A stretch of DNA of 64,000 bases, taken from contig CAZYAN010000010.1 of the NCBI GenBank assembly GCA_964645585.1, forward strand, positions 3,677 to 67,676, read 5' to 3'. Made by a program: the position numbers and the translations under genes. The notes below the pieces were generated by a model, which did not search any database, was not told where the DNA came from, and saw only the letters and a program-made list of their open reading frames with translations. The stretch comes from an uncultured Opitutales bacterium. GTDB lineage: Bacteria > Verrucomicrobiota > Verrucomicrobiia > Opitutales > T3Sed10-336. This document shows positions 1-64,000 of the stretch, one piece after another. Positions within the stretch are counted from its first letter, which is position 1. Every line of letters starts with the position of its first letter.

Positions 1-45
1 CCATCGGGCAAAGAAGAAACTCGCAACCCTCATGAAGGAGGCGCC

Positions 46-1818
46 ATGCACGACCACGAATTAAAGGAACTGTGGCGGGCACAAAGTCTTGAGCCGCCGC
101 CGCTGCCCGACTCAGGGCAAATTGCGAACCTCAAAGCACGCGCCCTCCGTCTGAATCGCACGCTCTTCTGGAGAGACATCCGCGAAAATAGCGCCGCTGT
201 TTTCGTCATTCTTTGCTTCGGAGCTTATTTCTTCCTCTTCCCTTCCCCGCTCGCCCGCGTCGGCAGTGTCCTTGTCATTTTGAGCGGGCTTTTGCTTATC
301 ATATATCCGATCTGGCGAAAGCGGCGAATTCCAACCGCCGCGCCCGACGCGCCGTTGATGGAGGCGTTAGAGCGTCAATTGCATAAGGTCGAGATTGAGA
401 TCGCTCTTCTGCGAACCGTCCTCTGGCATTCCATCCTGCCGGCCTCCTTGGGCGCATTCGTTTTCATTCTCGGCATCGGCCTCTCCCCCGACTGGATCAT
501 CCCGGTCGCGCTGCTGGGCGTCGCGTTCGACGCGCTCCTTTACTGGCTCAACCAAATCGCGTGCGATAAGAAGCTTCTTCCGCTCAAACAGGAATTTGAA
601 TCACTCCTCCGCGGGAACAATGATGAAGTCCCCTCCCCTGAACGTCCCAAGAACTATACCATGGCAAAAGTCCTTATGCTGATTTCCTTCGTCCTGTTCC
701 TCGGTGCGGCTAACGGCATTCTCACTAAGGGAGACAGTGCTCCCTCGGCCGAACCTCCCGCCGGCGAGACAGCGGAAATGCTTGAAGTCATTCGAGCAAA
801 ACACGGCTTTCCCGCGCTGGCCGCGGCGGTTGTCGTGGATGGCGAACTTGCGGCGATCGATGCCGTCGGATTCCGCAGACACGGCGGCACGGAAGCCGTG
901 ACGCCGGACGACAAGTTTCACATCGGATCGGTGACAAAGTCGATGACGGCGACCCTCGCGGCGATGCTTGTGGAGGATCGCAAAATCGATTGGACAACGA
1001 CGATTGGAGATTCTTTCCCCGAACTTCGGGACCAAATGCATCCGGACTATGCGGGGGTAACGCTGGAACAGCTTCTCGCGCACCGCGGCGGCGCGCCGGC
1101 CGCCGCGCCACAATCGTTGTGGCGCGAAGCCTGGAAAGCGGAAGGCACACCGGAAGAGCAGCGAATGAAGTTTGTCCAAGGAATCCTGATACAAGAACCC
1201 GAAACGGCGCCGGGAACCCGTACAGTTTACTCGAACCAAGGCTATGCCATTGCCGGCGCAATGCTGGAACGGGCTACCGGAAAAGCTTGGGAAGTTCTCA
1301 TGCGAGAACGGCTCTTCGACCCGCTCGAAATGGCCTCCGCCGGATTCGGCGCTCCCGCCACACCGGGCAAAGTGGATCAGCCATGGGGACACGCGAAGAA
1401 GCTGCTTTCCGCGACGGCCCCCGTCCCTCCCGGACCGGATGCCGACAATCCCGCTGCGATCGGCCCGGCGGCAACGGTCCATTGCTCCCTCGGCGACCTT
1501 GCGAAATACGTCCGTTTCCATTTGGCGGGCGCACGCGGTGAAGGCACGCTCCTGAAGGCCGAAACGTTTCAAAAGCTCCACGCACCCGTCGGCGGCGATA
1601 ATTACGCGCTCGGCTGGATCGTGCTCGACCGCGAATGGGCCGGGGGGCGAACGCTGATGCACAACGGCTCCAACACGATGTTTTACGTCGTCGTCTGGAT
1701 GGCGCCCGAACGAAATAGCGCCGTGGTCGTCGCGACCAACGTCGGTGTCGACACAGCCTTCTCCGGCTGTGACGAAGCCGCGGCCCAGTTGATCCAGCGT
1801 TTCCTGCTCAAGGAATAG
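46..1818 (+). CDS. Membrane-anchored serine hydrolase of the class C beta-lactamase / penicillin-binding-protein family, fused to an N-terminal ~200-aa polytopic membrane module
   Basis: 590-aa ORF. S-x-x-K nucleophile motif in HIGSVTKSMTATL and Y-x-N motif YSNQGY. Four hydrophobic helices in aa ~50-170, plus a fifth signal-anchor-like helix (MAKVLMLISFVLFLGAANG, aa 206-224) just before the hydrolase domain. Confidence 0.8.
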   Translation: MHDHELKELWRAQSLEPPPLPDSGQIANLKARALRLNRTLFWRDIRENSAAVFVILCFGAYFFLFPSPLARVGSVLVILSGLLLIIYPIWRKRRIPTAAPDAPLMEALERQLHKVEIEIALLRTVLWHSILPASLGAFVFILGIGLSPDWIIPVALLGVAFDALLYWLNQIACDKKLLPLKQEFESLLRGNNDEVPSPERPKNYTMAKVLMLISFVLFLGAANGILTKGDSAPSAEPPAGETAEMLEVIRAKHGFPALAAAVVVDGELAAIDAVGFRRHGGTEAVTPDDKFHIGSVTKSMTATLAAMLVEDRKIDWTTTIGDSFPELRDQMHPDYAGVTLEQLLAHRGGAPAAAPQSLWREAWKAEGTPEEQRMKFVQGILIQEPETAPGTRTVYSNQGYAIAGAMLERATGKAWEVLMRERLFDPLEMASAGFGAPATPGKVDQPWGHAKKLLSATAPVPPGPDADNPAAIGPAATVHCSLGDLAKYVRFHLAGARGEGTLLKAETFQKLHAPVGGDNYALGWIVLDREWAGGRTLMHNGSNTMFYVVVWMAPERNSAVVVATNVGVDTAFSGCDEAAAQLIQRFLLKE

Positions 1819-1973
1819 GCGTTCGGCGGGCTGCAGCCGCAATCAGTCGCAATTCTCCGAGATGGTCGAACCCGTTAAGGTTCCGCCGGGAATCAGTGGC
1901 ATTTTTTGTTACCAGTAACATCATTTCGTTGCTGCCTCCGTGCCGAAAGCGGAAATGATCACTCCGTCTCCAC

Positions 1974-4900
1974 ATGAATCTGTTTACTGCCACCCATTCA
2001 CTTCGCCGGAGTCTCCCGGCGTATCCTGTGGTCGCGTTGCTCGTGCTTGCCATGATCGGCGCAGCGTCCAATCTCCGCGGCCAAGCCTGGGAGCTCTTTG
2101 AATCGTCGTCGGTGCCCGCTGTGTGGAGCGTCTCTGGAACCGGCGCAAGCATTCGGACCGATAACAGCCGTTCCTGGCAGGGAAATCGCTCCTTGGAATG
2201 GAGCTGGAGTCAGCCGTCCACCACCCTTACATGGACGATCGCGCCAGCGACCTCCGGCTCCGGCCACCGCGTCTTGTCACAATGGGTGCGACTCGAAACG
2301 CCGCTTCCCGATGCCCGTCTCAGAGTCGAGCTGCGCTCCACCAACAACAGCCTGCGGTATTTCGAGGTAAACCTCGATTTCACCGGCTGGCGCACGATGT
2401 TCGTTCCCTACAGCAGCATGGACGGCAGCGGGACAAACAACATCAATCGCGTCCGCTGGACACTGGTCGGATCACCGCCGCAATCCGGGAAGATCCATCT
2501 CGATCAGGTCATCGCGGGCCAACTGATGGATGTGCGCTTTCAATATGCCGACGCCCAGGTGCCTTTCGTCTGGGCGGAGCGCGTGAACAGCATGTGGGAA
2601 AACAAACCTCACTGGCATCGCGCCCGCCCCGCTCGCGTCGTTCCGACGGCCGCCGAACTCGCCGCCCTCGCCAAAATCCGTGTCGACTGGGACTCCCGTC
2701 TCGCCGGCACCGGAACCGTCACGACCAGCCAGGTCAATTCCTGGGAAACCCAGCTGAACGCCTACAACCTCCGGCGCGAAGGCGGCGTCGTCCGCGGCAA
2801 TCCCATCTACTACCGTCAATACCCGGAGTACGCGTACCCCTCCACCCTCGCCAATCAGATCGTCGGCGCCCAGGCGCCGAACGCCTTTCAGGATTTCACC
2901 ACGCTTATGTACAACATGGCCCGCGCATGGCACCGCACGACCAACACGACGCTGCGGTCGCGTCTGGCCGACATGATCGTGCTGATGTCGGAACACCTCC
3001 TCGACCAAGGCTGGGCCGGCGGGAGCAACCAGGGTTCCATTTTTCTCTACGGGTACCAAAGTCGCGAATACATGCGAGCGATGTATCTCGCCCGCCACAT
3101 CTACGCCCAGACCGGGATGCTCGACGAGATGCTGGAAGCGGCGCTTTGGTACGGCCAGGCCGGCTTCCTGCTCGACGGGCCGCGCGCGCCCAACATGGAT
3201 TTCTTCAATACCTTGCTCCAAGGTCAGATGCTCTCTCTCCTCATGGACCCGGACCCGGGCATGCAGACCGCATGGATGCGTCTCTTCATTGAAAACCTCA
3301 GCGACCAGGTCGCCAACCATACCCCGGGCGACCTCAACGGTTTCAAGCCGGACGGAACAACCTACCACCACAACGGCCATTATCCGGCCTACGGGATCGG
3401 CGCGATCTCCACGCTCGGCGGTGTCTTCGACGTGTTGCGGGGAACACCATTTGAACTGACGGATCCCGCGCGTATGTCGTTTCGCCAGGTCCTCCTTGCC
3501 GCCCGGCACTACGCCCACCCGTACGACTGGCCGATCGGACTCAGCGGCCGCCATCCTTTCAGCGGCACCATCGGCAACGCTCGATCCCCGATTCTTGCCC
3601 TCTCTCTCTACCCGGACCCTGTCCTTGGAAACGCTCCGGACCGCGAACTCGCCGGCGCCTATGTCCGGCTCTGGGGACAACCGGACGGCACGGCCGGCAC
3701 CGCCTACCAAAGCGCCGGCATCCAGGCCGAAACGGGGCACGGCTTCCACCCATTTCCGTTTGCCAACCACGCGGTCTACCGGTTCGACGACTGGATGGTC
3801 AGCCTTAAAGGCTACAGCCGCTACGTCTGGGCGTCCGAAATTTACGCGGCCGACAATCGCTACGGACGGTACCAGAGCAACGGCACAGCGGAAATTCTCT
3901 TTGGCTCAGGACGAACAGCGAGCGGCTTCCGTGAAAACGGCTGGGACTGGAACCGCCTCCCAGGCACAACCACCGTCCACCTTCCCATTGAGCTGCTCGA
4001 CAGCCCGCACAGCGGCACACTGATGCGCCGCTCCAATGAAACCTTCGCCGGCGGTGTTTCCGGCGAATCGGGCGGCGCTTTTGGATTTGTTCTCAACGAA
4101 GCGTACTACGGTCACCTCCTGACCGCCCGCAAATCCGCGTTTGCGGCCGACGGCATGCTGATCATGCTCGGCTCAGGCATCTCCTCGAATCATTCCTCGG
4201 CCCCGGTGGAAACCACGCTCTATCAGGTCGCGCTCACCGGCGGACGTCCGCCAATTTACCTGTCGACCTCGCCTGACACGCCCGTCTCGAACTTTCCTTG
4301 GACCTATTCGACTACGCCTTCCACCGCGTTCTGGACAGTCGACCCGGTCGGGAACGCTTTTTGGATGCCGCCCGGCCAGCATGTGCGGTTTTCTCGTGTA
4401 AATCAGGAATCGCGTCATAATAAAACGAGTGCGGTAACCAACGGCGACTTTGCCAGCGCCTGGATCGATCACGGCACGAAACCGGACAACGCCCGCTATG
4501 AATACGTTATTCTCCCCCAGCGCTCGGTCGCTCAGGTCGCCCAGTTCACGGCTGAAATGGCATCGGCCTCTCCCGCGTATGAAGTCCTCCGCCACGACAA
4601 CGGACTCCACGCGGTCCGCGTCGCGAACCCGAACCGCTATGGCTTTGCCATCTACGAGCCGAATGAATGGAGCGACCTGCCGCACCTGACTGAAGCCGAA
4701 ACGCCTTTCCTCCTCTGGATCGAAGAGGCAGGAAACCATCTGGTCGTTTTCGCGGCCAATCCCGACCTGAATTCGACACCGGAGGAGAATCTCGTCTCCC
4801 CAACCTCGTTCACCCTTCGCGGACTCTGGGAAGTCGCGGACACAAACAGCACGGGGATCCTCGCCTGGCACGACGCCGGTGACACCCGCTTTGTCATTCC

Positions 4901-6248
4901 AGCCCGGAACGGGGCAACGTACCGCCTCCACCTGATGCCGGCAGCCTCGCCGATTCCGGGTAGTCTGGTCGACATTCGTGACGAAATCGCCCCGCCCGCC
5001 AACTTCAGTGCCGCTGCCGCCTCACCGTTTATTCACTGGAACGTATCCAGTGGAGCGATACTCGGTTACGTGGTCGAGCGGCGGCGCCCCGGCGCCACCG
5101 AATTCGAGTTCCTCTCGATTGTCTCCAACGACGCGACACACTTCTTCGATCCGGAGCTGGCGGCCGGTGACTTCGCGCATTACCGCGTGCGCTGCTGGAC
5201 GGAAGCCGGTCCGGGCGCCGCGACGACGTCCATCCTCGTTCACAACGCGAGAAACAACGGCACGTTCTTCGATTTCCGTACGATCAGTGCGGTCAATGAT
5301 CTACAGGCACTCGGCTGGACCGCCTCCGGTCTCCAGTCGGCAAATGACTGGTATCTGGAACCGCGCGGCATGTTTCTCATCGACAATTCCACGAACAACG
5401 CGGCTTCCTTAGTGGTCCCGTTTGCTCACCGCGCCACCGGCCGCATCGAAGCGCGCATGGGGGTTGCCCGCACTTCGGGCTTCTACGCGAACCTCGAATT
5501 GATGGCAGGGTCCGAGTCGCTCGGATTGATCCAGCTCTCCAACCGCGAGAACGGATTTCTTCGCGGCCCAAGCGATGTCTCCTTCAGCGATGTCCGCTGG
5601 GATATCGAACAAGGAACGCTTCGCGACCTCGCGATCGAATGGCGCGAACTCCCCGGAACGGGTCAAATCGCAATCGTTCTCCGCTACACCGGCACAACCG
5701 ACGCGGCCAGCGCGCTCCACTATTGGCAAATTCCCAACACCGTCGCCAACCGTCCCGACCGACTTCGGCTCTCAGTCGGGTTTGGATCCGCCGTCAACCG
5801 CGGCATGGTTCTCCAAACGCTCGAGATCGCCGAAGACCAGCCGGCGGCGCCCGCGGAACTGTACGCGGCATGGACGAAGGCCTTTCTCGGTGAATATAAC
5901 GCGGATCCCGCGGCGGATGCCGATGGCGATGGTGTTCCCAACCTTTGGGAGTTCGCCTGGTCCCGCGGCGCCGCGGCTGAACACGTTCCCGCCCGATCCG
6001 ACCTGATCCCGCAAATGGAAACCGGCGAAGATGGACCGCGTTTTGTCTGGGAAATTCCAATACTGACAGACAGTGATCTCCGCCTTGAAACAACTGACCG
6101 GTTCGATAGCGAATGGACCGTCGTCTCCCACATTGAAACCCCGATAATCGGTCGTCCCGGCTGGACGCGCATCACCTCCCCGCCCGTCTCGGCAGCGGAT
6201 TCGTCCCGGTTTTTCCGCCTTGTCCTGGTCAGCGAGCTTAACCCGTAG
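1974..6248 (+). CDS. Giant secreted polysaccharide lyase, chondroitinase-ABC-like (PL8-type), with extra C-terminal modules
   Basis: 1424-aa ORF with a signal peptide (VVALLVLAMIGAASNLRGQA). The catalytic-block-like segments FKPDGTTYHHNGHYPAYGI and GWDWNRLPGTTT match my memory of chondroitinase ABC / PL8 lyases. C-terminal FN3-like and jelly-roll-like segments follow, then DADGDGVPNLWEFAW and a beta-sandwich ending RFFRLVL. Confidence 0.65.
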   Translation: MNLFTATHSLRRSLPAYPVVALLVLAMIGAASNLRGQAWELFESSSVPAVWSVSGTGASIRTDNSRSWQGNRSLEWSWSQPSTTLTWTIAPATSGSGHRVLSQWVRLETPLPDARLRVELRSTNNSLRYFEVNLDFTGWRTMFVPYSSMDGSGTNNINRVRWTLVGSPPQSGKIHLDQVIAGQLMDVRFQYADAQVPFVWAERVNSMWENKPHWHRARPARVVPTAAELAALAKIRVDWDSRLAGTGTVTTSQVNSWETQLNAYNLRREGGVVRGNPIYYRQYPEYAYPSTLANQIVGAQAPNAFQDFTTLMYNMARAWHRTTNTTLRSRLADMIVLMSEHLLDQGWAGGSNQGSIFLYGYQSREYMRAMYLARHIYAQTGMLDEMLEAALWYGQAGFLLDGPRAPNMDFFNTLLQGQMLSLLMDPDPGMQTAWMRLFIENLSDQVANHTPGDLNGFKPDGTTYHHNGHYPAYGIGAISTLGGVFDVLRGTPFELTDPARMSFRQVLLAARHYAHPYDWPIGLSGRHPFSGTIGNARSPILALSLYPDPVLGNAPDRELAGAYVRLWGQPDGTAGTAYQSAGIQAETGHGFHPFPFANHAVYRFDDWMVSLKGYSRYVWASEIYAADNRYGRYQSNGTAEILFGSGRTASGFRENGWDWNRLPGTTTVHLPIELLDSPHSGTLMRRSNETFAGGVSGESGGAFGFVLNEAYYGHLLTARKSAFAADGMLIMLGSGISSNHSSAPVETTLYQVALTGGRPPIYLSTSPDTPVSNFPWTYSTTPSTAFWTVDPVGNAFWMPPGQHVRFSRVNQESRHNKTSAVTNGDFASAWIDHGTKPDNARYEYVILPQRSVAQVAQFTAEMASASPAYEVLRHDNGLHAVRVANPNRYGFAIYEPNEWSDLPHLTEAETPFLLWIEEAGNHLVVFAANPDLNSTPEENLVSPTSFTLRGLWEVADTNSTGILAWHDAGDTRFVIPARNGATYRLHLMPAASPIPGSLVDIRDEIAPPANFSAAAASPFIHWNVSSGAILGYVVERRRPGATEFEFLSIVSNDATHFFDPELAAGDFAHYRVRCWTEAGPGAATTSILVHNARNNGTFFDFRTISAVNDLQALGWTASGLQSANDWYLEPRGMFLIDNSTNNAASLVVPFAHRATGRIEARMGVARTSGFYANLELMAGSESLGLIQLSNRENGFLRGPSDVSFSDVRWDIEQGTLRDLAIEWRELPGTGQIAIVLRYTGTTDAASALHYWQIPNTVANRPDRLRLSVGFGSAVNRGMVLQTLEIAEDQPAAPAELYAAWTKAFLGEYNADPAADADGDGVPNLWEFAWSRGAAAEHVPARSDLIPQMETGEDGPRFVWEIPILTDSDLRLETTDRFDSEWTVVSHIETPIIGRPGWTRITSPPVSAADSSRFFRLVLVSELNP

Positions 6249-6819
6249 AACGTATCGCGGTCGATCCACCTCCCGCCACGCACTTCTTCAGCCCCTTACC
6301 CCTGACTTCGGCACCGGCCCAGAGCCGACGGGCTGTCTGGAAACATTCCGCCGCAGCCGAAGGACACAACATTTTCGGCTGGCTCCGCCCCCATAGGTCC
6401 ACCGGTTGCAGTTACCCCGCCGCCTCCCTGCCAATGAGCTTCTTTGCGCCAGCTGAAAGACGGTGAACAGAACTCCCGGCGATCGCGGAGCCCGTGCCGA
6501 GATTGCGACCAGGGGGCTGCTGTCGAGAAGCACCGGGGAGATTGAAAAAAGGAGTACTCTCAAAAAGGAAAATACGTACGCCACCCGCCCAGGCTCAAGG
6601 GTCAATATTCACGGTAAAAAAAGAGTTGAATAAAACAAACATTCGAGCCGCTTGCCTGTCTTTGCGGGCTGATGGCGCGGACCATTCTAGATTCTATCGA
6701 TGAAAATGCCAATGCGATATCCCACTTCGGAAATACCGCAAAATCGACATTCTTTCCCTTGCCTTCCAGCGTCGCCGTGCTTGTATTGATATATAATTAC
6801 AGCCTTCTTTTCTTCAGAT

Positions 6820-7557
6820 ATGCCCAATAAAATGCCTCGATGCGATCTGGCGGAAACTCGCAGCTCGCGCGCATTCACCCTGATCGAACTCCTCACCGTT
6901 ATCGCCATTATCGGCATTCTCGCGGCGATCCTTATTCCGGTCGTCGGCGCGGTTCGCGACAGCGCGCGCGCATCGAAGTGCATTTCGAACCTGCGCCAGA
7001 TGAGGAACGGGATCGCTCTTTACGCGAACGACCATAATGGCGTCGCGCCGCCGCCAGCATTCTGGGGAAGCCGACCGGAGAACTTCCCGAGCAACGATCT
7101 CCGAACAACTTTCCATTATAGGATTTGGGAATACGTCGGCTATGAGAATCGCACATTCAGGCGGCCGGACAATACACAGCTCACCGAAAGTCGTACAGAG
7201 AATATATTTCATTGTCCGTCTACTGTTCAGAAACTCACTGTTGTACCCGGCGGAACGGCATCTATAGACGGTTACGCGTATGCGATGAACGAGCAGCCCA
7301 ACGTTATTTATAACAGGGACGTCACCGTCGGCCTGAAGAAAGACCGGCTGACCGCCCCTTCGCGAACCGTGGCCGTTCTGGAGCACTCATCGTGGAAGAC
7401 GACTCCGGCGAAATATTTCGAGAGCGGTCTTATCCCTCACAACGGCGGTGGAAACTTTCTTTTCTACGACGGCCACGTTCAGGCGATAAAATTCGAATCC
7501 GTCCCCAAAAACAGTTATCAGGATGACGGCCTTTATTTCTGGGCGGGCGGGCGTTAG
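6820..7557 (+). CDS. Prepilin-type N-terminal cleavage/methylation domain protein (pseudopilin, H-X9-DG / DUF1559-like)
   Basis: 245 aa. Short basic leader, then [25 protein letters not shown] (N-methylation motif with conserved Glu at +5). C-terminal [13 protein letters not shown] is an exact H-X9-DG motif. Confidence 0.85.
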
Positions 7558-7598
7558 CCATTCCTCTTTCCTTGTCTCCTAACCTATCCAACTACAAC

Positions 7599-8483
7599 AT
7601 GCTACAACGAATATCCTGCTGTTACCGTTACGCTCAAAAGTCATTGAAAATCGCTGGAATCGCGCTTTTCTCTTTCACTCTTCCCGAAGTTGCAAACGCC
7701 CAAACCGATCTTGTCGTGGACGATTTTCAATCCGGTTATCCCGGCCAAGCCGTCCACGGAGCCGACACCTATTACTCGTCGCCTGTCCCGCGCTGGTATT
7801 ACAGTTCCTCGCACGCGCTCGATGCTTCAGGCGCCTACATCGCGGCGGACGCTTCATCCGCGAATCAATACATGTACTTCAATGGGCAGGTCAATACCTG
7901 GTCTATCACGTGGGTTGACTGCGACAGCGCCAGTTACCTGACTCTGAACCCTGCAAAGCGATACAGGATTGAGTTCGACTTGCTCAATGTTACCGGCGCG
8001 GGAGAAACCAGTGCCCTGCTTTTGCATTATCTATTGAATGACCGATGGACGAATATGGGAGCGGTGGTGCAAACTGATCCCGCGGGCTACCGTTTGCAGC
8101 TTCATATATCGGGTGACAATACTGTCGGATATAAAATCATCCATAAAGGCGGCGGCCAATTTATCGACGTCCCCGGAGCCGCGGGCGAAGCCGAAGTCGC
8201 CCCGGCCTGCTCGGCTCGAGCGAAACCGAACCGGGCCGTCCCGTGCGAGTCGCTCTCGAGTTCTTTCAGAACGAGCAGAGCCTGTACATCGACGGCGTGG
8301 AGCAGTTCACCGTCGATATCGATCCCCTGCCGCAGAATATGCTTTTTGGCAACGGATTCTGGGTGCAGATCTGGTCCAGCGCCGGACAAGCTCGCGGGAT
8401 GGACAACATTTTACTCCAGGAACTGGAGGCTCCGGAGCCTGAACCCTGGACTCCTGTTGAACCGGGTGAGGTTTACTGGGTAA
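7599..8483 (+). CDS. Signal-peptide-bearing lectin-like N-terminal fragment, probably the 5' part of the 8243-11152 gene (frameshifted)
   Basis: ATG at 7599 (the ORF track uses TTG at 7572). Signal peptide KIAGIALFSFTLPEVANA|Q. The sequence looks protein-like up to ..IIHKGGGQFIDVPGAAGEA (about nt 8190). After that the frame-0 translation becomes S/R/A-rich low complexity, while another frame becomes protein-like. Confidence 0.5.
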   Translation: MLQRISCCYRYAQKSLKIAGIALFSFTLPEVANAQTDLVVDDFQSGYPGQAVHGADTYYSSPVPRWYYSSSHALDASGAYIAADASSANQYMYFNGQVNTWSITWVDCDSASYLTLNPAKRYRIEFDLLNVTGAGETSALLLHYLLNDRWTNMGAVVQTDPAGYRLQLHISGDNTVGYKIIHKGGGQFIDVPGAAGEAEVAPACSARAKPNRAVPCESLSSSFRTSRACTSTAWSSSPSISIPCRRICFLATDSGCRSGPAPDKLAGWTTFYSRNWRLRSLNPGLLLNRVRFTG

Positions 8484-11152
8484 ACACCACCACAGTTCGC
8501 ACCTCCGAATCGAATGGAGGGGACCCGCGAACGGTGGCCGAAGGCTACGGGCGAATCATCGGCGTTGCGGTCGACTCGGTAAACGAGACGGTCTACTGGA
8601 CAGATGCCGGCGACATTTTTCGCTCTGATCTTAGCGGTGCAAATGCGGCAAGGATCTATGACGGCGACGGTTCGACCCAGGCGATTGCGGTAGATCCGGT
8701 TCGCGGAAAAATCTATTGGACCGAATGGGCGACGGGGCTTTACAGCGCCGACCTCGACGGGCAGGGAGTCACCCCTTTGCTCGATTTGGACGACTATGGC
8801 CAGGCAACTGGCTCGGGCGCGGTCACAATCGATCCAGTCACCGGGCGAGTGTACTGGGCAGAAGTCATCGCCGGCACCGTGGTCCGCCTGGACGCGAACG
8901 GCGGCGGCGCCGCAACCGTAGCAACTCTTGGTGCCAACACCTACGGGCTCGCCGTCGATGGAGAGAGCGGCCGCCTCTATTATACTGTCTTTGGGGCGGA
9001 GGGATCGTTGAATTACTACGACCTCGTGTCCGGCGAAACTACCGAAGTTCTGTCCGGTCTCAAAGAACCGCTTGGCGTCGCGTTGACAGCAGCAAACAAC
9101 GGCATTTTCTGGGCCGAACGCACGGGTGGAAAAATCAGCCGGGCATTTCTCAATGAAAACGGAGAAATTGAAGGGTCCATCAACACGATCCGGATCGGGG
9201 AAATCAGCCCATTCGGTCTCGCCGTCACCTCGGACGCAACCGGCCCGGTTCCCCCGCCAGCAAAGCGTCGTCTCTTTGTGTATGACGGCTTTGAATACAA
9301 CGCACGCGATCTGGTCGGACAAGACGGCGGCCTCGGCTGGGCCGGGCCTTGGGTCGAATCGCAAGAGGTCAACGGACCCTATCCTTTCGCGCTGGCCGCA
9401 TCACCGGGTCTGACTTTCGGCGATCTGCAAGCAGCCGGCGGCAAAGCTGAAATCAGCAACGGTCGACGCGCTTTCCGCACAATCGACACCGCCGGAATCA
9501 ACCCCGAACAACTTGACACCAACGGCAATCTCGGTGTCCCGGGGACCAGCGTCTGGGCCAGCTTCGTCGTGGAAGGCCTGACTGCCTCGCCCACCGACGG
9601 GTTCTGGGGCATCTCCTTCTTCCGCGGCGATGCCGAAACGCTCTTCTTCGGAAAGAGCGCGACGACCGATAAGCTCCGTCTTTCCGGCCAAGGTCAACCG
9701 GCGCAGGAATTCATGGATTCTCCGCTGAGCCCGACCGATAAGCACTTCATCATCCTGCGATTCGACTTTGTCGACAACGGTAATGATGTGGTCACGCTGT
9801 TCGCCGATCTCGATCCAATGGCTCGAACACCGTCCGACGACGATGCCCGCGGGACCTTCTCAGCGGCTGACTTCAGTTTCAACCGCATCCGCCTGGCCAA
9901 CAACGGCGGCCCTGGCGGGACGTTCGACGAGATTCGCATCGGCGCGACTTGGGCCGATGTGACACCGGTGCCATTCCGCGGTCTTGTGAACGGAGACTTG
10001 GAAGATGAGCCCTTCACTCGCGGCTGGAGCGTCAATGTCGGCGCTAAGGAGCATCCCGGCATCGTTCCGGGATCCGGCAAAGCGGCGTTCGTTCCGAGCG
10101 GGGGCGCGACCGAAAATCCGATCCGCCTGATCCAATTCTTCCCGCAATGGATTGAATTGACAGGCGATCCGCTGCCGGCCAATCCGTCCCCTGTCGACCC
10201 GGTCACTGGCGGGCGCACGGCCGATCACTTCATTCCTACCGGACCGCAATGGCAGCTGGGCTTTCACGCCGCTGTCGGTGCTCCCGAGAATGGTGGAGAC
10301 CGCAGCTTGAACCTTCTGCTCGGCCATGCGCCGTCCGCTGCCTACAACGTGGCGAATCTGCCGGTCATCAACTTCCGGATTACGGGCGACGGCTCTGGAC
10401 AAGTCTACAACAACTCAAACCCGGCGTTCAGCACCGGCTGGCATGTTATCCTGCCCGCCGGAACCTTCGAGGCATCCGAGCATGCCGATGACGCCTTCAT
10501 CGACCCGAGCGTTTATTACCTGCAGTTCGATGGCGACTATTCCACGGAACAGCCTTCCTACACGGTCTCGGTTCGTCGAGCCGGCGAAGACGACTTCTTC
10601 GCCGTCAGCGATGCCGCCAGCTATTGGCAATACGAAGTACCGCCGGCCGGAAGCGGGATCACCATGGTCCACTTCCACGGGTACGTCCAGGCGCCGTACG
10701 TGATCGACGATATCCATCTGGTGACGATCGGAGAACCCACTGGCTACGCGGCTTGGGCAGAAAATCACTTCAACCCGTCAGAACTCGCCGATCCATCGAT
10801 TAGCGGACCCGACGCCGATGCGGACGGAGACGGCATTCCGAATCTGATCGAATATGCATTTGGCGGCGATCCGCGTAAGGCGAGCCGGTCGATTTTGCCT
10901 GTCACCGGCCCCATTGAAGTGGAAGGCGAAACCTACCTGACGATCACCTACACGCGTTCCAGCGCGGCGACCGACATCGCCTATCGGGCAGAAGCTTCCG
11001 GCGATCTCATCGCGTGGGGCGCCGGCCCGGTGGAAGTCGGGTCCAGCGATAACGGCGACGGCACAATTTCGGTCACCTATCGCGACGCCGAACCGATCCG
11101 CACCGCCGGCAGACGTTTCCTCCGCGTGCATATTTCGAATGCCGGTCAGTAG
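8243..11152 (+). CDS. Giant secreted protein with a six-bladed YWTD beta-propeller, jelly-roll domains and the shared C-terminal tail module
   Basis: 969-aa ORF (GTG 8243; this frame is open from 8147). It has no signal peptide of its own and starts mid-domain (VRVALEFFQNEQSLYIDGVEQF). Six YWTD-type blades are visible (EVYWVN, TVYWTD, KIYWTE, RVYWAE, RLYYTV, GIFWAE; nt ~8465-9232). The C-terminus reads YAAWAENHF..DADADGDGIPNLIEYAF.. and ends RRFLRVHI. Confidence 0.8.
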   Translation: MRVALEFFQNEQSLYIDGVEQFTVDIDPLPQNMLFGNGFWVQIWSSAGQARGMDNILLQELEAPEPEPWTPVEPGEVYWVNTTTVRTSESNGGDPRTVAEGYGRIIGVAVDSVNETVYWTDAGDIFRSDLSGANAARIYDGDGSTQAIAVDPVRGKIYWTEWATGLYSADLDGQGVTPLLDLDDYGQATGSGAVTIDPVTGRVYWAEVIAGTVVRLDANGGGAATVATLGANTYGLAVDGESGRLYYTVFGAEGSLNYYDLVSGETTEVLSGLKEPLGVALTAANNGIFWAERTGGKISRAFLNENGEIEGSINTIRIGEISPFGLAVTSDATGPVPPPAKRRLFVYDGFEYNARDLVGQDGGLGWAGPWVESQEVNGPYPFALAASPGLTFGDLQAAGGKAEISNGRRAFRTIDTAGINPEQLDTNGNLGVPGTSVWASFVVEGLTASPTDGFWGISFFRGDAETLFFGKSATTDKLRLSGQGQPAQEFMDSPLSPTDKHFIILRFDFVDNGNDVVTLFADLDPMARTPSDDDARGTFSAADFSFNRIRLANNGGPGGTFDEIRIGATWADVTPVPFRGLVNGDLEDEPFTRGWSVNVGAKEHPGIVPGSGKAAFVPSGGATENPIRLIQFFPQWIELTGDPLPANPSPVDPVTGGRTADHFIPTGPQWQLGFHAAVGAPENGGDRSLNLLLGHAPSAAYNVANLPVINFRITGDGSGQVYNNSNPAFSTGWHVILPAGTFEASEHADDAFIDPSVYYLQFDGDYSTEQPSYTVSVRRAGEDDFFAVSDAASYWQYEVPPAGSGITMVHFHGYVQAPYVIDDIHLVTIGEPTGYAAWAENHFNPSELADPSISGPDADADGDGIPNLIEYAFGGDPRKASRSILPVTGPIEVEGETYLTITYTRSSAATDIAYRAEASGDLIAWGAGPVEVGSSDNGDGTISVTYRDAEPIRTAGRRFLRVHISNAGQ

Positions 11153-11197
11153 GCGCTTGCTTGTCTGGCACGTGTAACTGGCAAACGTTTAAACAGA

Positions 11198-11235
11198 GGC
11201 TCCGGGTGCTTTCGAACCCGGAGCCTTTATTTCTT
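11198..11235 (+). terminator. Rho-independent terminator after the 8243-11152 gene
   Basis: Perfect 9-bp stem GGCTCCGGG / CCCGGAGCC with a 10-nt loop, followed by TTTATTTCTT. Confidence 0.7.
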
Positions 11236-11366
11236 ATGCCGACGTCGAGTTATTCGTTCCCTCACGCTCTCACGAGCGCGGGGAAAAACGTCGAATTGAC
11301 TCGCGTTTACAGCCCTGACGAACCGAACATTCTGTATATAACGAGAGACCAATACTTCCTCCACGC

Positions 11367-13031
11367 ATGAACACACTCCTTCGCACAATCCTGTCTCTTT
11401 CCCTGGCAACCTCCGCCATCGTCGCACAGCACCTGCACGCCGAACCTGACGTCGAAAACGCGCCGGTATACGACGTCGTTGTTTATGGCGGCACGTCGGC
11501 TGGGGTCGTCGCGGCCGTGCAGTCGGCTCGACGTGGCTGTTCCGTAATCCTGATCGAGCCGAGTGCGTTTATTGGCGGACTTTCCGCGGGCGGCCTCGGG
11601 ATGACCGACTCCGGTCGCAAATCCGCGATCGGCGGGGTGTCGCGCGAGTTTTATCAGCGAATCCGGCGCTATTACGAGAATCCGGACGCATGGAAACACG
11701 AGGAGCCGAACTTGCCGCCGGGTGACGCGATGTGGAAATTCGAACCGGCCGCCGCCCGGACGGTTTTTGAGGAAATGCTCGCTGAAGAGAATGTCCCGGT
11801 GGTGCGAAATGAGCGTCTCGATCTACAAGGAATCAGTGTTCAAAAAGACGAGAACCGTATTCGTTCGATTCGGATGGAAAGTGACAGAATCTATCGCGGC
11901 CGAATCTTCATCGACGCCAGCTACGAAGGCGACCTGATGGCGAAGGCGGGCGTCAGTTACACGGTCGGACGCGAATCAAACGATACCTATGGCGAGACGC
12001 TGAACGGGGTTCAGGTCGGCCGGGCGGTGTCGCATCAGTTTGAAGCTCCGGTCGACCCGTACATTCATCCGGGCGATCCGCAAAGCGGGCTGCTGCCGGG
12101 AATCGAACCGGCACCTCCGCCGGCCGACGGGACAGGCGATCACCGGATCCAGGCTTATTGTTTCCGCATGTGTTTGACCGATGTACCGGAAAACAGGGTG
12201 CCGTTTCCAAAACCAAGCAAATACGATCCGTTGCGCTACGAGCTGTTGCTGCGATCGATTGTGAAAGGCGCCAATCAGCATATCCGGATGCGCCAGAACC
12301 ATATCCCTTTTACACTGACGCTGATGCCGAACAGGAAAACCGATTCCAATAACGCCGGGCCGGTGTCGCTCGATTATATCGGCACGAACTACGGCTACCC
12401 GGAAGGCGATTACGCCACTCGGGAAGCGATTATTGAGGACCACCGAAACTACCAGCTCGGCATGATGTGGTTTCTAACGCACGATCCGCGAGTGCCGGAA
12501 GAAGTACGCACAGCAATGGGAAATTGGGGCTTAGCGGCGGATGAATTCACCGAAACGGGGCACTGGCCGCACCAGCTTTATATTCGGGAGGCACGACGAA
12601 TGGTGAGCGATTATGTGATGACGGAGCACGATTGCGTTCGTAAACGACTCGTCGAGGACTCTGTCGGTCTCGGGTCATACACCCTTGATTCGCACAACAC
12701 CCAGCGCTACGTTTCGCCGGATGGCACGGTTCGTAACGAAGGTGATGTGCAAGTGAGTCCGCGCGGGCCTTACATGATCAGCTATCGGTCGATCGTGCCG
12801 AAAGAGGAAGAGTGCGCCAACCTGTACGTCCCGGTTTGCCTTTCGGCATCGCACATCGCCTACGGATCGATTCGGATGGAGCCCGTATTTATGATCTTGG
12901 GACATTCCGCTGCCACGGCCGCATCCATCGCCTTGGAGAAAGAAATCGCGGTCCAAGCGGTCGACTATGCACAACTTCGCGAACAGCTTCTCGCTGAGGG
13001 TCAGCACTTGGACCTTACGGCCGCGCAATAG
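11367..13031 (+). CDS. Secreted FAD-dependent oxidoreductase (PF12831-like)
   Basis: 554 aa. Signal peptide, dinucleotide-binding motif VVVYGGTSAGVVAAVQSARRG, and a size typical of this family. Confidence 0.75.
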   Translation: MNTLLRTILSLSLATSAIVAQHLHAEPDVENAPVYDVVVYGGTSAGVVAAVQSARRGCSVILIEPSAFIGGLSAGGLGMTDSGRKSAIGGVSREFYQRIRRYYENPDAWKHEEPNLPPGDAMWKFEPAAARTVFEEMLAEENVPVVRNERLDLQGISVQKDENRIRSIRMESDRIYRGRIFIDASYEGDLMAKAGVSYTVGRESNDTYGETLNGVQVGRAVSHQFEAPVDPYIHPGDPQSGLLPGIEPAPPPADGTGDHRIQAYCFRMCLTDVPENRVPFPKPSKYDPLRYELLLRSIVKGANQHIRMRQNHIPFTLTLMPNRKTDSNNAGPVSLDYIGTNYGYPEGDYATREAIIEDHRNYQLGMMWFLTHDPRVPEEVRTAMGNWGLAADEFTETGHWPHQLYIREARRMVSDYVMTEHDCVRKRLVEDSVGLGSYTLDSHNTQRYVSPDGTVRNEGDVQVSPRGPYMISYRSIVPKEEECANLYVPVCLSASHIAYGSIRMEPVFMILGHSAATAASIALEKEIAVQAVDYAQLREQLLAEGQHLDLTAAQ

Positions 13032-13148
13032 CGAATGAATCCGGCAGCCGGGCCAATCCGGCCGCCAAAACAGATTGACTCGCCGAAAGCGGGTTTTCAA
13101 AAAAGGGCGAGCGACCGTCAGCGACGCTTTCACAACATCCCTGAAACC

Positions 13149-13976
13149 ATGAAAACAATAATTCGAGTTTTGCTCTGCATCCCGCTCGCCGTGCTCCTTT
13201 TCACCGGTTGCGCGACAACCGAACCGCGAAGGGCTTCCGACGGCCTGACCGACGAAATGTACATGCGGCGGTTTTCGCATATCAACTGGGTCGAGATCGG
13301 CCGTTCCGTCGAAGGTCGTCCCATCTATAAAACCGAGTTCGGTTCCGGCGACGATGTAACACTCTTCTTTAGCTGCTTTCACGGCTCCGAGCGGGCGACT
13401 CCCCGGTTCGGATTTGAATTCGCCAACCTCCTTCATGAAAAGCAGTCCTTGCTCGCCGAGGGAAAACGGGTCGTCATCGTCCCGATCCTCAACCCGGACG
13501 GTTTTGTCAAAGGAACACGGCGCAACGCGCGCAATGTCGATCTCAACCGCAACTACCCAACCGCAAACTGGGGTCGCCAGCCGGCCGAAGGCAGCAAGGT
13601 TTACTTTGGAGAATCACCCGCCTCCGAACCGGAAACGCGAATCGTTCTGAAGCTGATGGCGGAGGTACAGCCAACAAAAATTCTCACGATCCACCAGCCG
13701 CTCTATTGCAACAACCCCGACGGTCCAAACGGCATGGGCCTCGCCCGCCTGATGGCCGAATGGAACGGGTACCCAATTGAGCCCTACATCGGCTATCCTA
13801 CCCCCGGCTCCTACGGCACCTACGCCGGCAGAGAACGCGGGATCCCCATGGTCACCCTGGAGCTGCCTCCCGGTGCGCCGGATTCTCCAGAGTTCGATGA
13901 AATGTGGGCCAGAAACGAGGGTGCCCTGCTGGCCGTCGTAAACAGTCACCTCGAAGACCTTTCAACCGGCAAATAA
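13149..13976 (+). CDS. M14 zinc carboxypeptidase-family lipoprotein (MpaA / gamma-D-Glu-DAP amidase-like)
   Basis: ATG at 13149 gives a lipobox signal MKTIIRVLLCIPLAVLLFTGC. Zn-binding H-x-x-E in FHGSERAT, and a DLNRNYP motif. The ORF-track start at 13035 looks like a non-coding upstream extension. Confidence 0.8.
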   Translation: MKTIIRVLLCIPLAVLLFTGCATTEPRRASDGLTDEMYMRRFSHINWVEIGRSVEGRPIYKTEFGSGDDVTLFFSCFHGSERATPRFGFEFANLLHEKQSLLAEGKRVVIVPILNPDGFVKGTRRNARNVDLNRNYPTANWGRQPAEGSKVYFGESPASEPETRIVLKLMAEVQPTKILTIHQPLYCNNPDGPNGMGLARLMAEWNGYPIEPYIGYPTPGSYGTYAGRERGIPMVTLELPPGAPDSPEFDEMWARNEGALLAVVNSHLEDLSTGK

Positions 13977-14189
13977 CGAAGGGCGAAGATGGCAGTTGGA
14001 GGAGTTGGGGCTTCAGTCCCATTCCGAGGCGCTAAAGCACCCACTCATCCCCCTATTGCCGGTACCACTTTGCCTATTCTTCCCGCTGCGTTCCGTCCGC
14101 CTTTTTGTTTGTTCTTTTGTATCCATTACTTAGGTTTCGGTCATGTCGTCGTCTCCCTCGGTTTTGGTCTTTCCGAGAAAGAATAAACG

Positions 14190-16466
14190 ATGGCGGCAGA
14201 TCCAAGGCGCGGACGGCGGATCAGTTTCCTGGCAAAGGTGCTGATTCCAGTCCTTGCGTTTTTGATTCTCCTTCCGCTCTTTACTCTCTGGACCGTGACG
14301 AGGCAGATGTCCCGGCAGGTTCTCGAAGATGCTCGGCAGCGCTTGGAAACAGCTGACGGGGTATTCGCTCATTCCCTCTCAATTCGTTCCCGCAACCTCC
14401 TCACCCGCTACCAAAGCGTTGTCAATGAACCTCGTTTCAAAGCGGTCGCCAGCCTCGCCGATCCACGGACGATGACGGTCCACCTCAACACCCTCCTTAC
14501 GGAGATCAGCGGCGACGCCGAAATCATGCTTTTTCACCTGAGTGACGCGGAACTGCTCGCCGGCGCCCGCCGCCCACTCAACCTCGACCTCGTGCTCTTC
14601 GCGGAAGCTGCCGCGGCAGCCGTCTCACAGGCGCTGAACGGTCAGCCATCCGTGACCACCATCGCTTTCGGCGACAGCATCTTCAATCTCATTTCCGCTC
14701 CGGTCACCATCAACGAACAGGTCGTCGGCGCTCTCACCGTCGGCGAACATCTCGGCGATAAAGTGATGCGCGAACTCAAGCTCCTCGCGCGGACGGACAT
14801 CCTCATTTTGAGCGGAAACGCGATCGTGGCCTCCACGCTGGAAGACCGGAACCTCCACCGGATCCTCCTCGACGAGTTTGCCGGAGAGAGTTCGGACGCA
14901 CAAGCCGTTCCGCGGGATCCCATGCGTCCCGTCATCCTCCGCGGGGAACATTTCCTCACATCAGCCGGCTTCATTCCGGCTGCAGTCGGCGGCAAGATCC
15001 AGTTTCTGCTCCTGTCATCCTACGAAAACCAATTGCGCGAATTTGAACAGGCACGCGCCGCGCTCCTCTGGTTCAGCGGCCTCGGCATTGCTGCGAGCGC
15101 CGGAGCCGTCTGGCTCCTGATACGCCGCGTCACCCAGCCGCTCCGAGAAATCACGGCGCACGCCGAAGCCGTCGGACAGGGGGATTTTTCCCGCCGCATC
15201 GAACGGTCCGCCAACGACGAGTGCGGCGACCTCGCCGACTCGTTCAACCGCATGACGCTGAACCTCCGCGCCTCCCGCGCCGAACTCGAGAAAACCGTCG
15301 AACGACTGCACGCGACGCAAAGTCAACTGGTGCAAAGCGAAAAACTTTCGGCGGTAGGTCAATTCGTCGCGGGCGTCACCCATGAGCTGAACAATCCGCT
15401 CACCAGCATCATCGGCTTTTCTGAGCTGCTGCAAAACTCCGACCTGAGCGAGACAAACCGCAAATACGTCGACCACCTCGCACGGAATACCGAACGCTGC
15501 CACAAGATCGTGCAAAGCCTGCTGAGTTTCTCCCGGCAGCAAGCAGCGGAACGGAAGCCGGTTAACATCAATGAGCTGATTGACGGCGTGCTCGAGATTG
15601 TCACCTACGACTTCCGCACGAACAACGTGACCGTCCTCCGAAACCTCAGTTCAAACCTTCCGCGCGTGCTCGCCGATCCCCACCAGCTCCAGCAGATTTT
15701 CCTCAATATCCTGACGAACGCCCGCCAAGCGATGGAAGCGAATCCGGACGAGCGGAAGATCGAGATCGCCACCTCGGCCGGCCCGGAAGGCGTGCATATT
15801 ATCTTTCAGGACAACGGTCCCGGCATCTCACGCGAGAGTTTGCCGCGAATTTTCGATCCGTTCTTCACAACCAAACCGATCGGCAAAGGTACCGGCCTCG
15901 GCTTGAGTCTCTCCTACGGGATCATCCAGGAACATGGAGGACGCATCTACGCGAAAAGCGAACCGGGGGCGGGAGCGGCCTTTCACATCGAACTGCCCCC
16001 CGACAGGTCCTCGCCTTCGGCTGCTGCGTCCAGTCTTTCCGCTGCCGATATGGCGACAGCGCCCATCCTCCCGGCCGCGGATGCTCATGGCAACAGCAAC
16101 GGCAACGGCCAGCAGGTTCTCGTGATCGACGACGAAGAATCCATTCTCGCCCTGATTCGCGCCATTCTTGAAGGAGATGGCTACCGAGTTGAAAGCACCA
16201 GCAACGGTGCCGCGGCGCTGCGGCAGCTCACCGAAGTCCATTACGATCTTGTCGTGTGCGACTGGAAGATGCCGGGATTAAATGGTATTGAAATCTTCAA
16301 AACCGCGGCCGAGGCAAATCCCGAAATCACCCGCCGCTTTGTTTTCATGACGGGCGATGTGATCGCTGAAAATTTCAAGGACTTTCTCAAGCAGCACTCG
16401 CTGCCCTGCCTCCCCAAGCCGTTTTCGATTCAAGAATTTCACTACATCGTCGGCGGTCTTTCTTAA
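14190..16466 (+). CDS. Hybrid sensor histidine kinase / response regulator
   Basis: 758 aa. TM-flanked sensor region, HAMP-like linker, H-box [10 protein letters not shown], ATPase boxes ([22 protein letters not shown]) and a C-terminal receiver (VLVIDDEE ... [14 protein letters not shown]). Confidence 0.9.
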
Positions 16467-16531
16467 ACGGATACAGCCGCTCCTTTTCTGATCCCAAGGA
16501 AGCCTCAACCTCTTTCGCTCCCAGCGGAGCC

Positions 16532-16558
16532 GGGAATAAAAAAGCCCCTCATCCGTCT
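16532..16558 (+). promoter_or_regulatory. Candidate ECF-type promoter (GGGAATAAA-N-CGTCT) upstream of the ECF sigma gene
   Basis: GGAAT (16533-16537), a 16-nt spacer, then CGTCT (16554-16558), 50 nt upstream of the ATG. This matches the canonical ECF GGAA(C/T)-N16-17-CGT(C/T) pattern. The 9-mer GGGAATAAA recurs at 18017. Confidence 0.4.
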
Positions 16559-16608
16559 TATCTTACGAGGATTCACACGCCTGCCGGAATCAGTCCGAAC
16601 GCGCTCGC

Positions 16609-17151
16609 ATGGACGAATGGGAATTTGAACAGATTGTGAACACCTGGTACGATCCGCTCTACCGGTTCGCCTTCAGCCTTGCCCGCAATGCTGACGACGC
16701 GCTCGATCTCACCCAGTCCGCGTTCGCGCGATACGCGGAGAAGGGCCGTCATATCCGAGATGGCAGCAAGGCGAAATCGTGGCTCTTCACCGTGCTGTAC
16801 CGGGAATTCATCAGCCAGAGGCGCCGCGGCTGGCGTCTGATTTTCCGGTCGCCTGAACTGCCGGAAACAGCGCACGAGGAGGCCGCATCACCGTCACCGG
16901 CACGTCAACTTGACTGCGCGGCCGCCCTCGACGCCCTCATGGAACTCGATGAAATTTACCGCGCGCCTCTCAGTTTATTTTATCTCGAAGACCTCTCCTA
17001 CCGAGAAATTGCCGAGATCCTCAACATTCCGGCGGGAACGGTGATGTCACGCCTGACTCGCGGCCGTCTCGCACTTCGCCGAGCACTCGATGACGGATCT
17101 CTCCAGCAAAACACGGAGCAGCAAGCCATCGACGAAAGGAAGCAGCCGTGA
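16609..17151 (+). CDS. ECF (sigma-70 family, group 4) RNA polymerase sigma factor
   Basis: 180 aa. Region 2 (YDPLYRFAFSLARNADDALDLTQSAF) and region 4 HTH (YREIAEILNIPAGTVMSRLTRGR). Confidence 0.9.
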   Translation: MDEWEFEQIVNTWYDPLYRFAFSLARNADDALDLTQSAFARYAEKGRHIRDGSKAKSWLFTVLYREFISQRRRGWRLIFRSPELPETAHEEAASPSPARQLDCAAALDALMELDEIYRAPLSLFYLEDLSYREIAEILNIPAGTVMSRLTRGRLALRRALDDGSLQQNTEQQAIDERKQP

Positions 17152-17939
17152 ACATCGAAGAAGCAAAGGCGATTCTCCGCGTGTGGCGTCCCGACGGGCG
17201 CGACCATGCCGACCCCGTGTTTCGAGAAGCACTCGAGCTGGCGCGCGAAACTCCCGAACTTCTCGAATGGCTGCACGAGCAACAGGAATTCGACGCCGCC
17301 ATGACCAGCAGCGTCCGGGCAATCCCGCCTCCGACTGAGGCCCGCGCCGAGATCCTCGCGCACGGCCGGATGGTCCTTCGCCATCGGCGTGCGCGCCGAC
17401 GCGTCCGGCTGTTTGCATTTGCCGCCGCCTGCCTGTTAATCGCAGCCGGATGGTGGCGCATATCCACCTTGATCGACCGCGTCCTCCCCGCCCAGCCATA
17501 CACGCTCGCCGGAGCGGCCGAACACCTTTCCGTTCACCACAAGTCGATGGAATTTTACTCCGATGACATCGCCGCCCTGCAAAGCTGGCTTCAGGAACGC
17601 CGGAATCCAGTTCCGCACGAGCTTCCCGGCAAGCTGCCCGAGCTGCGCGGATACGGGACACAGGACTGGCTCACGATGAAGGGGCGCATTTCACTGATGT
17701 GCCTCTACACCGACCGCCAGAACGGTTCAAATCAATACAATCGCCCAGGAGAATGGCTGCACTTTTTTGTCTTTCCGAAAAGTTTCGCGGGCTTGCCTGA
17801 TGCGACCGATACACCGCAAACCATCGTTGGAAACCAATGGATTTTCATCGTGTGGAAGGAAGGTGAAAATGCCTTCGCCCTCGGGCTCCCCGCGCGCGAA
17901 GGCGCTGAAGACCTGCTGCGAAGTCTTCTCGACGCATAA
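17148..17939 (+). CDS. Putative single-pass anti-sigma factor
   Basis: GTGA start/stop overlap with the sigma gene. 263 aa with one central TM helix (VRLFAFAAACLLIAAGWW). The call rests on position and topology only; I recognise no named domain. Confidence 0.5.
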   Translation: MNIEEAKAILRVWRPDGRDHADPVFREALELARETPELLEWLHEQQEFDAAMTSSVRAIPPPTEARAEILAHGRMVLRHRRARRRVRLFAFAAACLLIAAGWWRISTLIDRVLPAQPYTLAGAAEHLSVHHKSMEFYSDDIAALQSWLQERRNPVPHELPGKLPELRGYGTQDWLTMKGRISLMCLYTDRQNGSNQYNRPGEWLHFFVFPKSFAGLPDATDTPQTIVGNQWIFIVWKEGENAFALGLPAREGAEDLLRSLLDA

Positions 17940-18016
17940 GATCGAATCGCCGCTCGCGAGCCCGAAACGAAAGCGCGCCGTTCGTACACCCGGCAGCGAA
18001 ACTTTCTCCTCGTCGA

Positions 18017-18044
18017 GGGAATAAAGCTGACCGCTCGCGCGTTT
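18017..18044 (+). promoter_or_regulatory. Second candidate ECF-type promoter (GGGAATAAA-N-CGTTT) upstream of the PQQ-dehydrogenase-like gene
   Basis: GGAAT (18018-18022), a 17-nt spacer, then CGTTT (18040-18044), about 90 nt upstream of the ATG at 18133. It shares the 9-mer GGGAATAAA with the site at 16532. Confidence 0.35.
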
Positions 18045-18132
18045 CATGATTTAATCACATTGCGCGGGGCGCGCCTGATCGAAGGGTTGAGCCCGCGATT
18101 CTTTTGTAACGAAAACCCAAACCCTTTGAACG

Positions 18133-20523
18133 ATGATGACTTTCCCGAAGCCGATCTTCCTGGCTGGCGCGGTCGCGGCAACCGCCTGTTGTTCGATTCA
18201 CGCGGAATTCCCCGCCCTTCGTCTCGAGCCGATCGCGATCGGACAATTCTCTTCCCCGGTTGCCATAACCCATGCGGGCGATGGATCGGGCCGTCTCTTT
18301 ATCGCGGACCAGCGCGGCCGGATTTATATCCTCCACGACGGTGCCGTCCTCCCGGAACCGTTTCTCGATATCGAGAACAAACTCGTCACGGAACGACCCG
18401 GCTTCGATGAGCGCGGTCTCCTCGGATTAGCCTTCCATCCCGAATACGCCACGAAAAGCGCGCCGGGCGAAGGACATTTTTATATATACTACAGCGCGCC
18501 GTCTCCCGATGCGCCCGGAACCGCATCAGATCCGGTTGATCATCGAAGCGTCATCGCGGAATTCCGGGTCTCGGCTGAGAACCCTAACCAGGCGGATCCG
18601 TCGAGCGAACGTGTTTTGCTCACCTTCAATCAGCCCCAGTTTAATCACAACGGCGGACAACTCGCATTCGGCCCCGACGACGGCCTTCTCTACATTTCCA
18701 CAGGCGACGGAGGCAGTGCCAATGACAACAACGCGGGCCACACAGGCGGTGACTCCTCCCAACCTTCCGGCGTACTGGGAAACGCGCAGGACCTGACCCG
18801 ACTTCTCGGAAAGGTCCTGCGCATCCAGCCGTTGGGCACGAACGGACCCGGCGGCCAGTATGGGATTCCTCCCGGCAATCCATTCGTCAATTCGCCCGGC
18901 GGAGAGCGCGAGGAAATCTTCGCGTACGGTCTCCGCAACCCGTGGCGTTTTTCTTTCGACAAGCCTCCCGGCGAACCGCAGCGCCTGTTTCTCGCCGACG
19001 TCGGGCAGGGCCGCTTCGAAGAAATTAATCTGATCATCCCCGGCGGAAACTACGGCTGGCGCGCATTTGAAGGTTTCTCGGATTTCGATCCGACGGCTCC
19101 GTCCAGCGGACCGTATGAGGAACCGATCGCATCCTATTCCCGAAACGGTCAATCCGGGGACAGCGGGCTGCCAGAGATCGGTATCAGCGTGACAGGCGGG
19201 TACGTCTATCGCGGTACAGCCATTCCCGAACTTCAAGGGAAATATATTTTCGGCGACTGGTCCACCAGCTTCGGGGCACCGAACGGAACCCTTCTTGGAC
19301 TCGAAGAATCAGCACCAGGCGTATTCGATCTATCGATACTTGAAATCGAAGGCGGTAATCCCATTGGGCGGTTTATTCCTTGCTTTGGTGTGGACGAACA
19401 GGGGGAAATCTACGTCGGCACAAAAATGTCTCTGGGTCCGTCGGCCCCTCATCCCGATACCGGCGAACCGGCCGGGCAGCTGTTCAAGATTGTCGCACAA
19501 GCGGAACCGGTCGAAATCACGCTCGTCCCGTCCCGCGACAACTCGATCTATTCCGACTTTCCCAATAACTCGAATGGCGCCGGCGACCTCTTTGCCGGAA
19601 GGATCCAGTCGGGCGACGGCGTTCGCCGCGCCCTGCTCCAGTTCGATCTCGATGAAGTTCCAGCTGGATCGCAAATAATCGACGCGACGCTTTCGCTAAC
19701 CGTCAACATGACAACGACAGGCAGCTTCGACTTCTCCCTCCACCGTCTGCTTCGCGACTGGGGTGAGGCCGGTTCTTTCGGAACAGGAACGGGAGGGCCC
19801 GCACAAACCGGCGATGCAACGTGGTCCAACGCATTTCATCCTGGCGACGCCTGGTCCGCGGCCGGCGGCGATTTCGTCTCCTCGGCGAGCGCAACCACGG
19901 CGGTAGGCGCGCTGGGACAATACCAGTGGACGTCGCCGCAGCTCGCTGATGATGTTCAACAGTGGCTCGACAATCCGGACCAGAATCACGGCTGGATCTT
20001 GCTCGGCAATGAAGCCACCCCCTCAGCCAAACGCATCCACTCGAGCGAAAGCGGCAACAGCGGCGCCCGGCCGGCGCTCACCATTCACTATTTGGCAACC
20101 AGTGCGTTGTCACGCAGGCAAATTTGGGAGCGGGAGCATTTTCAGATCGGACAATACATCGATCCCGAGGACGATGCCGACGGGGACGGGATTCCCGCAC
20201 TCCTGGAATACGCTTGGGATCGGAATCCCGCGATTTCCGATGCCGACCCGAACGATCTGGCGCTCGCGCTCGGTCCGCCGACTGCCACGATCCGTTTCCG
20301 ACGCGACCCGCGCGCGGCCGACCTGAACTATATTCTGGAGGTTTCATCCGACCTCCAAAATTGGAGCGCAATCGTCACCTCCTCAAGCGGCGAACCGCCG
20401 TCCAATCCCGCCTTTCTCAGCGAATCTCCGGACCCGGCCAATCCGGAGCTGCGCATCGTCGAAGCCGCCCTCCCCTTCGACCAGGATCGGCAATTCACCC
20501 GCCTGCGGGTGGAACGCCCATAA
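18133..20523 (+). CDS. Secreted PQQ-dependent sugar dehydrogenase-like beta-propeller (GSDH/sorbosone dehydrogenase family) fused to a DNRLRE-like jelly-roll and the shared C-terminal tail
   Basis: 796 aa with a signal peptide. GSDH motifs RGLLGLAFHP, HNGGQLAFGPDDGLLYISTGDGG and YGLRNPWRFSFD. These are followed by RALLQFDL ... LHRLLRDWGE, then DDADGDGIPALLEYAW, ending QFTRLRVERP. Confidence 0.8.
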   Translation: MMTFPKPIFLAGAVAATACCSIHAEFPALRLEPIAIGQFSSPVAITHAGDGSGRLFIADQRGRIYILHDGAVLPEPFLDIENKLVTERPGFDERGLLGLAFHPEYATKSAPGEGHFYIYYSAPSPDAPGTASDPVDHRSVIAEFRVSAENPNQADPSSERVLLTFNQPQFNHNGGQLAFGPDDGLLYISTGDGGSANDNNAGHTGGDSSQPSGVLGNAQDLTRLLGKVLRIQPLGTNGPGGQYGIPPGNPFVNSPGGEREEIFAYGLRNPWRFSFDKPPGEPQRLFLADVGQGRFEEINLIIPGGNYGWRAFEGFSDFDPTAPSSGPYEEPIASYSRNGQSGDSGLPEIGISVTGGYVYRGTAIPELQGKYIFGDWSTSFGAPNGTLLGLEESAPGVFDLSILEIEGGNPIGRFIPCFGVDEQGEIYVGTKMSLGPSAPHPDTGEPAGQLFKIVAQAEPVEITLVPSRDNSIYSDFPNNSNGAGDLFAGRIQSGDGVRRALLQFDLDEVPAGSQIIDATLSLTVNMTTTGSFDFSLHRLLRDWGEAGSFGTGTGGPAQTGDATWSNAFHPGDAWSAAGGDFVSSASATTAVGALGQYQWTSPQLADDVQQWLDNPDQNHGWILLGNEATPSAKRIHSSESGNSGARPALTIHYLATSALSRRQIWEREHFQIGQYIDPEDDADGDGIPALLEYAWDRNPAISDADPNDLALALGPPTATIRFRRDPRAADLNYILEVSSDLQNWSAIVTSSSGEPPSNPAFLSESPDPANPELRIVEAALPFDQDRQFTRLRVERP

Positions 20524-20532
20524 TGCGGTAAC

Positions 20533-20560
20533 GCGGCCGGGCCGCTCTGGCGCCGGCCGC
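20533..20560. terminator. GC-rich hairpin between convergent genes (possible bidirectional terminator)
   Basis: 8-bp stem GCGGCCGG / CCGGCCGC with a 12-nt loop. There is no U-tract on either strand. Confidence 0.25.
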
Positions 20561-20579
20561 ATCCGCTCGGCGATGCCTG

Positions 20580-21905
20580 CTAGCGGATATGCTCGTTCAG
20601 CAAATTTTCGAGCAATTCCTGGCGACCGCTCCCACTCGGCGCCGCCTCTCCCTTTTCGAGGATATACGCTTCGAGTTCGCCAAACGTCGCTTGTCCTTCC
20701 TCGATTCGACGGCCGATCCCGCTGTTCCACGATGAGTAACGATCCCGAACAAAGTCGTCCAGCCTGCCATCCGCGCGAATGGAAGCAGCGATCTTCAACC
20801 CGCGGGCGAACGCGTCCATCCCCCCGATGTGCGCGTAAAAAAGATCGATCGGCTCAAAACTTTCCCGGCGCACCTTCGCGTCAAAATTCAGACCGCCAGT
20901 CGTAAAGCCTCCGAATTTCAGGAGAGCCAGCATCATCCGGGTCGTCATGTAAATATCGGTCGGGAATTGATCGGTGTCCCAACCGATCAGCGTGTCACCG
21001 GTGTTGGCGTCGACCGAACCCAGCGCACCCGCCGCCCCGGCCACTTCCATTTCATGGTAGATTGTGTGCCCGGCGAGCGTCGCGTGATTGGTTTCAAGGT
21101 TCAGTTTAAAATGCTCGAGGAGGTCGTATTCCCGAAGGAAATTCAAGCAGGCTTCGGCATCGGAATCGTACTGATGCGTCGTTGGCTCCATCGGCTTCGG
21201 CTCTATATAAAACTGCCCCGTGAAGCCGATCTCTTTTTTGTACTCGACCGCCATATGCAAAAAACGTCCGAGGTTGTCGCGCTCCCGTTTCAAATCGGTG
21301 TTCAATAGCGTTGAGTAGCCTTCACGGCCGCCCCAAAACGTATATCCCAAACCGCCGAGTTCATGCGTCACCTCCATTGCCTTCTTCACCTGCGCGGCGG
21401 CGAACGCAAAAACGTCCGCATTGCAACTGGTCGCGGCGCCATGGACGTAACGCGGATTCGCAAAGAGCGACGCCGTTCCCCAAAGCAGGTGAATGCCGGT
21501 TCGCTCCTGCTCTTCCTTCAGCACCTTCACGACCTGATCGAGGTTGTCGTTCGTTTCCCGCAAACTCTTACCCTCCGGGGCGACATCACGGTCATGAAAA
21601 CAGTAAAACGGCGCACCGAGTTTTTCGATAAATTCAAACGCGGCGCGCACCCGACGCTGCGCATTCTCGATCGAATCCGATCCGTCATCCCACGGCCGGA
21701 TCGCCGTTCCAGGACCAAACGGATCGGCCAGCGGATTACGGAAGGTGTGCCAGTAAACGACGGAGAACCGCAAGTGGTCCTTCATCGGTTTGCCATCCAC
21801 AATCTCGTCGGGATTGTAATGTTTAAAGGCGAGCGGGTTCTTCGACTCCGGACCCTCAAAAGGTATGCGGCCGCCGACTTCGGGGAATGCGATTTTTTCA
21901 GCCAT
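20580..21905 (-). CDS. xylA: Xylose isomerase
   Basis: 441 aa. Full-length resemblance to class II XylA: [55 protein letters not shown]. Confidence 0.95.
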
Positions 21906-22009
21906 GGGTGCTTTCCGTACCTAACCCCCGGGTCGACTGAGTCAATGCGAAAGCACCGCCCGAATCCAAAAACTCAACCCGCCGCCGCTGCCCCGGCTGC
22001 ATCCAAATA

Positions 22010-24055
22010 TCAATCCACTATCCCGCCTGTCGGCCCGGGACCCGCGTCCGTCATCGTCACCGGCGCGATCCGCCCGTCCGTCTGATAGCTAAGTCTCTCA
22101 ATCGCCACCGACCGCGAACCGCTATACGGTCCAAGCCCAGGCCGATTATTCCACCGGTGATAAAAGATATACCACTCGTCCGTTCCCGGCAGGCGCACGA
22201 TGGAGTGATGCCCTGGCCCCTTGTGGGTCGCGTCGCTGCCGAGAATCTTTCCCCGATACTGCCACGGTCCAGCCGGTGACGAAGCCGTCGCATAATGCAC
22301 CGAATAGGTATGGTCGTGCCAAGAACCATGACTGTACGATAGATAATAAGTCCCGTTCCTGAAATGCATGTAAGCGCCTTCCGTGAAACTCGGCGGCGTC
22401 GCCACCGAAATCTCCCGCGCAAACGAAACCAAGTCGTCATTCAGCTCGAACAACCGAAGCGTCGACCCTGCACTGCCGCCCGCATACAGCCAAACCTTTC
22501 CAGTCGCCGGGTCCTCGAAGACCGCTGCATCAATCGCCTCAAAACCGGGATCTCCCCCGTCCGCCAGCAGCGGTTGCCCGGAATCGACGAACGGCCCGTA
22601 CGGCGCGTCCGCAACCGCGACGCCAATGTGCGACGGCTTAGGACCAACCGAATAATACAGATAAAACCGCCCATCCTTCTCCAACACGCCCGGCGCCCAC
22701 GCGTGCGATGTGCGTCCTTCCCTCTCCGTTTCGATCCAAGGAACATCCGCGAGCCGCAGCACCGGACCGTGCATGCGCCACCGGACGAGATCCTCCGACG
22801 AAAAAACGATAAACCGCTGCGCCCCGCGGGTCGGATACACCCAGAACCGGCCGCCCCACCAGAGCACGTCCGGATCCGCGCCGTCAAAGATCGGATTGCC
22901 TGCCTCGCCCTGCACCCGCGCCGTATCGACGCGCGCGCGAAGAAACGAGGCTTCCCGATCTTTGAGCGCAATCGTACTGACAAGACGAACCCGTCCAGGT
23001 ACCTCGCCGGGGTGTTCGACCGAAAAAGCAACGGCCGCCCAATCGCGCAGGTTGGTCGAGGCTTCCAAGCCCAGATCCTCCCAATCCGCCGGCGGATTGG
23101 TATCGAGCGCGAGCACGACCGGCGTCCCTTCCGCGTCCACTCGCGGAACCAGCCTTGCCTCCACGCGCAAACTATCAGGACGGGTTGCCGGCGAAGCGAG
23201 AAACTCCTCCGGTTGGAGCACCCGGTCGGAAACGCGAACTTCATCGAGCGCCCCCGCAAAATACTGATTCGTCTCCCACCCGTCCGAGGCGGCACCCAGC
23301 CGCCAAGTGCCGCGTTCTCCAGAGCCGCCAGCTCCGTTGTAAAACGCTCCGTCGAGCGCTGCGGATCCCTCCTTTACAAACCCAGAACTGCCCGGTCCTT
23401 GCAGCCAGAGCACCAGCTCCGTCGCGGATCCAGTCGCCACCGCGCTGTACCATTGACCTTCCTCAAGCGGGGCCTGACTTGTGACCGTCCTCGGCGTCCC
23501 TGAGCCATCAACGACCCCGACTTCCAAACGTCCCGATTCTCCGCTCTTGCGGAACCAAATCCAGACCGGATGCAGCGAAAAAATGTTGCCGGTCTTGGAA
23601 AGGAGCACTTGGTCGCCATTTGACGGATACAAAAGAAACGACACCTCCACAGTCCACTCCTCAAGCGGCTGGTCATCGATCGGCTTCGGATCATTCTCCT
23701 CGGGACGATGCCAAGTGAACAGCGATCGCTCGGGTGTAAAACTCGCCGCCAACCGATTTACCTCGCCCGAACCAGGAAGGTAATCAAACGGCGTGTCGGT
23801 CATGTAAGCCGGCGCATGCACCGGAAAAAACGGCCGCAAATGATTTCCGTGCCCGGAATGGTCGATGACCGAATTGAAGGCCGCGCGGATGTCATCGCCC
23901 GCGAGCCCTTCCTCGAAACGCCAGTAGGCGATCGTCTCGCCGGTCCCAGTCCCCGTTCCAATCAATCCCGCAACCAAAGCGATAATCCACGGTGTTCGAA
24001 ACCCGTTTCTAGTCCCCATTTGCGCTACCGACAGCCGCCTTTGTCTGTTGTCCAT
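22010..24055 (-). CDS. Secreted LamG-domain + glycoside hydrolase family 43 protein
   Basis: GH43 motifs ADPDVLWWGGRFWVYPT, HAWAPGVLEKDGRFYLYYS and TEGAYMHFRNGTYYLSYS. N-terminal LamG-like region (IAYWRFEE ... LDEVRVSDRVL). Start set at ATG 24055 (alternative 24019), because the ORF-track start at 24202 overlaps the upstream gene. Confidence 0.8.
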   Translation of the reverse strand: MDNRQRRLSVAQMGTRNGFRTPWIIALVAGLIGTGTGTGETIAYWRFEEGLAGDDIRAAFNSVIDHSGHGNHLRPFFPVHAPAYMTDTPFDYLPGSGEVNRLAASFTPERSLFTWHRPEENDPKPIDDQPLEEWTVEVSFLLYPSNGDQVLLSKTGNIFSLHPVWIWFRKSGESGRLEVGVVDGSGTPRTVTSQAPLEEGQWYSAVATGSATELVLWLQGPGSSGFVKEGSAALDGAFYNGAGGSGERGTWRLGAASDGWETNQYFAGALDEVRVSDRVLQPEEFLASPATRPDSLRVEARLVPRVDAEGTPVVLALDTNPPADWEDLGLEASTNLRDWAAVAFSVEHPGEVPGRVRLVSTIALKDREASFLRARVDTARVQGEAGNPIFDGADPDVLWWGGRFWVYPTRGAQRFIVFSSEDLVRWRMHGPVLRLADVPWIETEREGRTSHAWAPGVLEKDGRFYLYYSVGPKPSHIGVAVADAPYGPFVDSGQPLLADGGDPGFEAIDAAVFEDPATGKVWLYAGGSAGSTLRLFELNDDLVSFAREISVATPPSFTEGAYMHFRNGTYYLSYSHGSWHDHTYSVHYATASSPAGPWQYRGKILGSDATHKGPGHHSIVRLPGTDEWYIFYHRWNNRPGLGPYSGSRSVAIERLSYQTDGRIAPVTMTDAGPGPTGGIVD

Positions 24056-26093
24056 GCCAGTCCGTTTCACCTCTTCCCGCAATCGAACCGAATGAAAGAT
24101 ACACATCATCCTTCCAGCCATCCCGCCAAACCAGTGTGGCCTTGAGCGAGGTTTCGTCCACCGAACGTTCGACCGAAAGCAGCAGAGGTTCATCCCCTCC
24201 AAACGGTGCGAGTAGAGTCACCATAAACCAAGGCGGCCCGTTCCCGACGCGATACACGAGACGAGGCGCCGGATACTTGGACCCGTATTTCGGCGAATAC
24301 CATCCTTCCTCGACAAGTGGCTCCGCCTCGCCACCGAGCGGAATAACCGCGATCTCCGCCGTTCCGTAATCGGTCGCAAACGCGCCCGGAAACTTTGTCA
24401 GCCGCTGCGGCTCCGTTGGCAGAAATCGCCAGTTTTGCTCGATCACCAGCGACTCCCGCATGACCTCCGGCGCTCGCACAAGGTCAGCGACAATCCAGTA
24501 TTCGTCCCGGACCATCAGCAACTGCCGTTCATGTATGATCGACCCGTCCACGCCGTCTGGGAGCAAGTGACTGTATCCATCGTGCCAGGCATGGAGATAC
24601 TTGAGCTCTCCTTCGATTTGCGAGCGCGCGAGCACCGGTTCAACATTCCGCACCATGTTCCCGCCGTTGATCGAAACCGTGTTCTGGAAACGCGTCTGAA
24701 GAAAAGCGTCGCGCCCGCCAGCGTCGTAGGTGTAGCGTCCCGGCGCAACGATCAGCGGCTGTCCGTCCGCATACAGCTCGACCGCGAGCGCGCGGTCGGC
24801 GCCCCGTCCGCGCGGTCCGTAATCCATCATCGACCAATGCGCATCACGACCGTCGGTCCATGGACTTCGCAGCAGCGCGAATTTTCCTTCCGGAAAAATC
24901 CGGCTCGTCCAGGCCGGCGGCGCGCCTTCCTTTCCCTCCGTCGCCAGATACACATGGTCCGGCCGATCCGCCTGTCGCCCCCAGCGCAGCAGACGGTCCT
25001 CCATAAAATCCCGATCCGTGTGGCCGAACTGCGGAATCGTCAGATTCGGCTGAGTAAACGCCGCCGCGAAATCAAACATGCCGTTCAAGCGCTCCACAAA
25101 CTCCTCCGCAACCGGCGCCCCCGCCCGCTTCATGAGCTGGTAAAACCAATTCTCCTCCCGCAAGGTCACGTTGTGATAGGTGGGGCTTCGGCCGCGATAA
25201 ACACCGTCGGCGTACGTGGATTCAAAGATGTGGTTTCGCATCGTTTCCACCGTCACGCGAGCCCATTCGCCCGCATCTCGAAACTCCGGAAAATACGTCG
25301 CCGCCTGCAAGACACTGACCGCCGCCATGGCACCCTGATTGCTGTCGCCGTATCCAGCTGAACCGCGCGCGTTCAGCCACTCGCAAGTCGCGTGCATGGT
25401 ATCCAAAAAAACCGTCAGAACCTGCTCGTCAAAATGGCGCGATGTAACCGCCACCGGAAAAAGCCACGTCCAGTGCCGCATCCGAATGCCGGCTTCGAGA
25501 CGCCGCGGATAGCCAGGCGCCACCTGCTGATCCCATTCCAGAAACCGTTCGGCGAACTCCGCCATGTAACGTTCGTCACCAAACCGTCGATACGCCTCCA
25601 CCAGCGTCAGAAAATACGTGTGGCGGTTGAGCATAAAATTCCACTCACGGTCGTGGAGCTGATGTTTCCAGTCGACTCTGTCGCCAAACTCGACCGTCTC
25701 TCCAAGAAAGGTCAGCCGACGGGCCAACGCATCGGCCGGAGTCGTCGTATCATGCACCCCGACGGGCATGCAGCGGACACTCGGCACCTTCATCGGATCA
25801 TGGAGGTCGGCATCGATTCCGGGCAGGTCGCGAATCGCCGTCGACGGGTCGAAATGATAGTCCATCTCACGCGTCCGATAATACTGGAGCAGTTGCGTGA
25901 TTGCCGCCCTTTCGTCCCCCGCCGCAACCGCCTGACGGACCTTTTCCAAACCGGGCCGGTCGAGGTCGATTCGCGCAAGCACGGCAGCGGCCCGCTCCGG
26001 GTTAGCCGGCGCTCCTTCCGCCACCGCAGCTGCCCCAGCGATCAACGCGATCGACCAAGAAGCCCAGCCGATGAGTTTTGCCATTTCCCTCAT
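24009..26093 (-). CDS. Secreted heparinase II/III-like (alginate-lyase-fold N-domain + Hepar_II_III C-domain) protein
   Basis: Signal peptide MREMAKLIGWASWSIALIAGAAAVAEG from ATG 26093. Helix-rich N-terminal half. The C-terminal half carries HWSMMDYGPRG..LAVELYADGQPLIVAPGRYTY...FQNTVSINGGN, which resembles the Hepar_II_III signature. Confidence 0.6.
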   Translation of the reverse strand: MREMAKLIGWASWSIALIAGAAAVAEGAPANPERAAAVLARIDLDRPGLEKVRQAVAAGDERAAITQLLQYYRTREMDYHFDPSTAIRDLPGIDADLHDPMKVPSVRCMPVGVHDTTTPADALARRLTFLGETVEFGDRVDWKHQLHDREWNFMLNRHTYFLTLVEAYRRFGDERYMAEFAERFLEWDQQVAPGYPRRLEAGIRMRHWTWLFPVAVTSRHFDEQVLTVFLDTMHATCEWLNARGSAGYGDSNQGAMAAVSVLQAATYFPEFRDAGEWARVTVETMRNHIFESTYADGVYRGRSPTYHNVTLREENWFYQLMKRAGAPVAEEFVERLNGMFDFAAAFTQPNLTIPQFGHTDRDFMEDRLLRWGRQADRPDHVYLATEGKEGAPPAWTSRIFPEGKFALLRSPWTDGRDAHWSMMDYGPRGRGADRALAVELYADGQPLIVAPGRYTYDAGGRDAFLQTRFQNTVSINGGNMVRNVEPVLARSQIEGELKYLHAWHDGYSHLLPDGVDGSIIHERQLLMVRDEYWIVADLVRAPEVMRESLVIEQNWRFLPTEPQRLTKFPGAFATDYGTAEIAVIPLGGEAEPLVEEGWYSPKYGSKYPAPRLVYRVGNGPPWFMVTLLAPFGGDEPLLLSVERSVDETSLKATLVWRDGWKDDVYLSFGSIAGRGETDWHGQQTKAAVGSANGD

Positions 26094-26259
26094 GGGTCTA
26101 TCCTTTCCTGCACTTCCTCGGGCAATCGGACAACGTGCCGCCGCGAGGTATACGCAAACGGCACGTTCCATGCCTTGGCGGAAGGCGGCGCGCACGCGGC
26201 CGACTTCACGAAATCCGGCCTGGCTGCGCGCACCCACGCGGATGCAGTTCTCTTTCCCA

Positions 26260-29200
26260 TCACTCGATGCTTAAACGAAAGAACTGCCGGCTGACCTCCG
26301 TTGTGTCCACGGAATATGGGCTCGCCGCCCCGTCGACAACCGTCCACGGGCCCGTGACTTCAGGCGCGCTTTCAAGAATCGCTTCGGCACCTTCCCAATT
26401 GAGAATAACTCCGGCACCGTCCCGGGAGATCGCAAGGACCGGAAGAACCGCGGACTCGAAGATCTCGCTGTCGATCCAGGTTCCTCCCCAGAGTTCCCCT
26501 AAAAATCCGTTGCCGGATGAAAAGTCTGTCGCGACCGCCCCGCCGCCTTCATTAAATCCAAATCGCAGGTGCAGCCCGTCAGCAGGATTCAGCAGATCGT
26601 GCAGCGGCTCGAACATCGACTCGCTGATCTCCTGCTGGGTTTTCGCGACGTGCCATATCTGGAACTCATCGACAGCGCCGCGGAAGAATTGCGCTCCCAG
26701 CTGCGCCCACGGGTACGGATCAGCGCCAATAAACGACCGGCGCATCACCACGATCTCCGTCGTCGGCACAGTCAGAGACGACTTGAGTTCCCCGTTGAGG
26801 TACAGCAGAAGCTGATCGGCGTCTCGAACGAGGGCGATGTGAACCCATTCGCCGTATTCAAAATCCGAGGTCGAAACCGTATGAAGATCGCCACCTGAAA
26901 CGACGCGAATTCCAGCGGTGATGATGCCGTCGAGCTCGCGCATCTCGATCGTCCGGGTAAGCGACTCCTGATTGGTCATTCGGAAAAGCACCTGCTGCTC
27001 TTCCTGATCCAGTATCTTGTACCAGGCCGAGATGGTAAAATCGCCGAACGTTCCCCCGGCATGGCTAAAACTCACAAAGTCGTCAATCCCGTCGAATTCG
27101 AGCGCGAAGAACCGCTGGAGATTTCCAGGGAGAACACTGAAGCTCCATGCGACACTGTACGGCCCGCTTCCTTCCGAATCAAAATACTCGACCCGAGCAC
27201 GGTTGATTCCCGCCGGAAGATTGCCAGGCGTAAAATAAATGGTGGCGCCGTTTCCAGTCGCCGCCGTGATCGCCGAAACCTCGTCCTCATTGACGAACAG
27301 GCGCAGACTCAAAACGTCGAGCGCCACCGTGCCGTTCACAACCTCGGCCTCAATCGTCACGTTCCGATCCACGTTGCCTGAGTGATGAACTGGTGTGGTG
27401 GAGACCACCGTCGGCAGCGTTTCATCCACCGGAATAAACATAAAGAAATTGATCTGAATATCATTATTAAAATTGTTGGCGCTCACCGCGCGAAGCCGGA
27501 CAGTCTCTTCGCCGGAAAGCGCGACCCTGACCTCCTGATCGAGTCCGTCCGGGCCGGTCAGCCGTGTGAATTGGTAAACGCCGTTCCCTTCAGGACGGAA
27601 TTCGCCAAGGACCTCCGTTTGCTGATTGGGCTGGGTGGGATCGCTTGTGACGCGTTCAAGGAGAATCACCGGAGCTCCGGTTGCGGCCGCCCGCAGAAAC
27701 ACTTGATACTGTCCCTCCGGGAAATTCCGGGTGTAATTAAACCACTCACCGGTTTCTACCAGGTGCAGGTCGTAATCCGGAATCGTGACGCCGGCATTCA
27801 GGCTGGCTTCGTCATATTTCGGGCGAGGCGGCAGATCTCCGCTGAAAAATGTCCCGACAACATCGCACCAGCGATACATATTGGTTTCCAGCGTCGCTTT
27901 CGTCTCCGACTTGCTGAAAAAGTCAACACCGGGCTCGCCGACACGGTCGACATAGCCGGTCGCCTGATTGAAGTAGCTGCCGTTCGTGAAAGTCGAAGGA
28001 GTCGGTCGGTCAATATAGGATCCTCCGCCCGGCGTCCCCGATACAGCGCCAGAGTCACCATCGCACAGCATACCGGCCGCGAAGTTGTAATCTTCCGCCT
28101 CGATGACGACGACCGCGTCTTCGTTCAAGGTATCGAACGACCAATGATGCGTCGTCTGGCGCTCGTTATCGCGAGCGATGACCGTCACCGCGTAAAACTC
28201 GTTCGGTTCGAGCCCGTCGAAAAAGACTTCATACGCGGGCGACGAACCGGTGATGGTCAAACTTTGATGAGAAATAAGCTCTCCGTTCAGGTACAGTTCG
28301 ATGTCCTCCGTCGAAAGCGTATTGGGTTCTTCGGTACTTACCTGGAAGCGCAAACCATCCTCGGCAGGATAAAAGAAGGCGTCGTGCAGCGGGGTCAGGT
28401 TCGCAATCACCGGACCGCTCTCGGTCACAAACGCGTCGACTTCAACGAAGCGCGGCTGGCGGAGCAGCATCGCCCCTTCTTCCGTGAATTCACCGAGGTT
28501 GTCAAAACCGCGGGAAATAAACTTCAAGTAGCGAAAATCGCTGACGGCGCCGGCCGGAAACACGAGTCGGACGAGGTTATAGTTCCCCGTTCCGGTTCCG
28601 GTATCCGTCGCCGGTATGCCAGGAACCGGAGCGCCGGTGTAGGTCAACGGCGTCGCAAAACGCGATCCTTCGATCACCGTAAAATGAATTCCGTCGGTCG
28701 ACACGGCGAACTCGCCATCGTATCCGGTTCGCCACGGATCAGCGCCGGTTATCCAAATGTCAATACGGTCGAGGGAGCGGTGCTGTGCATTGTTCGGGTC
28801 GCCCAAATCCCAGACAATTTCGACGATCTCGTTGTCCGGCCCCGGGATGACATTCGTCGCGGGCGCCGTCGCACTCGATGCATCCGTCAGCGCCACAAGC
28901 GATCCCTCCACCGGAGCAAAGTTACCGCTGCCGATGATGCCATGAAGCGCATCGTCAGACGACATGTTCAATTCCACGTCATCGAGCGTGCCGGCCGCCA
29001 AGCTCCCGTCGAAGGTGTCGAACGTCCAGGCCACTTCCCCGCTCGTCGCGTTGTCGCTGGCGACCACGCGCACTTTGTACAGCCGATTCGATTGCAAGCC
29101 GCCATAAGAAACCTGATACGAGGGGGACGCGCCCGCAACTGTCAACTCTTCCGGCGGCACGAGAACGCCGTCGATGTACACTTCAATATCCTCGGCCGCG

Positions 29201-30033
29201 AGCGTGCGCGATTCATCGGTGCTGACCGTCAGCGACAATCCGGCCGCGGCTGGATGCCTGTGTGTACCGGGCGGCGGTGTGATATCGTCGAAAGAAAGAT
29301 AGTGCGGCAGCGGAGCGGTGTCCGGGTAAGGCAAGGGTTCTGTCGATACCCCGAACGCGTGATAATCGAGCTCGAGCAGGTGGGACGCATGCGCCGTCCG
29401 GTTCCTGTAACCGAAGTAGGTGCCGGTCAGCGGCGCCGTGTCGACGGCCGTTGCCGCGGTACCGACCGGGCTCCCCGAAGCGTCAAAAACGCGAAACTCC
29501 AAGCTGAGCGTGGCGCCGTCATACGTTCCCGTGAGCCGAAGTTCATACGTTTCCCCTGGTTCCGGAACGCCGGCGTTCCCATTCACCGCGGCAAACCCTC
29601 CGCCCGCGCCGCCAAGCGAAAGAATTCTGACATTGCCGGCGCCAGAGCCGCGCACGGTCCAGTCCGCCAGATAATACGTGCCGCTGAACGCGCTGTTGTT
29701 CGCAAAAGCGCCGAACCCGGCGGTGATCGCCGTTCCGCTCCCTTGCACGTCGACGACCGTCATCCAGCTCGAGATCACGAAAGAATTTCCAGAGACTCCC
29801 GTCACTTCTGTCGCTGTTCGGGCGACGACGACACCAGACCCGGACGGCTGTCTCAGTTCGAGAATTTTCCGGGAGTCATTCCACGTCCACGGACCTGCCT
29901 GCTCCGGAAACGCGCCGTCGGAAAAATCGGTTGTGAACGGAAAGGCATTTTGGGCGCGAAGAAACGCGGCGGTCGACAACTGGACCGCGAACAGCACAAG
30001 AATAAGGAGTCGAGCGGTACTTGCGTATATCAT
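26260..30033 (-). CDS. Giant secreted non-catalytic multi-lectin protein (jelly-roll, 3 Ig-like repeats, discoidin-like, CBM-like, LamG, C-terminal FFRL beta-sandwich)
   Basis: ATG 30033 gives the signal peptide MIYASTARLLILVLFAVQLSTAAFLRAQ (the ORF track uses TTG 30066). Internal Ig-like repeats share ~45% identity. An IEAEDYNF...GEWFNYT..GQYQVFLRAAA segment looks CBM6/35-like. The LamG signature is FDGIDDFVSF..FTISAWYK..LYLNGEL..VDEFQIWHVA. The C-terminus reads GPWTVV..SPYSV..RQFFRLSIE. Confidence 0.8.
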   Translation of the reverse strand: MIYASTARLLILVLFAVQLSTAAFLRAQNAFPFTTDFSDGAFPEQAGPWTWNDSRKILELRQPSGSGVVVARTATEVTGVSGNSFVISSWMTVVDVQGSGTAITAGFGAFANNSAFSGTYYLADWTVRGSGAGNVRILSLGGAGGGFAAVNGNAGVPEPGETYELRLTGTYDGATLSLEFRVFDASGSPVGTAATAVDTAPLTGTYFGYRNRTAHASHLLELDYHAFGVSTEPLPYPDTAPLPHYLSFDDITPPPGTHRHPAAAGLSLTVSTDESRTLAAEDIEVYIDGVLVPPEELTVAGASPSYQVSYGGLQSNRLYKVRVVASDNATSGEVAWTFDTFDGSLAAGTLDDVELNMSSDDALHGIIGSGNFAPVEGSLVALTDASSATAPATNVIPGPDNEIVEIVWDLGDPNNAQHRSLDRIDIWITGADPWRTGYDGEFAVSTDGIHFTVIEGSRFATPLTYTGAPVPGIPATDTGTGTGNYNLVRLVFPAGAVSDFRYLKFISRGFDNLGEFTEEGAMLLRQPRFVEVDAFVTESGPVIANLTPLHDAFFYPAEDGLRFQVSTEEPNTLSTEDIELYLNGELISHQSLTITGSSPAYEVFFDGLEPNEFYAVTVIARDNERQTTHHWSFDTLNEDAVVVIEAEDYNFAAGMLCDGDSGAVSGTPGGGSYIDRPTPSTFTNGSYFNQATGYVDRVGEPGVDFFSKSETKATLETNMYRWCDVVGTFFSGDLPPRPKYDEASLNAGVTIPDYDLHLVETGEWFNYTRNFPEGQYQVFLRAAATGAPVILLERVTSDPTQPNQQTEVLGEFRPEGNGVYQFTRLTGPDGLDQEVRVALSGEETVRLRAVSANNFNNDIQINFFMFIPVDETLPTVVSTTPVHHSGNVDRNVTIEAEVVNGTVALDVLSLRLFVNEDEVSAITAATGNGATIYFTPGNLPAGINRARVEYFDSEGSGPYSVAWSFSVLPGNLQRFFALEFDGIDDFVSFSHAGGTFGDFTISAWYKILDQEEQQVLFRMTNQESLTRTIEMRELDGIITAGIRVVSGGDLHTVSTSDFEYGEWVHIALVRDADQLLLYLNGELKSSLTVPTTEIVVMRRSFIGADPYPWAQLGAQFFRGAVDEFQIWHVAKTQQEISESMFEPLHDLLNPADGLHLRFGFNEGGGAVATDFSSGNGFLGELWGGTWIDSEIFESAVLPVLAISRDGAGVILNWEGAEAILESAPEVTGPWTVVDGAASPYSVDTTEVSRQFFRLSIE

Positions 30034-30093
30034 GGTTTTTGGAGGGTTCTGATTGGAGAGAAACAACCCGCGGACGCGAAACGAAGAAGGGCG

Positions 30094-30783
30094 CTATCTT
30101 CGCCCGCCCTGCGAGGGCATCGGAAAGGGGTTTTTGAAATACCAGGTGTTGCTGCCGACGCTGTAACCGCCCGGATCAAACTCCGCGGCCGGCACCCACT
30201 CGACACTGCCGTCGGAGCGGAGGTGGTTAGCGCCGGCAACGGACCCGGAGCCGTCGCCATGACTGGCGTTCAGCCCGCGCGAGGGATGATCGCTGACGAG
30301 GTCGACCATCAACAGATCGTATTCGAGCGGATCATTCAACGCGCTGAACGGCAGAGAACTCGTGGTCTGCCCCGGCCAGTACGCATAGCCGAATACGATG
30401 GAACCGCCTTCGGAAGTGCGGTTTGCCTCCGTCATGTGCGTCACCATCCAGTCGTTGTTGGCCGGACAGAAAAACATGGCCCAATCGACGTCGTAGCCGA
30501 GCAGATCGTCGCGCTGGATGGCAGAGAGCCAATGAGGGTATGGCGGATTGCTGCCCATGCTGTCCATGTAGCGGCCGCCGTTGTCGTCCCGATAAAGATT
30601 GTGCGCATAGCCCCACTGACGCAGGTGTGTCGCGCACGATGCTCGTTTTGCCTGCTCGCGCACGCGACTGACAACGGGAATGAGGATTGCGGCGAGGATG
30701 CCGATGATGGCGATGACGGTAAGCAGTTCAATCAGGGTGAACGCGCGGCGGCAGACGTGCAGGGTAGCAGATTTCTCATTCAT
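30094..30783 (-). CDS. Prepilin-type N-terminal cleavage/methylation domain protein (pseudopilin, DUF1559-like)
   Basis: 229 aa. [38 protein letters not shown]; the first 25 mature residues are identical to the paralog at 6820. The C-terminal GANHLRSDGSVEW is a degenerate version of the H-X9-DG region. Confidence 0.85.
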   Translation of the reverse strand: MNEKSATLHVCRRAFTLIELLTVIAIIGILAAILIPVVSRVREQAKRASCATHLRQWGYAHNLYRDDNGGRYMDSMGSNPPYPHWLSAIQRDDLLGYDVDWAMFFCPANNDWMVTHMTEANRTSEGGSIVFGYAYWPGQTTSSLPFSALNDPLEYDLLMVDLVSDHPSRGLNASHGDGSGSVAGANHLRSDGSVEWVPAAEFDPGGYSVGSNTWYFKNPFPMPSQGGRR

Positions 30784-30800
30784 GACGGGGCGGGTAATAT

Positions 30801-30812
30801 TAAAAATTTCAG
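30801..30812 (-). promoter_or_regulatory. Third copy of the CTGAAATTTTTA core, upstream of the pseudopilin operon
   Basis: The minus strand reads CTGAAATTTTTAATATTACCCGCCCCGTC-ATG. The 12-mer is identical to the core at 32714-32725. It is AT-rich within a GC-rich context. Confidence 0.4.
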
Positions 30813-30861
30813 TTTAATCGAAACATGGGTCCAGAGTGGTTTCCGCTGGTTTGATCGGCGG

Positions 30862-31806
30862 TCAGATCTCGACAGCGCGCTTCACCAACCTGCTCCCGCC
30901 CCACCGGAAGGCGAAGAGGTCGAGCCCCTCCCGCAGGAACTGAACCTCCCGCAGGCCGGCTGGGTCGAGCGATCGCGTCGGATGACGGACGCGGGCGCTT
31001 GCGATGATGCCCGCGTCGTGAAGGTTGTTTTTCATGACCGAGACGCCAAGCCCCGGTTGAAGTTCGTAGCGGATTAAAGGCAGCGCACGGGTAAATTCCC
31101 GATAAGCTTCTTTCCTTTCGCCAGCTTGGTGATGGTTCCAGATTTTAAGGAAGATGTCGACCAGGTCGCTGCCCGGCATCGTTCCCACCGCACCGCGATC
31201 GAGTTCCTCCGGAAAGAACTGACCGTTCAACCCGCCGAAAAGGATCAGCGAATCGCCGGCGGCGGCCCGGACGGAGGTGACCTTCATGGCTGTCGGGGGC
31301 GCTTCGACCTTGGCCAGAACGACGTTCTCCAGTTCCTGCGCCATCCGCGCCAAGAGCGCCGGCGGCATGCTGATCTGAGTCATCAGCGGCGCGTCCTGAA
31401 TCATAATCGGAATCCGGACCGCCTCCGAGATCGCCCGGTAATACGCAAAGATGCCTTCGGCGTCCGGCTTCATATAGTGCGGTGGCAAAACCATCAGCGC
31501 ATCTGCGCCCGCCGCCTCCGCCTCCACGCTCAAAGCAACAGCAATGTCCGTTCCCGTATGGCCGGTGCTGACGATGACCGGAACGCGGCCCTCCACCTCC
31601 TCAAGGATGACTCGTGTCAGCTCCGCGCGCTCCTGGGCCGACAGCGCATAGCCCTCGCTCGCGTTTCCGAAAAGCCCGAGCCCGTGCACACCCGCATCGA
31701 GTAAAAAGCGCACAAGCCTCCGCTGGCTGTCAAAATCAACCGCACCGTCGTCCCGGAACGGCGTATTGACAATGGGAAAAACCCCGCGGAAACGAGTCTC
31801 GATCAT
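30862..31806 (-). CDS. Dihydrodipicolinate synthase-family (class I) aldolase/dehydratase, probably acting on a 2-keto-3-deoxy sugar acid
   Basis: 314 aa. DHDPS-family N-terminus (FPIVNTPF..DG.VD...LVRFLLDAGVHGLGLFGNASEGYALS..ER) and a candidate Schiff-base Lys in VVLAKVEAP. ATGA overlap with the upstream GntR gene. Confidence 0.8.
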   Translation of the reverse strand: MIETRFRGVFPIVNTPFRDDGAVDFDSQRRLVRFLLDAGVHGLGLFGNASEGYALSAQERAELTRVILEEVEGRVPVIVSTGHTGTDIAVALSVEAEAAGADALMVLPPHYMKPDAEGIFAYYRAISEAVRIPIMIQDAPLMTQISMPPALLARMAQELENVVLAKVEAPPTAMKVTSVRAAAGDSLILFGGLNGQFFPEELDRGAVGTMPGSDLVDIFLKIWNHHQAGERKEAYREFTRALPLIRYELQPGLGVSVMKNNLHDAGIIASARVRHPTRSLDPAGLREVQFLREGLDLFAFRWGGSRLVKRAVEI

Positions 31807-32540
31807 ATCCCTGCCTTTACCTCCATGGCGGCCGCCTCCGCGCTCGCCGGATCATGCGTGCTGGTGCCCGTCCGCTCCAGGTCGCGAATCAGCGAGTCGG
31901 CCGCTCGTTCGATATGCGTCCGCAGGAGCCGCACAAGGCGGGCCGCATCCCGTCGCTTCAGGGCCTTAAAAATTTCGTTATGCTCGGCGCGCTCCTGCTC
32001 GATCCGCTGTTCCCAGCCTTCACGGCTGTAATGAACCCGGGCGATTTGAATATGAGCATTCAGGCTGTTGTACATGTCCATCAGCCTGCGATTCCCGGCG
32101 ATCCGGACGATTTGCTTGTGAAACTCATGGTTGCGCTCCTCGTGCAGTTTGCGTTCCCGGTCGGTCCTGACCGTCGTGTTCAAAGCCTGGACCAGTTTTT
32201 CCAGATCCGCGAGTTCTCCCTCCTCAATGCGCTCGACACACAATTCGGCGGCCAGACATTCGAGAGCCACGCGCAATTCAAAGGTTTCCGCCAAGTCCCG
32301 GGACGATATTTCGGTCACATACGTCCCGCTTCGCGGATTGATCGCCACAAGCCCTTCGATCGCCAGGCGGTTGATCGCATCCTTGACCGGAGTCAGACTG
32401 ACACCGAGCGTCGCCGCCAGCTCCTTCACATGGAGCCGCTCTCCCGGCTGAAACTGTTGGGACAATATACACTCGCGCAAGGTCTGGTAAACGGAGTCAC
32501 TCGCGCGCTCGCGCTTTAACGCTGTGAGAAGGGGTTTCAT
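31803..32540 (-). CDS. GntR-family transcriptional regulator (FadR/FCD subfamily)
   Basis: 245 aa. Winged-HTH VYQTLRECILSQQFQPGERLHVKELAATLGVSLTPVKDAINRLAIEGLV, followed by an all-helical FCD-like C-domain. Confidence 0.9.
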   Translation of the reverse strand: MKPLLTALKRERASDSVYQTLRECILSQQFQPGERLHVKELAATLGVSLTPVKDAINRLAIEGLVAINPRSGTYVTEISSRDLAETFELRVALECLAAELCVERIEEGELADLEKLVQALNTTVRTDRERKLHEERNHEFHKQIVRIAGNRRLMDMYNSLNAHIQIARVHYSREGWEQRIEQERAEHNEIFKALKRRDAARLVRLLRTHIERAADSLIRDLERTGTSTHDPASAEAAAMEVKAGI

Positions 32541-32576
32541 GAAGCGAAATCCACCGAAAGCTTTCTTCTATCTGGA

Positions 32577-32609
32577 ATCTGAAATTTTTTGCTTTAGATG
32601 TTAGATTTC
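32577..32609 (+). promoter_or_regulatory. AT-rich 33-bp element, copy 1 (candidate operator/promoter in the divergent GntR-SDR region)
   Basis: ATCTGAAATTTTTTGCTTTAGATGTTAGATTTC, 30/33 identical to copy 2. Lies 37 nt from the GntR start codon. Confidence 0.45.
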
Positions 32610-32711
32610 AAATTACCCACTCCTTCCCCACCCTGACAAGCGCTTTTTTTACTTTTCCCCAGCGACGTGAAATTGACGAGACTCCGATCTTTTTTTCGGC
32701 CACCAACTGAC

Positions 32712-32744
32712 ATCTGAAATTTTTAGCTTTACATTTTAGATTTC
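32712..32744 (+). promoter_or_regulatory. AT-rich 33-bp element, copy 2
   Basis: ATCTGAAATTTTTAGCTTTACATTTTAGATTTC. Contains the imperfect inverted repeat ATCTGAAAT-N12-ATTTTAGAT (8/9). Lies 70 nt upstream of the SDR start. Confidence 0.45.
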
Positions 32745-32813
32745 TGACTGAAGCCTCGACGACTTGATAATAAGGCTCTTTCTTCAGAAAGTCGTGCTCG
32801 CTTCCCTCATCCC

Positions 32814-33578
32814 ATGAACCGTTTACAGGGCAAGGCAGCCGTCATCACCGGCGCGGCCGGCGGCATCGGCGCGGCCGCTGTCCGGCTCTTCGCCAGCGAG
32901 GGAGCAAACGTGCTCGCAACCGACATTGACGAAACCGCTCTGCGCGAAATCGCGGCGGCAAGCCCCGATTCGCGCGTCGAAACTGTCGCCGCGGATGTTT
33001 CCGTTGAATCCGATGTTGCCCGCGCCGTCGAAGCGGCTGTCTCGCGACTCGGCGGAATCGATATTCTGCTTCATGCCGCCGGGATTGCTTCGTTCACGCG
33101 CACCGAGGAGTGCAGCCTCGAAGAATGGGACCGCGTCCACGCCGTCAATACACGCGGCGCTTTCCTCTTCGCCCGCGCCGTCATTCCGCACATGCGATCC
33201 CGCGGCGGCGGATCCATCGTTTTCGTCTCCTCGATCAACGGAGTGATCGGCGCTCCCGGCCTCGCCGCCTACAGCGCCTCGAAGGGCGCCGTTCTTGCCC
33301 TCGCGCGAACATTGGCGATCGAGCTGGCGCCGGACCTCATCCGTGTCAACAGCCTCTGTCCGGCTTCCGTGGATACATCCATGCTCCAGCTCGCCTTCAA
33401 ACGCGCCCCCGATCCGGCCGCGGCACGGGAGGCGAACATCAAGCGCCACCCGCTCGGGCGTCTCGCCACCCCGGACGAAATCGCCGCGTTCGCCCTGTTT
33501 CTCGCGTCTGACGAAGCCGGCTTCGTCACCGGGGGCACCCACTTTATCGATGGCGGCGCCCACCTCGCCCGCCGGTAG
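32814..33578 (+). CDS. Short-chain dehydrogenase/reductase (SDR)
   Basis: 254 aa. TGAAGGIGAA cofactor motif and catalytic YSASKGAV (Y-x-x-x-K). Confidence 0.9.
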   Translation: MNRLQGKAAVITGAAGGIGAAAVRLFASEGANVLATDIDETALREIAAASPDSRVETVAADVSVESDVARAVEAAVSRLGGIDILLHAAGIASFTRTEECSLEEWDRVHAVNTRGAFLFARAVIPHMRSRGGGSIVFVSSINGVIGAPGLAAYSASKGAVLALARTLAIELAPDLIRVNSLCPASVDTSMLQLAFKRAPDPAAAREANIKRHPLGRLATPDEIAAFALFLASDEAGFVTGGTHFIDGGAHLARR

Positions 33579-33610
33579 TCGCAACTTTCCCGCACAATCG
33601 CCTGATAACG

Positions 33611-34669
33611 ATGTCAATTCCTGCCCCGCCCAATATCCAAACACGCGAGCTGATCGAACGAGTCGCGGCTGTGACCATGCGCTGGCCGTTCCGGATGTGG
33701 GCGTTTGGCGAAGCCGTTGCGCTCCGCGGCCTGCTCGCGGCGTCCGCGGCAACAGGAAATCCGGAATGGCGCGGTTTTGTCTATGCGCTCCTTCGCACTT
33801 ACGCGGGACGCGGCGCCGGCAAATCACCCGACGAACATGTCGCGCCGGGCGCGGAATTGCTCATCGCCTACCAGAATACGGGCGAGGAGATTTTTCTCCA
33901 GGCAGCGCGTTCCCTCGCGGAACTCCATGCCTCATTCCCCCAAAACCGGCATGGCGCGCGCATGCACCGCCCGGATCTTGCCGGCTGGCGCCGTCAAATC
34001 TGGGTTGACTGCATCGATGCCGAGGCCCCGTTCCTCGCACGCCTCGGAGCCGTTACGGGAGAAAACCGTTATTTTCATCAGGCGGCCGATGAGCTGCTCG
34101 CCTATGCACGACTCCTCCAGGACCGCGACACCGGCCTTTTTTATCATGGACACGAAGAGGCGTGCGGAATCAACGGCCAGCTTTGGGCTCGCGGAAACGG
34201 ATGGGCGCTGATGGGGCTGACCGAAACGCTCGCCTTCCTTCCGCATGATTTCCCCGCTCGCCCCGAGCTGACGGCGATCCTTCAGCGTCTATGTATTGGT
34301 TTATTAAATACGCAAGATCCGAACGGACTGTGGCACACCCTTCTTCTCGATCCGGACAGCCCGCTCGAGTCGACGCTCGCCGCCATGGTCGCGTTCGCCC
34401 TCCGTTTTGCATCCGATCAAAAGCTTTTTGATACGGCTGACTTCAAGAAAATGACCGAAAGCGCGCGGGCCGCGGTGCTGTCACAGATCGACGAATCGGG
34501 GACGCTTCAACTCGTCACGGACGCCACGCCAGTCGCGTCGATCGCCATGTACCGCACCCGTCCCTTCGGCGTCTTTCCGTGGGGACAGGGTCCTTTGCTG
34601 CTCCTCCTCTGCCGCGAAATGGAGGCCGAACGGTCGCCATCGCTTTCCAACCCTCGAACAACAGCATGA
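33611..34669 (+). CDS. GH105-like unsaturated uronyl hydrolase (unsaturated rhamnogalacturonyl/glucuronyl hydrolase family)
   Basis: 352 aa. The LWARGNGWALMGL motif is typical of YteR/GH105. (alpha/alpha)6-like helical repeats. Confidence 0.7.
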   Translation: MSIPAPPNIQTRELIERVAAVTMRWPFRMWAFGEAVALRGLLAASAATGNPEWRGFVYALLRTYAGRGAGKSPDEHVAPGAELLIAYQNTGEEIFLQAARSLAELHASFPQNRHGARMHRPDLAGWRRQIWVDCIDAEAPFLARLGAVTGENRYFHQAADELLAYARLLQDRDTGLFYHGHEEACGINGQLWARGNGWALMGLTETLAFLPHDFPARPELTAILQRLCIGLLNTQDPNGLWHTLLLDPDSPLESTLAAMVAFALRFASDQKLFDTADFKKMTESARAAVLSQIDESGTLQLVTDATPVASIAMYRTRPFGVFPWGQGPLLLLLCREMEAERSPSLSNPRTTA

Positions 34670-35880
34670 AAATCACCGAAGTAGCCACCTTCGCCGTCCA
34701 GGCGGAACGTCTCGATACGCGCCCCTACTGGGGCAGCCGCGCCTGGGCGAACCGCGACGATTCCCGCGAACGCCGCGTGGAGCTGTCAAGCGAGTACCCG
34801 CCTGTCCAGCGGCGGCGCCCGGTCTATTCCAGCACCATCGACACCGTGCTCGTCCGGATTGACACCGATGAAGGAATCACGGGATGGGGAGAAGCGAAGG
34901 CGCCGGTAGCCCCCCAGGCAACCAAACAGATCATCGATCTGCTGCTGCGCGATCTCCTGATCGGGAAAGATCCGCGCGACGTTCTGGTGCTATGGGAAAC
35001 CATGTTTGCCGGGATGCGCGTCCGCGGCCATCGCGCCGGATTTTACCTGGAGGCAATTGCCGGCGTCGACATCGCTCTGTGGGATATCCGGGGACAAGCG
35101 GCCGCGATGCCGATCTGTCAGCTCCTCGGCGGCAGTTTCCGACCGGCGGTCCAAGTCTACGCCTCCGGCATTCCCGCGCTCGACGTCAACGCGTCCGCGG
35201 AACAGCTCCACGCGCTGGCCGAAGAAGCCCGCGCGCTGCGTGAACGCGGTTTCAAAGGCGTAAAAATGGCGCTCGGCCAAGGAATCGAAGGTGATATTCG
35301 TTCCGTGCGGGCGGTTCGCGAAGGCGTCGGCGACGACTTCATTATTCATGCGGACGCGGCGGGGGTCTACGATCGCGCGCAGGCCTTGCGGCTCGGCCGG
35401 GCGCTGGAAGAGTTGAAAGTCGGTTTTTTCGAACTGCCCATCCCCGCCGAAGACATGGAAGGATACCGCTTGCTCGCCCAGGCCCTCGACCTGCCGATCG
35501 CCAGCGATACGCTGATGAACCGTTACGAAGCGGCCGAATACCTGCGGGCCGGCGGGCTCGGAATCGTGCAACCGGATGTTTGCCGCGCTGGCGGCATCAC
35601 CGAATGCCGGCGCATCGCCGAAGTCGCCGATATTCTCGGGGCTGCCTATTCGCCCCACCTCAGCATCGGTTCCGCGGTTCAATTCGCCGCCAGCGCGCAC
35701 CTCGCCTGCGCAATGCCCAACACCCTTACCTGCGAGTATTGGATCGGCGACAATCCGCTCGGCGATGTGCTGTTGGAAAAACCGCTTCGTCTCGAGGACG
35801 GATATTTATACGCGCCGGACGAACCCGGATTGGGCATCACCTTCAAGAAAGAGGCTCTTGCCAGCATCGGCGTCCACTAG
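34666..35880 (+). CDS. Enolase-superfamily enzyme (mandelate racemase / sugar-acid dehydratase subgroup)
   Basis: ATG 34666 overlaps the GH105 stop (ATGA). MKITEV.. capping domain. The barrel carries IIHADAAG, FFELPIP and IVQPDVCRAGGITE, which look like metal-ligand and active-site segments. Confidence 0.85.
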   Translation: MKITEVATFAVQAERLDTRPYWGSRAWANRDDSRERRVELSSEYPPVQRRRPVYSSTIDTVLVRIDTDEGITGWGEAKAPVAPQATKQIIDLLLRDLLIGKDPRDVLVLWETMFAGMRVRGHRAGFYLEAIAGVDIALWDIRGQAAAMPICQLLGGSFRPAVQVYASGIPALDVNASAEQLHALAEEARALRERGFKGVKMALGQGIEGDIRSVRAVREGVGDDFIIHADAAGVYDRAQALRLGRALEELKVGFFELPIPAEDMEGYRLLAQALDLPIASDTLMNRYEAAEYLRAGGLGIVQPDVCRAGGITECRRIAEVADILGAAYSPHLSIGSAVQFAASAHLACAMPNTLTCEYWIGDNPLGDVLLEKPLRLEDGYLYAPDEPGLGITFKKEALASIGVH

Positions 35881-36191
35881 GTGCCTCCGTCGCGAGCATG
35901 CCTGTCACATCCAAGCTCATTGCAAAACCCGTCATCGGCGAGGTGCCGGTGCCACATTCAACCCGAACAGTCCGTGGAGATTCCTGAGAGCCCCGGCACC
36001 GCGCCTCCTTTCAAAACAACGCCCGGTCAGGCGGATCCTGTCTCTGCCGACCTCAGCGCGACAAAGCCACATGTCTGGCTCATGCGCGGCGAGAGGCCGA
36101 TTGACTCGGCACGCGCAAATGTTGGCGTCGCCGACGCGGCGCGCGGCATCGTCCATAATTTCAAGGAGCTGATTGCGAACCAGCGTTCATT

Positions 36192-37940
36192 ATGACGACG
36201 CTCGATTACCTTGTTCTCTCCGTTTATATCGTCGGCGTCTTTGCGATCGGGGCAGTCTTCAGCGGGAAGAATCAGACATCCGAGGACATGTTCACCGCCG
36301 GCGGTCAATCGCCGTGGTGGGTTTCGGGGACGAGCGGATTCATGACGATGTTCTCCGCGGGAACCTTCGTCGTCTGGGGCGGAATCGCTTATCGACTCGG
36401 CGCGGTCGCGATCAGTATCAGTCTCTGTTACGGGATTGCCGCCTTGATCGTCGGATACCGGATCGCCGCCCGCTGGAAGGCGACTGGCGTCACTTCCGGC
36501 GCCGAGTTTATCCGCCTCCGATTCGGCAAGAACGCGCTCCGGTTTTTCACGTGGGCTGGGATCGTGTACAAGATGATCGGCACAAGCGTGTCGCTCTACG
36601 CGATCTCCCTGCTGCTTTGCACGCTGGCGCCGCTCCCGGAAGGCTTTCCGTTCCGCGACCCCGAGAGTGGAAACCTCGCTCTGACCTGGTCCGTTTTGCT
36701 CTTCGGCGGCGTGATCGTGCTCTACACGGTTGCCGGCGGACTCTGGGCGGTCCTGATGACCGATGTGCTGCAATTCATCGTGCTCGCGGTCGCGGTGACT
36801 CTTCTCGTTCCGCTCGCACTCGACCACGAAGCAGTCGGCGGTCTCAGCGGGTTCCTGCAAAACGCGCCGGATGGATTTTTCGCGCCGACAGCCGGAGAGT
36901 TCACGTGGTTCTTCCTGGCCGGATGGACCGCGATTCACGTCTTTATGATCGGAGCGGAATGGGCGTTTGTGCAGCGATTCGTCTGCGTCGGAAGCGAGCG
37001 TGACGCGAGGAAATCGGCTTGGCTTTTCGGCGTCCTCTACCTCATCAGTCCCGTGATCTGGATGCTGCCGCCCATGGCTTACCGCCTGATCAATCCAGAC
37101 GCTCCGCCGGAGGAAGCGTACATCCTCGCCTGCCGGGAAGTGCTCCCGGCAGGGATGCTCGGTCTCATGCTGGCGGCGATGCTGTCGGCGACGGCGTCAC
37201 TTGTCGATTCGCAGCTCAACGTCTTCTCCGGCGTCCTGACCCGGGACTTCTTCCGTCACTGGCGGAAAGGTATCGACGAACGCGCCCTTGCGCGGGCCGG
37301 ACGCGCGATCACCCTGCTTCTCGGGGCGATCGTCATTGCCCTTGCGCTTTTGGTTCCCCACGCCGGAGGAGCGACGAACATCACCTTGACGGTCGCGTCT
37401 CTGATGGTCGGTCCCCTGCTGGCCCCCACGCTCTGGGGCCTGTTATCGCCGCGTATCGGCGCGCGAGCGGTCTGGTGGACCGTTGGAATCACCTTTCCGG
37501 TTAGCTTAGCCGTAAAAGTCGGGCTTGGCGAAAACGGCTTCCTGGCATCGGCCCTTCCCCGTCTGGCGCTATGGGCGCAAACGAATGCCCGAATGACTGA
37601 CCTGCTCGTCGGTCTGGTTCTCCCGGTTGCGGTTCTCGCCTTTCATGAGTGGCGTTCCCGGTCCACCTCGCCCGGCTGGAAAGCGGTGGAAGCCCATCAG
37701 GCGCCGGAAACGAATGCCCGCCCCGAGTCCTTTCTCCTTCCCGCGCGAATGATCGGTATCAATACCGTCGGGCTGGCCCTGCTGCTTCTCGTGATCGGGC
37801 TGGCCCAAGAAAAAGTCTCCGCCCTGATTTTCGGTTCCGCGGTCCTCCTTCTTGCGATCGGCGGGGGCATTCTCCTCGCCGCCTCCCGCGCCGCCCGGCT
37901 TCGCGAAGAACCTGTCGTGTCCGCGAGGGTGTTGAAGTAG
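36192..37940 (+). CDS. Sodium:solute symporter family (SSF) transporter
   Basis: 582 aa, about 13-14 TM helices, SSF-like N-terminus (LDYLVLSVYIVGVFAIGAVFSG...TAGGQSPWWV). Confidence 0.85.
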   Translation: MTTLDYLVLSVYIVGVFAIGAVFSGKNQTSEDMFTAGGQSPWWVSGTSGFMTMFSAGTFVVWGGIAYRLGAVAISISLCYGIAALIVGYRIAARWKATGVTSGAEFIRLRFGKNALRFFTWAGIVYKMIGTSVSLYAISLLLCTLAPLPEGFPFRDPESGNLALTWSVLLFGGVIVLYTVAGGLWAVLMTDVLQFIVLAVAVTLLVPLALDHEAVGGLSGFLQNAPDGFFAPTAGEFTWFFLAGWTAIHVFMIGAEWAFVQRFVCVGSERDARKSAWLFGVLYLISPVIWMLPPMAYRLINPDAPPEEAYILACREVLPAGMLGLMLAAMLSATASLVDSQLNVFSGVLTRDFFRHWRKGIDERALARAGRAITLLLGAIVIALALLVPHAGGATNITLTVASLMVGPLLAPTLWGLLSPRIGARAVWWTVGITFPVSLAVKVGLGENGFLASALPRLALWAQTNARMTDLLVGLVLPVAVLAFHEWRSRSTSPGWKAVEAHQAPETNARPESFLLPARMIGINTVGLALLLLVIGLAQEKVSALIFGSAVLLLAIGGGILLAASRAARLREEPVVSARVLK

Positions 37941-38024
37941 TTTCGCAATTCAAGGGTGGCTGCGGCTCCCCGATCGAAAGGCAGTCGCGAAGTTTCAAAC
38001 GATGAAAAAATCCCCGAGGTGCGC

Positions 38025-39176
38025 TCAGTAAGAACGAAGCGGCAGAGGAGGCGCCTCGAATGTCACGCCTTTCCAGTCGGCGAGAATTTTTAGATACTGA
38101 TACGGATCCTGCCACGACGATGACGGCTCAACAACGGTCGACTCCGGCCACTCGTTGAAGCTTGTGACCATCACAAAATCCGCGGCGGCATCGCTGGCGG
38201 CGCGCAGATACGACCGCAGCGTTTCGCCGTCTCGACGCGGCATTTCGAATCGCTCCGGATTCCCTTCACGCAGGTTGTCGTGTCCTGGATGCACGGGCAG
38301 GAGCATCTTCTTCTTCGATTCATGGGCCTGCCGCACCACGTTTTGATAACGGCCGATGAGCTCGTCGTACCCGTATTCCCGGAAGATGCTGAACGTTCCG
38401 TAAAAAGAAAACGCCCGGATCTCACTCACCGCCAGCCACTCAGCGGGAACGCGCAAATTCCCGCCTTCATTGCTGATCGCGTCGACGATCCAATAGACCG
38501 GCCCAGTCCGCTCCTCCACATATTCGCGCAAGTCCCGAAACCTTTCTGGTGTCAAACTCGGGTTGAACGGCACTTGGTACAGGTAATACACCGGTTTCCC
38601 TTCGATGTGCAGGTAGGCGGGACTGTCCTTATAGCGACTCAGATACTTCACCGCCCACTGCTTGACCTCATTCCAGTTCGGCCGGAACTGCGCGGTCTCG
38701 TCGAGCAAGGCAACCTGGAAACCTTCCTCTTCGGCAATCGGCAAAACGACATCCTCAAAGGCGAATTCCGTCAAGCGCGGCACACGCTGCCAGTCACCCG
38801 GTCCCCACCAGTCGACCAGAAAAGCGTCGATGCCTGCCGCTTTTGCCAGCCGGATGTGCCAACGGACGATCTCCCGGTCGTCGCTGTCGTACAATCCCAC
38901 GAGCGGCCAGAAAACCGACGCGATCCGCGCAGGATCCAGGTGCTCCACCAATTCGCCCGATTCTCTGGCCTCCCGGTTCATGCGGTCCGCCACATCGTGC
39001 CGTACCCAGTGTGTCCATGTTTTGTGAGGACCGCTTCCAGTCGCGTACCATGTATAATAATTTGCAAGCAAAAGCGGACGGGGGCGTCCTTCCGACGCAT
39101 CGACCGCCGACGCGGAGACGCCTCCAAGAAGCACGAATCCAATTGCATGCAAAACAACGCAACCGAAGAAACGCAT
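38025..39176 (-). CDS. Secreted GH99-like glycoside hydrolase (endo-alpha-mannosidase-like fold), tentative
   Basis: ATG 39176 gives the signal peptide MRFFGCVVLHAIGFVLLGGVSASA. ANYYTWY, GLYDSDD, GIDAFLVDWWG and VTSFNEWPESTVVE resemble the GH99 blocks YY.WY / Y.S.D / ITSFNEWHEGTQIE as I remember them. Confidence 0.5.
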   Translation of the reverse strand: MRFFGCVVLHAIGFVLLGGVSASAVDASEGRPRPLLLANYYTWYATGSGPHKTWTHWVRHDVADRMNREARESGELVEHLDPARIASVFWPLVGLYDSDDREIVRWHIRLAKAAGIDAFLVDWWGPGDWQRVPRLTEFAFEDVVLPIAEEEGFQVALLDETAQFRPNWNEVKQWAVKYLSRYKDSPAYLHIEGKPVYYLYQVPFNPSLTPERFRDLREYVEERTGPVYWIVDAISNEGGNLRVPAEWLAVSEIRAFSFYGTFSIFREYGYDELIGRYQNVVRQAHESKKKMLLPVHPGHDNLREGNPERFEMPRRDGETLRSYLRAASDAAADFVMVTSFNEWPESTVVEPSSSWQDPYQYLKILADWKGVTFEAPPLPLRSY

Positions 39177-39417
39177 TGGTCCGATCGTGCCGCGGTTCAC
39201 GAAATCCGTCAATGGGCCGGTTTGGGCGGACTCGGGCTGCTGCTTCTGGCCACCCGTGCCGGGTCTCCACGGATGCGACTCGGGCGGAGAGGAGGTCGAC
39301 AGTGTGGCACCAAGTCTTCCAGTCAACCGTCATCCGGTTCTCGCGAGATCGACAGCGCTCTCCCGAAACTGCTTGTTTCTCGCGCTTCATTCCGGATGAT
39401 GCGGAGTCACACCAACG

Positions 39418-41205
39418 ATGCTGAAGCGTTTTCGACCATATTTGCACTACATGAAGGCAGTTCGGGTGCCATTCGCACTCGGCCTGCTCTTCGGCGTGCT
39501 TTACGGTGCCGCCTCCAGCCTCGGCTTGCCTCTCATCACGCGCCACATCGTTCCCCTCGTCACAGGCAGCGAACTCGGCGCCGGAGTCGGCTTCGCCCCG
39601 GGTCCGCCGCGCGGCCTCGCGCTGGCCGGGGTTCTCGCGCTGATTCCGCTCGTTTTTCTCCTCCGGGCGGTCGGCGGCTTTTTGAACGCCTACCTGATGG
39701 CCTACTCCGGCATGCACATTCTTGAACGGATGCGGGTCGACGCGTTCAGCAAACTGCAGCAACTGCCGCTGACGTTCTACTCGCAACACACGGTCGGCGA
39801 CCTGATGAGCCGCGTCATCGGCGACACCGCGCAACTGCAAACGGCGATCATTCATGTCGTCAACGATCTCATCAAACAGCCGGCGACGCTGATCGGCGCC
39901 GGTTTTACGCTCATCTATCTCGCCTTTCAGCAGCACGAGGTCGGTTTTTTTCTGATCGTTCTCGCGTCCGTTCCCGCCTGCATCCTGCCGATTCGCTTCA
40001 TCGGCAAACGTGTCCTCGCCAAGGCCAAGCGTGCCCAGGCCGAAGCCGGACAGATGAACGGCATTCTGAATGAAAATCTTTCCGCCGTCCGCGAGGTCCG
40101 GGCTTACAACCTCGAGGAACGCGAAATTTCCCGTTTCCGCGAGAGCTGCCGCCACTTCCTGAAAGTCAGCCTCAAGGTGGTCAAATACCAAAAAAGCCTC
40201 AACCCGGTCATCGAGGTCGTCTCGGCCCTCGGCCTCGTTGCCGCGGTTTTCATCGCGATCGACAAAGATATCAGCGAAGGCATCATCGCCGCCCTTCTCG
40301 TCGCCCTCTACATGGGTTATGAACCAGTCAAGAAGCTCGGCGCCATGAACAACAATATCCGGCGGGCCGAAGCCTCACTGGACCGGCTCGAATATGTGCT
40401 CAACCAGCCGGACACCGTTCCCGAACCGGAAAACCCGCAACCGTTCCCCCGTCCGGCCGGACAAATCCGCTTTGAGAACGTCGCGTTCAGCTACACCGGC
40501 GCACCCGTACTCCGCGATGTCAACGTCTCGATTGAACCGGGAGAGACAGTCGCCCTCGTCGGCCCGAGCGGCGCGGGGAAGTCGACTTTTGTCAACCTGA
40601 TCCCTCGCTTCTATGAAGTCGGATCCGGCGCCGTCCGAATCGATGGAACCGATGTCCGCGATGTCTCCAAACACGCGCTTCGCGAGCAGATCGCCGTCGT
40701 CTCCCAAGAGGCCGTTCTTTTTGCCGGGTCCATCGCAAACAACATCCGAGTCGGACGCCCGGACGCAACGGATGACGAGGTGATCGAGGCCGCCCGCATG
40801 GCCAACGCGCACGACTTTATCGAGTCGTTGCCCGATAAATACGACTCCGTCGTCGGCGAACGCGGTTCCCAATTGTCCGGCGGCCAGCGTCAGCGCATCT
40901 CGATTGCCCGGGCGTTTCTCAAAAACGCTCCGATCATCATTCTCGACGAGCCGACTTCCGCGCTCGACTCCGAAAGCGAGCATCATCTCCAGGCGGCCAT
41001 GGAAAAACTTTCCCGCGGGCGAACGGTCCTGATCGTCGCTCACCGCTTCAGCACGATTCGTCACGCCGACCGGATTCTCCTTTTTGACGAAGGGCGTATC
41101 GTGGATTCGGGTACACACGAAGAACTTTACGCGCAAAGCCCAATCTACCGAAATCTCTATGACAAACAGGCGATCGACGACGGGCGGCGGCCGCTCGCGC
41201 ATTGA
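39418..41205 (+). CDS. ABC exporter, fused permease/ATPase (MsbA-like lipid flippase family)
   Basis: 595 aa. Six N-terminal TM helices, Walker A GPSGAGKST, signature LSGGQRQRISIARA, Walker B IIILDEPTSALD. Confidence 0.9.
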   Translation: MLKRFRPYLHYMKAVRVPFALGLLFGVLYGAASSLGLPLITRHIVPLVTGSELGAGVGFAPGPPRGLALAGVLALIPLVFLLRAVGGFLNAYLMAYSGMHILERMRVDAFSKLQQLPLTFYSQHTVGDLMSRVIGDTAQLQTAIIHVVNDLIKQPATLIGAGFTLIYLAFQQHEVGFFLIVLASVPACILPIRFIGKRVLAKAKRAQAEAGQMNGILNENLSAVREVRAYNLEEREISRFRESCRHFLKVSLKVVKYQKSLNPVIEVVSALGLVAAVFIAIDKDISEGIIAALLVALYMGYEPVKKLGAMNNNIRRAEASLDRLEYVLNQPDTVPEPENPQPFPRPAGQIRFENVAFSYTGAPVLRDVNVSIEPGETVALVGPSGAGKSTFVNLIPRFYEVGSGAVRIDGTDVRDVSKHALREQIAVVSQEAVLFAGSIANNIRVGRPDATDDEVIEAARMANAHDFIESLPDKYDSVVGERGSQLSGGQRQRISIARAFLKNAPIIILDEPTSALDSESEHHLQAAMEKLSRGRTVLIVAHRFSTIRHADRILLFDEGRIVDSGTHEELYAQSPIYRNLYDKQAIDDGRRPLAH

Positions 41206-41292
41206 AGTGTTTGGGAACCTTCGGAAACCGTTTAAGCCGGCAATCCGCGGAACCGTCACCCCGCCCGGTCTCGGTCCAGCGTCTATGTCGTC

Positions 41293-42705
41293 GTGAGCCT
41301 CGTTCTGCTTCGTCTCCTCAGCCGTCTTTTGGCCGCCCTTCCCGAAGGCGCGATCCGGTGCGCTGCCTCCGCGGCGGGTGAGGTTTACTTTTTCATCGAC
41401 CGCAAACGCCGGCGAATCCTCCTGTCGAACCTGACACTTGCATTTCCTGAAAAAGACCGTCGCTGGATCCAATCAACAGCACGCGCGAGCGTCCGGCAGA
41501 TGTTTGAGTTCGGCCTGCTCGCGGCGGCGATGCCCGCGATGAGCGAGAAGCGACTCCAGACGATTTTCCGGATGGATTCGGCAACGCGCGAACAGCTTCA
41601 ATCGCGGGCCGACCAAAACCGGCCTCTACTTGTTGCCGCGCCTCACCTCGGCCCGCAGGAGGGTTTGTGCCTCCTGCCCTTGTTTCTCTCCAACCCGCCG
41701 CCGCTCGGGTCGATTTACCGCCCGCTCGACCACCGGGCGCTCGAAACGTTCATTCTGAATTCGCGGCAGCGCTTTGGTGTCACGCTCTTTTCCAGAAAGC
41801 GGGCGCTCCAGAGTTCAATTCGGATTTTGCGCCAGAACGGCTGGCTGGCGGTGTTTTTTGACCAGAACAGCGGGCGCAAAGGCGCGTTGCTGACCTTCTT
41901 TGACCGCGTCGCGTCCGTCACCGAATTGCCCGGAATGCTCGCTAGCCGTCACGAGGCCGATATTCTTTACCTGTACGCGGCCCGCCGGGCGTTCTGGCGC
42001 ATCGATCTTTGCGTCGAAGCCGGCCCGAGCGCGCCGGATCGCAACACGGCTGTCTTTGCAACCAACCAATGGCTGGAAAATCTCCTCCGCGAACGCGAAG
42101 AGCTGATCCCGGGATGGCTCTGGGCACACAATCGCTGGCGGCTCCACCGGCGGCCCCGCCTCTGCCTGGACGCCAAATCCCATCTCCTCGATGAACAGAA
42201 CCGTTACCTGAAACGCAAAGCACTCCCCCGACGAGAACCGTTTCTTATCCGTCTTCCCGATCGCCTCGACGAAGCCAAGCTTCTGTTGCCCCTGCTTCGG
42301 GCCCTGCGTCGGTCCCGTCCGGACGCGGCGCTGATTCTTCTTGGCCAGCCGGACGCGCTTCCGCTCTTCGAGGAATCGGGTCTTTGCGAACGTGCGATTC
42401 CCCTGCCCGCGAACGCCTGGCGGCGACTGCGGCTCGCCCGAGAGCTGCGCTGGATTTTTCCGACGTTTCACCTTCTCTTCAACGACCGGGCTTCGGTCGA
42501 TTTCGAGGCCTGGCTCACCGGAGCGGTCCATCGGCTCGGCATCGAAGGCAAGCGGCGCCGACGACTGCTGACCGCAACGTGGCGCCCCGAGCCCGCCGAC
42601 CGCGCGGCAGGCGATCTGTTATCGGTGTGGACAAAGTTTCTTGAGCATTTTCAGATGGATGGCAAAGACGGACACGAGGGGACGCAGGCTGACACGCACG
42701 GGTAA
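41293..42705 (+). CDS. LpxL/HtrB-type lipid A late acyltransferase fused to an N-terminal-half-only GT9 (heptosyltransferase-like) domain
   Basis: 470 aa. LpxL features: FFIDRKRRRILLSNLTLAFPEKD, the H-x4-E motif in APHLGPQE, and WLWAHNRWR. After that, FLIRLPDRLDEAKLLLPLLRALRRSRPDAALILLG..LARELRWIFPTFHLLFNDRASVDFEAWLTGAVHRLGIEG resembles the first Rossmann half of GT9 enzymes. Confidence 0.6.
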   Translation: MSLVLLRLLSRLLAALPEGAIRCAASAAGEVYFFIDRKRRRILLSNLTLAFPEKDRRWIQSTARASVRQMFEFGLLAAAMPAMSEKRLQTIFRMDSATREQLQSRADQNRPLLVAAPHLGPQEGLCLLPLFLSNPPPLGSIYRPLDHRALETFILNSRQRFGVTLFSRKRALQSSIRILRQNGWLAVFFDQNSGRKGALLTFFDRVASVTELPGMLASRHEADILYLYAARRAFWRIDLCVEAGPSAPDRNTAVFATNQWLENLLREREELIPGWLWAHNRWRLHRRPRLCLDAKSHLLDEQNRYLKRKALPRREPFLIRLPDRLDEAKLLLPLLRALRRSRPDAALILLGQPDALPLFEESGLCERAIPLPANAWRRLRLARELRWIFPTFHLLFNDRASVDFEAWLTGAVHRLGIEGKRRRRLLTATWRPEPADRAAGDLLSVWTKFLEHFQMDGKDGHEGTQADTHG

Positions 42706-42806
42706 TGACGAGCAGGGACGAAAGGATAGGAAAAGCGGACGGTTTCGTGTGAGTTCGCGCGTTATCGCATAGACTTCTTGTGCATTTTTTTTCATTTTTG
42801 AAAATT

Positions 42807-43718
42807 ATGCGCGTATTTGCCTTTCCCCTTTTTCTGCTTTTCGCCGCAGTTGGTTTTTTGCATTTTTCTGTCGTTTCGGCCGAACCGCTCGAGCTTCGAG
42901 CCGAACTTCTTGACGACCGGGTCCAAGTGCTCGTCGGCGACCAGCTTTTTACCGAGTATCAATTCGGCGACGACCTGAAGTATCCGCAATTTTATCCGGT
43001 GCAGGGCCCGCGCAGCGAAACAAGTGTGACCACCCGCCGGTCGGATCCGTACCCGCATCACTCCTCGCTGTTTTTCGGCTGTGATAAAGTCAACGGAGGC
43101 AACTACTGGCAAGAAGGTCTCGACCGGGGCCGGATCGTATCCAAAAATGTGCGACTGCTCCAAGCGGCCGGAACAGAAATTCTGATTCAACAGGAATGCC
43201 GCTGGGAGCGGCCCGGCGCGGAGCCCCCATTCCTCGATTCGAGAATCATCGCGATCCGCGCGCCATCGCCTGATCGCCGAATCATCGATTTTTCAATCAC
43301 ACTGGCTGCATTAACCGATGTCACCATCAAGAAAACCAACCACTCACTCTTCGCGGCGCGCATCGCCCCGGATCTCGCCGTCACGGCGGGCGGAAAACTG
43401 ATCAATGAGCACGGGCAGCAAGGCGAGAAAGCCAGCTTCGGGCAGCCGTCTGCCTGGATGGACGCGCGGGGAGAGCGCGAACAAGGCACCGAAGGACTCG
43501 CCATTTTTGTTCATCCCGACAATCCGTGGACACCGACGCCCTGGTTCACGCGGGATTACGGTTTCTTTTCACCGACTCCGTTCTACTGGATCGATGAATC
43601 GTTTCACATGACGGCCGGCGCGACCCTGCACCTTCGCTACCGCGTTCTGGTTCATGCGGATGATCCCTCCCCTGCCGACCTGCAAATCGTATTCGATTCC
43701 TGGACGAGTTCGAAGTAG
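42807..43718 (+). CDS. Secreted DUF6807 (formerly PmoA-like, PF14100) family protein
   Basis: Signal peptide MRVFAFPLFLLFAAVGFLHFSVVSA. LFTEYQF...YPQFYPVQGP...VTTRRSDPYPHHSSLFFGCDKVNGGNYWQE matches my memory of this family's signature. Confidence 0.6.
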   Translation: MRVFAFPLFLLFAAVGFLHFSVVSAEPLELRAELLDDRVQVLVGDQLFTEYQFGDDLKYPQFYPVQGPRSETSVTTRRSDPYPHHSSLFFGCDKVNGGNYWQEGLDRGRIVSKNVRLLQAAGTEILIQQECRWERPGAEPPFLDSRIIAIRAPSPDRRIIDFSITLAALTDVTIKKTNHSLFAARIAPDLAVTAGGKLINEHGQQGEKASFGQPSAWMDARGEREQGTEGLAIFVHPDNPWTPTPWFTRDYGFFSPTPFYWIDESFHMTAGATLHLRYRVLVHADDPSPADLQIVFDSWTSSK

Positions 43719-43927
43719 AATCTCGCCCCTGCGCCTGCCGGACCGAGGGACTTTTCTGACTTGAAGGCCGTCGCTGCGGAGGCTACACACAATCCCCTTA
43801 TGATCTTTCCTCCCCTTCGACCGACTGCCTCTTCCGCCTACCCGGTTCGATCAGGTTTTGTCCATAAACGGCTGACCGTGATCGAATACACCATCGCGAT
43901 CGCATCCCGCGAGGAAAGGAAGCGGCT

Positions 43928-45802
43928 GTGAACCTGCCATTGTTTTTCGCGGAAGCCGGAGTCCTTGCGGGCAACTTCACCTATATTGACTGGCTGGTTG
44001 TCATTGGCTACTTGGTCATTACGACCATCCTCGGCGGCATTCTTGCCGGGAAACAGCAGAATATTAAGGACTTCTTTCTCGGCGGACGAAAGCTGCCGTG
44101 GTACGCCGTGGCCGGCTCCAGCATAGCCACGGAAATTAGCGCGATCACATTTGTGAGCGTTCCCTTCGTCATCTTCCGGCCGGGCGGCAATTTCACCTAC
44201 CTGCAACTCGGCCTGATCGGAGGCCTTCTTGCCCGTATCGTCGTCGCCAAAGTTCTCGTTCCCGCGTACTACAAAAATGAGATTTACAGCCCGTACGACT
44301 ACATGGGGAATCAGCTCGGAAGTCGGGTCCGGGGAATGACGACCATGCTCTTCTCGCTCGGCGGTATGCTCGCCCAGTCGTCGCGTGTTTACCTGACAGG
44401 ACTCATTCTCGCCCTTGTCCTCCACGGGCCGCTCGGCCATCTGGAAGCCGCAACCGGAGTCCCGCTTCTGGTCTGGGCTATTGGCATTATCGGCATAGTG
44501 TCGATCGCCTGGACGCTCATGGGCGGCATCGCCACCGTCATTTGGACGGACGTCATCCTCTTTTTCGTTTTCACGGTCGGCGCGGTCGGTGCGATACTCA
44601 CGATTCTCTATGAAGTTGATGCCGGACTTTTTACGGTGGTGCAAACCGCTTGGGACGCGGGGAAATTCCAGCTTTGGGATTTTGATCCGAGCCCGGCGGT
44701 GGAGTTCACGGTCTGGACGGCCGCGATCGCAGCCACGTGGGGAAACATTGGCGCCTTCGGAACCGACCAGTTGATGGCGCAGCGCCTCTTCTGCTGCCGG
44801 AATGAGCGGGAGGCAAAAAAGGCGGTGATTGCCAGCTACGCAGGCACCTTGATCACGCTCCTGGTTCTCTTCGTCGGGGTTGGACTCTGGTACTATTATC
44901 AGCACGTCCCCCTCGAAGGAGAAGCTCTGGCACTCTACGAAGACCGCGGCGACCGGATTTTCCCGATTTTCATCCTCACTGTCGTTCCGACCGGCCTCAC
45001 CGGCCTGATCGTTGCCGGAATTTTCGCCGCGGCAATCTCCAGCCTCGATTCAATCCTCGCCGCCCTTTCCCAAACCAGCATGTCAGCCTTCTACCTGCCG
45101 CTTCGGGAAAAATTTCTTCTCAAACAGCGGAAAGCCTTGCCGCACAAGGGCGACCCTGCCAGCGGAGCGCATCCGGATGACAAAACGGCAGGCAACGCCG
45201 CCGAGGATCGGCGAACGGTTTTCGTTTCACGGATAATCGTCATCTTCTGGGGTGTCGTCTTGTCGGTTCTCGCAGCGGTCATGCATGTGGCCGCTGATTA
45301 TTTCGATCACCTCCTCGGCTTGGCGCTCGGGATGGCGGGCTTTGTCACCGGCGGACTGATGGCAGGATTTTTCCTCGGATTCTTCGCCAAGCGCCTGAAC
45401 ATTAATGGAACCGGATTTCTGTACGCCGCTCCGCTCGGAGTCCTGACCGTTCTGGCCGCGAGTCCCTTCAACGAACATGGCTGGACCACTTGGACCTGCA
45501 TTATCGGATCGCTCATTATCCTGGCCGTGTGGATCGTCAGCCGGGGTCGCCAAGCACTTTCCGCCAAAACAGCTATTCTCATTGGCGGCGTCGCGATCGT
45601 GATTCTCACGGCTCAGTTTGCCTATTCGACTTCAGTTGATCCGGAAACCGGCGAAACTCTTCGGCACACGGTTTCCTGGCCGTGGTACGCACCGATCGGC
45701 TCGACAATGACGTTTGTCTTCGGTTACTTGCTAGCGGGGCCGCGCGACTCGCGGTCGAGGGACAAATCCGAAGCGGAGCAGATCTATGTCGGGGAGAATT
45801 GA
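43928..45802 (+). CDS. Sodium:solute symporter family (SSF) transporter
   Basis: 624 aa (GTG start), about 14 TM helices, SSF N-terminal pattern (IDWLVVIGYLVITTILGGILAGKQQNIKDFFLGGRKLPWY). Confidence 0.85.
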   Translation: MNLPLFFAEAGVLAGNFTYIDWLVVIGYLVITTILGGILAGKQQNIKDFFLGGRKLPWYAVAGSSIATEISAITFVSVPFVIFRPGGNFTYLQLGLIGGLLARIVVAKVLVPAYYKNEIYSPYDYMGNQLGSRVRGMTTMLFSLGGMLAQSSRVYLTGLILALVLHGPLGHLEAATGVPLLVWAIGIIGIVSIAWTLMGGIATVIWTDVILFFVFTVGAVGAILTILYEVDAGLFTVVQTAWDAGKFQLWDFDPSPAVEFTVWTAAIAATWGNIGAFGTDQLMAQRLFCCRNEREAKKAVIASYAGTLITLLVLFVGVGLWYYYQHVPLEGEALALYEDRGDRIFPIFILTVVPTGLTGLIVAGIFAAAISSLDSILAALSQTSMSAFYLPLREKFLLKQRKALPHKGDPASGAHPDDKTAGNAAEDRRTVFVSRIIVIFWGVVLSVLAAVMHVAADYFDHLLGLALGMAGFVTGGLMAGFFLGFFAKRLNINGTGFLYAAPLGVLTVLAASPFNEHGWTTWTCIIGSLIILAVWIVSRGRQALSAKTAILIGGVAIVILTAQFAYSTSVDPETGETLRHTVSWPWYAPIGSTMTFVFGYLLAGPRDSRSRDKSEAEQIYVGEN

Positions 45803-46643
45803 GACCATCGTGAATCTTCATTGCGGCCTGGGTGAAGGCCCTCTGTGGGATCCGGACCGGGAAAGCCTTTATTGGACGGATATTCCCGCGGGCCGAATTC
45901 ATCAGTACAGCGTCCGGGAAAGAACAACAGCAACGGTTTACGAAGGGCCCCTTGTTTCCGGCTTCACACGGGAGGCTGACGGAACGCTTCTTCTCTTCCG
46001 CGAGCGTGATATCGCACGCCTCTATCCGGACGGGCGCGTCAAACCCGTTCTCGCATTTCCTGAGGACGGTGCCGATCGCTTCAATGACGTCATTGCCGAC
46101 CCCGAGGGCCGCGTATTCGCCGGACGTTACGCGAAGAAGAACGAAGACGGCGGACTGTATCGCATCGATCCGGACGGCTCGATCCACCTATTGTTCAAGG
46201 GCTGCGCCTGCCCGAATGGCATGGGTTTTTCCCCGGACCTCAAGACTTTCTATTACACCTGCTCGACTTCGCGCACCATCGAACGATTCCACTATGATCG
46301 CGCGACTGGCAAACTGGCAGACCGGCAATTGTTTTACCAAGCGACAAAAGAGGAAGGGACTCCAGACGGGTTGACCGTGGACGAAGAAGGGGTCATCTGG
46401 TCGGCCCGATTCGGAGGTGCCTCAGTCATCCGGCACGCCCCGGATGGACGCGTGCTTGAAACGATTTCGTTTCCTGCCTCCCAGATCACCTCGGTTATGT
46501 TTGGCGGCGAGATGATGAACACCCTGTTTGTCACGAGCGCTGGCGGATCCGCTGGAAGCGAATCGGCTGATGGAGCCTTATTCGCTCTTCAAACGGAAGC
46601 GAAAGGACGGATCGAATTCCGATCGCGAATACTCCTTCAGTAA
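45786..46643 (+). CDS. SMP-30 / gluconolactonase / LRE-family lactonase
   Basis: 285 aa. LGEGPLWD...LYWTDI..GRIH, NDVIADPEGRVFAG and PNGMGFSPD are typical six-bladed lactonase motifs. 17-nt overlap with the symporter gene. Confidence 0.85.
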   Translation: MSGRIETIVNLHCGLGEGPLWDPDRESLYWTDIPAGRIHQYSVRERTTATVYEGPLVSGFTREADGTLLLFRERDIARLYPDGRVKPVLAFPEDGADRFNDVIADPEGRVFAGRYAKKNEDGGLYRIDPDGSIHLLFKGCACPNGMGFSPDLKTFYYTCSTSRTIERFHYDRATGKLADRQLFYQATKEEGTPDGLTVDEEGVIWSARFGGASVIRHAPDGRVLETISFPASQITSVMFGGEMMNTLFVTSAGGSAGSESADGALFALQTEAKGRIEFRSRILLQ

Positions 46644-46754
46644 AGCCGGCACCAGCAAAAGAATCGGTGGATCGCTTGCAGCACCGGCTCATGAATGAAT
46701 CGGCCCGGCCCCTGCGCAATACAACGCGAGAAGACACAACACTGTGCCTTCCGG

Positions 46755-46812
46755 TGAAAAATTACGGGCCCGCCCGCGGAACGGAATGAAATATCCGTCG
46801 CAGGCGGGCCCG
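46755..46812 (-). terminator. Rho-independent terminator of the amidase gene
   Basis: Perfect 10-bp outer stem CGGGCCCGCC / GGCGGGCCCG (46765-46774 / 46803-46812) with further inner pairing. On the minus strand it is followed by GTAATTTTTCA. Confidence 0.55.
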
Positions 46813-46836
46813 CTGCTTACTTCTCACTCGGGAGCA

Positions 46837-47949
46837 TCACTGCTTCACCCAACGAACGGCATCGGCAATGACCTTGTCTCCACTGCTGGTCCAGCAAGAA
46901 AGCTGGACCTGTCGATTGCCGCTGCCGAAAGTATACGTTCCCAAAGAATTCCATTGACCGCCATTGGCGGTCTGGTTGACGTTCTCGACGGCCGTTCCAC
47001 CGGAATGGTGAATATGATAGGCCGCCGCGGTCGCCCGGTCAGGCGACTCCGTCCACCAGGCATCCACACGCCACGACCCGGACTGCGGCAGATTGCCTGT
47101 CCACGTCGCCGGATCGCTGATAAATTCGGTTTCCCGCCAGTGATAGCTCGACCCGAATTTATCCGATGACCAAGTCGCCTCTCCCCAGTTCGCTGAGGCG
47201 GAGAAGCCCGCGTGTGTGTTATCGACCGTTACCGTTGTCACGGTGGGATTAATACGCGAATTGATCGCGTTGCGCGCCGTCCCGCCGTTGTAGTTGGTGC
47301 CGATCGTCGCATAAACGATGTCTCCTGGGCACGCGGTCGACCCGACGTTCCGGTGACCCGCTACTCGACCGACCGTCTTGCCGCCGTAGCTCCCGGACCC
47401 GTACGGCGACCAGCCATTCGGCATGCGCCAGGCGATCAAGTCCCACAGCGCATTGCGCCCGGCGGTTGTGAACGATTGGTTGGGCGACGGATGGTGGTAC
47501 CCCATCATCACGAAACCAAAGCTGTTGGTATTCACCGCGTCGTGCGCGCCGCGCCGCTGCTCAGACTTAACGTCGGAATTGCGGCGGCCTTCGAAGATAT
47601 TCCCCAGCTTATCAACCAGGTAATGATAGCCGATGTCGCTCCAGCCGTTGACGTCCATTTGATAATTCTGCACGCCGCGCACCATCGAGGCCGAGGTGCT
47701 CTGGCTGGTCGTGTTGAAGTGCGACGAAGCGGCCGTGTGGTGAATGACGGCACGATTCAGCGCGCTCATGTTGGAGTTGAGGGACGCCGAACGGGCGTTC
47801 CAGCAACTGCGATTGCAGACGGATGGTTTGGTGGCGGCCCCGGCCGCCTCCGCGGTGCCGGACAGCAGAACGGAAATTCCCGCGGCTGCCGCGGCTGCCA
47901 GCGCCAAGATCGGCGCGGCGCCTGTAGGTTTGTCGTTTTGGTGCTTCAT
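46837..47949 (-). CDS. Secreted N-acetylmuramoyl-L-alanine amidase (Amidase_2/PGRP fold) with a golvesin-C-terminal-like domain
   Basis: ATG 47949 gives the signal MKHQNDKPTGAAPILALAAAAAAGISVLLSGTAEA. Amidase_2-like blocks RAVIHHTA, GWSDIGYHYLVDKLGNIFEGR and NSFGFVMMGYH. The C-terminal WRVDAWW..RATAAAYHIHHSGG..NQTANGGQWNSLGTYTF..IADAVRW resembles golvesin-C-like domains. Confidence 0.7.
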   Translation of the reverse strand: MKHQNDKPTGAAPILALAAAAAAGISVLLSGTAEAAGAATKPSVCNRSCWNARSASLNSNMSALNRAVIHHTAASSHFNTTSQSTSASMVRGVQNYQMDVNGWSDIGYHYLVDKLGNIFEGRRNSDVKSEQRRGAHDAVNTNSFGFVMMGYHHPSPNQSFTTAGRNALWDLIAWRMPNGWSPYGSGSYGGKTVGRVAGHRNVGSTACPGDIVYATIGTNYNGGTARNAINSRINPTVTTVTVDNTHAGFSASANWGEATWSSDKFGSSYHWRETEFISDPATWTGNLPQSGSWRVDAWWTESPDRATAAAYHIHHSGGTAVENVNQTANGGQWNSLGTYTFGSGNRQVQLSCWTSSGDKVIADAVRWVKQ

Positions 47950-48250
47950 TTTCCTAACTAGTTTGGGTTGGGTCTTCTTTGTCTGATCACCTCGGTTCGG
48001 AGGACGGCCTCTTCCCCGAGAGCAAAGGCGCTGCTGGCGCCGGAAAACAAACACTGTGGCAATCCATTTTGGGTGGCCGACAGCTTCGCCAATGGGGGTG
48101 CAAGGAGCAATCCCGGCGTCAGTTAAATTGTTGAAAAAGGTTTGCTTGCTCGGCTCCTAGACGACAGTTTCAGCACGAAGCACGCGGTCCGCCCGCCTCG
48201 GGCTGTTGAGAAGCGCCAAGTTTCCCCGGATCCGTCTCCTTTACACCCCG

Positions 48251-50386
48251 ATGAACGACACACCTGATTTCCCCCGGGCCGACCGGCCGGTCACGATGAT
48301 CACAATCGCACGCGAGGCAGCCGTCAGCGTTGCCACCGTTTCGCTCGCTCTGAAAGGCAACCCGCGCATTCCAGAAAAAACGCGTCGGCGGATCGCGCTC
48401 ATCGCTGACCGGCTCGGGTATCAGAAAAGTGCATACATTGCGGCGCACATGGCCTGCCGGCGGAAGGCGAAGCTCCCCGCGTCGAGTCCGGTTCTCGCGT
48501 TTCTTGAGCCTCGACACCCTCCACCTGGGGAAGATCCGGATGCATCGGACCGCCCCGATGCATATTTTGAAGGAGCGGCGCGGCGCGCGGCTGAGCGCGG
48601 CTTTCGGCTGGAACGCTTCCCGCTGTCCGATCCTGGCACAGGCGCGGCGCGCCTCAGCTCGGTCCTTTACGTGCGCAACATCGCCGGCGCCATCCTCGCG
48701 CCCCTTCCCGACGGCTGGCAAACGGTGCGACTCGAGTGGCGGTACTTCGCGACGGTTGCGCTCGGCTTCACCCTTCGGAACCCTCCGTTGCATCGTGTGG
48801 CCAGCGATCCGTTTCAATCGATGACCGCCGCGGTCGAAAAATGCCGCCGCCTCGGCTACCGGCGCATCGGCCTTACCCTGACCCGCCCAGGCGACGCGCG
48901 CGTCGACGGCCGATGGCTCGCCGCGTATGTAATGTTTCAAACCGGACCGGAGGGACGGAATCTCTTGCCGCCATTCGTGACACGGCAGTGGAATCCGCGC
49001 CGCCTTCTCTCTTGGTTAAAGAAATCGCGTCCTGACGTTCTCATTACGCCTTGGGCAAATCAATTCCTAGACTTGCTTCACAAGAATGGCTGGAACGTTC
49101 CCGACGAGATCGGGTTGGTCACCGTCGACATGCCCGCTCCGAACGGACCGGTAGGCGGAGTATTTCAAAACCGCCCGCTTCTCGGATCGCGCGCGGTCGA
49201 CACGGTTATCGCCGCGCTGGAACGCAACGAGCGCGGAATACCGCCGTTTGCCAATACCGTGCTGATCGATGGCATCTGGCGCCCCGGCTCCACCGTCCGT
49301 CCCGAAAAGGCGCCCGCTGAGCCAGACGGAATGCAAAAACACACGGAACACTCGATTTCGATGCGCGAGCTCGCGGAACGGCTGAACCTCCACACGTCGA
49401 CGGTCTCGCTCAGCCTCAAAAACAGTCCAGCAATCGCCCTCGCAACCCGCAAGCGCGTGCGTCGGATCGCGCGGGAAATGGGCTATCGCGCGAATCCCTT
49501 CGTTTCCAAATTGATGAAAGCCCGCCGGACGGGAAAACTTCCGGCACAGCGCCCGTCCATCGCGTTCATTACCACTTTCCCGACCCCGGACGGCTGGCGC
49601 GAAAAATCGGAGGTGTTCGTTCAGTATTTCAACGGTGCCTCAGAGATGGCGGCGCGAAAAGGGTTTCAGCTCGAGGAAGTCTGGGCTCCGCCGCATGCCG
49701 CGGCCGAAGTCAGCCGGAAACTTCGCCGCCGCGGCATCCTCGGCATCCTGATTCCGCCGCTTCCAGCTGTCGGCGCGCCGCTGCGAATGCGCTGGGAATG
49801 GTTTTGCACCGTTGGGTTTGGATTTACACTTCACAGCCCCAGCATTCATCGGGTCGACAATGATCACTATTCCTCCATGCGCCGCGCGGTGCGCCAATGC
49901 CGCCGCCTCGGCTATCGCCGGATCGGTCTCGCGCTCAACGCCAAAGACTCCGGCAAAGTGCAAAGCCGGTGGCTCGCCTCCTACTTGATGCAACAGCGCG
50001 AACTCCGCGGAATTGTTCCCGTGGATCCGCTGATCGCCCGCCGCTGGACGCAGTCGTCGATCGCGCGGTGGCTGGACCGGACGCAACCGGACGTCATTAT
50101 CGCCTTCTGGCCGGCCGACATTATCCATTGGCTCAATGCCCTCAACTACTCCGTGCCGCGCGATATCGGCGTCGTCGGCCTGCGCAGTCCCGAACTCGGC
50201 GGTCCGCTCTCTGGCACCTACGAACGGGCCGAGCTGCTTGGCGGACGCGCTGCTGAAATCGTGATCAGCCTTGTCGAACAGGGTAAACAAGGCATATCCG
50301 AGCACCCTCGCACCGTCCTCATCGACGGGATTTGGAATCCGGGCGGCACGGTCGTGCGGCAACGGAAACCGATTCCAGCAAGGTAA
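48251..50386 (+). CDS. Tandem-duplicated LacI-family regulator (two complete HTH + periplasmic-binding-fold modules in one ORF)
   Basis: HTH 1 is MITIAREAAVSVATVSLALKGNPRIPEKTRRRIALIADRLGYQ. HTH 2 is ISMRELAERLNLHTSTVSLSLKNSPAIALATRKRVRRIAREMGYR (from nt ~49352). The halves are colinear paralogs (RLGYRRIGLTLTRPGDARVDGRWLAAY vs RLGYRRIGLALNAKDSGKVQSRWLASY; TVLIDGIWRPGSTV vs TVLIDGIWNPGGTV). There is no stop codon between them. Confidence 0.8.
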   Translation: MNDTPDFPRADRPVTMITIAREAAVSVATVSLALKGNPRIPEKTRRRIALIADRLGYQKSAYIAAHMACRRKAKLPASSPVLAFLEPRHPPPGEDPDASDRPDAYFEGAARRAAERGFRLERFPLSDPGTGAARLSSVLYVRNIAGAILAPLPDGWQTVRLEWRYFATVALGFTLRNPPLHRVASDPFQSMTAAVEKCRRLGYRRIGLTLTRPGDARVDGRWLAAYVMFQTGPEGRNLLPPFVTRQWNPRRLLSWLKKSRPDVLITPWANQFLDLLHKNGWNVPDEIGLVTVDMPAPNGPVGGVFQNRPLLGSRAVDTVIAALERNERGIPPFANTVLIDGIWRPGSTVRPEKAPAEPDGMQKHTEHSISMRELAERLNLHTSTVSLSLKNSPAIALATRKRVRRIAREMGYRANPFVSKLMKARRTGKLPAQRPSIAFITTFPTPDGWREKSEVFVQYFNGASEMAARKGFQLEEVWAPPHAAAEVSRKLRRRGILGILIPPLPAVGAPLRMRWEWFCTVGFGFTLHSPSIHRVDNDHYSSMRRAVRQCRRLGYRRIGLALNAKDSGKVQSRWLASYLMQQRELRGIVPVDPLIARRWTQSSIARWLDRTQPDVIIAFWPADIIHWLNALNYSVPRDIGVVGLRSPELGGPLSGTYERAELLGGRAAEIVISLVEQGKQGISEHPRTVLIDGIWNPGGTVVRQRKPIPAR

Positions 50387-50650
50387 AACGAGAACCGTGA
50401 ATGCCGCGCCTGTCGCAGTACACTTGCGCGCGCCATGACACCGTCGGCGCCGTCACGGAACAAGCCATGGTGTCAAAGGAACTTGTTTTACCGCGATTTC
50501 TGGCTATCCGTAGGGGCGAATGGTGCTAGCAGAACGAAAAGTGGCAGTGGATTCCAGCCGCTGAAGATGCCTTCCGCGCTTCGGATTCAGACATTGCATA
50601 GCCATAGATCCGTAGCGGCCTCACCTGTAAGGAGGACAACGACAGCCATT

Positions 50651-51331
50651 GTGATTAAAGCGCTTTTATTTGATTTCGACGGACTGATTCTTGACACCGA
50701 AATGCCAATCTACACCGCTTGGCGTCAGGTCTACGAGGAGTTCGCGTGTTCGCTGACCTTGGCCGAGTACGCGGACTGCGTCGGCGGAACCCACGCTCAC
50801 TTCGATCCGCTGGCGGAACTTGGAAAACGGATCGGTCGCACGGTATCCAAAGAGGAAATACAGCCGCGGGTCACGCGAATTTATCGGGACCTGATCGCGC
50901 GCAATGAGACGCTTCCGGGCGTTCGCGAAACGCTCGACGCCGCACGCGCCACCGGTCTTCGCACCGCCGTTGCCTCGAACTCCAACCGGGACTGGGTTGA
51001 AGAACACCTCGACCGCCTCGGTCTGCTGCCGGCGTTCGAGGTCATTCGCACACGCGACGATGTTCCGCTCGATCGGCTGAAGCCGGCACCTGACCTCTAC
51101 CTGACGGCGCTCGATGCGCTGGGCGTCGCGCCCAACGAAGCGATCGCGTTCGAGGATTCCCCGCACGGAATCCTCGCCGCCCGCCGAGCCGGAATTTTCG
51201 CCGTCGCGGTTCCAAATACAATCACTCGCGAACTTCCTCTCAACGAGCCCGACCTTCACCTCGCTTCGCTGGATGAAATGCCTTTACCCGAACTGCTGGA
51301 GGCCGTTCAGCGCGCGCGCATCGGACCGTGA
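50651..51331 (+). CDS. HAD-superfamily hydrolase (beta-phosphoglucomutase/phosphatase-like)
   Basis: Motif I is LLFDFDGLILDTE, right after GTG 50651. Motif IV-like AFEDSPHGILAARRAG. The ORF-track start at 50435 adds 72 non-protein-like residues. The exact start is uncertain. Confidence 0.75.
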   Translation: MIKALLFDFDGLILDTEMPIYTAWRQVYEEFACSLTLAEYADCVGGTHAHFDPLAELGKRIGRTVSKEEIQPRVTRIYRDLIARNETLPGVRETLDAARATGLRTAVASNSNRDWVEEHLDRLGLLPAFEVIRTRDDVPLDRLKPAPDLYLTALDALGVAPNEAIAFEDSPHGILAARRAGIFAVAVPNTITRELPLNEPDLHLASLDEMPLPELLEAVQRARIGP

Positions 51332-51343
51332 CCCAGCCCGACG

Positions 51344-53296
51344 TTACGCGAGCCGGACGGCAAGCGATTCCCATTCAGCGGTCGCGGACGCCAGCTCGTC
51401 GACGATTTCGGCGAGCGCGAGATTGATCTCACGGGCGCGCCCGGCATTCGCGTAGGTCGCCGGTGATTCCAATTCCCGCGTCAACGCCGCCTGTTTTTCT
51501 TCGAGCGCGATGATCCGCTGCTCCAGCGCCTCGGCCCTTTCTTCCCACTGCCGCCGTTCGCGCGCCGTTTCCTGTCGATCGAGGGCTTCCTGACGCCGCT
51601 GCTCGCGGCTCTTAAAATGCGGAGATGCCTCGGACGGTTCCTTGAACGAGCTCGGACGGTGCGCCGAAGTCGACGGGCCGCCGGCCGTCAATCCGGTTCT
51701 CGCCGAATCCGCCCGCGATTTCTCCAAGTAGTAATCGTACCCCCCGGCGTAACGCGTGAGCTTCCCGTCGCTGACGTGCAAAACGTGACGGGCGATCGAG
51801 CGGATGAAATGCACGTCGTGACTGATAAACGCGAGCGTTCCCTCGAACGATTCGAGTGCGGCGGTGAGCGCTTCGATACTCGCCATGTCAAGGTGGGTCG
51901 TCGGCTCGTCCATCAACAGCAGGTTCGGCGGGTCGAGCAGCAATTTGACCAGCGCGAGACGGCTTTTCTCGCCGCCGCTCAGCACGGCAACCTTTTTGAA
52001 AACGTCGTCGTCGCGGAAAAGGAAAGATCCGAGCAGCGTTCGGATGGCACCCTCGCCGACGGCGTGAGGAGTGTCGCCCGCCTCCTCCAGGACCGTGCGG
52101 CTGGGATCGAGCATTTCGACGCGCTGCTGCGAATAGTAGCCGGCCTTGACATTCAGCCCGAGTTCACGGCTTCCCTTTTGCACCGGCAGAACGCCCGCGA
52201 GTATTTTCAATAAAGTGGATTTGCCGGCGCCGTTGGGACCGACAAAGACGATCCGGTCGCCGCGTTCCAACGCGAAATCGATGCCGCGGTAAACGACGAG
52301 ATCGCCGTACGCGTGGTGAATTCCGTCGAGCGTGATCACCTGGAGCCCGCTTCGCGGCGGCTGCGGAAACTTAAAGCGAATTCCCGCCGCGTCCTCGAGC
52401 GGCTGCTCAGTCATCGTTTCCTCGATCCGTGCGATCTGTTTCAGTTTGCTCTGCGCCTGCGCCGCTTTAGTCGCCTTGGCGCCGAAGCGATCGACAAAGT
52501 TTTGCAGCCGGCGAACCTGTTTTTGCTGATTCTCCCAAGCCGCCTGTTGCTGGGCAGCGCGCGCGGCACGCTGTTCCAAAAACGAATCGTAATTGCCCCG
52601 GTAGCGCTCGAGGCGGCCGTGGCGAATTTCGACGATACTTTCCGCGAGCTGGTTGAGGAACTCCCGATCGTGCGAGATGATCAATATCGCGCCGGGGTAG
52701 CCGCGCAGATAATTTTGGAACCAGAGGAGAGATTCGAGATCGAGATGGTTGGTCGGCTCGTCGAGCATCAGGAGATCCGGCTCGCTGGTCAGCAGCCGCG
52801 CAAGGTGAATCCGCATGATCCAGCCGCCGCTCAACGTTTTCGCCGGGCGGTCGAAATCGGTTTCGCCGAACGCCAGACCGGACAGGATCTTTTTCGCGCG
52901 CGGCTCGATGTCGAAACCGCCCAGGACCGCGAACCGTTCTCGCCACTGGTGGTATTCGTCCGGACCAGCATCACTCACGTTCCCTTCCTCGTATTCGCGA
53001 AGACGCGCTCGCAGATCCGCAATCTCCGGCGTCACGGCCGTCGCGAGATCGATCACGGTTTCGTCACCGGCCGGCGCGCTCTCCTGGGGGAGGAAACCGA
53101 CCGTCGCCCGCTTTTCCAGCGACACGCTCCCGTCATCCGGCGACAGCTCGCCGAGGATGATCGAAAAGAGGGTCGATTTCCCCGCACCGTTCGGTCCAAC
53201 GAGCCCGATCCGGTCGCCGCGGCACACCTGCAGGCTGACATCCTGAAACAGGACGCGGCCGCCATACGATTTGCTGATCTGCGAAAGCGTGAGCAT
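51344..53296 (-). CDS. ABC-F family ATPase (two ABC domains, no TM; Uup/YheS-like with a C-terminal coiled coil)
   Basis: 650 aa. Walker A GPNGAGKST occurs twice, signatures LSGGWIMR and LSGGEKSRL are present, and the C-terminus is charged and helical. Confidence 0.9.
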   Translation of the reverse strand: MLTLSQISKSYGGRVLFQDVSLQVCRGDRIGLVGPNGAGKSTLFSIILGELSPDDGSVSLEKRATVGFLPQESAPAGDETVIDLATAVTPEIADLRARLREYEEGNVSDAGPDEYHQWRERFAVLGGFDIEPRAKKILSGLAFGETDFDRPAKTLSGGWIMRIHLARLLTSEPDLLMLDEPTNHLDLESLLWFQNYLRGYPGAILIISHDREFLNQLAESIVEIRHGRLERYRGNYDSFLEQRAARAAQQQAAWENQQKQVRRLQNFVDRFGAKATKAAQAQSKLKQIARIEETMTEQPLEDAAGIRFKFPQPPRSGLQVITLDGIHHAYGDLVVYRGIDFALERGDRIVFVGPNGAGKSTLLKILAGVLPVQKGSRELGLNVKAGYYSQQRVEMLDPSRTVLEEAGDTPHAVGEGAIRTLLGSFLFRDDDVFKKVAVLSGGEKSRLALVKLLLDPPNLLLMDEPTTHLDMASIEALTAALESFEGTLAFISHDVHFIRSIARHVLHVSDGKLTRYAGGYDYYLEKSRADSARTGLTAGGPSTSAHRPSSFKEPSEASPHFKSREQRRQEALDRQETARERRQWEERAEALEQRIIALEEKQAALTRELESPATYANAGRAREINLALAEIVDELASATAEWESLAVRLA

Positions 53297-53465
53297 GAAA
53301 GAGACACCACTTAAAACGGTGGATCAGCGCGATGAGGCAAACAGAAATCGGAGATTCTTGATTGGCGTCCAAACAACAGGCCGCGCAATCCGCTTTCCTT
53401 TTTGTCATTTTTCCGCATGATAGAAAGCGAGCGGACACGACATACGGGTCCGTTCTTCTGTGGCC

Positions 53466-54788
53466 ATGAGGATTTGCATGATGACGAACACTTACCTGCC
53501 GCATGTCGGCGGGGTGGCCCGTTCCGTTCATACCTTTGCAGAAGACTACCGGCGCCTCGGTCATGAAACCGTCGTTGTGGCTCCCACGTTTCCAGGAGTG
53601 GACGAGCTCGATGAAGCGGCGGAACAGGATGTCGTGCGTGTCCCTGCCGTCCAGCGGTTCAATGGCAGTGACTTCTCGGTCCGCCTGCCCTTGGTTGCGC
53701 TGATGGAGCCGCGGCTGATCGAAATGGACGTTGATATCGTCCACTCGCACCACCCGTTTTTACTTGGCGACACCGCCTTGCGATTCGCTGCTGACAAACA
53801 GGCGCCGGTGATTTTCACCCACCATACTTTATATGAGGAATACCTGCACTACGTCCCGTTCAAGGGTACGCCGATGCGCCAGTTCGTTATCGAGTTATCG
53901 ACGCATTACGCTAACCTGTGCGACGCGGTGATCGCCCCCAGCGGGAGCATCGCTGAATTGATTCGCTCCCGCGGCGTTGAGGTGCCAATCGAGGTGATTC
54001 CGACTGGAATCGATGTCCGGGCATTCGCCGAAGGTGACGGCGAACGTTTCCGAGCGGAAAACCGGATCGCGCCGGACCAGTTCGTGGTCGGAACGCTCGG
54101 GCGCCTCGCGGAGGAAAAGAATTTGCGATTTCTCTGCCGGGCGGTTGCGAAATTTTTGGAAGCGGCGCCCGAGGCCATTTTTCTCGCCGTCGGATCGGGA
54201 TCGCTGGAACGTGAAATGAAAGGAATCTTTCAGCAACTCGGACTCAGCGAACGGGTGCGTTTTCCTGGAAAGAAAACCGGTGCCGGCCTCTACGGCGCGT
54301 ACAAGGCGATGGACGTGTTCGCCTTCGCCTCGTTCAGCGAAACCCAAGGACTGGTTCTCGCCGAGGCGATGGCGGCCGGCCTGCCGGTCGTCGCGCTCGA
54401 CGGGTCCGGCGTGCGTGAGGTCGTGACCGATGGGAAAAACGGTTTCATGCTGCCGGCCTCCGCGGACGAGGATGCCTTCGCGGCGCGATTGCAAGCGATC
54501 CGTCAGGAGCCAGAGCTCCGTGCGCGTTTTCGCGATGAGGCAAAGGCGACCGCAAACGAATTTTCGCGGGAAACCTGCGCCAGGCGCGCGCTCGATCTCT
54601 ACGCGGAAACGGTGCAGCGCATGAACATGCGGTCCCGGGATCGCTTCGAGGACACGTGGAACGGCTTGCTGAAACGCATTCGCATCGAATGGGATTTGAT
54701 TGCCGACAAAGCCGAATCGATGTTCGACGCGTTTCGAACCGAAGACGAGGAGCCGTCAGGAGAAGAAGAGGTTCGAATGAAACGCTGA
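53466..54788 (+). CDS. Glycosyltransferase family 4 (GT-B, retaining)
   Basis: [22 protein letters not shown]-terminus and the E-x7-E-like region [20 protein letters not shown]. Confidence 0.85.
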
Positions 54789-54946
54789 GCCGGCCGCCGC
54801 GACGAAGCCGCGTCCCCGCCATCCCGTTTTTTGTTTTGCAGAAAAGTCGCTGCCGTCAGCCGCGCCGCCTTGCGTTCCTTTCCAAGCGGCACTACTTTCG
54901 ACTGTTGGCGCTTCGTACCCGGCGAGCGCTCGAGAGGGGATCAGTT

Positions 54947-55120
54947 ATGCTGACGTGGGCGGTCATCTTTCTCATTCTGGCCATCGTCGCCGGAGCCTTG
55001 GGTTTCACTGGAATCGCAGGTGCGGCGGCCACGATCGCGCAAGTGCTCTTCGGCATTTTTCTGGCGCTCTGCCTCCTCATGATCGTGCTCGCGGTAATCA
55101 TCAAACGGAAGCTGTTTTAA
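54947..55120 (+). CDS. DUF1328 (UPF0391/YtjA-like) small membrane protein
   Basis: 57 aa: [67 protein letters not shown] Shine-Dalgarno-like sequence lies upstream. The longer ORF-track call (54656) is an artefactual extension. Confidence 0.75.
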
Positions 55121-55205
55121 GTCTCATCTGTCGATTTTCTATTTTTCCTCTTTCATTTGATAGAAAATGATCAATGAAAGTTGGAAAATGGTGCCTGATA
55201 AATAA

Positions 55206-56555
55206 CTACGGCAGCAGGTGCTTCCAAGCCGCGCGGATGTCCGGAAAGCGAAAGCGGTAGCCGAGTTCCCGCAGCCGCGCCGGCTCCACGCGCAGGTCGC
55301 CGAGTATCGTCTCCTCGGCCATCCGCCCAAATCCGGCTTTCAGTGCCAGAGGGGGCACCGGAAAAATCGCCGGACGGTGTAACGCCGATGCCAGCGTCCG
55401 CGTATACTCCCGGTTCCGCACAGGTTCCGGCGCCGTCGCATTAATGATTCCGCGCCAGCTTTCATCGAGCACCGCCGTCGCGAGGACCGCCGCGATGTCG
55501 TCAATCGCAATCCAGCTCGTCCAGCGCCGGCCTCGCCCGATTGACCCGCCGAGCCCCAGCCGAAAAATGGGCAGTTGCATCGCCAGCGCCCCGCCCGCCG
55601 GACTCAGCACCATCCCGCTGCGCGCAATCACGCGCCGTATGCCGGCCTCTTCCACCGGAAGCGACGCCGCCTCCCACTCGCTGCAAACTTCGGCGAGAAA
55701 GCCGTTTCCTGGTTCCGCTTCCTCGGTCAGCCGCTCCTCGCGGGTTGCTCCATAAGCATTAATCCCCGAAATCGACACAAAACAGGCGGGTCGTCTTTTG
55801 CATTTGAGAATCGTTTCGGCCAAAAACGACGTTCCCTCCCGGCGGCTTTCCAGGATGCGTTTGCGGGCAGTCGCCGTCCATCTCTGGGCGATCGGTTCTC
55901 CCGCCAGATGAATCACCGCGTCAATCCCTTCAAAGGCATCGGCATCGATCCGCCCCGCCTCGGGCGCCCACACAATTTCCGCCGACGGCCGCCTTGAAAT
56001 TCCCCGCACCTCATGACCGTTCGCCCGCAACAGCGCCGCCAGAGCCGTGCCGACGAGGCCCGTCACGCCAGATACCGCAATCGTCACAGGCCGTTCCGAT
56101 GACGGCAGCGGGTGCGTCTCGAGATCCATCCGGAGAATTGCGGAACGATATTCCACCTCGCGTTCAATTTTTCTCCAGAACTTGTCCGGCTCGCCCGTTC
56201 CGCCCGCCCGGCGGCCCGTATCCCACCGGAGTTGCTCGACGACCTCACATTCTGCTTCCCCAACCGGTCTAAATTCGCGCAAATGCGTCCGTTCAGGAAC
56301 CGGCCCGCCGACCGCCCGATCAAGAATCGTCATTCGGGAATGATCCACCTCGCGGCGAATCCGCCAATGTTTCCTCGACGAACGCCCGGACGAACTCAGA
56401 TAAATCTGTCCCGTCTCCCCCGAAGTGCCCTCGTCCGCCGTCACCGCCGCCTTGACCCACGGCGGCAGCAGTCGCTGAAAAGACCCGGGGCGAAGGTGCC
56501 ATGCGAACACCTCCGCCGCCGGCCTATGTATTCGGAATTTCCCTACAAATGCCAC
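55206..56555 (-). CDS. SRPBCC (START/polyketide-cyclase-like) domain fused to a TIGR01777/YfcH-type NAD-dependent epimerase-family protein (DUF1731 C-terminus)
   Basis: The GTG at 56555 is preceded by GGAGGAGGA with 9-nt spacing. The N-terminus FRIHRPAAEVFAWHLRPGSFQRLLPPW is SRPBCC-like. The Rossmann motif is IAVSGVTGLVGTALAALLRANGHEV. Confidence 0.75.
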   Translation of the reverse strand: MAFVGKFRIHRPAAEVFAWHLRPGSFQRLLPPWVKAAVTADEGTSGETGQIYLSSSGRSSRKHWRIRREVDHSRMTILDRAVGGPVPERTHLREFRPVGEAECEVVEQLRWDTGRRAGGTGEPDKFWRKIEREVEYRSAILRMDLETHPLPSSERPVTIAVSGVTGLVGTALAALLRANGHEVRGISRRPSAEIVWAPEAGRIDADAFEGIDAVIHLAGEPIAQRWTATARKRILESRREGTSFLAETILKCKRRPACFVSISGINAYGATREERLTEEAEPGNGFLAEVCSEWEAASLPVEEAGIRRVIARSGMVLSPAGGALAMQLPIFRLGLGGSIGRGRRWTSWIAIDDIAAVLATAVLDESWRGIINATAPEPVRNREYTRTLASALHRPAIFPVPPLALKAGFGRMAEETILGDLRVEPARLRELGYRFRFPDIRAAWKHLLP

Positions 56556-56803
56556 GCAGACCGTTCCTCCTCCGCAATAATGGGACTGCTCGATGATGAA
56601 AAGCCATTCCAAAAACCGTGCCAGTCACCAATGGCGAGCGGGCATGCCTTTCCATTGGTCGGATTGAAAAACCCGCTTTCCCGCCACGCCGCCCCTGCCG
56701 GAACTTTCGCAATCATAAAACGATCCGCGCTTCACCAGCCCGGTCGATGATCGCGGTTTTTAATCTTTCATCCCTCCCGGTGATTCTGCCAGACTCCCGC
56801 GCC

Positions 56804-59542
56804 ATGAAGCTTTGGACTGTCACCCTTGTAACCTGCATTCTCACCGGCATCGTCGCAACAGCCAAAGCGGCGAATCCGATGGAAACCGGTCTCCTCTCCG
56901 AAAGCGAATCCATCGCCGCTCGAACGCTCCGGGTTTCGAACAACTACCCGTTTGTGATTCGCGAGCCGGTCCGATTTGTCCTTCCGCCGGATCTCATGGC
57001 TTCCGGCAATGCCGGGGAAATCCTCGGAGTTTCCCACTCGGTTTCGGGGGGCGCGGTCGAGGCCCATTATCTTCCGATTCAGGTCGAGAGCGGCGAAGGC
57101 GGCAGCCCGGCGGCCGCTTGGATCGACGTGCAGCTCCGGCCAGGCGAATCACGCACGTATTCATTTCAACAGATCGGCGGCAATTCAGCGGAGGCGCAGG
57201 CCGGCAGTGTGGAAGAATCGTTTGCCAGCGGCCTCCCCGCGCGCTTCTCATGGCAGGACAAACGCCGCACCGACTTGTTCGACGTCGCTTTCTATACCGC
57301 GGCGGACGGCGACGCGACAGCTCGAGAATCACAAAAGGCGCTGACCGTCCAATTTCATCAAGTGCGTGAGGAGCATGGACCGGTGAAAAGCATTTTCCTC
57401 TACCGTGGAGAAACGCGGTCGGGCGAAGGGGAGAGCCCGGCTTTTCGCATGGAGATTCGCTACGATTTCTATTCCTCCGGGGTCACGGATGTGGAAATCG
57501 CCATCGCCTCCGACGAAGCGCAAAACGGCGGAAGCGGGGGACGGCCCTGCCTGGCGGTTGCCAAACGTCTGCCGGCGTCCGACGGCAACGCGGCGGCGGC
57601 CGGCGCTAACGGAGAAATCCGCCAGCTTTCGCCCGATCAGGCGGATGCGGTCGTAACGAACATTGACTGGCTCGCCTGGGGAAACTTCACCCAAGACGGC
57701 GATGGCAATCAGGCTGTTCTCGCTCTGCCCGCCCTGCAACCGGCCTGTGCGGATGACTCCGGTCGCGGTGCCTCCTTTCGCAGTGCATTTGCTGGAGAAA
57801 CGGCCCGGAAGGATCGTGACAGCTGGATACTGCTGTCCGAAATTTCACCGCTTGCGAAACACGGTTTGCGGTACCGCGTTTTACCTTTGGCGTCTCGATC
57901 GATCGAACAAGCCGATGAAGCCGCACGCGCTTTTACCGGCTACCTCGGACGCCAAGCCGGATCCAGCGACGACGAATTTCATGTCAGTTTCGGTGCCTCG
58001 GCGACGTCGTTTGGCACCCGCTACAATCCAAAAGGACTGTATGGCGACGACTGGTGGACGGCGGAAACCGAGATCGTTCGCGATTTGCGAATTGCCCATG
58101 CCATCGGAATCGACTGGATCCGCCTGCCGGCATCAACGTTTCAGGTTGCCCGCGCTTCCGATGCGGCGGCCCTGCTCAGCCGCGCCGCGCGCGAGACGCG
58201 GCTTCGATACTTCGTCGACCTCGACGCTGAATCGCCCGGCAGAATGATCGCTCAAGGACTCGGCGGCACGGCGGGGTTGTATGGTCTTCCGGCCGGCAGC
58301 GAGAAACTGCAAGACATAGCTGCTGCCATCCGCGGCGCTCATCCAGAAGCCCGTTTTGCCTTAGTCGGAGCACCCGAAACCGTGGCTCTTGTCGCTGCCC
58401 TGGAAGAAGCCGGGATTGCAATCGCCGCGTTTGCATTGGAGGTGCCGGACGAGATTCATAACCAGTTTGGAGCACCCGCGGCCACCGGCTGGGCGAGTCG
58501 CAACGGCATCGTGCCGATGGTCGGCAACGTCCCGCTCTCAGTCGATCCGCGGGCGGGAGAAGAGGCCCGCGCACTTCAATATTACGAAGATTTTCAACAA
58601 TTCCTGAATCGGCGCGGCGCCCCCGTCGTCTTCCAGGGCGAACTGGCGAGGAACGATGCTCCAGCGGGTGAAGGCGGGACGCTCCCATTGCTTCGCCTCG
58701 ATCGCACACCGCGGATAATCGCGCACGCCTTCCACGCGCTCGCTGAACAAAATAAGAAAAACACCCCCCTCGGACGAAGGGCCTCCATCGAGATGCCGCT
58801 GCTCAGGATACGTCCGGAGGAAACCCGCGACCTCCCCGTCACCGTGCGGAATTTGTCCACGCAACCATTGGAGATTTGGACACAAGCACACCCGCCAGCC
58901 GGCGTGACAGTCACCAGCACGGAAACTCGCCAGAATTTCACGCTGCGGCCGCATCAATTTCAAACAGTGACACTTTCCATTGAAGCCGCCGATGATCTCC
59001 GTTCCGGCTTCTACCATCTGTTCGGGGAAATCCGGGCCGGCGGCGAAGATAGCGACCATGTTCAGTTTGGATGGACTTACCTGTCGCACCGCGCGCCGCC
59101 CAAACTCGACCTGACAAGCCCGGCTGCCGAAAACGTCCGCTACGTCGACGGTCTTTCGAATCTGGGCCGCTTGAACCTTTCCAACCTCCGGCACACGGTG
59201 TTCGGCCGCTCGGCGTCCGCGCGGGAGCTGGAGTGGGCAGGCCGTTTGCAAGAAACGCTTCGCCGCGCGACCGGCGCCGACATTCGTCTCTGGGCGCATG
59301 ATGAACTTTCGGAACAGGAAAGCCGCCGCTCTCTCCTCCTCGTCGGCAACCAGGAGAGCAATCCGGCAATCGCCGATCTCGCGTCGCGCCTCCCCGCGAA
59401 TCCGCTCGAACTGCGACCCGGCGAGGGAACAGTTATGGCAATCACCCATCCGGAGAACCCGCGTCGTTTCATCGTGATCATCAGCGGCCGTGACGCGGAC
59501 GGCGTCGCGAGCGCCGCCGCCGATTTCGCGAAACGGTATTAA
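56804..59542 (+). CDS. Large secreted protein of unknown function (possible TIM-barrel glycosidase-like core)
   Basis: ATG 56804 gives the signal peptide MKLWTVTLVTCILTGIVATAKA. 912 aa. The central GLYGDDWWTAETEIVRDLRIAHAIGIDWIRL is reminiscent of GH TIM-barrel beta1-alpha1. I recognise no confident family. Confidence 0.55.
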   Translation: MKLWTVTLVTCILTGIVATAKAANPMETGLLSESESIAARTLRVSNNYPFVIREPVRFVLPPDLMASGNAGEILGVSHSVSGGAVEAHYLPIQVESGEGGSPAAAWIDVQLRPGESRTYSFQQIGGNSAEAQAGSVEESFASGLPARFSWQDKRRTDLFDVAFYTAADGDATARESQKALTVQFHQVREEHGPVKSIFLYRGETRSGEGESPAFRMEIRYDFYSSGVTDVEIAIASDEAQNGGSGGRPCLAVAKRLPASDGNAAAAGANGEIRQLSPDQADAVVTNIDWLAWGNFTQDGDGNQAVLALPALQPACADDSGRGASFRSAFAGETARKDRDSWILLSEISPLAKHGLRYRVLPLASRSIEQADEAARAFTGYLGRQAGSSDDEFHVSFGASATSFGTRYNPKGLYGDDWWTAETEIVRDLRIAHAIGIDWIRLPASTFQVARASDAAALLSRAARETRLRYFVDLDAESPGRMIAQGLGGTAGLYGLPAGSEKLQDIAAAIRGAHPEARFALVGAPETVALVAALEEAGIAIAAFALEVPDEIHNQFGAPAATGWASRNGIVPMVGNVPLSVDPRAGEEARALQYYEDFQQFLNRRGAPVVFQGELARNDAPAGEGGTLPLLRLDRTPRIIAHAFHALAEQNKKNTPLGRRASIEMPLLRIRPEETRDLPVTVRNLSTQPLEIWTQAHPPAGVTVTSTETRQNFTLRPHQFQTVTLSIEAADDLRSGFYHLFGEIRAGGEDSDHVQFGWTYLSHRAPPKLDLTSPAAENVRYVDGLSNLGRLNLSNLRHTVFGRSASARELEWAGRLQETLRRATGADIRLWAHDELSEQESRRSLLLVGNQESNPAIADLASRLPANPLELRPGEGTVMAITHPENPRRFIVIISGRDADGVASAAADFAKRY

Positions 59543-59664
59543 AAATCGACGCGGCAAAATGCGTACTAGCAAGAAAACCGGCGGCGTATTTCGGACAGCG
59601 TAAGAAATCGACAGAATCGCCTTGTTTTTTCCGCGCAAATGTCTTTCGTTAGACGCTCCCTGCC

Positions 59665-59757
59665 GGAGAGATGGCTGAGTGGTCGAAAGCAGTGGTTTGC
59701 TAAACCGCCGAACCTCGATAAGGGGTTCCGAGGGTTCGAATCCCTCTCTCTCCGCCA
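59665..59757 (+). tRNA. tRNA-Ser (anticodon GCU), CCA encoded
   Basis: Acceptor stem GGAGAGA/TCTCTCC. Anticodon stem GTGGT/ACCGC with loop TTGCTAA. Long variable arm (type II tRNA). T-arm GAGGG-TTCGAAT-CCCTC. Discriminator G followed by CCA. Confidence 0.9.
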
Positions 59758-59794
59758 TTTATACTGGGCTTTTGCCCCGGATTTGCCAAAATGA

Positions 59795-59905
59795 AATGGC
59801 AAGTCTGAGGAAAACTGCTGCCTGGAAGAGGGATTGATCACAACTGAGGAAGCGTATAGGAAAGCTTCCGACAAAGACGCGTTCGCCACCTTGCTCAAGA
59901 AGTAG
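59795..59905 (+). pseudogene. Possible remnant of the 3' end of a PilT/secretion-ATPase-like gene (start-less 36-codon open frame)
   Basis: The frame after an in-frame TGA reads NGKSEENCCLEEGLITTEEAYRKASDKDAFATLLKK*. This resembles the extreme C-terminus of PilT-family ATPases as I remember them (..GLIT.EEA....S.....F). There is no start codon. Confidence 0.2.
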
Positions 59906-59941
59906 TTTTTCGAAACGCCGACACCGACAGAACCCGCCCCG

Positions 59942-60364
59942 ATGAAACCTCGCATCTCGGTAATCACCCTCGCCGTCGACGACCTGCAACGCTCGCTCGA
60001 GTTCTACCGCGATGGACTGGGACTGGAAACCGACGGAATCGTTGGCGAAGAATTTCCGTATGGCGCGGTCGTTTTCTTTAAACTTCAGGCCGGATTACAA
60101 TTGGCGCTCTGGCCGCGGAAAAGTCTCGCGCACGACACCGGCTTGAACGAGGACAAACGGGAGTCGCCGCCCCGGTTTTCGCTCGGCCACAATGTCGGTT
60201 CGGCCGACGAGGTCGATCAGGTGATGGCCCGGGCCAAGCAGGCCGGCGCCACGATCGTCAAAGCCGCGCAAGAGACATTCTGGGGCGGGTACGCGGGCTA
60301 CTTTTTCGATCCGGACCATCATTCGTGGGAGGTTGTCTGGAACCCCGCGCTGACGCTGGATTGA
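59942..60364 (+). CDS. VOC-family (glyoxalase/bleomycin-resistance/dioxygenase fold) protein
   Basis: 140 aa. MKPRISVITLAVDDLQRSLEFYRDGLGL is the typical first beta-alpha-beta-beta-beta module. Confidence 0.85.
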   Translation: MKPRISVITLAVDDLQRSLEFYRDGLGLETDGIVGEEFPYGAVVFFKLQAGLQLALWPRKSLAHDTGLNEDKRESPPRFSLGHNVGSADEVDQVMARAKQAGATIVKAAQETFWGGYAGYFFDPDHHSWEVVWNPALTLD

Positions 60365-60456
60365 CGTCGGTTTCAGCCGACGCGGTCAAAAATGCGCCCT
60401 TCAGTCGGGCGGTTTCTTGACGCTGTCCAAGGTGACCCATAGCGTTTCCGCCCTTC

Positions 60457-62289
60457 ATGTCAGTCAGCAAAATCAGCTCGTCCGCTTCCGCGCCTGCCCC
60501 TGCCCCTGCGCCCGAAGCTCCCGCTCACCGCCTTTCTGATTTCAGCACGAATCGCCGCGTGGTTCTCCTTTCCTCCATGGCGATTGTCATCGGCGGCCTG
60601 AGCGCGCTCATCGCCTTCATGCTGGTTCGCTTGATTGCTTTGGTCACCAACCTCGCGTTCCATCAAACCGTCTCGGTGCGCGAAGCGGTCCCGCAAGGTC
60701 ACCACCTGGGTTTCTGGGTCGTGCTGGTACCGGTGACGGGGGCCTTGATCATCGGCTTGATGGCGCGGTTTGGCTCGGACCGGATTCGCGGGCACGGCAT
60801 TCCCGAGGCTCTGGAAGCGATCCTTCTCGGCAGAAGCCTGGTGCGCCTGAAAGTCGCTATTCTCAAGCCGATCTCCGCCGCCGTGTCGATCGGAACCGGC
60901 GGACCGTTTGGTGCGGAGGGTCCGATTATTATGACCGGCGGCGCAATGGGATCTCTCTTCGCGCAGCGTTTCAAACTCAGCGCGGCCGAGCGGAAAACGC
61001 TTCTGGTCGCCGGTGCCGCGGGCGGAATGGCGGCGGTATTTGCGACCCCGATCGCCGCGGTGATGCTGGCGGTCGAGCTCCTGCTTTTCGAGTGGAAGCC
61101 GCGAAGTTTTATCCCGGTCGCGATCGCGGCGCTGGTCGCATCGATCGTGCGAGTGCCGCTCCTCGGAGCCGGTTCCATTTTCCCGGTCATTCCGCACGGG
61201 GCCCCCAGCGGCATCGAGCTGGCCATCGCGGCCGGCATCGGGATTCTGGCCGGTTTCGGATCGGGCGCGCTGACGTTGATCGTCTACACGTTTGAAGACC
61301 TCTTCGAGCGGTTGCCGATCCATTGGATGTGGTGGCCGGCGATCGGTGCGGTTTTCGTCGGAATCGGCGGCATCATCGAACCGCGCGTGCTCGGCGTCGG
61401 TTACGAAACGATTCACGGGTTCCTCCGGGGCGAGCTGCTCGGACCCGCGGTAGCCGGCTTACTCGTCGCCAAGGCGGTCGTATGGGCGATCGCCCTTGGT
61501 TCAGGAACATCGGGAGGGGTCCTCGCGCCGCTTCTGATGATCGGGTGCGCGGTCGGCGCGCTTGCGGGGCAGCTTATTCCAGCGGGGGATCCAGGGCTTT
61601 GGGCAATGATCGGCATGACCGGCATGATGGCGGGCACGATGCGCGCTCCCCTGACGGCTGTGCTGTTCGCCGTCGAGCTGACCCGCGATTATTTTATGCT
61701 TCCAGCCGTGCTGGTTGGCGCTGTCGCGGCGCTGGGCGTCACGGTCCTGATCATGCGCCGTTCCATTCTCACCGAAAAATTAGCCCGCCGCGGGCATCAT
61801 ATCATTCGCGAATACAGTATCGATCCGTTCGAAATTACTCGTGTGAAGGAGGTCATGGATCCCGACATTCCGCTCGTGCAGGCATCGATGACGCTGCCGG
61901 AATTTTCCTCCCGGATCTCCAGCGATAAATCCGTCCTCGGCCGGCGTCAGGGAACCTTGATCGTCGACGCGGACGGGAGTTTGCGAGGAATCGTCACCCG
62001 CGGCGACCTCGTTCGCGCCATGCGCCAGGAAGGATCGGCCGAAATGACCGTCCTCGACGCCGGCACGACCGATCTGGTCGTCACCTGCCCGGATGAACCT
62101 TTGCATGTCGCCCTGACGAAGATGCTCGACAAAGATATTGGTCGACTGCCGGTCGTGGACCCGGCGAATCGACTTCGTCCCGTCGGCTACCTCGGCCGCG
62201 CCGCGATTCTCGCCGCACGCAGGAAGATGCATGAGGAGGAAAATTTCCGGGATCGTCCGACCGCCGCTGGCGCATTGCACCAAACATAA
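60457..62289 (+). CDS. ClC-family chloride channel/antiporter with a C-terminal CBS pair
   Basis: 610 aa. Selectivity-filter segments GGPFGAEGP, GIPE and GSGTSGGVLAPLLMIG. Two CBS-like repeats sit in the last ~140 aa. Confidence 0.9.
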   Translation: MSVSKISSSASAPAPAPAPEAPAHRLSDFSTNRRVVLLSSMAIVIGGLSALIAFMLVRLIALVTNLAFHQTVSVREAVPQGHHLGFWVVLVPVTGALIIGLMARFGSDRIRGHGIPEALEAILLGRSLVRLKVAILKPISAAVSIGTGGPFGAEGPIIMTGGAMGSLFAQRFKLSAAERKTLLVAGAAGGMAAVFATPIAAVMLAVELLLFEWKPRSFIPVAIAALVASIVRVPLLGAGSIFPVIPHGAPSGIELAIAAGIGILAGFGSGALTLIVYTFEDLFERLPIHWMWWPAIGAVFVGIGGIIEPRVLGVGYETIHGFLRGELLGPAVAGLLVAKAVVWAIALGSGTSGGVLAPLLMIGCAVGALAGQLIPAGDPGLWAMIGMTGMMAGTMRAPLTAVLFAVELTRDYFMLPAVLVGAVAALGVTVLIMRRSILTEKLARRGHHIIREYSIDPFEITRVKEVMDPDIPLVQASMTLPEFSSRISSDKSVLGRRQGTLIVDADGSLRGIVTRGDLVRAMRQEGSAEMTVLDAGTTDLVVTCPDEPLHVALTKMLDKDIGRLPVVDPANRLRPVGYLGRAAILAARRKMHEEENFRDRPTAAGALHQT

Positions 62290-62444
62290 GTCACTCCCGC
62301 TGCCAGAACCGTCGAGTGCCCGGCTTGACGTTTCTGACAACAAAGCCACGCTGATCCGCATGGGGCGGAGCACCGTGCCGGCGCGGAAATGATCTGAATC
62401 CAATCGCTCTCGCCAGCCGGCCCGCTCCTCGCTTCACGACTGTC

Positions 62445-63638
62445 ATGTCCTATTTCGACTACAATGCGACCACTCCGCTTTCGCCGGCCGCGCGCGACGC
62501 GTGGCTGGAGGCGGAGAGCATTGCCTGGCAGAATCCCTCGGCGCCGTATCGGTCCGGCGCCCGTGTTCATAATCTTTTGGAAAAAGCGCGCGCCCGCCTG
62601 GCCGCGAGGATCGGCTGCGAGCCCGGGCGGATTGTCTTCAACTCTGGGGCAACCGAAGGGGTGAATTCAGTTTTTCAATACGCTTCATCCAATGCGGCCG
62701 GAAACCAGACATCGGTTCTGCTTTCGCCTTTTGAACATCCATGCGTGGTCGCTTCGGCGAAGCGTTATTTTCCCGGGAATGCGGTTCAACTGACCGCCGG
62801 ACGCGATGGCCGCTGCGATCCGGCCGAGGCGAAAGCGCGCCTGCAAGAACGGCCGTTCGCCCTTCTCGCCATCATGGCCGCAAACAATGAAACCGGGGTT
62901 CTGCAACCTTGGGCTGAGATCGCCGAAGCCGCTCGCACAGCCGGCGTACCTGTCTTGTGCGACGCTTCGCAATGGGCGGGAAAGCGGCCGCTTCACGGTC
63001 TTGCCGAAGCGGGATTCGTCACGGCGTCCGCTCACAAATTCGGCGGGCCGAAGGGATGCGGCTTTCTCGTCGTCCCGAAGTCGGCCGCCGATTACCGCGG
63101 ATTCGCAGGCGGGGAACAGGAGCACGGGATGCGGGCGGGAACGGAGAACTATCCCGCGGTGGCAGCCATGCTCGCGGCGCTCGAGGAATGTGAAGACCGG
63201 GCCGCTGACAAAACATTGATCGCTGAGCGGCTGCAATGGCGCCGGGAGTTCGAACGTCAGATCACGCGGAGGATCCCGGAGGCAAGAATAGCCGGGGGCG
63301 AGAGTGAACGGCTTTGGAACACCGTTTTTCTGGTTCTTCCCCGCGGCGCCAATGACCGTTGGGTGCGCAAGCTCGATCGCGAGGGGATCGAAGTCTCCAC
63401 GGGATCCGCCTGCTCGTGGGGCAAGGATGAGCCGTCGCACGTGCTGACAGCGATCGGCTTTTCCCGCGACGAGAGCCGCCGCGCGATCCGGATCAGTTCC
63501 GGGTGGGAAACCTGCCGGGAGGATTGGCTCGAACTGGCGGAAGCACTCGTCAAAATCGATCGAGAAATCGCCGGCAGCACGGGAAATGCCGGCGTCATTC
63601 AGCTAGAGTCGAAACCTTCGCGCAATGCCCCGCATTGA
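62445..63638 (+). CDS. Cysteine desulfurase (class V aminotransferase, NifS/IscS-like)
   Basis: 397 aa. PLP-lysine motif SAHKFGGPKGCGFL and active-site Cys loop STGSACS. Confidence 0.9.
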   Translation: MSYFDYNATTPLSPAARDAWLEAESIAWQNPSAPYRSGARVHNLLEKARARLAARIGCEPGRIVFNSGATEGVNSVFQYASSNAAGNQTSVLLSPFEHPCVVASAKRYFPGNAVQLTAGRDGRCDPAEAKARLQERPFALLAIMAANNETGVLQPWAEIAEAARTAGVPVLCDASQWAGKRPLHGLAEAGFVTASAHKFGGPKGCGFLVVPKSAADYRGFAGGEQEHGMRAGTENYPAVAAMLAALEECEDRAADKTLIAERLQWRREFERQITRRIPEARIAGGESERLWNTVFLVLPRGANDRWVRKLDREGIEVSTGSACSWGKDEPSHVLTAIGFSRDESRRAIRISSGWETCREDWLELAEALVKIDREIAGSTGNAGVIQLESKPSRNAPH

Positions 63639-64000
63639 AAGCGCGTGATAGCGTGCCGCTCTTTCGATCGGCACATTCGCCACGCGCAATGCCGGTTGGT
63701 CCCCAGCGTCGTGAACTTAGTTTTGGTGACGCGCACTGACCCGCGTCTCGCCAACCGCCGCCCGCTTGTATAGAACCGCGTCTTGTCGTCCGGAACGACG
63801 AACTTTTCCGGGAGACGATTCGCATGGAACGCATCCAAGACAGGGCCAGAAAAACTTTTCGCTGGGATCTCGTAAAAGGCTCCTGCTCCGGGGTGCTGGA
63901 AACGGGCTGGCAGGTATTCGCCCTGCTGCTCGCGGTTCGTGTTTTCCACGCTCCCTCCGAGATCAAAGCTTCGATCGCAGCCGCCGGGTCCTACGGGCAT
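63599..64000 (-). CDS. 3' part of an unidentified ORF running off the window edge
   Basis: This is the only frame free of stops over 63640-64000, and its third-position GC is moderately elevated. The basic C-terminal sequence (..RVTKTKFTTLGTNRHCAWRMCRSKERH..) matches no family I recognise. It overlaps the desulfurase 3' end by 40 nt. Confidence 0.3.
   Translation of the reverse strand: MPVGPGGCDRSFDLGGSVENTNREQQGEYLPARFQHPGAGAFYEIPAKSFSGPVLDAFHANRLPEKFVVPDDKTRFYTSGRRLARRGSVRVTKTKFTTLGTNRHCAWRMCRSKERHAITRFQCGALREGFDSS

Follow-up and report, generated by a model that had tools for sequence, protein, structure and literature searches.

An unnamed C-terminal domain shared by varied secreted proteins of Verrucomicrobiota, possibly a calcium-stabilized docking or surface-retention module

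Why do secreted proteins with unrelated cores, encoded on a single stretch of bacterial DNA, end in the same kind of tail? The question is raised by a 64-kb segment from an uncultured Opitutales bacterium (64,000 nucleotides, hereafter the window), in which an earlier note had pointed out similar C-terminal tails at 5856-6248, 10745-11152, and 20116-20523 and had proposed a sorting or anchoring role. Verrucomicrobiota play a large part in the breakdown of mucin and of sulfated and algal polysaccharides; little has been reported on how they deliver their many exo-enzymes to the cell surface and retain them there. We found the three tails at these coordinates, all on the plus strand. They belong to a PL8 lyase, a beta-propeller protein, and a PQQ sugar dehydrogenase (P1, P2, and P3; Table 1), each of which carries one homologous C-terminal module of about 135 residues.

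The tails of P2 and P3 are 31.5% identical across 111 residues (48.5 bits, BLASTP), and BLASTP alignments of the P1 tail with either of them are limited to 17 to 39 residues around an acidic loop. A family HMM made from 108 database members, which include P0121 (identical to P2 itself) and possibly relatives of P3, scored the three tails at 42.8 to 170 bits. The match of P1, the lowest of the three, spans the full model, with an E value of 1.3e-12 within the window. The motif similarity thus survives alignment statistics, and profile matches far above chance bear out the proposal of one homologous module on unrelated cores. Translated in six frames, the window contains the loop motif D.DGDG[IVL].[NA]L.E[YF]A three times and no more, once in each of these tails. 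For the last-strand motif [RQS][RQS]F[FLT]R[LV] the count is four, once in each of the three proteins and once in a fourth, P4, with the stop codon following after 3 to 8 residues. The short BLASTP alignments of P1 and the frequency of DxDxDG motifs in TSP3-type proteins might suggest a chance or compositional resemblance, in which a short acidic motif and a common strand motif coincide with no real shared domain. This reading is already refuted: all three tails give full-length profile matches, most proteins retrieved in a search of representative sequences match the whole module (see below), high-confidence AlphaFold2 models give the P1 and P2 tails one common fold, and the loop and last-strand motifs are absent from the rest of the window.

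Table 1. Coordinates of the proteins, tail modules, and motifs in the window
Feature	Position	Strand	Basis
P1, 1424-aa secreted polysaccharide lyase, PL8 + tail module	1974..6248	+	Pfam Lyase_N, Lyase_catalyt, Lyase_8
P1 tail module, divergent subtype (NLWEFAW ... SRFFRLV)	5841..6224	+	Family HMM 42.8 bits, model positions 4-139
P1 EF-hand-type 12-residue loop, DADGDGVPNLWE	5916..5951	+	Motif search
P1 last-strand motif SRFFRL, stop 8 residues on	6204..6221	+	Motif search
Putative true N-terminal part of P2, other frame, signal peptide KSLKIAGIALFSFTLPEVANAQ	7599..8225	+	Inferred
P2, 969 aa as called, LDL-receptor class B / YWTD-type propeller repeats + tail module	8243..11152	+	Pfam
P2 tail module, canonical member	10721..11140	+	Family HMM 170 bits
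P2 EF-hand-type loop, DADGDGIPNLIE	10817..10852	+	Motif search
P2 last-strand motif RRFLRV, stop 7 residues on	11111..11128	+	Motif search
P3, 796-aa secreted PQQ-type glucose/sorbosone dehydrogenase, DNRLRE/CBM96-like domain + tail module	18133..20523	+	Pfam, NCBIfam
P3 tail module	20098..20520	+	Family HMM 120 bits
P3 EF-hand-type loop, DADGDGIPALLE	20173..20208	+	Motif search
P3 last-strand motif RQFTRL, stop 5 residues on	20488..20505	+	Motif search
Internal sandwich-only module relative, between LamG and GH43 domains of a 730-aa protein (22010-24202, minus strand)	22919..23155	-	hmmsearch, hhalign
P4, 1268-aa ORF as listed, LamG/Ig-like	26260..30066	-	Pfam, minus-strand translation
P4 60-aa C-terminal mini-domain (..ILNW..ILESAPEVTGPW..SPY..RQFFRLSIE)	26263..26454	-	Own family

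AlphaFold2 predicts the P2 tail to be one compact domain (pLDDT 96, pTM 0.86), made of N-terminal helices, an EF-hand-type loop, and an Ig-like sandwich of about seven strands that includes a terminal RRFLRLxV strand. The P1 tail model (pLDDT 85) has helices and strands in the same order, and six or seven strands follow the helical part in the two tails. The succession of helix, acidic loop, and beta-sandwich, which had been proposed from the letters of the sequence, matches both models. A conserved helix motif, W-x3-(H/Y)-F, stands at the N terminus of the module, and the loop and its exiting helix have the consensus D-x-D-x-D-G-x-x-N-L-L-E-Y-A-x-G-x-D-P. Each tail has one DxDxDG loop and one exiting helix; in the P2 model, the loop DADGDGIPNLIE is followed by the exiting helix at module residues 38-44. 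The 12-residue loop, DxDxDGxxNxxE, fits the canonical EF-hand at positions 1, 3, 5, 6, 9, and 12. Among 258 instances, uncorrected for shared ancestry, position 12 is Glu in 210 of the 213 with Asp or Asn at positions 1, 3, and 5, and Lys or Arg in 39 of the 45 without them. Such a covariation would be expected if a basic side chain substitutes for a lost metal site, and the loop may bind Ca2+. Strongly conserved positions of the module are mostly hydrophobic core or loop residues, and R137 of the terminal basic strand is kept in 240 of the 258 instances. With a median net charge of -7.5, the module is acidic, and Ca2+ bridging would thus be required for it to bind anionic LPS directly.

The module is without a name in Pfam, NCBIfam, or the PDB. 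Consistent with the earlier statement that no named family covers the tail, Pfam and NCBIfam gave nothing significant for the three window tails at E ≤ 10, and 30 diverse tails yielded weak local matches only. Those to DUF3999 and to F5/8-type-C models were set aside as chance-level; among CBM-type models, F5_F8_type_C and NedA-like ones matched 2 of the 30 tails at E values of 0.03 to 0.05, likewise at chance level. No significant PDB relative was found by sequence or by Foldseek, whose top 50 listed matches were generic Ig-like chains (best E value 4e-3, TM ≤ 0.43), and a literature search found no description of the module. TSP3_bac, MtsD, and an EF-hand protein gave further weak local matches, in keeping with the predicted calcium loop. 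The loop segment D-x-D-x-D-G-x-x-(N/D)-x-x-E-x-x-x-G-x-(D/N)-P fits the TSP3 consensus by eye. The TSP3_bac model (PF18884) matched 2 of the 30 diverse tails weakly (E about 0.01) and none of the three window tails, and it figures in the precomputed annotation of some short homologues; TSP3-array proteins account for 21 of the top 149 from the tail profile search. TSP3 repeats form long tandem arrays of a short unit of about 20 residues, whereas the module has a single loop built into a 135-residue globular domain. In the same phylum, the Amuc_1099 family (NF042425), from the MUL2 pilus-like locus of Akkermansia, has a segment of about 30 residues, ADPDGDGxxNLLEYAxGxDP, that resembles module residues 21-57 or so (profile positions 122-158). 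However, with a family cut-off of 50 bits, this match scores 13 to 16 bits, and it covers just the loop and leaves out the sandwich. We therefore rejected the assignment of the module to that family. The Amuc_1099 gene itself is described in the literature merely as uncharacterized.

The search for further carriers that the earlier note had proposed was run with a profile of the three tails. It retrieved 10,806 cluster representatives at E ≤ 1e-3, of which 605 reached E ≤ 1e-10; a word-index database search with the P2 tail alone returned no relatives, whereas the full-scan profile search succeeded. The whole module is matched in 128 of the 149 top proteins of the representative search (150 listed, less P0094) and is present in full in 70 of 80 genome loci. 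These 70 comprise 68 labeled as Verrucomicrobiota lineages (including Kiritimatiellia), one Planctomycetaceae, and one unclassified, and in non-PVC loci the match is restricted to the loop. The module is thus essentially confined to Verrucomicrobiota, and widespread there. Among P3 orthologues, the C-terminal region matches the three-tail HMM in 117 of the 120 listed, mostly a few residues from the end; Luteolibacter luteus and Luteolibacter sp. Populi are among the species with such an orthologue. A single unnamed domain ends a large and varied set of Verrucomicrobiota secreted enzymes and adhesin-like proteins, and its sequence clusters number over 10,000. At the least, a Pfam or NCBIfam model would be warranted for it, as the tails are at present unannotated. 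The domain marks out a candidate surface or secreted proteome straight from sequence, is usable as bait for a receptor or machinery, and could be a display tag for proteins on Verrucomicrobiota.

The module forms the C-terminal end in 108 of the 128 top carriers and in 83 of the 92 ORFs of the genome loci (84-90%), usually with 0 to 8 residues left before the stop codon. Tandem modules, in two to five copies, were found in 27 of about 150 top proteins (approximately 20% of carriers), with every motif preserved in the internal copies, the loop and the RRFLRL strand included. Internal or N-terminal copies occur in 9 of the 92 ORFs (approximately 10%), some of them ahead of a sulfatase. Carriers also recur within loci: 17 of the 70 loci hold more than one, there are 22 carrier ORFs beyond the first per locus in 1.1 Mb of loci, and a genome probably encodes dozens.

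P4 had been described as a fourth carrier that keeps only the terminal sandwich, at 26260-26448. The last-strand motif is there, and the rest of this claim fared less well: the plus strand reads as nonsense in this interval, which is the C terminus of the minus-strand gene, and P4 ends in a mini-domain of a separate family rather than in the full module. Its tail was undetected by both tail HMMs (E > 5) and by BLASTP against the window tails, and as a single sequence it matched the module profile with an hhalign probability of 10.7%; we thus rejected P4 as a member of the module family. The 60-residue family itself occurs at 33 metagenome loci, with the stop codon directly at its end in nearly all, and its HMM gave no match in the Verrucomicrobiota carrier loci. 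In profile-profile comparison, it matched the sandwich half of the module with a probability of 88.9% (E 2.4e-6). As this one supportive result stands beside failed HMM and BLASTP searches, the idea that P4 keeps only the sandwich amounts to plausible remote homology.

A second sandwich-only relative, internal to a GH43 protein of the window (Table 1), was detected by hmmsearch (E 1.2e-4 within the window) and hhalign (probability 81%, E 1.2e-5). By joining LamG and GH43 domains, this variant behaves as expected of a passive structural domain, i.e., a Ca2+-stabilized folding or solubility cap or spacer, spread by domain shuffling and devoid of any targeting or binding role. Ig-like spacers are common in large bacterial exoproteins, and the predominance of core and loop residues among the conserved positions would fit such a part as well. 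Nevertheless, we hold this explanation to be improbable, because a spacer has no reason to come last in some 85-90% of carriers, and because the phylum-wide conservation of the terminal basic strand and of the exiting helix would be left unexplained.

The passengers represent 55 Pfam families across 50 carriers. The module is attached to PL8, GH92, sulfatases, CBM6/35-bearing proteins, and LamG proteins; RCC1, CotH, and the adhesin-like LRR, cadherin, PATR, and He_PIG domains are found as well. The first group brings to mind a carbohydrate-binding module, a Ca2+-dependent glycan-binding beta-sandwich that would target enzymes to their polysaccharide substrates. A sandwich with a predicted calcium site would suit this role, CBMs typically vary in position and form tandem arrays, and carriers cluster in polysaccharide-utilization regions, with three in 20 kb in the window and the multicarrier loci mentioned above. 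However, many passengers are not CAZymes (PQQ dehydrogenase, LRR, cadherin, PATR, RCC1, CotH), the occurrence of the same conserved module on enzymes with unrelated substrates speaks against substrate targeting, the bias toward the C terminus is stronger than usual, and the matches to CBM models are at chance level. Glycan binding is thus a possible role of the module, albeit a rather unlikely one.

The position of the module at the end of exported proteins raises the alternative of an export signal. Of the 80 carriers with an initial Met and 120 or more residues ahead of the module, at least 50 look signal-peptide positive by a crude heuristic. The expectation that all carriers have a signal peptide is supported to that extent, and the negative remainder are mostly fragments. 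No C-terminal sequence past the module that might be an alternative anchor was found in 50 carriers, nor was a transmembrane segment, a lipid-attachment motif, or a basic cluster after the module, and no cleavage motif is recognizable in the tail. The ends of the window tails (..RLVLVSELNP in P1, ..RVHISNAGQ in P2, and ..RLRVERP in P3) have no hydrophobic stretch. Unlike PEP-CTERM, LPXTG, and GlyGly-CTERM signals, the tails do not combine a signature motif with a transmembrane segment and a basic cluster, and the NCBIfam models of short sorting signals did not match them.

Folded sorting domains offer a closer comparison. The T9SS CTD is described as a conserved C-terminal beta-sandwich that serves as an outer-membrane export signal and is cleaved by PorU (PMC4804311). 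Like the module, the T9SS CTD of Bacteroidota (Por_Secre_tail, TIGR04183/PF18962) is a folded Ig-like beta-sandwich of about 80 to 140 residues at the extreme C terminus. Both lack a transmembrane segment and occur on many unrelated Sec-exported enzymes and adhesins, many per genome, with genes unlinked to any machinery. The module differs by its additional helical and EF-hand-loop part and by its phylum, and it is found in two to five tandem copies and sometimes internally, whereas the T9SS CTD is single and always C-terminal. T9SS CTD models (TIGR04183/PF18962 and TIGR04131) matched neither the window tails at E ≤ 10 nor the 30 diverse tails at E ≤ 0.1, no T9SS CTD structure was among the top 50 listed Foldseek PDB matches, and no T9SS genes were seen in the 64-kb window. 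T9SS is generally taken to be limited to the Fibrobacteres-Chlorobi-Bacteroidetes group, and Verrucomicrobiota are not known to use it. Thus, at database scale, the module shows the terminal bias on dissimilar exoproteins that the earlier note had taken as the hallmark of a sorting domain, and many of its carriers look signal-peptide positive, but the likeness to the T9SS CTD, PEP-CTERM, and LPXTG systems was not borne out.

The module might still be an outer-membrane export or sorting signal in its own right, an analogue of the T9SS CTD whose sandwich would be recognized by a putative Verrucomicrobial translocon or sortase and then removed or covalently attached. Its location just ahead of the stop codon in most carriers, the very diverse passengers with Sec signal peptides, the Ig-like fold, the apparently high copy number, and the remotely related P4-type tail that ends at the stop in nearly all its loci argue in this direction. 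Conversely, internal tandem copies retain every supposedly terminal motif, about one-tenth of copies are internal or N-terminal, e.g., ahead of sulfatases, and a sandwich-only relative is internal to a GH43 protein. The absence of T9SS CTD matches in the searches above, the presumed restriction of T9SS to another group, and the lack of a visible conserved cleavage motif also speak against it, and we consider this explanation unlikely. As had been noted, no sorter-like gene was seen within the window. All-against-all clustering of 717 ORFs from the 80 carrier loci revealed no recurrent neighbor family across 1.1 Mb, besides carriers and sulfatases (6 loci), and no cohesin-like or other recurrent partner gene near carriers. 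Sorters are normally unlinked to their substrates, and therefore a missing neighbor gene is not evidence against an export signal. In a more speculative version, which we view as doubtful, the module would be the address label of an undescribed Verrucomicrobiota-specific pathway that delivers proteins, once exported by Sec and folded, onto or across the outer membrane, with the P4-type 60-residue tail as a minimal version. If true, this pathway would be the functional counterpart of the T9SS CTD system.

Anchoring or docking fits the data better than a cleaved sorting signal. Tandem copies, and copies N-terminal to sulfatases, are the mark of repeats that bind or anchor rather than of terminal signals. 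The architecture leads us to favor, tentatively, a calcium-stabilized docking or surface-retention domain that is retained on the mature protein, with an export signal and a glycan-binding module as its serious rivals. The carrier would be exported via Sec by its N-terminal signal peptide, and outside the cytoplasm the loop would bind Ca2+ and the module would fold. The folded module would then remain on the mature protein and bind non-covalently one shared ligand, which may be a cell-envelope component or a partner or scaffold protein. Many different enzymes and adhesin-like proteins could thereby be held at the cell surface, and tandem copies would add avidity. The mode of action would be that of a dockerin or an SLH-type anchoring module rather than that of a cleaved sorting peptide.

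Dockerins (types I to III; PF00404), which mediate non-covalent docking in cellulosomes, are the closest functional analogy for such a docking domain. In them, too, a helix ("F-hand") follows an EF-hand-like Ca2+ loop, and they are mostly C-terminal on diverse secreted glycan-degrading enzymes. In contrast with the one loop and Ig-like domain of the module, they consist of two duplicated loop-helix segments and have no beta-sandwich, and PF00404 matched neither the window tails nor the 30 diverse tails. SLH, choline-binding, and LysM-type modules are similarly added to many unrelated exoproteins, in one to several tandem copies and at either protein end, and they stay on the mature protein. 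However, they are unrelated to the module in sequence and fold and bind Gram-positive wall polymers or peptidoglycan, whereas the hosts of the module are diderm. Several observations count against docking: the extreme C-terminal bias exceeds that of most binding modules and fits an export signal, the module is acidic and no recurrent partner gene lies near its carriers, and many carriers are CAZymes in polysaccharide-utilization regions, which fits a carbohydrate-binding role too.

N_methyl/DUF1559 genes are located directly upstream of P2 and P4. Pseudopilin linkage as a general rule was rejected, as just 2 of 92 carriers elsewhere have such genes upstream. P2 lacks a signal peptide in its called form, which probably represents the 3′ portion of a gene with a start at 7599 and a frameshift; no homologue joining the two parts was found among the sequences compared. 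P1, P3, and P4 have signal peptides. The N terminus of P1, MNLFTATHSLRRSLPAYPVVALLVLAMIGAASNLRGQA, is signal-peptide-like, and P4, listed with a TTG start at 30066, probably begins at the ATG at 30033 (MIYASTARLLILVLFAVQLSTAAFLRAQ), which would give it a signal peptide.

Three proteins, P1, P2 and P3, end in a common module of about 135 residues, in which predicted N-terminal helices precede an EF-hand-type loop and a predicted Ig-like sandwich ending in RRFLRLxV. Translation of the + strand yielded the three tail sequences quoted in the earlier note, which had proposed a shared C-terminal tail on four large secreted proteins as a possible sorting or anchoring signal. The interval that it gave for the fourth, P4, reads as nonsense on the + strand and is in reality the C terminus of a minus-strand gene. 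The cores of the four proteins are unrelated, as had been claimed. Judged from the sequences, the similarity among the tails of P1, P2 and P3 is above chance; the alignment between those of P2 and P3 spans 111 residues, and an HMM of 108 members from the database gives full-length scores of 170 bits for P2, 120 for P3 and 43 for P1. A six-frame translation of the 64 kb contains exactly three copies of the loop motif and four of the last-strand motif, all at the C termini of these four proteins.

Coordinates of the four proteins, sandwich-type segments and adjacent prepilin-type genes
Feature	Coordinates	Strand	Description	Basis
P1	1974-6248	+	PL8 polysaccharide lyase	Pfam/NCBIfam
P2	8243-11152	+	LDL-receptor class B (propeller) repeats	Pfam/NCBIfam
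P3	18133-20523	+	PQQ-type glucose/sorbosone dehydrogenase and DNRLRE/CBM96-like domain	Pfam/NCBIfam
P4	26260-30066	-	LamG/Ig-like protein	Pfam/NCBIfam, translation
P4 60-residue tail	26263-26454	-	second unnamed C-terminal family, loci L081-L113	
Internal sandwich-only relative	22919-23155	-	inside GH43/LamG gene 22010-24202	HMM search, hhalign probability 81%
Prepilin-type N-terminal methylation gene, also DUF1559/SBP_bac_10	6820-7557	+	directly upstream of P2	
Prepilin-type N-terminal methylation gene	30094-30783	-	directly upstream of P4	

A signal peptide is obvious in P1, P3 and P4. P2 as called (GTG at 8243) has none; an upstream ORF in another frame (ATG at 7599, + strand) has a clear one and runs into the frame of P2, the two overlapping at 8147-8483 (+). 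A frameshift near 8150-8240, either a sequencing error or the sign of a pseudogene, probably splits the P2 gene. The database copy of P2, P0121, has the identical 969-residue call.

That the tail belongs to no named family held up: no Pfam or NCBIfam model covers the module in the window tails or in 30 diverse tails. The former gave nothing meaningful even at E<=10, and the latter just weak local matches to TSP3_bac, MtsD, Amuc_1099_fam, DUF3999 and F5/8-type-C. A profile search of PDB sequences returned an EF-hand as its sole match, at 14 bits. In the acidic motif, a canonical EF-hand-type loop of 12 residues (DADGDGIPNLIE), D occupies positions 1, 3 and 5, G position 6, N position 9 and E position 12, and an exiting helix comes next. 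Among 258 instances, counted irrespective of shared ancestry, 213 retain D/N at positions 1, 3 and 5, and 210 of these have E at position 12; of the 45 in which at least one of the three is lost, 39 have K or R there. Such a swap would be anticipated where a basic side chain stands in for a lost metal ion, and the coupling thus supports a real Ca2+ site in the module. About 15% of modules lack at least one of the three acidic residues, nearly always with K/R at position 12 (e.g., ADPGGYGVPNLLRYAFG and TPDGDGIPNLLKYALAL), and appear to form a calcium-independent subtype. The module is acidic overall (median net charge, -7.5). The uncharacterized Amuc_1099 protein (NCBIfam NF042425), from the pilus-like MUL2 locus of Akkermansia, has an ADPDGDGxxNLLEYAxGxDP segment in common with module residues ~21-57. 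The module scores 13 to 16 bits against NF042425, far under the cut-off, and the likeness may be no more than a calcium-loop motif shared within the phylum.

When 1.84 billion cluster representatives were searched with a profile of the three tails, 10,806 proteins matched at E<=1e-3, of which 605 also passed E<=1e-10. The full module is present in 128 of the top 149 matches, 108 of which end within 10 residues of it; the other 21 are TSP3-array proteins matched by the loop only, many times per protein. Orthologues of P3 form a large family among Verrucomicrobiales, including Luteolibacter and Prosthecobacter, with a tail HMM match in the C-terminal region of 117 of the 120 orthologues listed. 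One genome per GTDB species was also scanned, with P2 as the confirming query. This gave at least 80 loci, 70 of them with the full module; among the matches listed, these 70 comprise 68 from Verrucomicrobiota, one from Planctomycetaceae and one unclassified, a limitation to the phylum that may be overstated. The Verrucomicrobiota loci are labeled Verrucomicrobiales, Akkermansiaceae, Opitutales, Chthoniobacterales and Kiritimatiellia, and in the few non-PVC loci among the matches listed nothing more than the loop was matched. The loci hold 92 carrier ORFs, 83 of which end within 12 residues of the module, and 17 loci have two to four carriers each.

The passengers are diverse, with 55 different Pfam families on 50 full-length carriers, including LamG, GSDH, beta-propellers, He_PIG, LRR, cadherin, PATR, GH92, CBM6/35 and CotH. 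Of 80 carriers with an M start and 120 or more residues ahead of the module, at least 50 have a signal-peptide-like N terminus by a crude hydrophobicity heuristic, the remainder being mostly fragments. Strong terminal bias, promiscuous passengers and signal peptides are what a sorting domain predicts, and to this extent the earlier proposal stands. In contrast, two to five tandem modules are found in 27 of the top proteins, the internal copies keeping both the loop and the RRFLRL strand, with the next module starting within a few residues. Moreover, about 10% of copies are non-terminal, two of them ahead of sulfatase domains, and a sandwich-only relative lies inside the GH43/LamG protein. All three observations speak against a signal that is cleaved and strictly terminal. 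An export signal for putative machinery, one of the two main rivals to the reading favored below, is unlikely. Neither a transmembrane segment nor a lipid-attachment or conserved cleavage motif was seen in the tail. In loci L048 and L080, the latter the sole Planctomycetaceae locus with the full module among the matches listed, the module is N-terminal to the sulfatase-like domain, inverting the usual order.

What the module does we can only infer. By analogy, modules that dock or anchor proteins non-covalently, dockerins and SLH domains among them, likewise occur in one to several mostly terminal copies with retained motifs. Copy number, variable position and retained motifs are also CBM-like; however, one conserved module is found on enzymes for unrelated substrates, and we consider glycan binding, the other main rival, improbable. 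Because these enzymes, and adhesin-like proteins without another visible anchor, share one conserved module, we tentatively favor a Ca2+-stabilized docking or retention module, which would dock or retain the exported passenger. A passive structural role seems very unlikely.

In architecture and context the T9SS CTD is nearest to the module, and for the Ca2+ loop-helix the dockerin and the TSP3 repeat, but the T9SS CTD and dockerin models did not match the module, and TSP3_bac gave no more than the weak local matches noted above. The T9SS CTD is single-copy and strictly terminal, and the module is neither; it has one loop where dockerins have a duplicated pair, and it is not an array of short repeats like TSP3. 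A full-text literature search returned no description of it. We regard the module as an unnamed, phylum-wide C-terminal accessory domain in which an EF-hand-type loop is fused to an Ig-like sandwich. It allows a large candidate surface or secreted proteome of an ecologically important phylum to be defined at the sequence level, and can act as bait in the search for a partner.

The P4 tail was matched by neither module HMM, nor by BLASTP or single-sequence profile comparison. Its last 60 residues represent a separate family (..LxW..L(E/Q)xAPEVTGPW..SPY..RxF(Y/F)R(L/V), then a stop codon) without a Pfam or NCBIfam match. The family was found in 33 metagenome loci, a set biased by the search pattern APEVTGPW, with varied upstream sequences, and almost always forms the last residues of the ORF. 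Its HMM had no match in the Verrucomicrobiota loci of module carriers. Since profile-profile comparison of the family with the module's sandwich half gave a probability of 88.9% (E 2.4e-6), the claim of a P4 tail reduced to the terminal sandwich is a reasonable remote-homology hypothesis rather than a demonstrated membership of the module. The sandwich relative in the GH43/LamG protein, absent from the earlier list, lies between the LamG and GH43 domains and has no calcium loop (..LGLEASTNLRDWAAV..ASFLRARVDTA).

Clustering of 717 ORFs (1.1 Mb) around carriers revealed no recurrent neighbor family, and no sortase-, exosortase- or T9SS-like gene was found within the 64 kb, in agreement with the reported lack of a cognate sorting enzyme. 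The pilin-carrier pair also occurs in loci L021 and L025, where the pilin-like ORF ends 4 nt before the carrier ORF. A pseudopilin-like gene as a general partner was rejected, this arrangement being present in just 2 of 92 carriers elsewhere. An ECF sigma factor gene followed by a 263-residue ORF (together 16609-17939, +) lies directly upstream of P3; the ORF, without a Pfam match, is possibly an anti-sigma factor. A 974-residue ORF (56618-59542, +) had no Pfam match at E<=1e-4. The region 1974-37940 looks like a glycosaminoglycan-type polysaccharide utilization cluster; among its secreted enzymes the tail is found on some, not all, and the heparinase II/III protein gave no module match. Its enzymes include a PL8 lyase, heparinase II/III, a GH88 unsaturated glucuronyl hydrolase and GH43, accompanied by a GntR regulator, a DHDPS-family protein, an SDR, an enolase-superfamily protein and sodium:solute symporters.

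Follow-up and report, generated by a model that had tools for sequence, protein, structure and literature searches.

The segment 6820-11152 of the window (the whole 64,000-nt stretch of DNA analysed here, from an uncultured Opitutales bacterium) consists of two genes on the same strand and is followed by a hairpin terminator. The first encodes a pseudopilin and the second, whose ATG at 7599 lies exactly 41 nt past the pilin stop codon, a large multidomain protein. No terminator-like site lies between the two genes. Their features, in window coordinates, are as follows (P0002 is an ortholog of the large protein; "bridged" residue numbers count across the frameshift).

6249-6819, + strand: intergenic stretch of 570 nt in front of the pilin gene; presumed to act as promoter/regulatory region
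6820-7557, + strand: H-X9-DG/DUF1559 prepilin-like (PulG-like) pseudopilin, 245 aa (Pfam and NCBIfam, above cut-offs)
6874-6945, + strand: mature N-terminal pilin helix, 24 residues, class III signal cleavage just before F
7438-7473, + strand: literal H-X9-DG motif, starting at H207
7599-8204, + strand: opening (5') section of the large gene, with the signal peptide at 7599-7703 and then the first ~167 N-domain residues (tblastn, P0002 residues 1-193)
7704-8446, + strand: N-domain (bridged aa 36-283), ConA-like beta jelly roll, split by the frameshift (AlphaFold2, Foldseek)
8199-8206, + strand: frameshift site GCCCCGGC, where one nucleotide is missing compared with GCC CCG GGC
8204-11152, + strand: remainder (3' side) of the large gene, read in the -1 frame: 982 codons, then the stop (68% identical to P0002 across 986 columns)
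8465-9232, + strand: six-bladed YWTD (LDL-receptor class B) beta-propeller (Pfam, phmmer, AlphaFold2, Foldseek)
9263-9967, + strand: middle orphan all-beta domain (bridged aa 556-790), starting FVYDGFEY...GGLGW
9968-10732, + strand: second orphan domain (bridged aa 791-1045), NGDLEDEPF...YYLQFDGDYS...VIDDIHL
10733-11149, + strand: C-terminal tail, EF-hand-like loop DADGDGIPNLIE (10817-10852) plus a small beta-sandwich
11195-11228, + strand: terminator-like hairpin whose 13-bp stem has 8 G-C pairs, with a T-rich run behind it; it lies 43 nt past the stop codon

The region upstream of the pilin gene is presumed to be the promoter of the two-gene unit; it carries no ORF of that unit, and no sigma-70-like site was found on its + strand. 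A glycan-processing context had been proposed from the neighbouring genes, and profile searches agree: the upstream gene combines Lyase_N, Lyase_catalyt and Lyase_8 in a chondroitinase-ABC-type PL8 architecture (E-value 2e-70), the downstream gene matches PF12831 FAD_oxidored (E-value 8e-116), and the window as a whole codes for PL8, heparinase II/III, GH88, GH43, DHDPS, SDR, and mandelate-racemase-type enzymes. The pair sits in an acidic-polysaccharide degradation region of a probable Opitutales (Verrucomicrobiota) genome. The 37 window ORFs that were scanned include no gene for type II secretion or for a prepilin peptidase, no SusC/SusD pair, and no TonB-dependent receptor.

The pseudopilin assignment is secure by curated thresholds: the 6820-7557 product scores 28.7 bits against Pfam N_methyl (cut-off 21.2), 28.5 bits against DUF1559/SBP_bac_10 (cut-off 23.3), and 27.8 bits against the NCBIfam H-X9-DG profile TIGR04294 (cut-off 19), and it also exceeds the cut-off of TIGR02532. 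The H-X9-DG/DUF1559 proteins of the Planctomycetota, Verrucomicrobiota, and Lentisphaerota (TIGR04294, PF07596), a family of no established function, have the same cleavage/methylation helix, DUF1559 region, and C-terminal H-X9-DG. Within this family, the subgroup described here stands out for having a conserved gene as its partner; its members end in ...DGHV...VP...FW.GG. PDB matches are confined to the N-terminal pilin helix. The 55 N-terminal residues align with GspG/PulG of type II secretion (TIGR01710, PDB 5wda), and length class and prepilin signal agree, but the score of 33 bits against TIGR01710, with a cut-off of 88.85, means that the protein is not a GspG equivalog; unlike GspG/PulG, moreover, it has a globular domain unrelated in sequence and no gsp operon around its gene. 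The cleavage site has Ala rather than Gly at -1, and Glu at +5.

The earlier note treated this pair as the first of two copies in the window, citing 25 identical mature residues shared by two pilins as a sign of selection on the helix. The identity is real, and spans 26 aa against 30670-30747 on the - strand, of which the mature helix contributes 24 residues; 12 of the 26 codons differ, all synonymously. The same 24 residues also occur, however, in pilins of L002, L015, and L018, which are unrelated pilins from other genomes, so conservation of the helix is a property of the whole family and is uninformative about these two pilins. Beyond this helix the supposed copies part ways: the second large protein (26260-30066) has no similarity to the first (blastp E-value >0.3), and the second pilin matches neither DUF1559 nor H-X9-DG. 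The two arrangements are therefore analogous, not duplicated.

The large gene begins with a Sec-type leader, MLQRIS...PEVANA|Q, whose N-terminal MLxRIS is kept in P0002, L009, and L010. The frame opened at 7599 runs to 8204, where it resumes in the -1 frame and continues to 11152. Bridging the two gives a product of 1184 aa, in line with the ~1180 aa anticipated; P0002, which is 68% identical, is intact at 1171 aa. The frameshift allele is GCCCCGGCC, and the intact allele would read GCCCCGGGC; the intact form GCC CCG GGC CTG encodes APGL and fits the PGLL conserved in all homologs. Gene callers recover no more than a 969-aa ORF that starts at GTG 8243 (P0001/P0157). The earlier note simply bridged this break. 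The bridged length holds, but the identical site recurs in three assemblies (with L003 and L016) that come from different sequencing runs and differ by 1–3 SNPs, which argues that the frameshift is real. Of the two pieces that it leaves, the one with the leader is a truncated jelly roll and the other, of 969 aa, lacks a signal peptide, so the protein is most likely inactive here, and the large gene is probably a pseudogene in this lineage.

Continued production of the full-length protein, either through an assembly error shared by all three assemblies in this G+C-rich run or through a -1 ribosomal slip on C-CCG-G, strikes us as very improbable. By inspection, a -1 slip after CCG (Pro) onto CCC, followed by GGC CTG, would restore the conserved APGLL, and the L015 ortholog has lost one nucleotide from a short run of C at another position, which could reflect error-prone sequence or recurrent slippage. 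Against this stand the recurrence of one and the same sequence in three assemblies that stem from different runs and differ by SNPs, the lack of an X XXY YYZ slippery heptamer at the site, and the intact ortholog, which reads CCC GGA CTC without a shift. For the forms of transcriptional slippage and phase variation that are known, a C4/G2 run is also too short. With the gene most probably inactivated here, any function of the large protein applies to relatives in which the gene is intact.

Bridged in silico, the large protein opens with a domain that had been called lectin-like, and modelling agrees: the AlphaFold2 prediction (pLDDT 84, pTM 0.86) is a ConA-like jelly roll, with Foldseek matches to the GALC lectin domain, GH16, PL7, BoNT Hcn, galectin-10, and CBM66 (E-value ~5e-6). 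The N-domain family is very rare, with only 10 matching cluster representatives among 1.84 billion proteins. The propeller that follows was likewise upheld by profile and structure, at exactly the coordinates given in the earlier note, as a six-bladed YWTD fold that is neither NHL nor SGL. Its blades carry VYWVN, VYWTD, IYWTE, VYWAE, LYYTV, and IFWAE; it scores 25.9–27.4 bits against PF00058 (cut-off 21) and finds LDLR, LRP4, LRP6, and nidogen in the PDB by phmmer (E-values 1e-12 to 1e-42). The AlphaFold2 model has 24 strands at pLDDT >90 and superposes at 2.5–3 Å rmsd over ~270 columns in Foldseek, with a TM score of 0.81 to nidogen 1npe. As in the propellers of LDLR, LRP2/4/6, and nidogen, six four-strand blades each bear a YWTD-type motif; unlike them, this propeller is bacterial, is fused to jelly-roll domains, and has neither an EGF module nor LDL-A repeats at its flanks. 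Every one of the 38 PDB sequence matches at E ≤1 comes from a metazoan. The earlier note called such propellers uncommon in bacteria, but they are less rare there than this suggests: PF00058 is present in 13 of 20 metagenomic hits.

The two domains after the propeller, previously described as jelly rolls, match no family in Pfam, the PDB, or HHalign searches; both are modelled as all-beta, the middle one with moderate confidence (pLDDT ~70–88 in part) and the second with poor confidence. The middle domain is absent from P0004/L010 and from L008-type relatives, and the whole post-propeller region (nt 9260-11149) has only five homologs at E ≤1e-5. An alignment of 13 tails defines a module of ~130 aa at the extreme C-terminus, with a canonical 12-residue Ca-loop (DxDxDGxxxxxE) and a helix after it; in the large protein its beta-sandwich closes with RRFLRV (11111-11128). 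As proposed earlier, the tail is shared: a local HMM finds it in the large protein, the PL8 lyase, and the 18133-20523 protein (GSDH-like), and it has no match in Pfam, NCBIfam, or PDB families. By analogy only, its place as a conserved C-terminal module on otherwise unrelated secreted proteins recalls the T9SS C-terminal domain, PEP-CTERM, and dockerin, the sorting or docking modules from which it differs in lacking any sequence or profile match to those families.

No catalytic domain is recognisable in the large protein. Even so, it might be an enzyme acting on the polysaccharide of the neighbouring PL8, through a divergent GH16- or PL7-type N-domain or a lactonase- or lyase-type propeller. 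Foldseek matches of the N-domain do include GH16 laminarinases and PL7 alginate lyases (E-value ~1e-5), and the domain conserves polar residues (D92, R114, N117, Y129, Q211, N212, D234, and N235); the propeller reaches 20.1 bits against SGL (gluconolactonase), below the cut-off of 26.3. We regard an enzyme as unlikely. The N-domain is only 9–14% identical to any enzyme, with TM scores of ~0.35–0.5, and lectin-type domains (GALC lectin domain, galectin, BoNT Hcn, CBM66) match equally well; inspection of its alignment revealed neither a GH16 ExDxxE nor a PL7 QIH motif, and the sequence and fold matches of the propeller are all to non-catalytic YWTD receptor propellers. Glycan binding would be the expected activity from the fold class, one that, for ConA-like folds, also covers GH16 and PL7 enzymes.

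The key test of the cassette idea was conservation of the gene pair, and this the relatives bear out. An orthologous pseudopilin lies directly upstream of the N-domain-first protein in seven of eight loci (the window, L001, L008, L009, L010, L015, and L018), a count that largely reflects shared ancestry rather than independent events. The pilin orthologs are 40–68% identical and lie 36–63 nt upstream of the partner in L001, L008, L010, and L018; the gap in L009 is ~45 nt once the partner start is extended, and that in L015 is larger, with the partner start disrupted by a frameshift. No pilin adjoins the eighth N-domain-first locus, L017, or the propeller-first L002 and L005. Partner proteins vary from N-domain, YWTD propeller, and tail (660 aa), through two N-domains and tail without a propeller (630 aa), to forms of 1171–1184 aa, around a constant core of N-domain and tail. 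In keeping with a surface or extracellular location, every partner has a signal peptide, and in one N-domain paralog, P0144, a PEP-CTERM anchor stands in place of the tail. The flanks vary as well, from PL8 and FAD oxidoreductase genes in the window to GntR- and LacI-type sugar regulators, ceramidase, and rhamnosidase at other loci; Peripla_BP_3 sugar-binding-type regulators adjoin the pair in L001, L008, L015, and L018.

The two genes may instead be neighbours by co-regulation only, kept together as one inherited operon, with the pilin in a generic role that has nothing to do with the large protein, for instance as a subunit of a pseudopilus or as a periplasmic protein anchored in the inner membrane. 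DUF1559 pseudopilins form a huge paralog family across polysaccharide loci. The pilin has more than 4000 homologs at E ≤1e-10 among the candidates scored; the genome of a member of the Opitutales, Verruconatronum alginivorum, holds 67 homologs of its own pulG-like pseudopilin (PMC13274419); and similar pilins, some as close as 45–48%, adjoin other genes, encoding a sulfatase, a LamG protein, or a chondroitinase-B-like protein. L017 does without a pilin, and pilin and partner identities show no significant covariation (r = 0.46, p = 0.12, n = 5). The genes nonetheless stay adjacent where both flanks have been completely replaced and where the partner has been heavily rebuilt (the propeller lost, two domains gained), the spacers are short, and a pilin would lie upstream of a given gene by chance in ~1–2% of cases, by our rough estimate from ~67 pilins in a few thousand genes. 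Mere co-regulation is a tenable reading to which we give a clearly smaller chance than to a functional module.

A precedent in genomic context comes from V. alginivorum. There, a pulG-like pseudopilin belongs to an alginate-induced gene cluster, a pseudopilin is among the genes over-expressed on alginate, and the authors suggest type II secretion of lyases (PMC13274419, AEM 2026). The likeness lies in the same order and in a pseudopilin paralog among secreted polysaccharide lyases; no dedicated partner gene is described in that report, whereas the pilin here is paired with a ConA-like/YWTD family. On the partner's side, the large protein resembles the SusE/F-type surface glycan-binding proteins of Bacteroidota, which are non-catalytic, multi-domain, and beta-rich and are encoded beside lyases, hydrolases, and sugar regulators; it differs in lacking a lipoprotein signal, in its folds, and in its pseudopilin neighbour.

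That PulG-like pseudopilins occur within Opitutales polysaccharide loci has been known since 2026 (PMC13274419). For the pair described here, we favour, with a probability of roughly 50%, a bicistronic, sugar-regulated module in which a secreted glycan-binding protein is coupled to a PulG-like pseudopilin for its export or tethering. Expression of the pair would be induced by sugar; the pseudopilin, once cut by prepilin peptidase, would be assembled into a type II secretion or type IV pilus-like apparatus and serve there as an export or tethering subunit dedicated to the partner. In relatives with an intact gene, the partner would be exported and, on the cell surface or outside the cell, would bind or capture polysaccharide, with the ConA-like domain and the propeller's top face as its binding surfaces.

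The window carries a conserved bicistronic unit of sugar-regulated polysaccharide loci, in which a pseudopilin gene is paired with one for a multi-domain beta protein that is secreted and apparently non-catalytic. The genes at this place are as follows.

1974–6248: PL8 chondroitinase-ABC-type lyase (Lyase_N 1.8e-17, Lyase_catalyt 1.8e-70, Lyase_8 5.3e-33; all pass cut-offs)
6820–7557, + strand: prepilin-like ORF of 245 aa (ORF map, Pfam and NCBIfam)
7572–8483 and 8243–11152, + strand: two overlapping ORFs in different frames, 3' of the pilin gene (ORF map)

The first product exceeds four curated cut-offs, two from Pfam and two from NCBIfam: N_methyl (PF07963; 28.7 bits vs 21.2), TIGR02532 (27.8 bits vs 16.3, with Glu at +5 in FTLIE), the H-X9-DG model TIGR04294 (27.8 bits vs 19), and DUF1559/SBP_bac_10 (PF07596; 28.5 bits vs a gathering threshold of 23.3, with only profile positions 2–121 of 268 covered). 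The literal H-X9-DG motif is present at residues 207–218 (nt 7438–7473), and the H-X9-DG pseudopilin that the earlier note read here is borne out. Assignment as a GspG/PulG equivalog was rejected (TIGR01710, 33.2 bits vs 88.85), residues 17–71 of the N-terminal helix alone being aligned; PDB sequence matches are confined to the pilin helix. At the putative prepilin peptidase site, the −1 residue is Ala (...SSRA/FTLIELL) and not Gly, the residue found in the orthologs at three loci from other assemblies or metagenomes (L001, L015, L018). Some prepilin peptidases accept Ala at −1.

The large gene starts at ATG 7599, 41 nt past the pilin stop, and its Sec-type leader ends ANA/Q. Three-frame translation and alignment with P0002, an intact, 68%-identical ortholog of 1171 aa, place a break at 8199–8206 (GCCCCGGC). 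Adding one G or C there yields GCC CCG GGC CTG, or APGL, in agreement with the PGL(L/I) kept in all 11 aligned N-domains. The repaired product is 1184 aa long; the earlier note had ~1180 aa for it, and 41 nt for the spacing. The site is identical in L003 and L016, which carry the window's own locus in two assemblies from other sequencing runs and differ from the window by 3 SNPs in 7.4 kb and 1 SNP in 5.6 kb, respectively, which makes the deletion a genuine allele of this population. Gene callers annotated the same 969-aa downstream ORF on both of these contigs, and another Logan contig has yielded an upstream fragment of 294 aa (P0141). A programmed −1 ribosomal frameshift, which would join the two frames, is judged unlikely because an X XXY YYZ slippery heptamer is missing at the shift site, where the zero frame reads C CCG GCC. 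The leader-bearing fragment stops within the N-domain and the large remainder lacks a signal peptide; the large gene is most likely inactive in this genome. The L015 ortholog, on a JGI contig, is missing 1 nt within a short run of C where signal peptide and mature protein join (3985–4000, reading CACGCCAGGAAG where CAC GCC CAG GAA G is expected); this would be either another break in the family, independent of the first, or an error of sequencing.

The bridged protein comprises an N-domain, a propeller, a middle domain, a last domain, and a C-terminal tail. Over the propeller, Ldl_recept_b (Pfam) scores 25.9 bits with the whole ORF and 27.4 bits with the domain alone, against a gathering threshold of 21, whereas the rival SGL model reaches 20.1 bits, under its cut-off of 26.3. 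A phmmer search of PDB sequences gave 38 matches, all metazoan, nearly all of them YWTD propellers of LRP4, LRP2, LRP6, LDLR, and nidogen (E 1e-42 to 1e-12), the weakest two being sevenless. The AlphaFold2 model has pLDDT >90 in this region and 24 strands forming six four-stranded blades, each with a YWTD-type motif, and the best 50 Foldseek matches in the PDB are all YWTD propellers (rmsd ~2.5 Å, TM 0.81 to nidogen). HMM and predicted structure thus agree on the six-bladed YWTD propeller claimed for 8465–9232, an interval that proves right to the base. Metazoan YWTD receptors have a YWTD-EGF domain pair; here, in contrast, what comes after the propeller is not an EGF or Cys-rich module but a Pro-rich linker that leads into an orphan beta domain.

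The N-domain (bridged residues 36–283) was modeled by AlphaFold2 with eight homologs at pLDDT 84 and pTM 0.86. Foldseek returned 221 matches at E ≤ 0.001 (best E 5e-6 to 1e-4), and among the 50 matches listed are GH16 and PL7 enzymes, galectin-10, CBM66, BoNT Hcn, and the GALC lectin domain (TM ~0.35–0.54). Because these matches are ConA-like jelly rolls, the description of the domain as lectin-like is right at the level of fold. Membership in a named family (LamG, GH16, PL7, or CBM) did not emerge from the Pfam, PDB profile, or HHalign tests: Pfam gave nothing at E ≤ 10 beyond noise, a profile search of the PDB with the N-domain alignment gave no significant match, and HHalign probabilities with the LamG_3 domains of the window were <3%. 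Of 1.84 billion proteins, no more than ten cluster representatives match the N-domain. From the predicted fold, we infer that this domain may confer carbohydrate binding on the partner.

AlphaFold2 models both post-propeller regions as all-beta, with partial confidence, and their homologs are very few; the jelly-roll label that the earlier note gave them is tentative. Scans with Pfam and NCBIfam gave nothing for the N-domain, for the middle and last domains, or for the tail, HHalign comparisons among the three domains and the window's LamG_3 domains all gave probabilities <3%, and PDB profile searches with the middle-domain and tail alignments found nothing significant (best for the tail, an EF-hand loop at E 0.22). 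The tail, a C-terminal module of 130–140 aa (alignment A7), consists of a 12-residue canonical Ca-loop (DADGDGIPNLIE) followed by a helix and then by a small beta-sandwich whose last residues are RRFLRV, so that the DADGDG/RFLRV tail of the earlier note is indeed a recognizable module. Its consensus across carriers is an EF-hand-like DADGDG[IV]xNLLEYALG, with a beta-sandwich that ends RRFLRLRV. The carriers, secreted proteins with no other kinship, are as follows; a local HMM built from A7 found those of the window, L002, and L013.

Window 5862–6233: C-terminus of the PL8 lyase directly upstream of the pilin
Window 10733–11149: large protein downstream of the pilin
Window 20119–20517: GSDH-like protein (18133–20523)
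L002 9890–12115, L013 3–1817 and 3836–6457: tail-bearing genes that adjoin pilins unrelated to the window's
L015 2–1900: tail

Both same-strand neighbors of the pilin at 6820 bear the tail, which occurs in only 3 of ~48 window genes (post-hoc chance of both neighbors bearing it, ~0.003). An N-domain paralog, P0144, has a PEP-CTERM anchor in place of the tail. Together, these occurrences suggest that the tail may serve in sorting or anchoring, in connection with the pilins. The HMM did not match the neighbors of the second window pilin or of the L011 pilin; a tail on the second pilin's neighbor was accordingly rejected, the terminal RQFFRL motif alone being in common. A link to the Amuc_1099 pilus-like family of Akkermansia (NF042425) was likewise set aside: one tail sequence matched, at E 0.007, which we treat as chance, and this weak match is the sole hint tying the tail to a pilus system.

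On the pilin side, each close ortholog with downstream sequence has a large-protein homolog after it, and a pilin lies directly upstream in seven of the eight N-domain-first loci (the exception is L017).

Pilin–partner loci in relatives
L001: pilin 65% identity, gap 63 nt, partner 1171 aa
L010: pilin 64% identity, gap 50 nt, partner at least 686 aa, without the middle domain
L009: pilin 68% identity, gap ~45 nt after the start is extended
L008: pilin 57% identity, gap 36 nt, two tandem 660-aa paralogs with N-domain, propeller, and tail
L015: pilin 43% identity, directly upstream of the partner
L018: pilin directly upstream, partner with two N-domains and tail, without the propeller

Because this adjacency persists while the flanks differ throughout the loci compared, the pair is, as judged from sequence, a conserved module, and conservation in relatives, on which the cassette idea of the earlier note depended, is what we find. 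The constant core of the partner is the N-domain plus tail, not the propeller. The relatives derive from Opitutales MAGs; a scan of a genome collection yielded only four loci, in MAGs of Opitutales, Chthoniobacterales, and Sedimentisphaerales, with upstream sequence plus pilin usable in none of the four, and a metagenome scan yielded one locus, L015. Under the main rival explanation, the two neighbors have regulation in common and nothing more. No terminator was found between pilin and large gene, and a terminator-like hairpin follows the large gene. Most of the pair's conservation is shared ancestry, and the co-variation of pilin and partner identities is not significant (r=0.46, p=0.12, n=5). 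At 45–48% identity, pilins have other neighbors: a sulfatase, a LamG protein, or a chondroitinase-B-like protein.

A propeller-first, domain-permuted subfamily represented by P0003 (47% identical; L002 684–4169, L005 1390–5114) has no adjacent pilin. Its domain order is YWTD propeller and jelly-roll-like region, followed by the same middle, last, and tail domains; at L002 the gene upstream ends in a PEP-CTERM signal. P0144 (287 aa, L008 7648–8511, equal to L019 4001–4864), an N-domain alone with its anchor, shares a locus with a pilin and the tandem pair of N-domain/YWTD genes (660 aa each). In several loci the pair is joined by a sugar-binding regulator of GntR or LacI type and by propeller-like proteins of ~670 aa. 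Such secreted proteins of ~670–705 aa adjoin the pair at L001 13765–17811, L018 1208–3238, and L008 8710–10827, accompanied in all three by GntR- or LacI-type Peripla_BP_3 regulators; they have sub-threshold DUF6923/PQQ_2 matches and are probably propellers, and no homolog lies within the window.

The window holds a second arrangement on the opposite strand, in which a pilin is followed after a 27-nt gap by a secreted protein of 1268 aa (26260–30783).

30094–30783, − strand: second pilin-like gene, 229 aa, matching N_methyl only
26260–30066, − strand: large protein with Big_5/fn3-like stretches and Laminin_G_3

The suggestion that the two pairs are copies of one cassette does not hold. The large proteins differ in architecture and are not significantly similar (best E 0.3), the resemblance of the pilins is confined to the first 58 aligned residues, and the second pilin has neither DUF1559 nor H-X9-DG matches. 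By sequence comparison, the second arrangement is analogous and not homologous to the first. The two pilins are identical in 26 N-terminal residues, with 12 synonymous codon differences. This pattern upholds the purifying selection that had been proposed for the helix, but pilins of other genomes have this helix unchanged, and the identity is therefore a family-wide property not specific to these two.

Apart from the PL8 lyase, the window encodes heparinase II/III, GH88, a GH43 with a LamG domain, a GntR regulator, sodium:solute symporters, and DHDPS-type, SDR, and mandelate-racemase-type enzymes, and is a uronate- or glycosaminoglycan-type utilization region, in keeping with the glycan-processing context that had been noted. 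Genes of this type at 22010–26237 and 30862–35880 are those for the GH43 with LamG, heparinase II/III, GH88, the SDR, a DHDPS-type aldolase, a GntR/FCD regulator, and a mandelate-racemase-type dehydratase. The ORF at 48206–50386 (726 aa) contains a pair of LacI HTH stretches and a single Peripla_BP_3 domain, which may reflect two LacI-type regulator genes, adjacent or fused, or an ORF called too long. Pfam matches nothing at E ≤ 1e-4 in the ORFs at 56618–59542 (974 aa) and 38280–39725 (481 aa); the latter overlaps opposite-strand ORFs and may not be a gene. Among the 37 window ORFs scanned, there are no SusC/D proteins and no gspD/E/F, prepilin peptidase, or other type II secretion genes.

Verrucomicrobiota are of major importance in the breakdown of complex and sulfated polysaccharides and are not known to have the SusC/D machinery by which Bacteroidota capture glycans. 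They also carry dozens of pseudopilin paralogs. For the pair described here, the partner would bind polysaccharide at the cell surface, and the pseudopilin may aid its export or tethering via a type II secretion or type IV pilus-like apparatus. Published work gives indirect support: the Opitutales isolate Verruconatronum alginivorum has a pulG-like pseudopilin in an alginate-induced cluster and 67 homologs in its genome, over-expresses a pseudopilin on alginate, and is proposed to export lyases by type II secretion (PMC13274419), and in Planctomycetes gold-labelled dextran binds pili-like fibres (PMC5394234).

A broader proposal is that DUF1559/H-X9-DG pseudopilins are cargo-specific subunits of secretion or display fibres, each exporting or holding at the surface the neighboring tail-bearing proteins, including the ConA-like/YWTD protein and the adjacent PL8 lyase. 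We consider this improbable, even though the tail on both pilin neighbors, the tail-bearing genes beside the L002 and L013 pilins, and the dextran on fibres are consistent with it. If true, it would mean pilus-borne capture and degradation of polysaccharides in Verrucomicrobiota and relatives, with cargo-specific pilins doing the glycan job done in Bacteroidota by SusD/E/F-type proteins.

Already known are the class of every part and the presence of pseudopilins in Opitutales polysaccharide loci; the known classes, and the break in the partner gene of this genome, temper the significance. What is new is that the pairing is conserved and specific, that the ConA-like family is rare, that the tail is unannotated, and that a bacterial YWTD propeller is well supported. 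Further leads are this propeller, whose solved relatives are all metazoan, the very rare new jelly-roll family, and a tail common to several secreted enzymes. A pseudopilin that keeps the same ConA-like/YWTD partner over diverged genomes provides a concrete pair with which to ask whether pilins export or display glycan-binding proteins.

Follow-up and report, generated by a model that had tools for sequence, protein, structure and literature searches.

Pairing of a pilin-like gene with the gene of a giant putative glycan-binding protein in a polysaccharide-degrading cluster of Opitutales

A sugar-polymer-degrading gene cluster from Opitutales (Verrucomicrobiota) carries a pilin-like gene (pilin-2) that immediately precedes the gene of a 1257-residue secreted protein (giant-2). 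These two genes constitute a conserved two-gene module. Their adjacency is not accidental for the subfamily of pilin-2, and the pairing does not extend to DUF1559-type pilin-like genes generally. The explanation favoured here, held tentatively and somewhat short of an even chance, is that a locus-specific pseudopilin couples a T2SS/T4P-type machinery to the export or display of the glycan-binding protein encoded beside it. As part of this explanation, we propose that the locus responds to its substrate and degrades a uronate-containing polysaccharide.

The cluster forms a run of genes on the minus strand of the window, i.e. the whole 64-kb stretch of DNA that was analysed. It opens with a gene encoding a GntR/FCD-family transcription regulator (31803..32540; Pfam GntR 7.8e-21, FCD 8.2e-25), which overlaps by 4 nt the gene of a 314-aa DHDPS-family aldolase/dehydratase (30862..31806; Pfam DHDPS 5e-43). 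As the latter scores under all equivalog cutoffs in the NCBIfam search, its exact reaction is left unnamed. The genes of pilin-2 (229 aa, 30094..30783) and giant-2 (30033..26260) follow, separated by a 60-nt spacer (30093..30034). On the other side of the pair lie the genes of a heparinase II/III-like polysaccharide lyase (24009..26237; Hepar_II_III_N 1.6e-44, Hepar_II_III_C 6e-18), whose true start may be at about 26093 because its counterpart in the near-identical locus L002 is called as 694 aa, of a LamG + GH43 glycoside hydrolase (22010..24202; Glyco_hydro_43 4.8e-47, Laminin_G_3 1.7e-10) and of a xylose isomerase (20580..21905; TIGR02630, 700 bits for a cutoff of 533), which ends the same-strand run. 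Divergent catabolic and uptake genes (annotated as SDR, GH88, MR_MLE dehydratase-type and Na+/solute symporter) occupy 32814..37940 on the plus strand. Gene order is unchanged in the 97%-identical strain that carries L002. Distances between the co-oriented cluster genes are small (4-nt overlap, 78 nt, 60 nt, 22–166 nt); these genes are probably co-transcribed, and the GntR/FCD protein would regulate them. Two weak sites that combine a hairpin with a T-tail (30105..30089 and 30080..30067) lie in the spacer, and no promoter-like site was found in it; terminator-like sites are in modest excess only over the region (24 vs 15.4±3.9 in shuffles). The initial annotation of this DNA had placed both genes, their shared orientation, the length of the spacer and the flanking genes correctly. 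As it had also stated, searches of the window for GspD/E/F, PilB/C/Q, SusC/D or a TonB receptor found none.

Pilin-2 carries the predicted class III leader (MNEKSATLHVCRR, with the cleavage site after it) and a Glu+5, and matches both N_methyl (PF07963, E 2e-6) and TIGR02532. At position -1, the leader has Ala where Gly is canonical, and the family alternates between Ala and Gly at this place. Residues F15, E19, C50 and C106 as well as a motif N..DGSV are invariant in alignment A1. In the confident AF2 model (pLDDT 86), a long N-terminal helix (17–67) leads into a beta domain; the best PDB match is a pilin. Pilin-2 has 4795 relatives, and its full-length homologues from Opitutales are 35–59% identical. 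Its initial description as a DUF1559-type pilin stands in part: the protein falls under the thresholds of DUF1559 (PF07596) and TIGR04294 in profile searches, and aligns with the DUF1559/H-X9-DG class only via its homologues. As judged from these alignments, pilin-2 is a divergent member of this class of PVC proteins, within an Opitutales subfamily.

Giant-2 (1257 aa counted from the ATG) starts with an ordinary Sec (type I) signal peptide. It looks like a glycan-binding protein made of two ConA/LamG lectin folds, three Ig/fn3-like modules, a CBM6-like module and an FFRL domain. Its domain-level relatives number 5476; one homologue, P0128 (1278 aa), is 45% identical. Laminin_G_3 is the sole Pfam match above cutoff, and no NCBIfam match was found. 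The jelly-roll reported at the N-terminus corresponds to residues 28–237 (29323..29952, on the minus strand like all following modules), which AF2 models as a confident ConA-like lectin-fold beta-sandwich (block-mean pLDDT mostly 75–94). Legume lectins (E 5e-6) and ERGIC-53 lead among its PDB matches in Foldseek, which also include GH16 glucanases (1u0a, 1mac) and the lectin module of S. sanguinis PilC (7oa8, E 1e-4); the GH16 motif ExDxxE is absent from the domain when its sequence is read by eye. All three Ig-like repeats of the initial annotation were recovered. The first (247–342, with a repeat span up to 345; 29008..29295) is a confident AF2 beta-sandwich. The second (541–640; 28114..28413) has weak fn3 matches and duplicates the first (42% identity between 247–345 and 541–640, E 7e-28). 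The third (869–972; 27118..27429) is a Big_5-type bacterial Ig-like module, whose own match (870–937, E 1.4e-4) is slightly under cutoff (23.0 bits for 23.6) and whose homologues match Big_5 down to 5e-11. The beta-rich module located between the first two repeats (346–540; 28414..28998) had been called discoidin-like, a name that was not confirmed: it has zero Pfam matches even at E<10 and its AF2 model is of low confidence (pLDDT mostly <50). This module is kept in P0128, P0130 and P0147. The 'IEAEDY' module (641–868; 27430..28113) gives by itself only a weak CBM_6 match (E 0.069), and its assignment as CBM6/35-like is borne out by homologues of the 535–967 unit, which is common to >100 representatives (CBM_6/CBM_35_2, 1e-5 to 2e-4). 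The announced LamG module lies at 982–1137 (26623..27090; Laminin_G_3, ConA-like lectin/glucanase superfamily, Pfam 5.3e-24) and matches an S-layer-domain protein in PDB (4qvs, 3e-9). The C-terminal domain (~1190–1257; 26263..26466), ending with RQFFRLSIE, matches no Pfam family and is conserved among homologues: it shares 51% identity with the P0006 C-terminus, and this type of ending is found in P0128, P0129 and P0131 and in 61/149 homologue representatives. In agreement with the initial annotation, no catalytic domain was recognised in giant-2 by Pfam, NCBIfam and PDB sequence searches or by a fold search that covered residues 28–345, and a Pfam scan of 10 homologues of its modules found LamG, Big_5, CBM6-like and Ig domains only, without any catalytic domain.

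The window contains only two prepilin motifs, and the gene of a large secreted protein lies directly downstream of each. The other pair is located on the plus strand. Pilin-1 (245 aa, 6820..7557) is canonical for both DUF1559 and H-X9-DG (N_methyl; SBP_bac_10, i.e. DUF1559, 2e-6; TIGR04294 1.5e-6). A frameshift around 8195-8210 disrupts the gene of giant-1 (~1183 aa, 7599..11152); once repaired, this gene is colinear with the intact 1171-aa protein P0278 (62% identity over 100% of the length). Giant-1 comprises a YWTD/LDL-receptor-B beta-propeller region and a C-terminal NLIEYA...RRFLRV domain. The initial annotation presented the two pairs as copies of each other, which holds for their layout but not for the proteins: giant-1 and giant-2 show no homology (BLASTP E>0.3) and the likeness of the two pilins is confined to their N-terminal 58 residues. 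Upstream of pilin-1, the same strand encodes a PL8-type (chondroitinase ABC-like) lyase (1974..6248; Lyase_N, Lyase_catalyt, Lyase_8), whose C-terminus likewise reads ...SSRFFRL.

The pairing recurs outside the window. In a second organism (locus L103), a pilin 59% identical to pilin-2 adjoins a giant 45% identical to giant-2, the pair being retained while the domain order of the giant is rearranged. Of 10 contexts of the pilin-2 subfamily, 7 have as their next downstream gene one that encodes at least 860 aa with a signal peptide, against a local background of 12.5% (binomial p=4e-5); several of the PATR contexts in this count may be orthologues and hence non-independent. In the three others, this place is taken by the gene of a transporter or of a small protein. 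At least four unrelated architectures occur among the giants (LamG-type, Sde182_NH+LamG, PATR and one without Pfam match), and across four unrelated architectures the pilin gene always comes first, on the same strand, with gaps of 54–263 nt. The initial annotation had extended the pairing to PVC bacteria as a rule for DUF1559 pilins, and had itself named an adjacency no higher than expected as the result that would speak against it. The rule fails on that count: in a broad sample of 80 loci of pilin-like genes, mostly from PVC bacteria, the downstream gene encodes at least 800 aa in 3 of the 32 cases scored, vs 7.8% in the background (p=0.46). Downstream neighbours are spread over 81 Pfam families, cytoplasmic enzymes included, and signal-peptide-like N-termini are enriched among them (20/32 vs 39%, Fisher p=0.008).

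Data on an analogous pilin come from Verruconatronum alginivorum, an isolate of Opitutales. According to its description (PMC13274419, 2026), a pulG-like pseudopilin (pgaptmp_000050) heads an alginate-induced PL29 lyase operon, of which it is the most abundant alginate-induced protein. It was induced ~2^19-fold on alginate and made up 0.513% of the proteome on this substrate and 0 on sucrose or mannose, with one replicate per condition, as its authors state. The species also expresses a canonical T2SS, whose GspG was less abundant (0.064%); a role of the pseudopilin in T2SS export is put forward by the authors as a suggestion only. The sections of that paper (PMC13274419) that were consulted do not take up the pairing of pseudopilins and giants. 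In the same species, genes downstream of pilins encode at least 800 aa in 5/12 cases vs 12.8% region-wide (p=0.012), a proportion not above the ~40% density of giants in one island (hand estimate, 14/32 genes), and 9/12 of these downstream genes carry SP, LIPO or TAT signals.

Combined with the anatomy of the locus, the favoured explanation leads to the following model. Pilin-2 would be cleaved by a prepilin peptidase and taken up by a T2SS or a type IV pilus-like machine with genes at another site of the genome, this machinery being assumed from relatives because none lies within the window. Giant-2, a putative glycan-binding scaffold, would be exported by Sec. Pilin-2, which might interact physically with giant-2, would then adapt this shared machine, of secretion or pilus type, to let giant-2 cross the outer membrane or be displayed at it; the neighbouring lyases may cross or be displayed by the same machine. 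Finally, the lectin modules of giant-2 would retain the polymer on which the lyases and hydrolases encoded in the locus act.

Other readings of the pair were weighed against this model. The initial annotation proposed that the pilin builds a pseudopilus or pilus, or forms its tip, and that this structure physically anchors the giant lectin, which would act as a substrate-capture device in place of SusC/D in PVC bacteria; we consider this decidedly unlikely. The adjacency and conservation data used for the favoured explanation speak for this proposal as well. Furthermore, the likeness of the N-terminal fold of giant-2 to the lectin module of the minor pilin PilC (7oa8) provides a precedent for lectins at pilus tips, the high induced abundance of the V. 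alginivorum pilin would suit a fibre subunit, and the window lacks SusC/D and TonB receptors. However, giant-2 has an ordinary Sec signal and neither a pilin-like N-terminus nor any recognisable pilus-docking element, the pattern is not PVC-wide, SusC is a transporter whose uptake function is not replaceable by a lectin, and V. alginivorum is reported to encode TonB-type systems besides its pilins. The pilin-like protein could instead be an abundant inner-membrane-anchored periplasmic binder or sensor of oligosaccharides that serves the transporter of the locus, its adjacency to the giant reflecting a shared locus only. This seems rather doubtful: the pilin-2 model is a pilin-type lollipop and not a two-lobed fold, the leader has a complete prepilin-peptidase motif with Glu+5, and 7/10 subfamily contexts have a downstream giant rather than a transporter. 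It is nevertheless consistent with the Pfam name of DUF1559, 'SBP_bac_10', with one genome paper that terms DUF1559 proteins solute-binding proteins (PMC4807772), with the very high induced abundance, which is typical of binding proteins, and with the transporter genes near such pilins (an ABC SBP-permease adjoining the L005 pilin, an SSF symporter adjoining the L101 pilin, and SSF symporters divergent from the V. alginivorum pilin and in the divergent operon of the window).

Pilin-like genes, tens of which occur per genome (67 DUF1559 paralogues in V. alginivorum, 68 in Planctopirus limnophila), and genes of giants both crowd the CAZyme islands of Opitutales. They could therefore be neighbours by chance, kept together by synteny and without direct functional link. 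The unenriched broad sample, the diversity of downstream families, the V. alginivorum proportion that equals the estimated density of giants in one island, the unrelatedness of the two giants of the window and the possible non-independence of PATR contexts all point in this direction. We nonetheless consider it rather unlikely, given the excess over local background in the subfamily, the retention of the pair at 59% and 45% identity despite the rearranged giant, the constant orientation and short gaps in front of four unrelated architectures, and the same pattern at both pilins of the window. Finally, giant-2 might be a depolymerase acting independently of the pilin, with a cryptic catalytic module in residues 346–540 or in a ConA-like glucanase/lyase domain. 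The former is assigned to no family and is modelled with low confidence, the latter fold is common to GH16 glucanases, and in V. alginivorum several genes that follow pilin genes encode proteins with a sialidase-family annotation. With lectins as best fold matches, no ExDxxE in the N-terminal domain, and no catalytic match across giant-2 or in its ten scanned module homologues, this is highly improbable.

Several known systems share features with the pair. The PilY1/PilC tip adhesins of Pseudomonas and Neisseria belong to type IV pili and are encoded with minor pilins, in operons that adjoin assembly genes; a C-terminal beta-propeller is characteristic of PilY1, and S. sanguinis PilC is a modular minor pilin with a lectin fused to the pilin itself. 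These systems likewise associate a small pilin gene with a large adhesin or lectin (~1000 aa or more), and S. sanguinis PilC shares with giant-2 a ConA-like lectin fold associated with a pilus-type protein, but giant-2 carries a Sec signal, the pilin gene is single and there are no nearby assembly genes. The surface glycan-binding proteins of Bacteroidota PULs (SusD, SusE/F-type) are non-catalytic tandem Ig-like/CBM-like beta-sandwiches encoded beside enzyme genes, and are lipoproteins partnered with the SusC TonB-dependent transporter. Giant-2 resembles them by its Ig-like and CBM-like build, its polysaccharide-locus setting and its presumed role in substrate capture, and differs by its type I signal peptide, its unrelated C-terminal domain and the lack of a TonB-dependent partner in the window. 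The Verru_Chthon cassette, which we take to consist of pilin-like proteins B-D (TIGR02596, TIGR02598, TIGR02599) and a large protein A (TIGR02600), also combines prepilin-type proteins of Verrucomicrobiota with one very large protein. Membership in it, a link raised by the initial annotation, was rejected: pilin-2 reaches 23 and 18 bits against TIGR02596 and TIGR02599 (cutoffs 70 and 256) through the shared N-terminal helix only, giant-2 has no NCBIfam match, and there is one pilin gene and not three. In the Gram-positive Caldicellulosiruptor, a type IV pilus locus and tapirins adjoin a glucan-degradation locus. There as here, CAZyme genes have pilin genes and genes of novel non-catalytic polysaccharide-binding proteins as neighbours, but the pilus assembly locus is complete and the tapirins are unrelated to giant-2 in sequence and architecture.

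The locus of pgaptmp_000050 is also from Opitutales and likewise includes a lyase with a heparinase II/III domain, an SDR and a divergent Na+/solute symporter; this pilin is co-induced with its locus, and many of its paralogues in V. alginivorum adjoin large secreted proteins. The differences are that pgaptmp_000050 precedes the gene of a secreted protein of 298 aa and then that of the PL29 lyase, with no giant lectin, and that the regulator is LacI-type and not GntR/FCD. Lastly, the DUF1559/H-X9-DG family of Planctomycetota, Verrucomicrobiota and Lentisphaerota (PF07596 'SBP_bac_10', TIGR04294) shares with pilin-2 the class III leader, the hydrophobic helix, a conserved Cys pair and a C-terminal N..DG[SH]V motif. 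Pilin-2 is distinguished by its subthreshold scores and a longer His-to-DG spacing and, unlike the family at large, its narrower Opitutales subfamily preferentially precedes the gene of a giant secreted protein.

The gene of a 229-aa prepilin-type protein (pilin-2, 30783..30094, minus strand) is separated by a spacer of exactly 60 nt from that of a 1257-aa signal-peptide protein (giant-2, 30033..26260, minus strand). Both belong to a minus-strand run that begins with a GntR/FCD regulator (32540..31803) and a DHDPS-family gene (4-nt overlap) and continues after giant-2 with genes for a heparinase II/III-like lyase, a LamG+GH43 protein and a xylose isomerase. Divergent genes encode an SDR, a GH88, an MR_MLE-type enzyme and a Na+/solute symporter; the window also has, further upstream, a gene for a PL8 chondroitinase-ABC-like lyase, another pilin-like gene and another large one. 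By their best matches, the encoded proteins assign the organism to Opitutales/Opitutaceae (Verrucomicrobiota). The locus is found again in two Logan assemblies, with a 100% identical giant, a 97% identical pilin and an unchanged gene order. On another contig (L103), a pilin 59% identical to pilin-2 is encoded immediately upstream of a 1278-aa giant (P0128) sharing 45% identity with giant-2, and the pairing is kept although the module order of the two giants differs. The adjacency proposed in the initial annotation is therefore borne out, as are its coordinates and its 60-nt gap, and sequence comparison indicates that the pair is a genuine, conserved module.

Ten distinct contexts of the pilin-2 subfamily, picked on size of contig, point in the same direction. 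In seven of them, the gene directly downstream on the same strand encodes a protein of ≥860 aa with a signal peptide, against a local background of 8/64 genes encoding at least 800 aa in the same loci (binomial p 4e-5); the gaps are 54-263 nt where both gene calls are clean. These giants have 1257 aa (LamG), 860 aa (Sde182_NH+LamG; the next protein, of 1280 aa, is of BNR/CBM96 type), 1134, 1517 and 1199 aa (PATR), 935 aa (no Pfam match) and 1278 aa. They fall into four unrelated architectures, and the PATR cases may be orthologous to one another. The three exceptions have downstream an ABC SBP-permease (a 1513-aa PATR protein being encoded just upstream), an SSF symporter and a small DUF5069 protein. 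The subfamily is thus preferentially coupled to giant secreted adhesin-/lectin-like proteins.

This coupling does not extend to the DUF1559 family as a whole. Searching representative genomes with the pilin alignment yielded 80 loci, mostly from PVC bacteria, in which a simple ORF caller gave a same-strand downstream neighbour of at least 800 aa in 3/32 cases versus a background of 7.8% (p=0.46). Adjacency being no more frequent than background, the proposal that DUF1559-type pilins generally stand upstream of >1000-aa LamG/CBM proteins has to be given up, and an attractive general rule of pilin-giant pairing across the family is corrected. The neighbours cover 81 Pfam families, cytoplasmic enzymes included. 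The only trend across the family is a modest preference for secreted downstream products, signal-peptide-like N-termini being present in 20/32 cases versus 39% (p=0.008). With pilin-2 as sole query, the contigs of representative genomes gave no relative. A metagenome scan with a subfamily-specific C-terminal pilin alignment gave six loci, none usable for gene context: four true relatives on contigs <2 kb and two weak partial matches.

The N-terminus of pilin-2 matches PF07963 (27.6 bits, cutoff 21.2; E 2e-6) and TIGR02532 (30 bits, cutoff 16.3). Its prepilin motif, RR-A/FTLIE, has Ala at -1, a position at which Ala and Gly interchange across the family alignment, and Glu at +5, and is followed by a hydrophobic helix. 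AlphaFold2, run on the family alignment, predicts a lollipop-type fold (pLDDT 86) with an N-terminal helix of ~50 residues (17-67) and then a beta-rich head. The top Foldseek match in the PDB is the FimA pilin, a weak one (E 0.18, TM 0.40), and a PDB search gave no solved structure covering the head domain. Among the 4795 relatives of pilin-2, those with full-length alignments (35-59% identity) constitute an Opitutales subfamily, many members of which are annotated as DUF1559. When pilin-2 and 29 relatives are aligned, a Phe, Glu+5 and two Cys are invariant, and a near-invariant N..DG.V block is the putative counterpart of the H-X9-DG region. The GANHLRSDGSVEW of pilin-2 aligns with the family block GGN.L..DGSV.W, in which N186, G192 and V194 are nearly invariant, and the conserved His stands ~15 residues before the DG block, not 9. 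Pilin-2 itself has no match to TIGR04294 (H-X9-DG) and none at E<0.01 to PF07596, where it stays below the gathering score; PF07596 is present in many of its full-length homologues.

Against the GspG/PulG model TIGR01710, pilin-2 scores 34.8 bits (cutoff 88.85) over residues 13-69 only, which is not a full-length match; like its matches to the Verru_Chthon C and D models, this one corresponds to the common N-terminal helix. The Verru_Chthon cassettes, named in the initial annotation as a possible distant precedent, do not include this pair. Of the models TIGR02596, TIGR02598 and TIGR02599, the first is matched with 23.1 bits against a cutoff of 70 and the last with 18 bits against one of 256, again over the helix alone and far below the cutoffs, and neither giant-2 nor the two parts of the other giant of the window (giant-1) has any NCBIfam match at E<0.01, Verru_Chthon large protein A included.

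Giant-2 begins with a typical signal peptide, and its sole Pfam match above cutoff is Laminin_G_3 (982-1137, E 5e-24). Residues 28-237 are modelled by AF2 as a confident beta-sandwich with a ConA-like lectin fold, for which the PDB fold matches are legume lectins (the best, E 5e-6), ERGIC-53, GH16 glucanases and the lectin module of the Streptococcus sanguinis minor pilin PilC. GH16-like catalysis by this domain was ruled out, as it has no ExDxxE motif and its fold matches are mostly lectins. In P0128, which lacks colinearity with giant-2, the N-terminal lectin-fold module is present in two copies (114-598 and 681-982). Two Ig/fn3-like repeats (247-342 and 541-640, 42% mutual identity) flank a module without family assignment (346-540), for which 'discoidin-like' is a tentative label; the AF2 model is poor and Pfam gives nothing even at permissive E-values. 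They are followed by an 'IEAEDY' CBM6-like module (641-868, with a weak CBM_6 hint on the segment itself), a Big_5-like module (870-937) and, after the LamG domain, a C-terminal domain (~1190-1257) that ends in RQFFRLSIE and is common to P0006, P0128, P0129 and P0131. Residues 535-967 (Ig + 'IEAEDY' + Big_5) represent a widespread unit whose homologues match CBM_6/CBM_35 at ~1e-5 and carry LamG. Giant-2 had seemed an orphan from its 7 word-index matches, a view dropped once exhaustive HMMER gave 5476 domain-level relatives. On present evidence, giant-2 is a multi-lectin/CBM protein without a recognised catalytic domain, for which glycan binding is predicted. Judging by giant-2 and P0128, modules are shuffled among the giants, whereas the pilin encoded upstream keeps 59% identity.

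The window holds only two prepilin motifs, and both precede large secreted-protein genes; the label 'copy 2 of 2' is misleading, as the pairs are not duplicates. The other one consists of pilin-1, a 245-aa DUF1559 and H-X9-DG protein (6820..7557, plus strand) that passes the thresholds of PF07596 (28.5 bits vs 23.3) and TIGR04294, and of giant-1 (7599..11152, plus strand). A duplicated cassette was rejected because the giants are unrelated (E>0.3) and the pilins are alike only over their N-terminal 58 residues, that is, the helix. The two pairs are a recurring architecture rather than a duplication. Giant-1 is broken by a frameshift near 8195-8210, its two frames meeting at a CCCCGG run (8190-8215). 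Once repaired, it has 1183 aa and is colinear with an intact 1171-aa homologue, P0278 (62% identity, 100% coverage). A Logan assembly likewise calls just the 969-aa piece of giant-1 (P0277), and the frameshift could reflect a true pseudogene or a sequencing error common to both assemblies. Just past giant-1, an FAD-dependent oxidoreductase of ~555-565 aa is encoded (11367-13031); another one directly follows a pilin gene in the Opitutales isolate Verruconatronum alginivorum (pgaptmp_000151, in the part of the gene table of PMC13274419 used here). Such an oxidoreductase may be a further recurrent member of these loci.

The 2026 description of this isolate includes a gene table with signal-peptide classes and with protein abundances from single-replicate proteomes (PMC13274419), the first 372 genes of which were used here. 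They comprise 14 DUF1559-like 'PILIN' genes, all within CAZyme-rich islands. Twelve of these have a same-strand downstream gene, and 9/12 of the downstream products are classed as SP, LIPO or TAT. An alginate-induced operon with a PL29 lyase starts with one of the pilin genes, pgaptmp_000050. In cells on alginate, the product of this pilin gene accounts for 0.513% of the proteome, versus 0 with mannose or sucrose (log2 fold change 19, single replicates), which puts it above the neighbouring lyases and the canonical GspG (0.064%) (PMC13274419). It is thus the most abundant substrate-induced protein of its lyase operon in this single-replicate proteome. Within the same 372 genes, a three-gene cassette recurs, in which an 810-942-aa secreted hypothetical protein precedes a PILIN of 231-263 aa and then a 687-1258-aa protein (pgaptmp_000010-000015, 000020-000022 and 000306-000308; PMC13274419, Table S3). 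The third protein is annotated as sialidase-family or exo-alpha-sialidase in 3/4 cases and as hypothetical in 1/4; therefore, the protein after a V. alginivorum pilin can be a putative enzyme and not a lectin.

An unannotated C-terminal domain of ~60-100 aa, ending in R(R/Q)F(F/L)R(L/V) and often preceded by DxDGxxNLxEYAxGxxP, caps four large secreted proteins of the window: giant-2 (26263-26466), giant-1 (10850-11152), the PL8 lyase (~6100-6248) and a GSDH-like protein (~20300-20523). The same cap is present on most giants beside subfamily pilins at five loci outside the window (L005, L086, L089, L097 and L003) and on one polysaccharide deacetylase. An FxRL ending occurs in 61/149 representatives of giant-2 homologues versus 11 of the 479 genes from the broad loci that encode 300 aa or more. 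The domain has no Pfam match even at permissive E-values and no NCBIfam match, and it is a candidate sorting or anchoring signal. PEP-CTERM/exosortase components (a PEP_exosort_dom protein, EpsH/EpsI and a PATR+PEP-CTERM protein) adjoin subfamily or related pilins at L003 (4021-4662), L098 (2346-4258) and L041 (10635-12953), which hints at a link of these pilins to another surface-protein sorting system.

Rfam and tRNA scans gave nothing in or near the pilin-2/giant-2 region. Small GC hairpins with a T-rich tail occur twice, at the pilin-2 stop codon and in the 60-nt spacer (30067-30105, minus strand); the region holds 24 such hairpin/T-tail sites versus 15.4±3.9 in shuffles. These hairpins could allow an attenuated read-through yielding more pilin than giant, or else be due to chance. 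A 1231-aa open frame lies antisense to giant-2 and pilin-2 (27382-31077, plus strand; G+C ~60%) and was taken as a by-product of the G+C content because the homology and domain evidence is all on the minus strand. Elsewhere, a 726-aa ORF with two LacI HTH and two Peripla_BP_3 stretches (48206-50386) could be a LacI-LacI tandem fusion, or the ORF caller may have joined two separate regulator genes, and a 974-aa ORF without any Pfam match (56618-59542) is not beside any pilin gene.

The most economical mechanism that we infer, a possible one that falls somewhat short of being probable, has three joint parts. The pilin would be a substrate-induced, locus-specific subunit of a T2SS or T4P-like machine encoded elsewhere; it would help the large binding protein encoded with it, and perhaps the lyases, to be exported or displayed at the surface; the displayed protein would then capture the polymer. 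In agreement with the initial annotation, Pfam searches of the main predicted ORFs found in the window no T2SS or T4P assembly genes (GspD/E/F, PilB/C/Q). Genes for a canonical T2SS and a prepilin peptidase are present and expressed in V. alginivorum, and in the portion of PMC13274419 used here the authors mention just a possible T2SS role in lyase export. The same Pfam searches found no SusC, SusD or TonB-dependent receptor, and thus not the SusC/SusD pair that defines a PUL of the Bacteroidota type. A pilus-anchored lectin taking the place of SusC/D, as literally proposed at first, is doubtful: it would fit this absence and the resemblance of the N-terminal lectin fold to the PilC module, and the ordinary signal peptide of giant-2 and the lack of a general pattern across PVC bacteria speak against it.

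Somewhat less doubtful, yet still unlikely, is that the pilin is a non-fibre, membrane-anchored periplasmic binding or sensing protein tied to the transporter of its locus. Symporter genes are divergent both in the window and from pgaptmp_000050 (an SSF symporter; PMC13274419), and the giants downstream in the subfamily are to be set against this reading. It is about equally improbable that pilin and giant are merely co-localised at the island level and do not interact directly. Among the 12 V. alginivorum downstream genes of the portion used, 5 encode at least 800 aa (1239, 1258, 1113, 986 and 971), which exceeds the region-wide 12.8% (p=0.012) but not the ~40% giant density hand-counted in one island (14/32 genes) (PMC13274419); on the other side stand the local background of the subfamily loci and the pair kept at L103. 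A cryptic enzyme in the giant is very improbable: residues 346-540 of giant-2 might conceivably hide an activity, and no catalytic domain emerged in this protein from Pfam, from NCBIfam, from a sequence search of the PDB or from a fold search covering residues 28-345. Export or display by a locus-specific pilin subunit is thus retained, tentatively, as the preferred reading.

A literature search on DUF1559, H-X9-DG, Verru_Chthon and pseudopilins of Verrucomicrobia/Planctomycetes retrieved only PMC13274419 and brief mentions, with no functional study and no account of a pilin subfamily coupled to interchangeable giant lectin/adhesin genes. What is already known is the pilin family itself, with no assigned function, and a pseudopilin in an induced lyase operon, reported once (PMC13274419). 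A subfamily reliably preceding giant lectin/adhesin genes, together with the induced locus pilin seen in the part of that work used here, provides a testable entry point. For the study of a very large and uncharacterised family, and of how Verrucomicrobiota capture glycans, the pair offers a concrete handle, through a mechanism that would have the form proposed here. Complex glycans of marine, soil and gut origin have major degraders in the Verrucomicrobiota, which are not known to have the Sus paradigm; in this phylum and in Planctomycetota, the DUF1559/H-X9-DG pilin-like proteins make up one of the largest paralogue families. There are 67 to 68 such paralogues in the two cited genomes, and two are essential in Planctopirus. 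A bolder and rather improbable proposal is that a dedicated Opitutales DUF1559-type pilin subfamily forms substrate-induced pseudopili or short fibres exporting or displaying interchangeable giant adhesins/lectins, many with the 'FFRL'/'RRFLRL' C-terminal domain. If true, it would constitute a previously unrecognised pilin-dependent route of surface display, the first function for part of the huge DUF1559 family and a Verrucomicrobial counterpart of Sus-type substrate capture.
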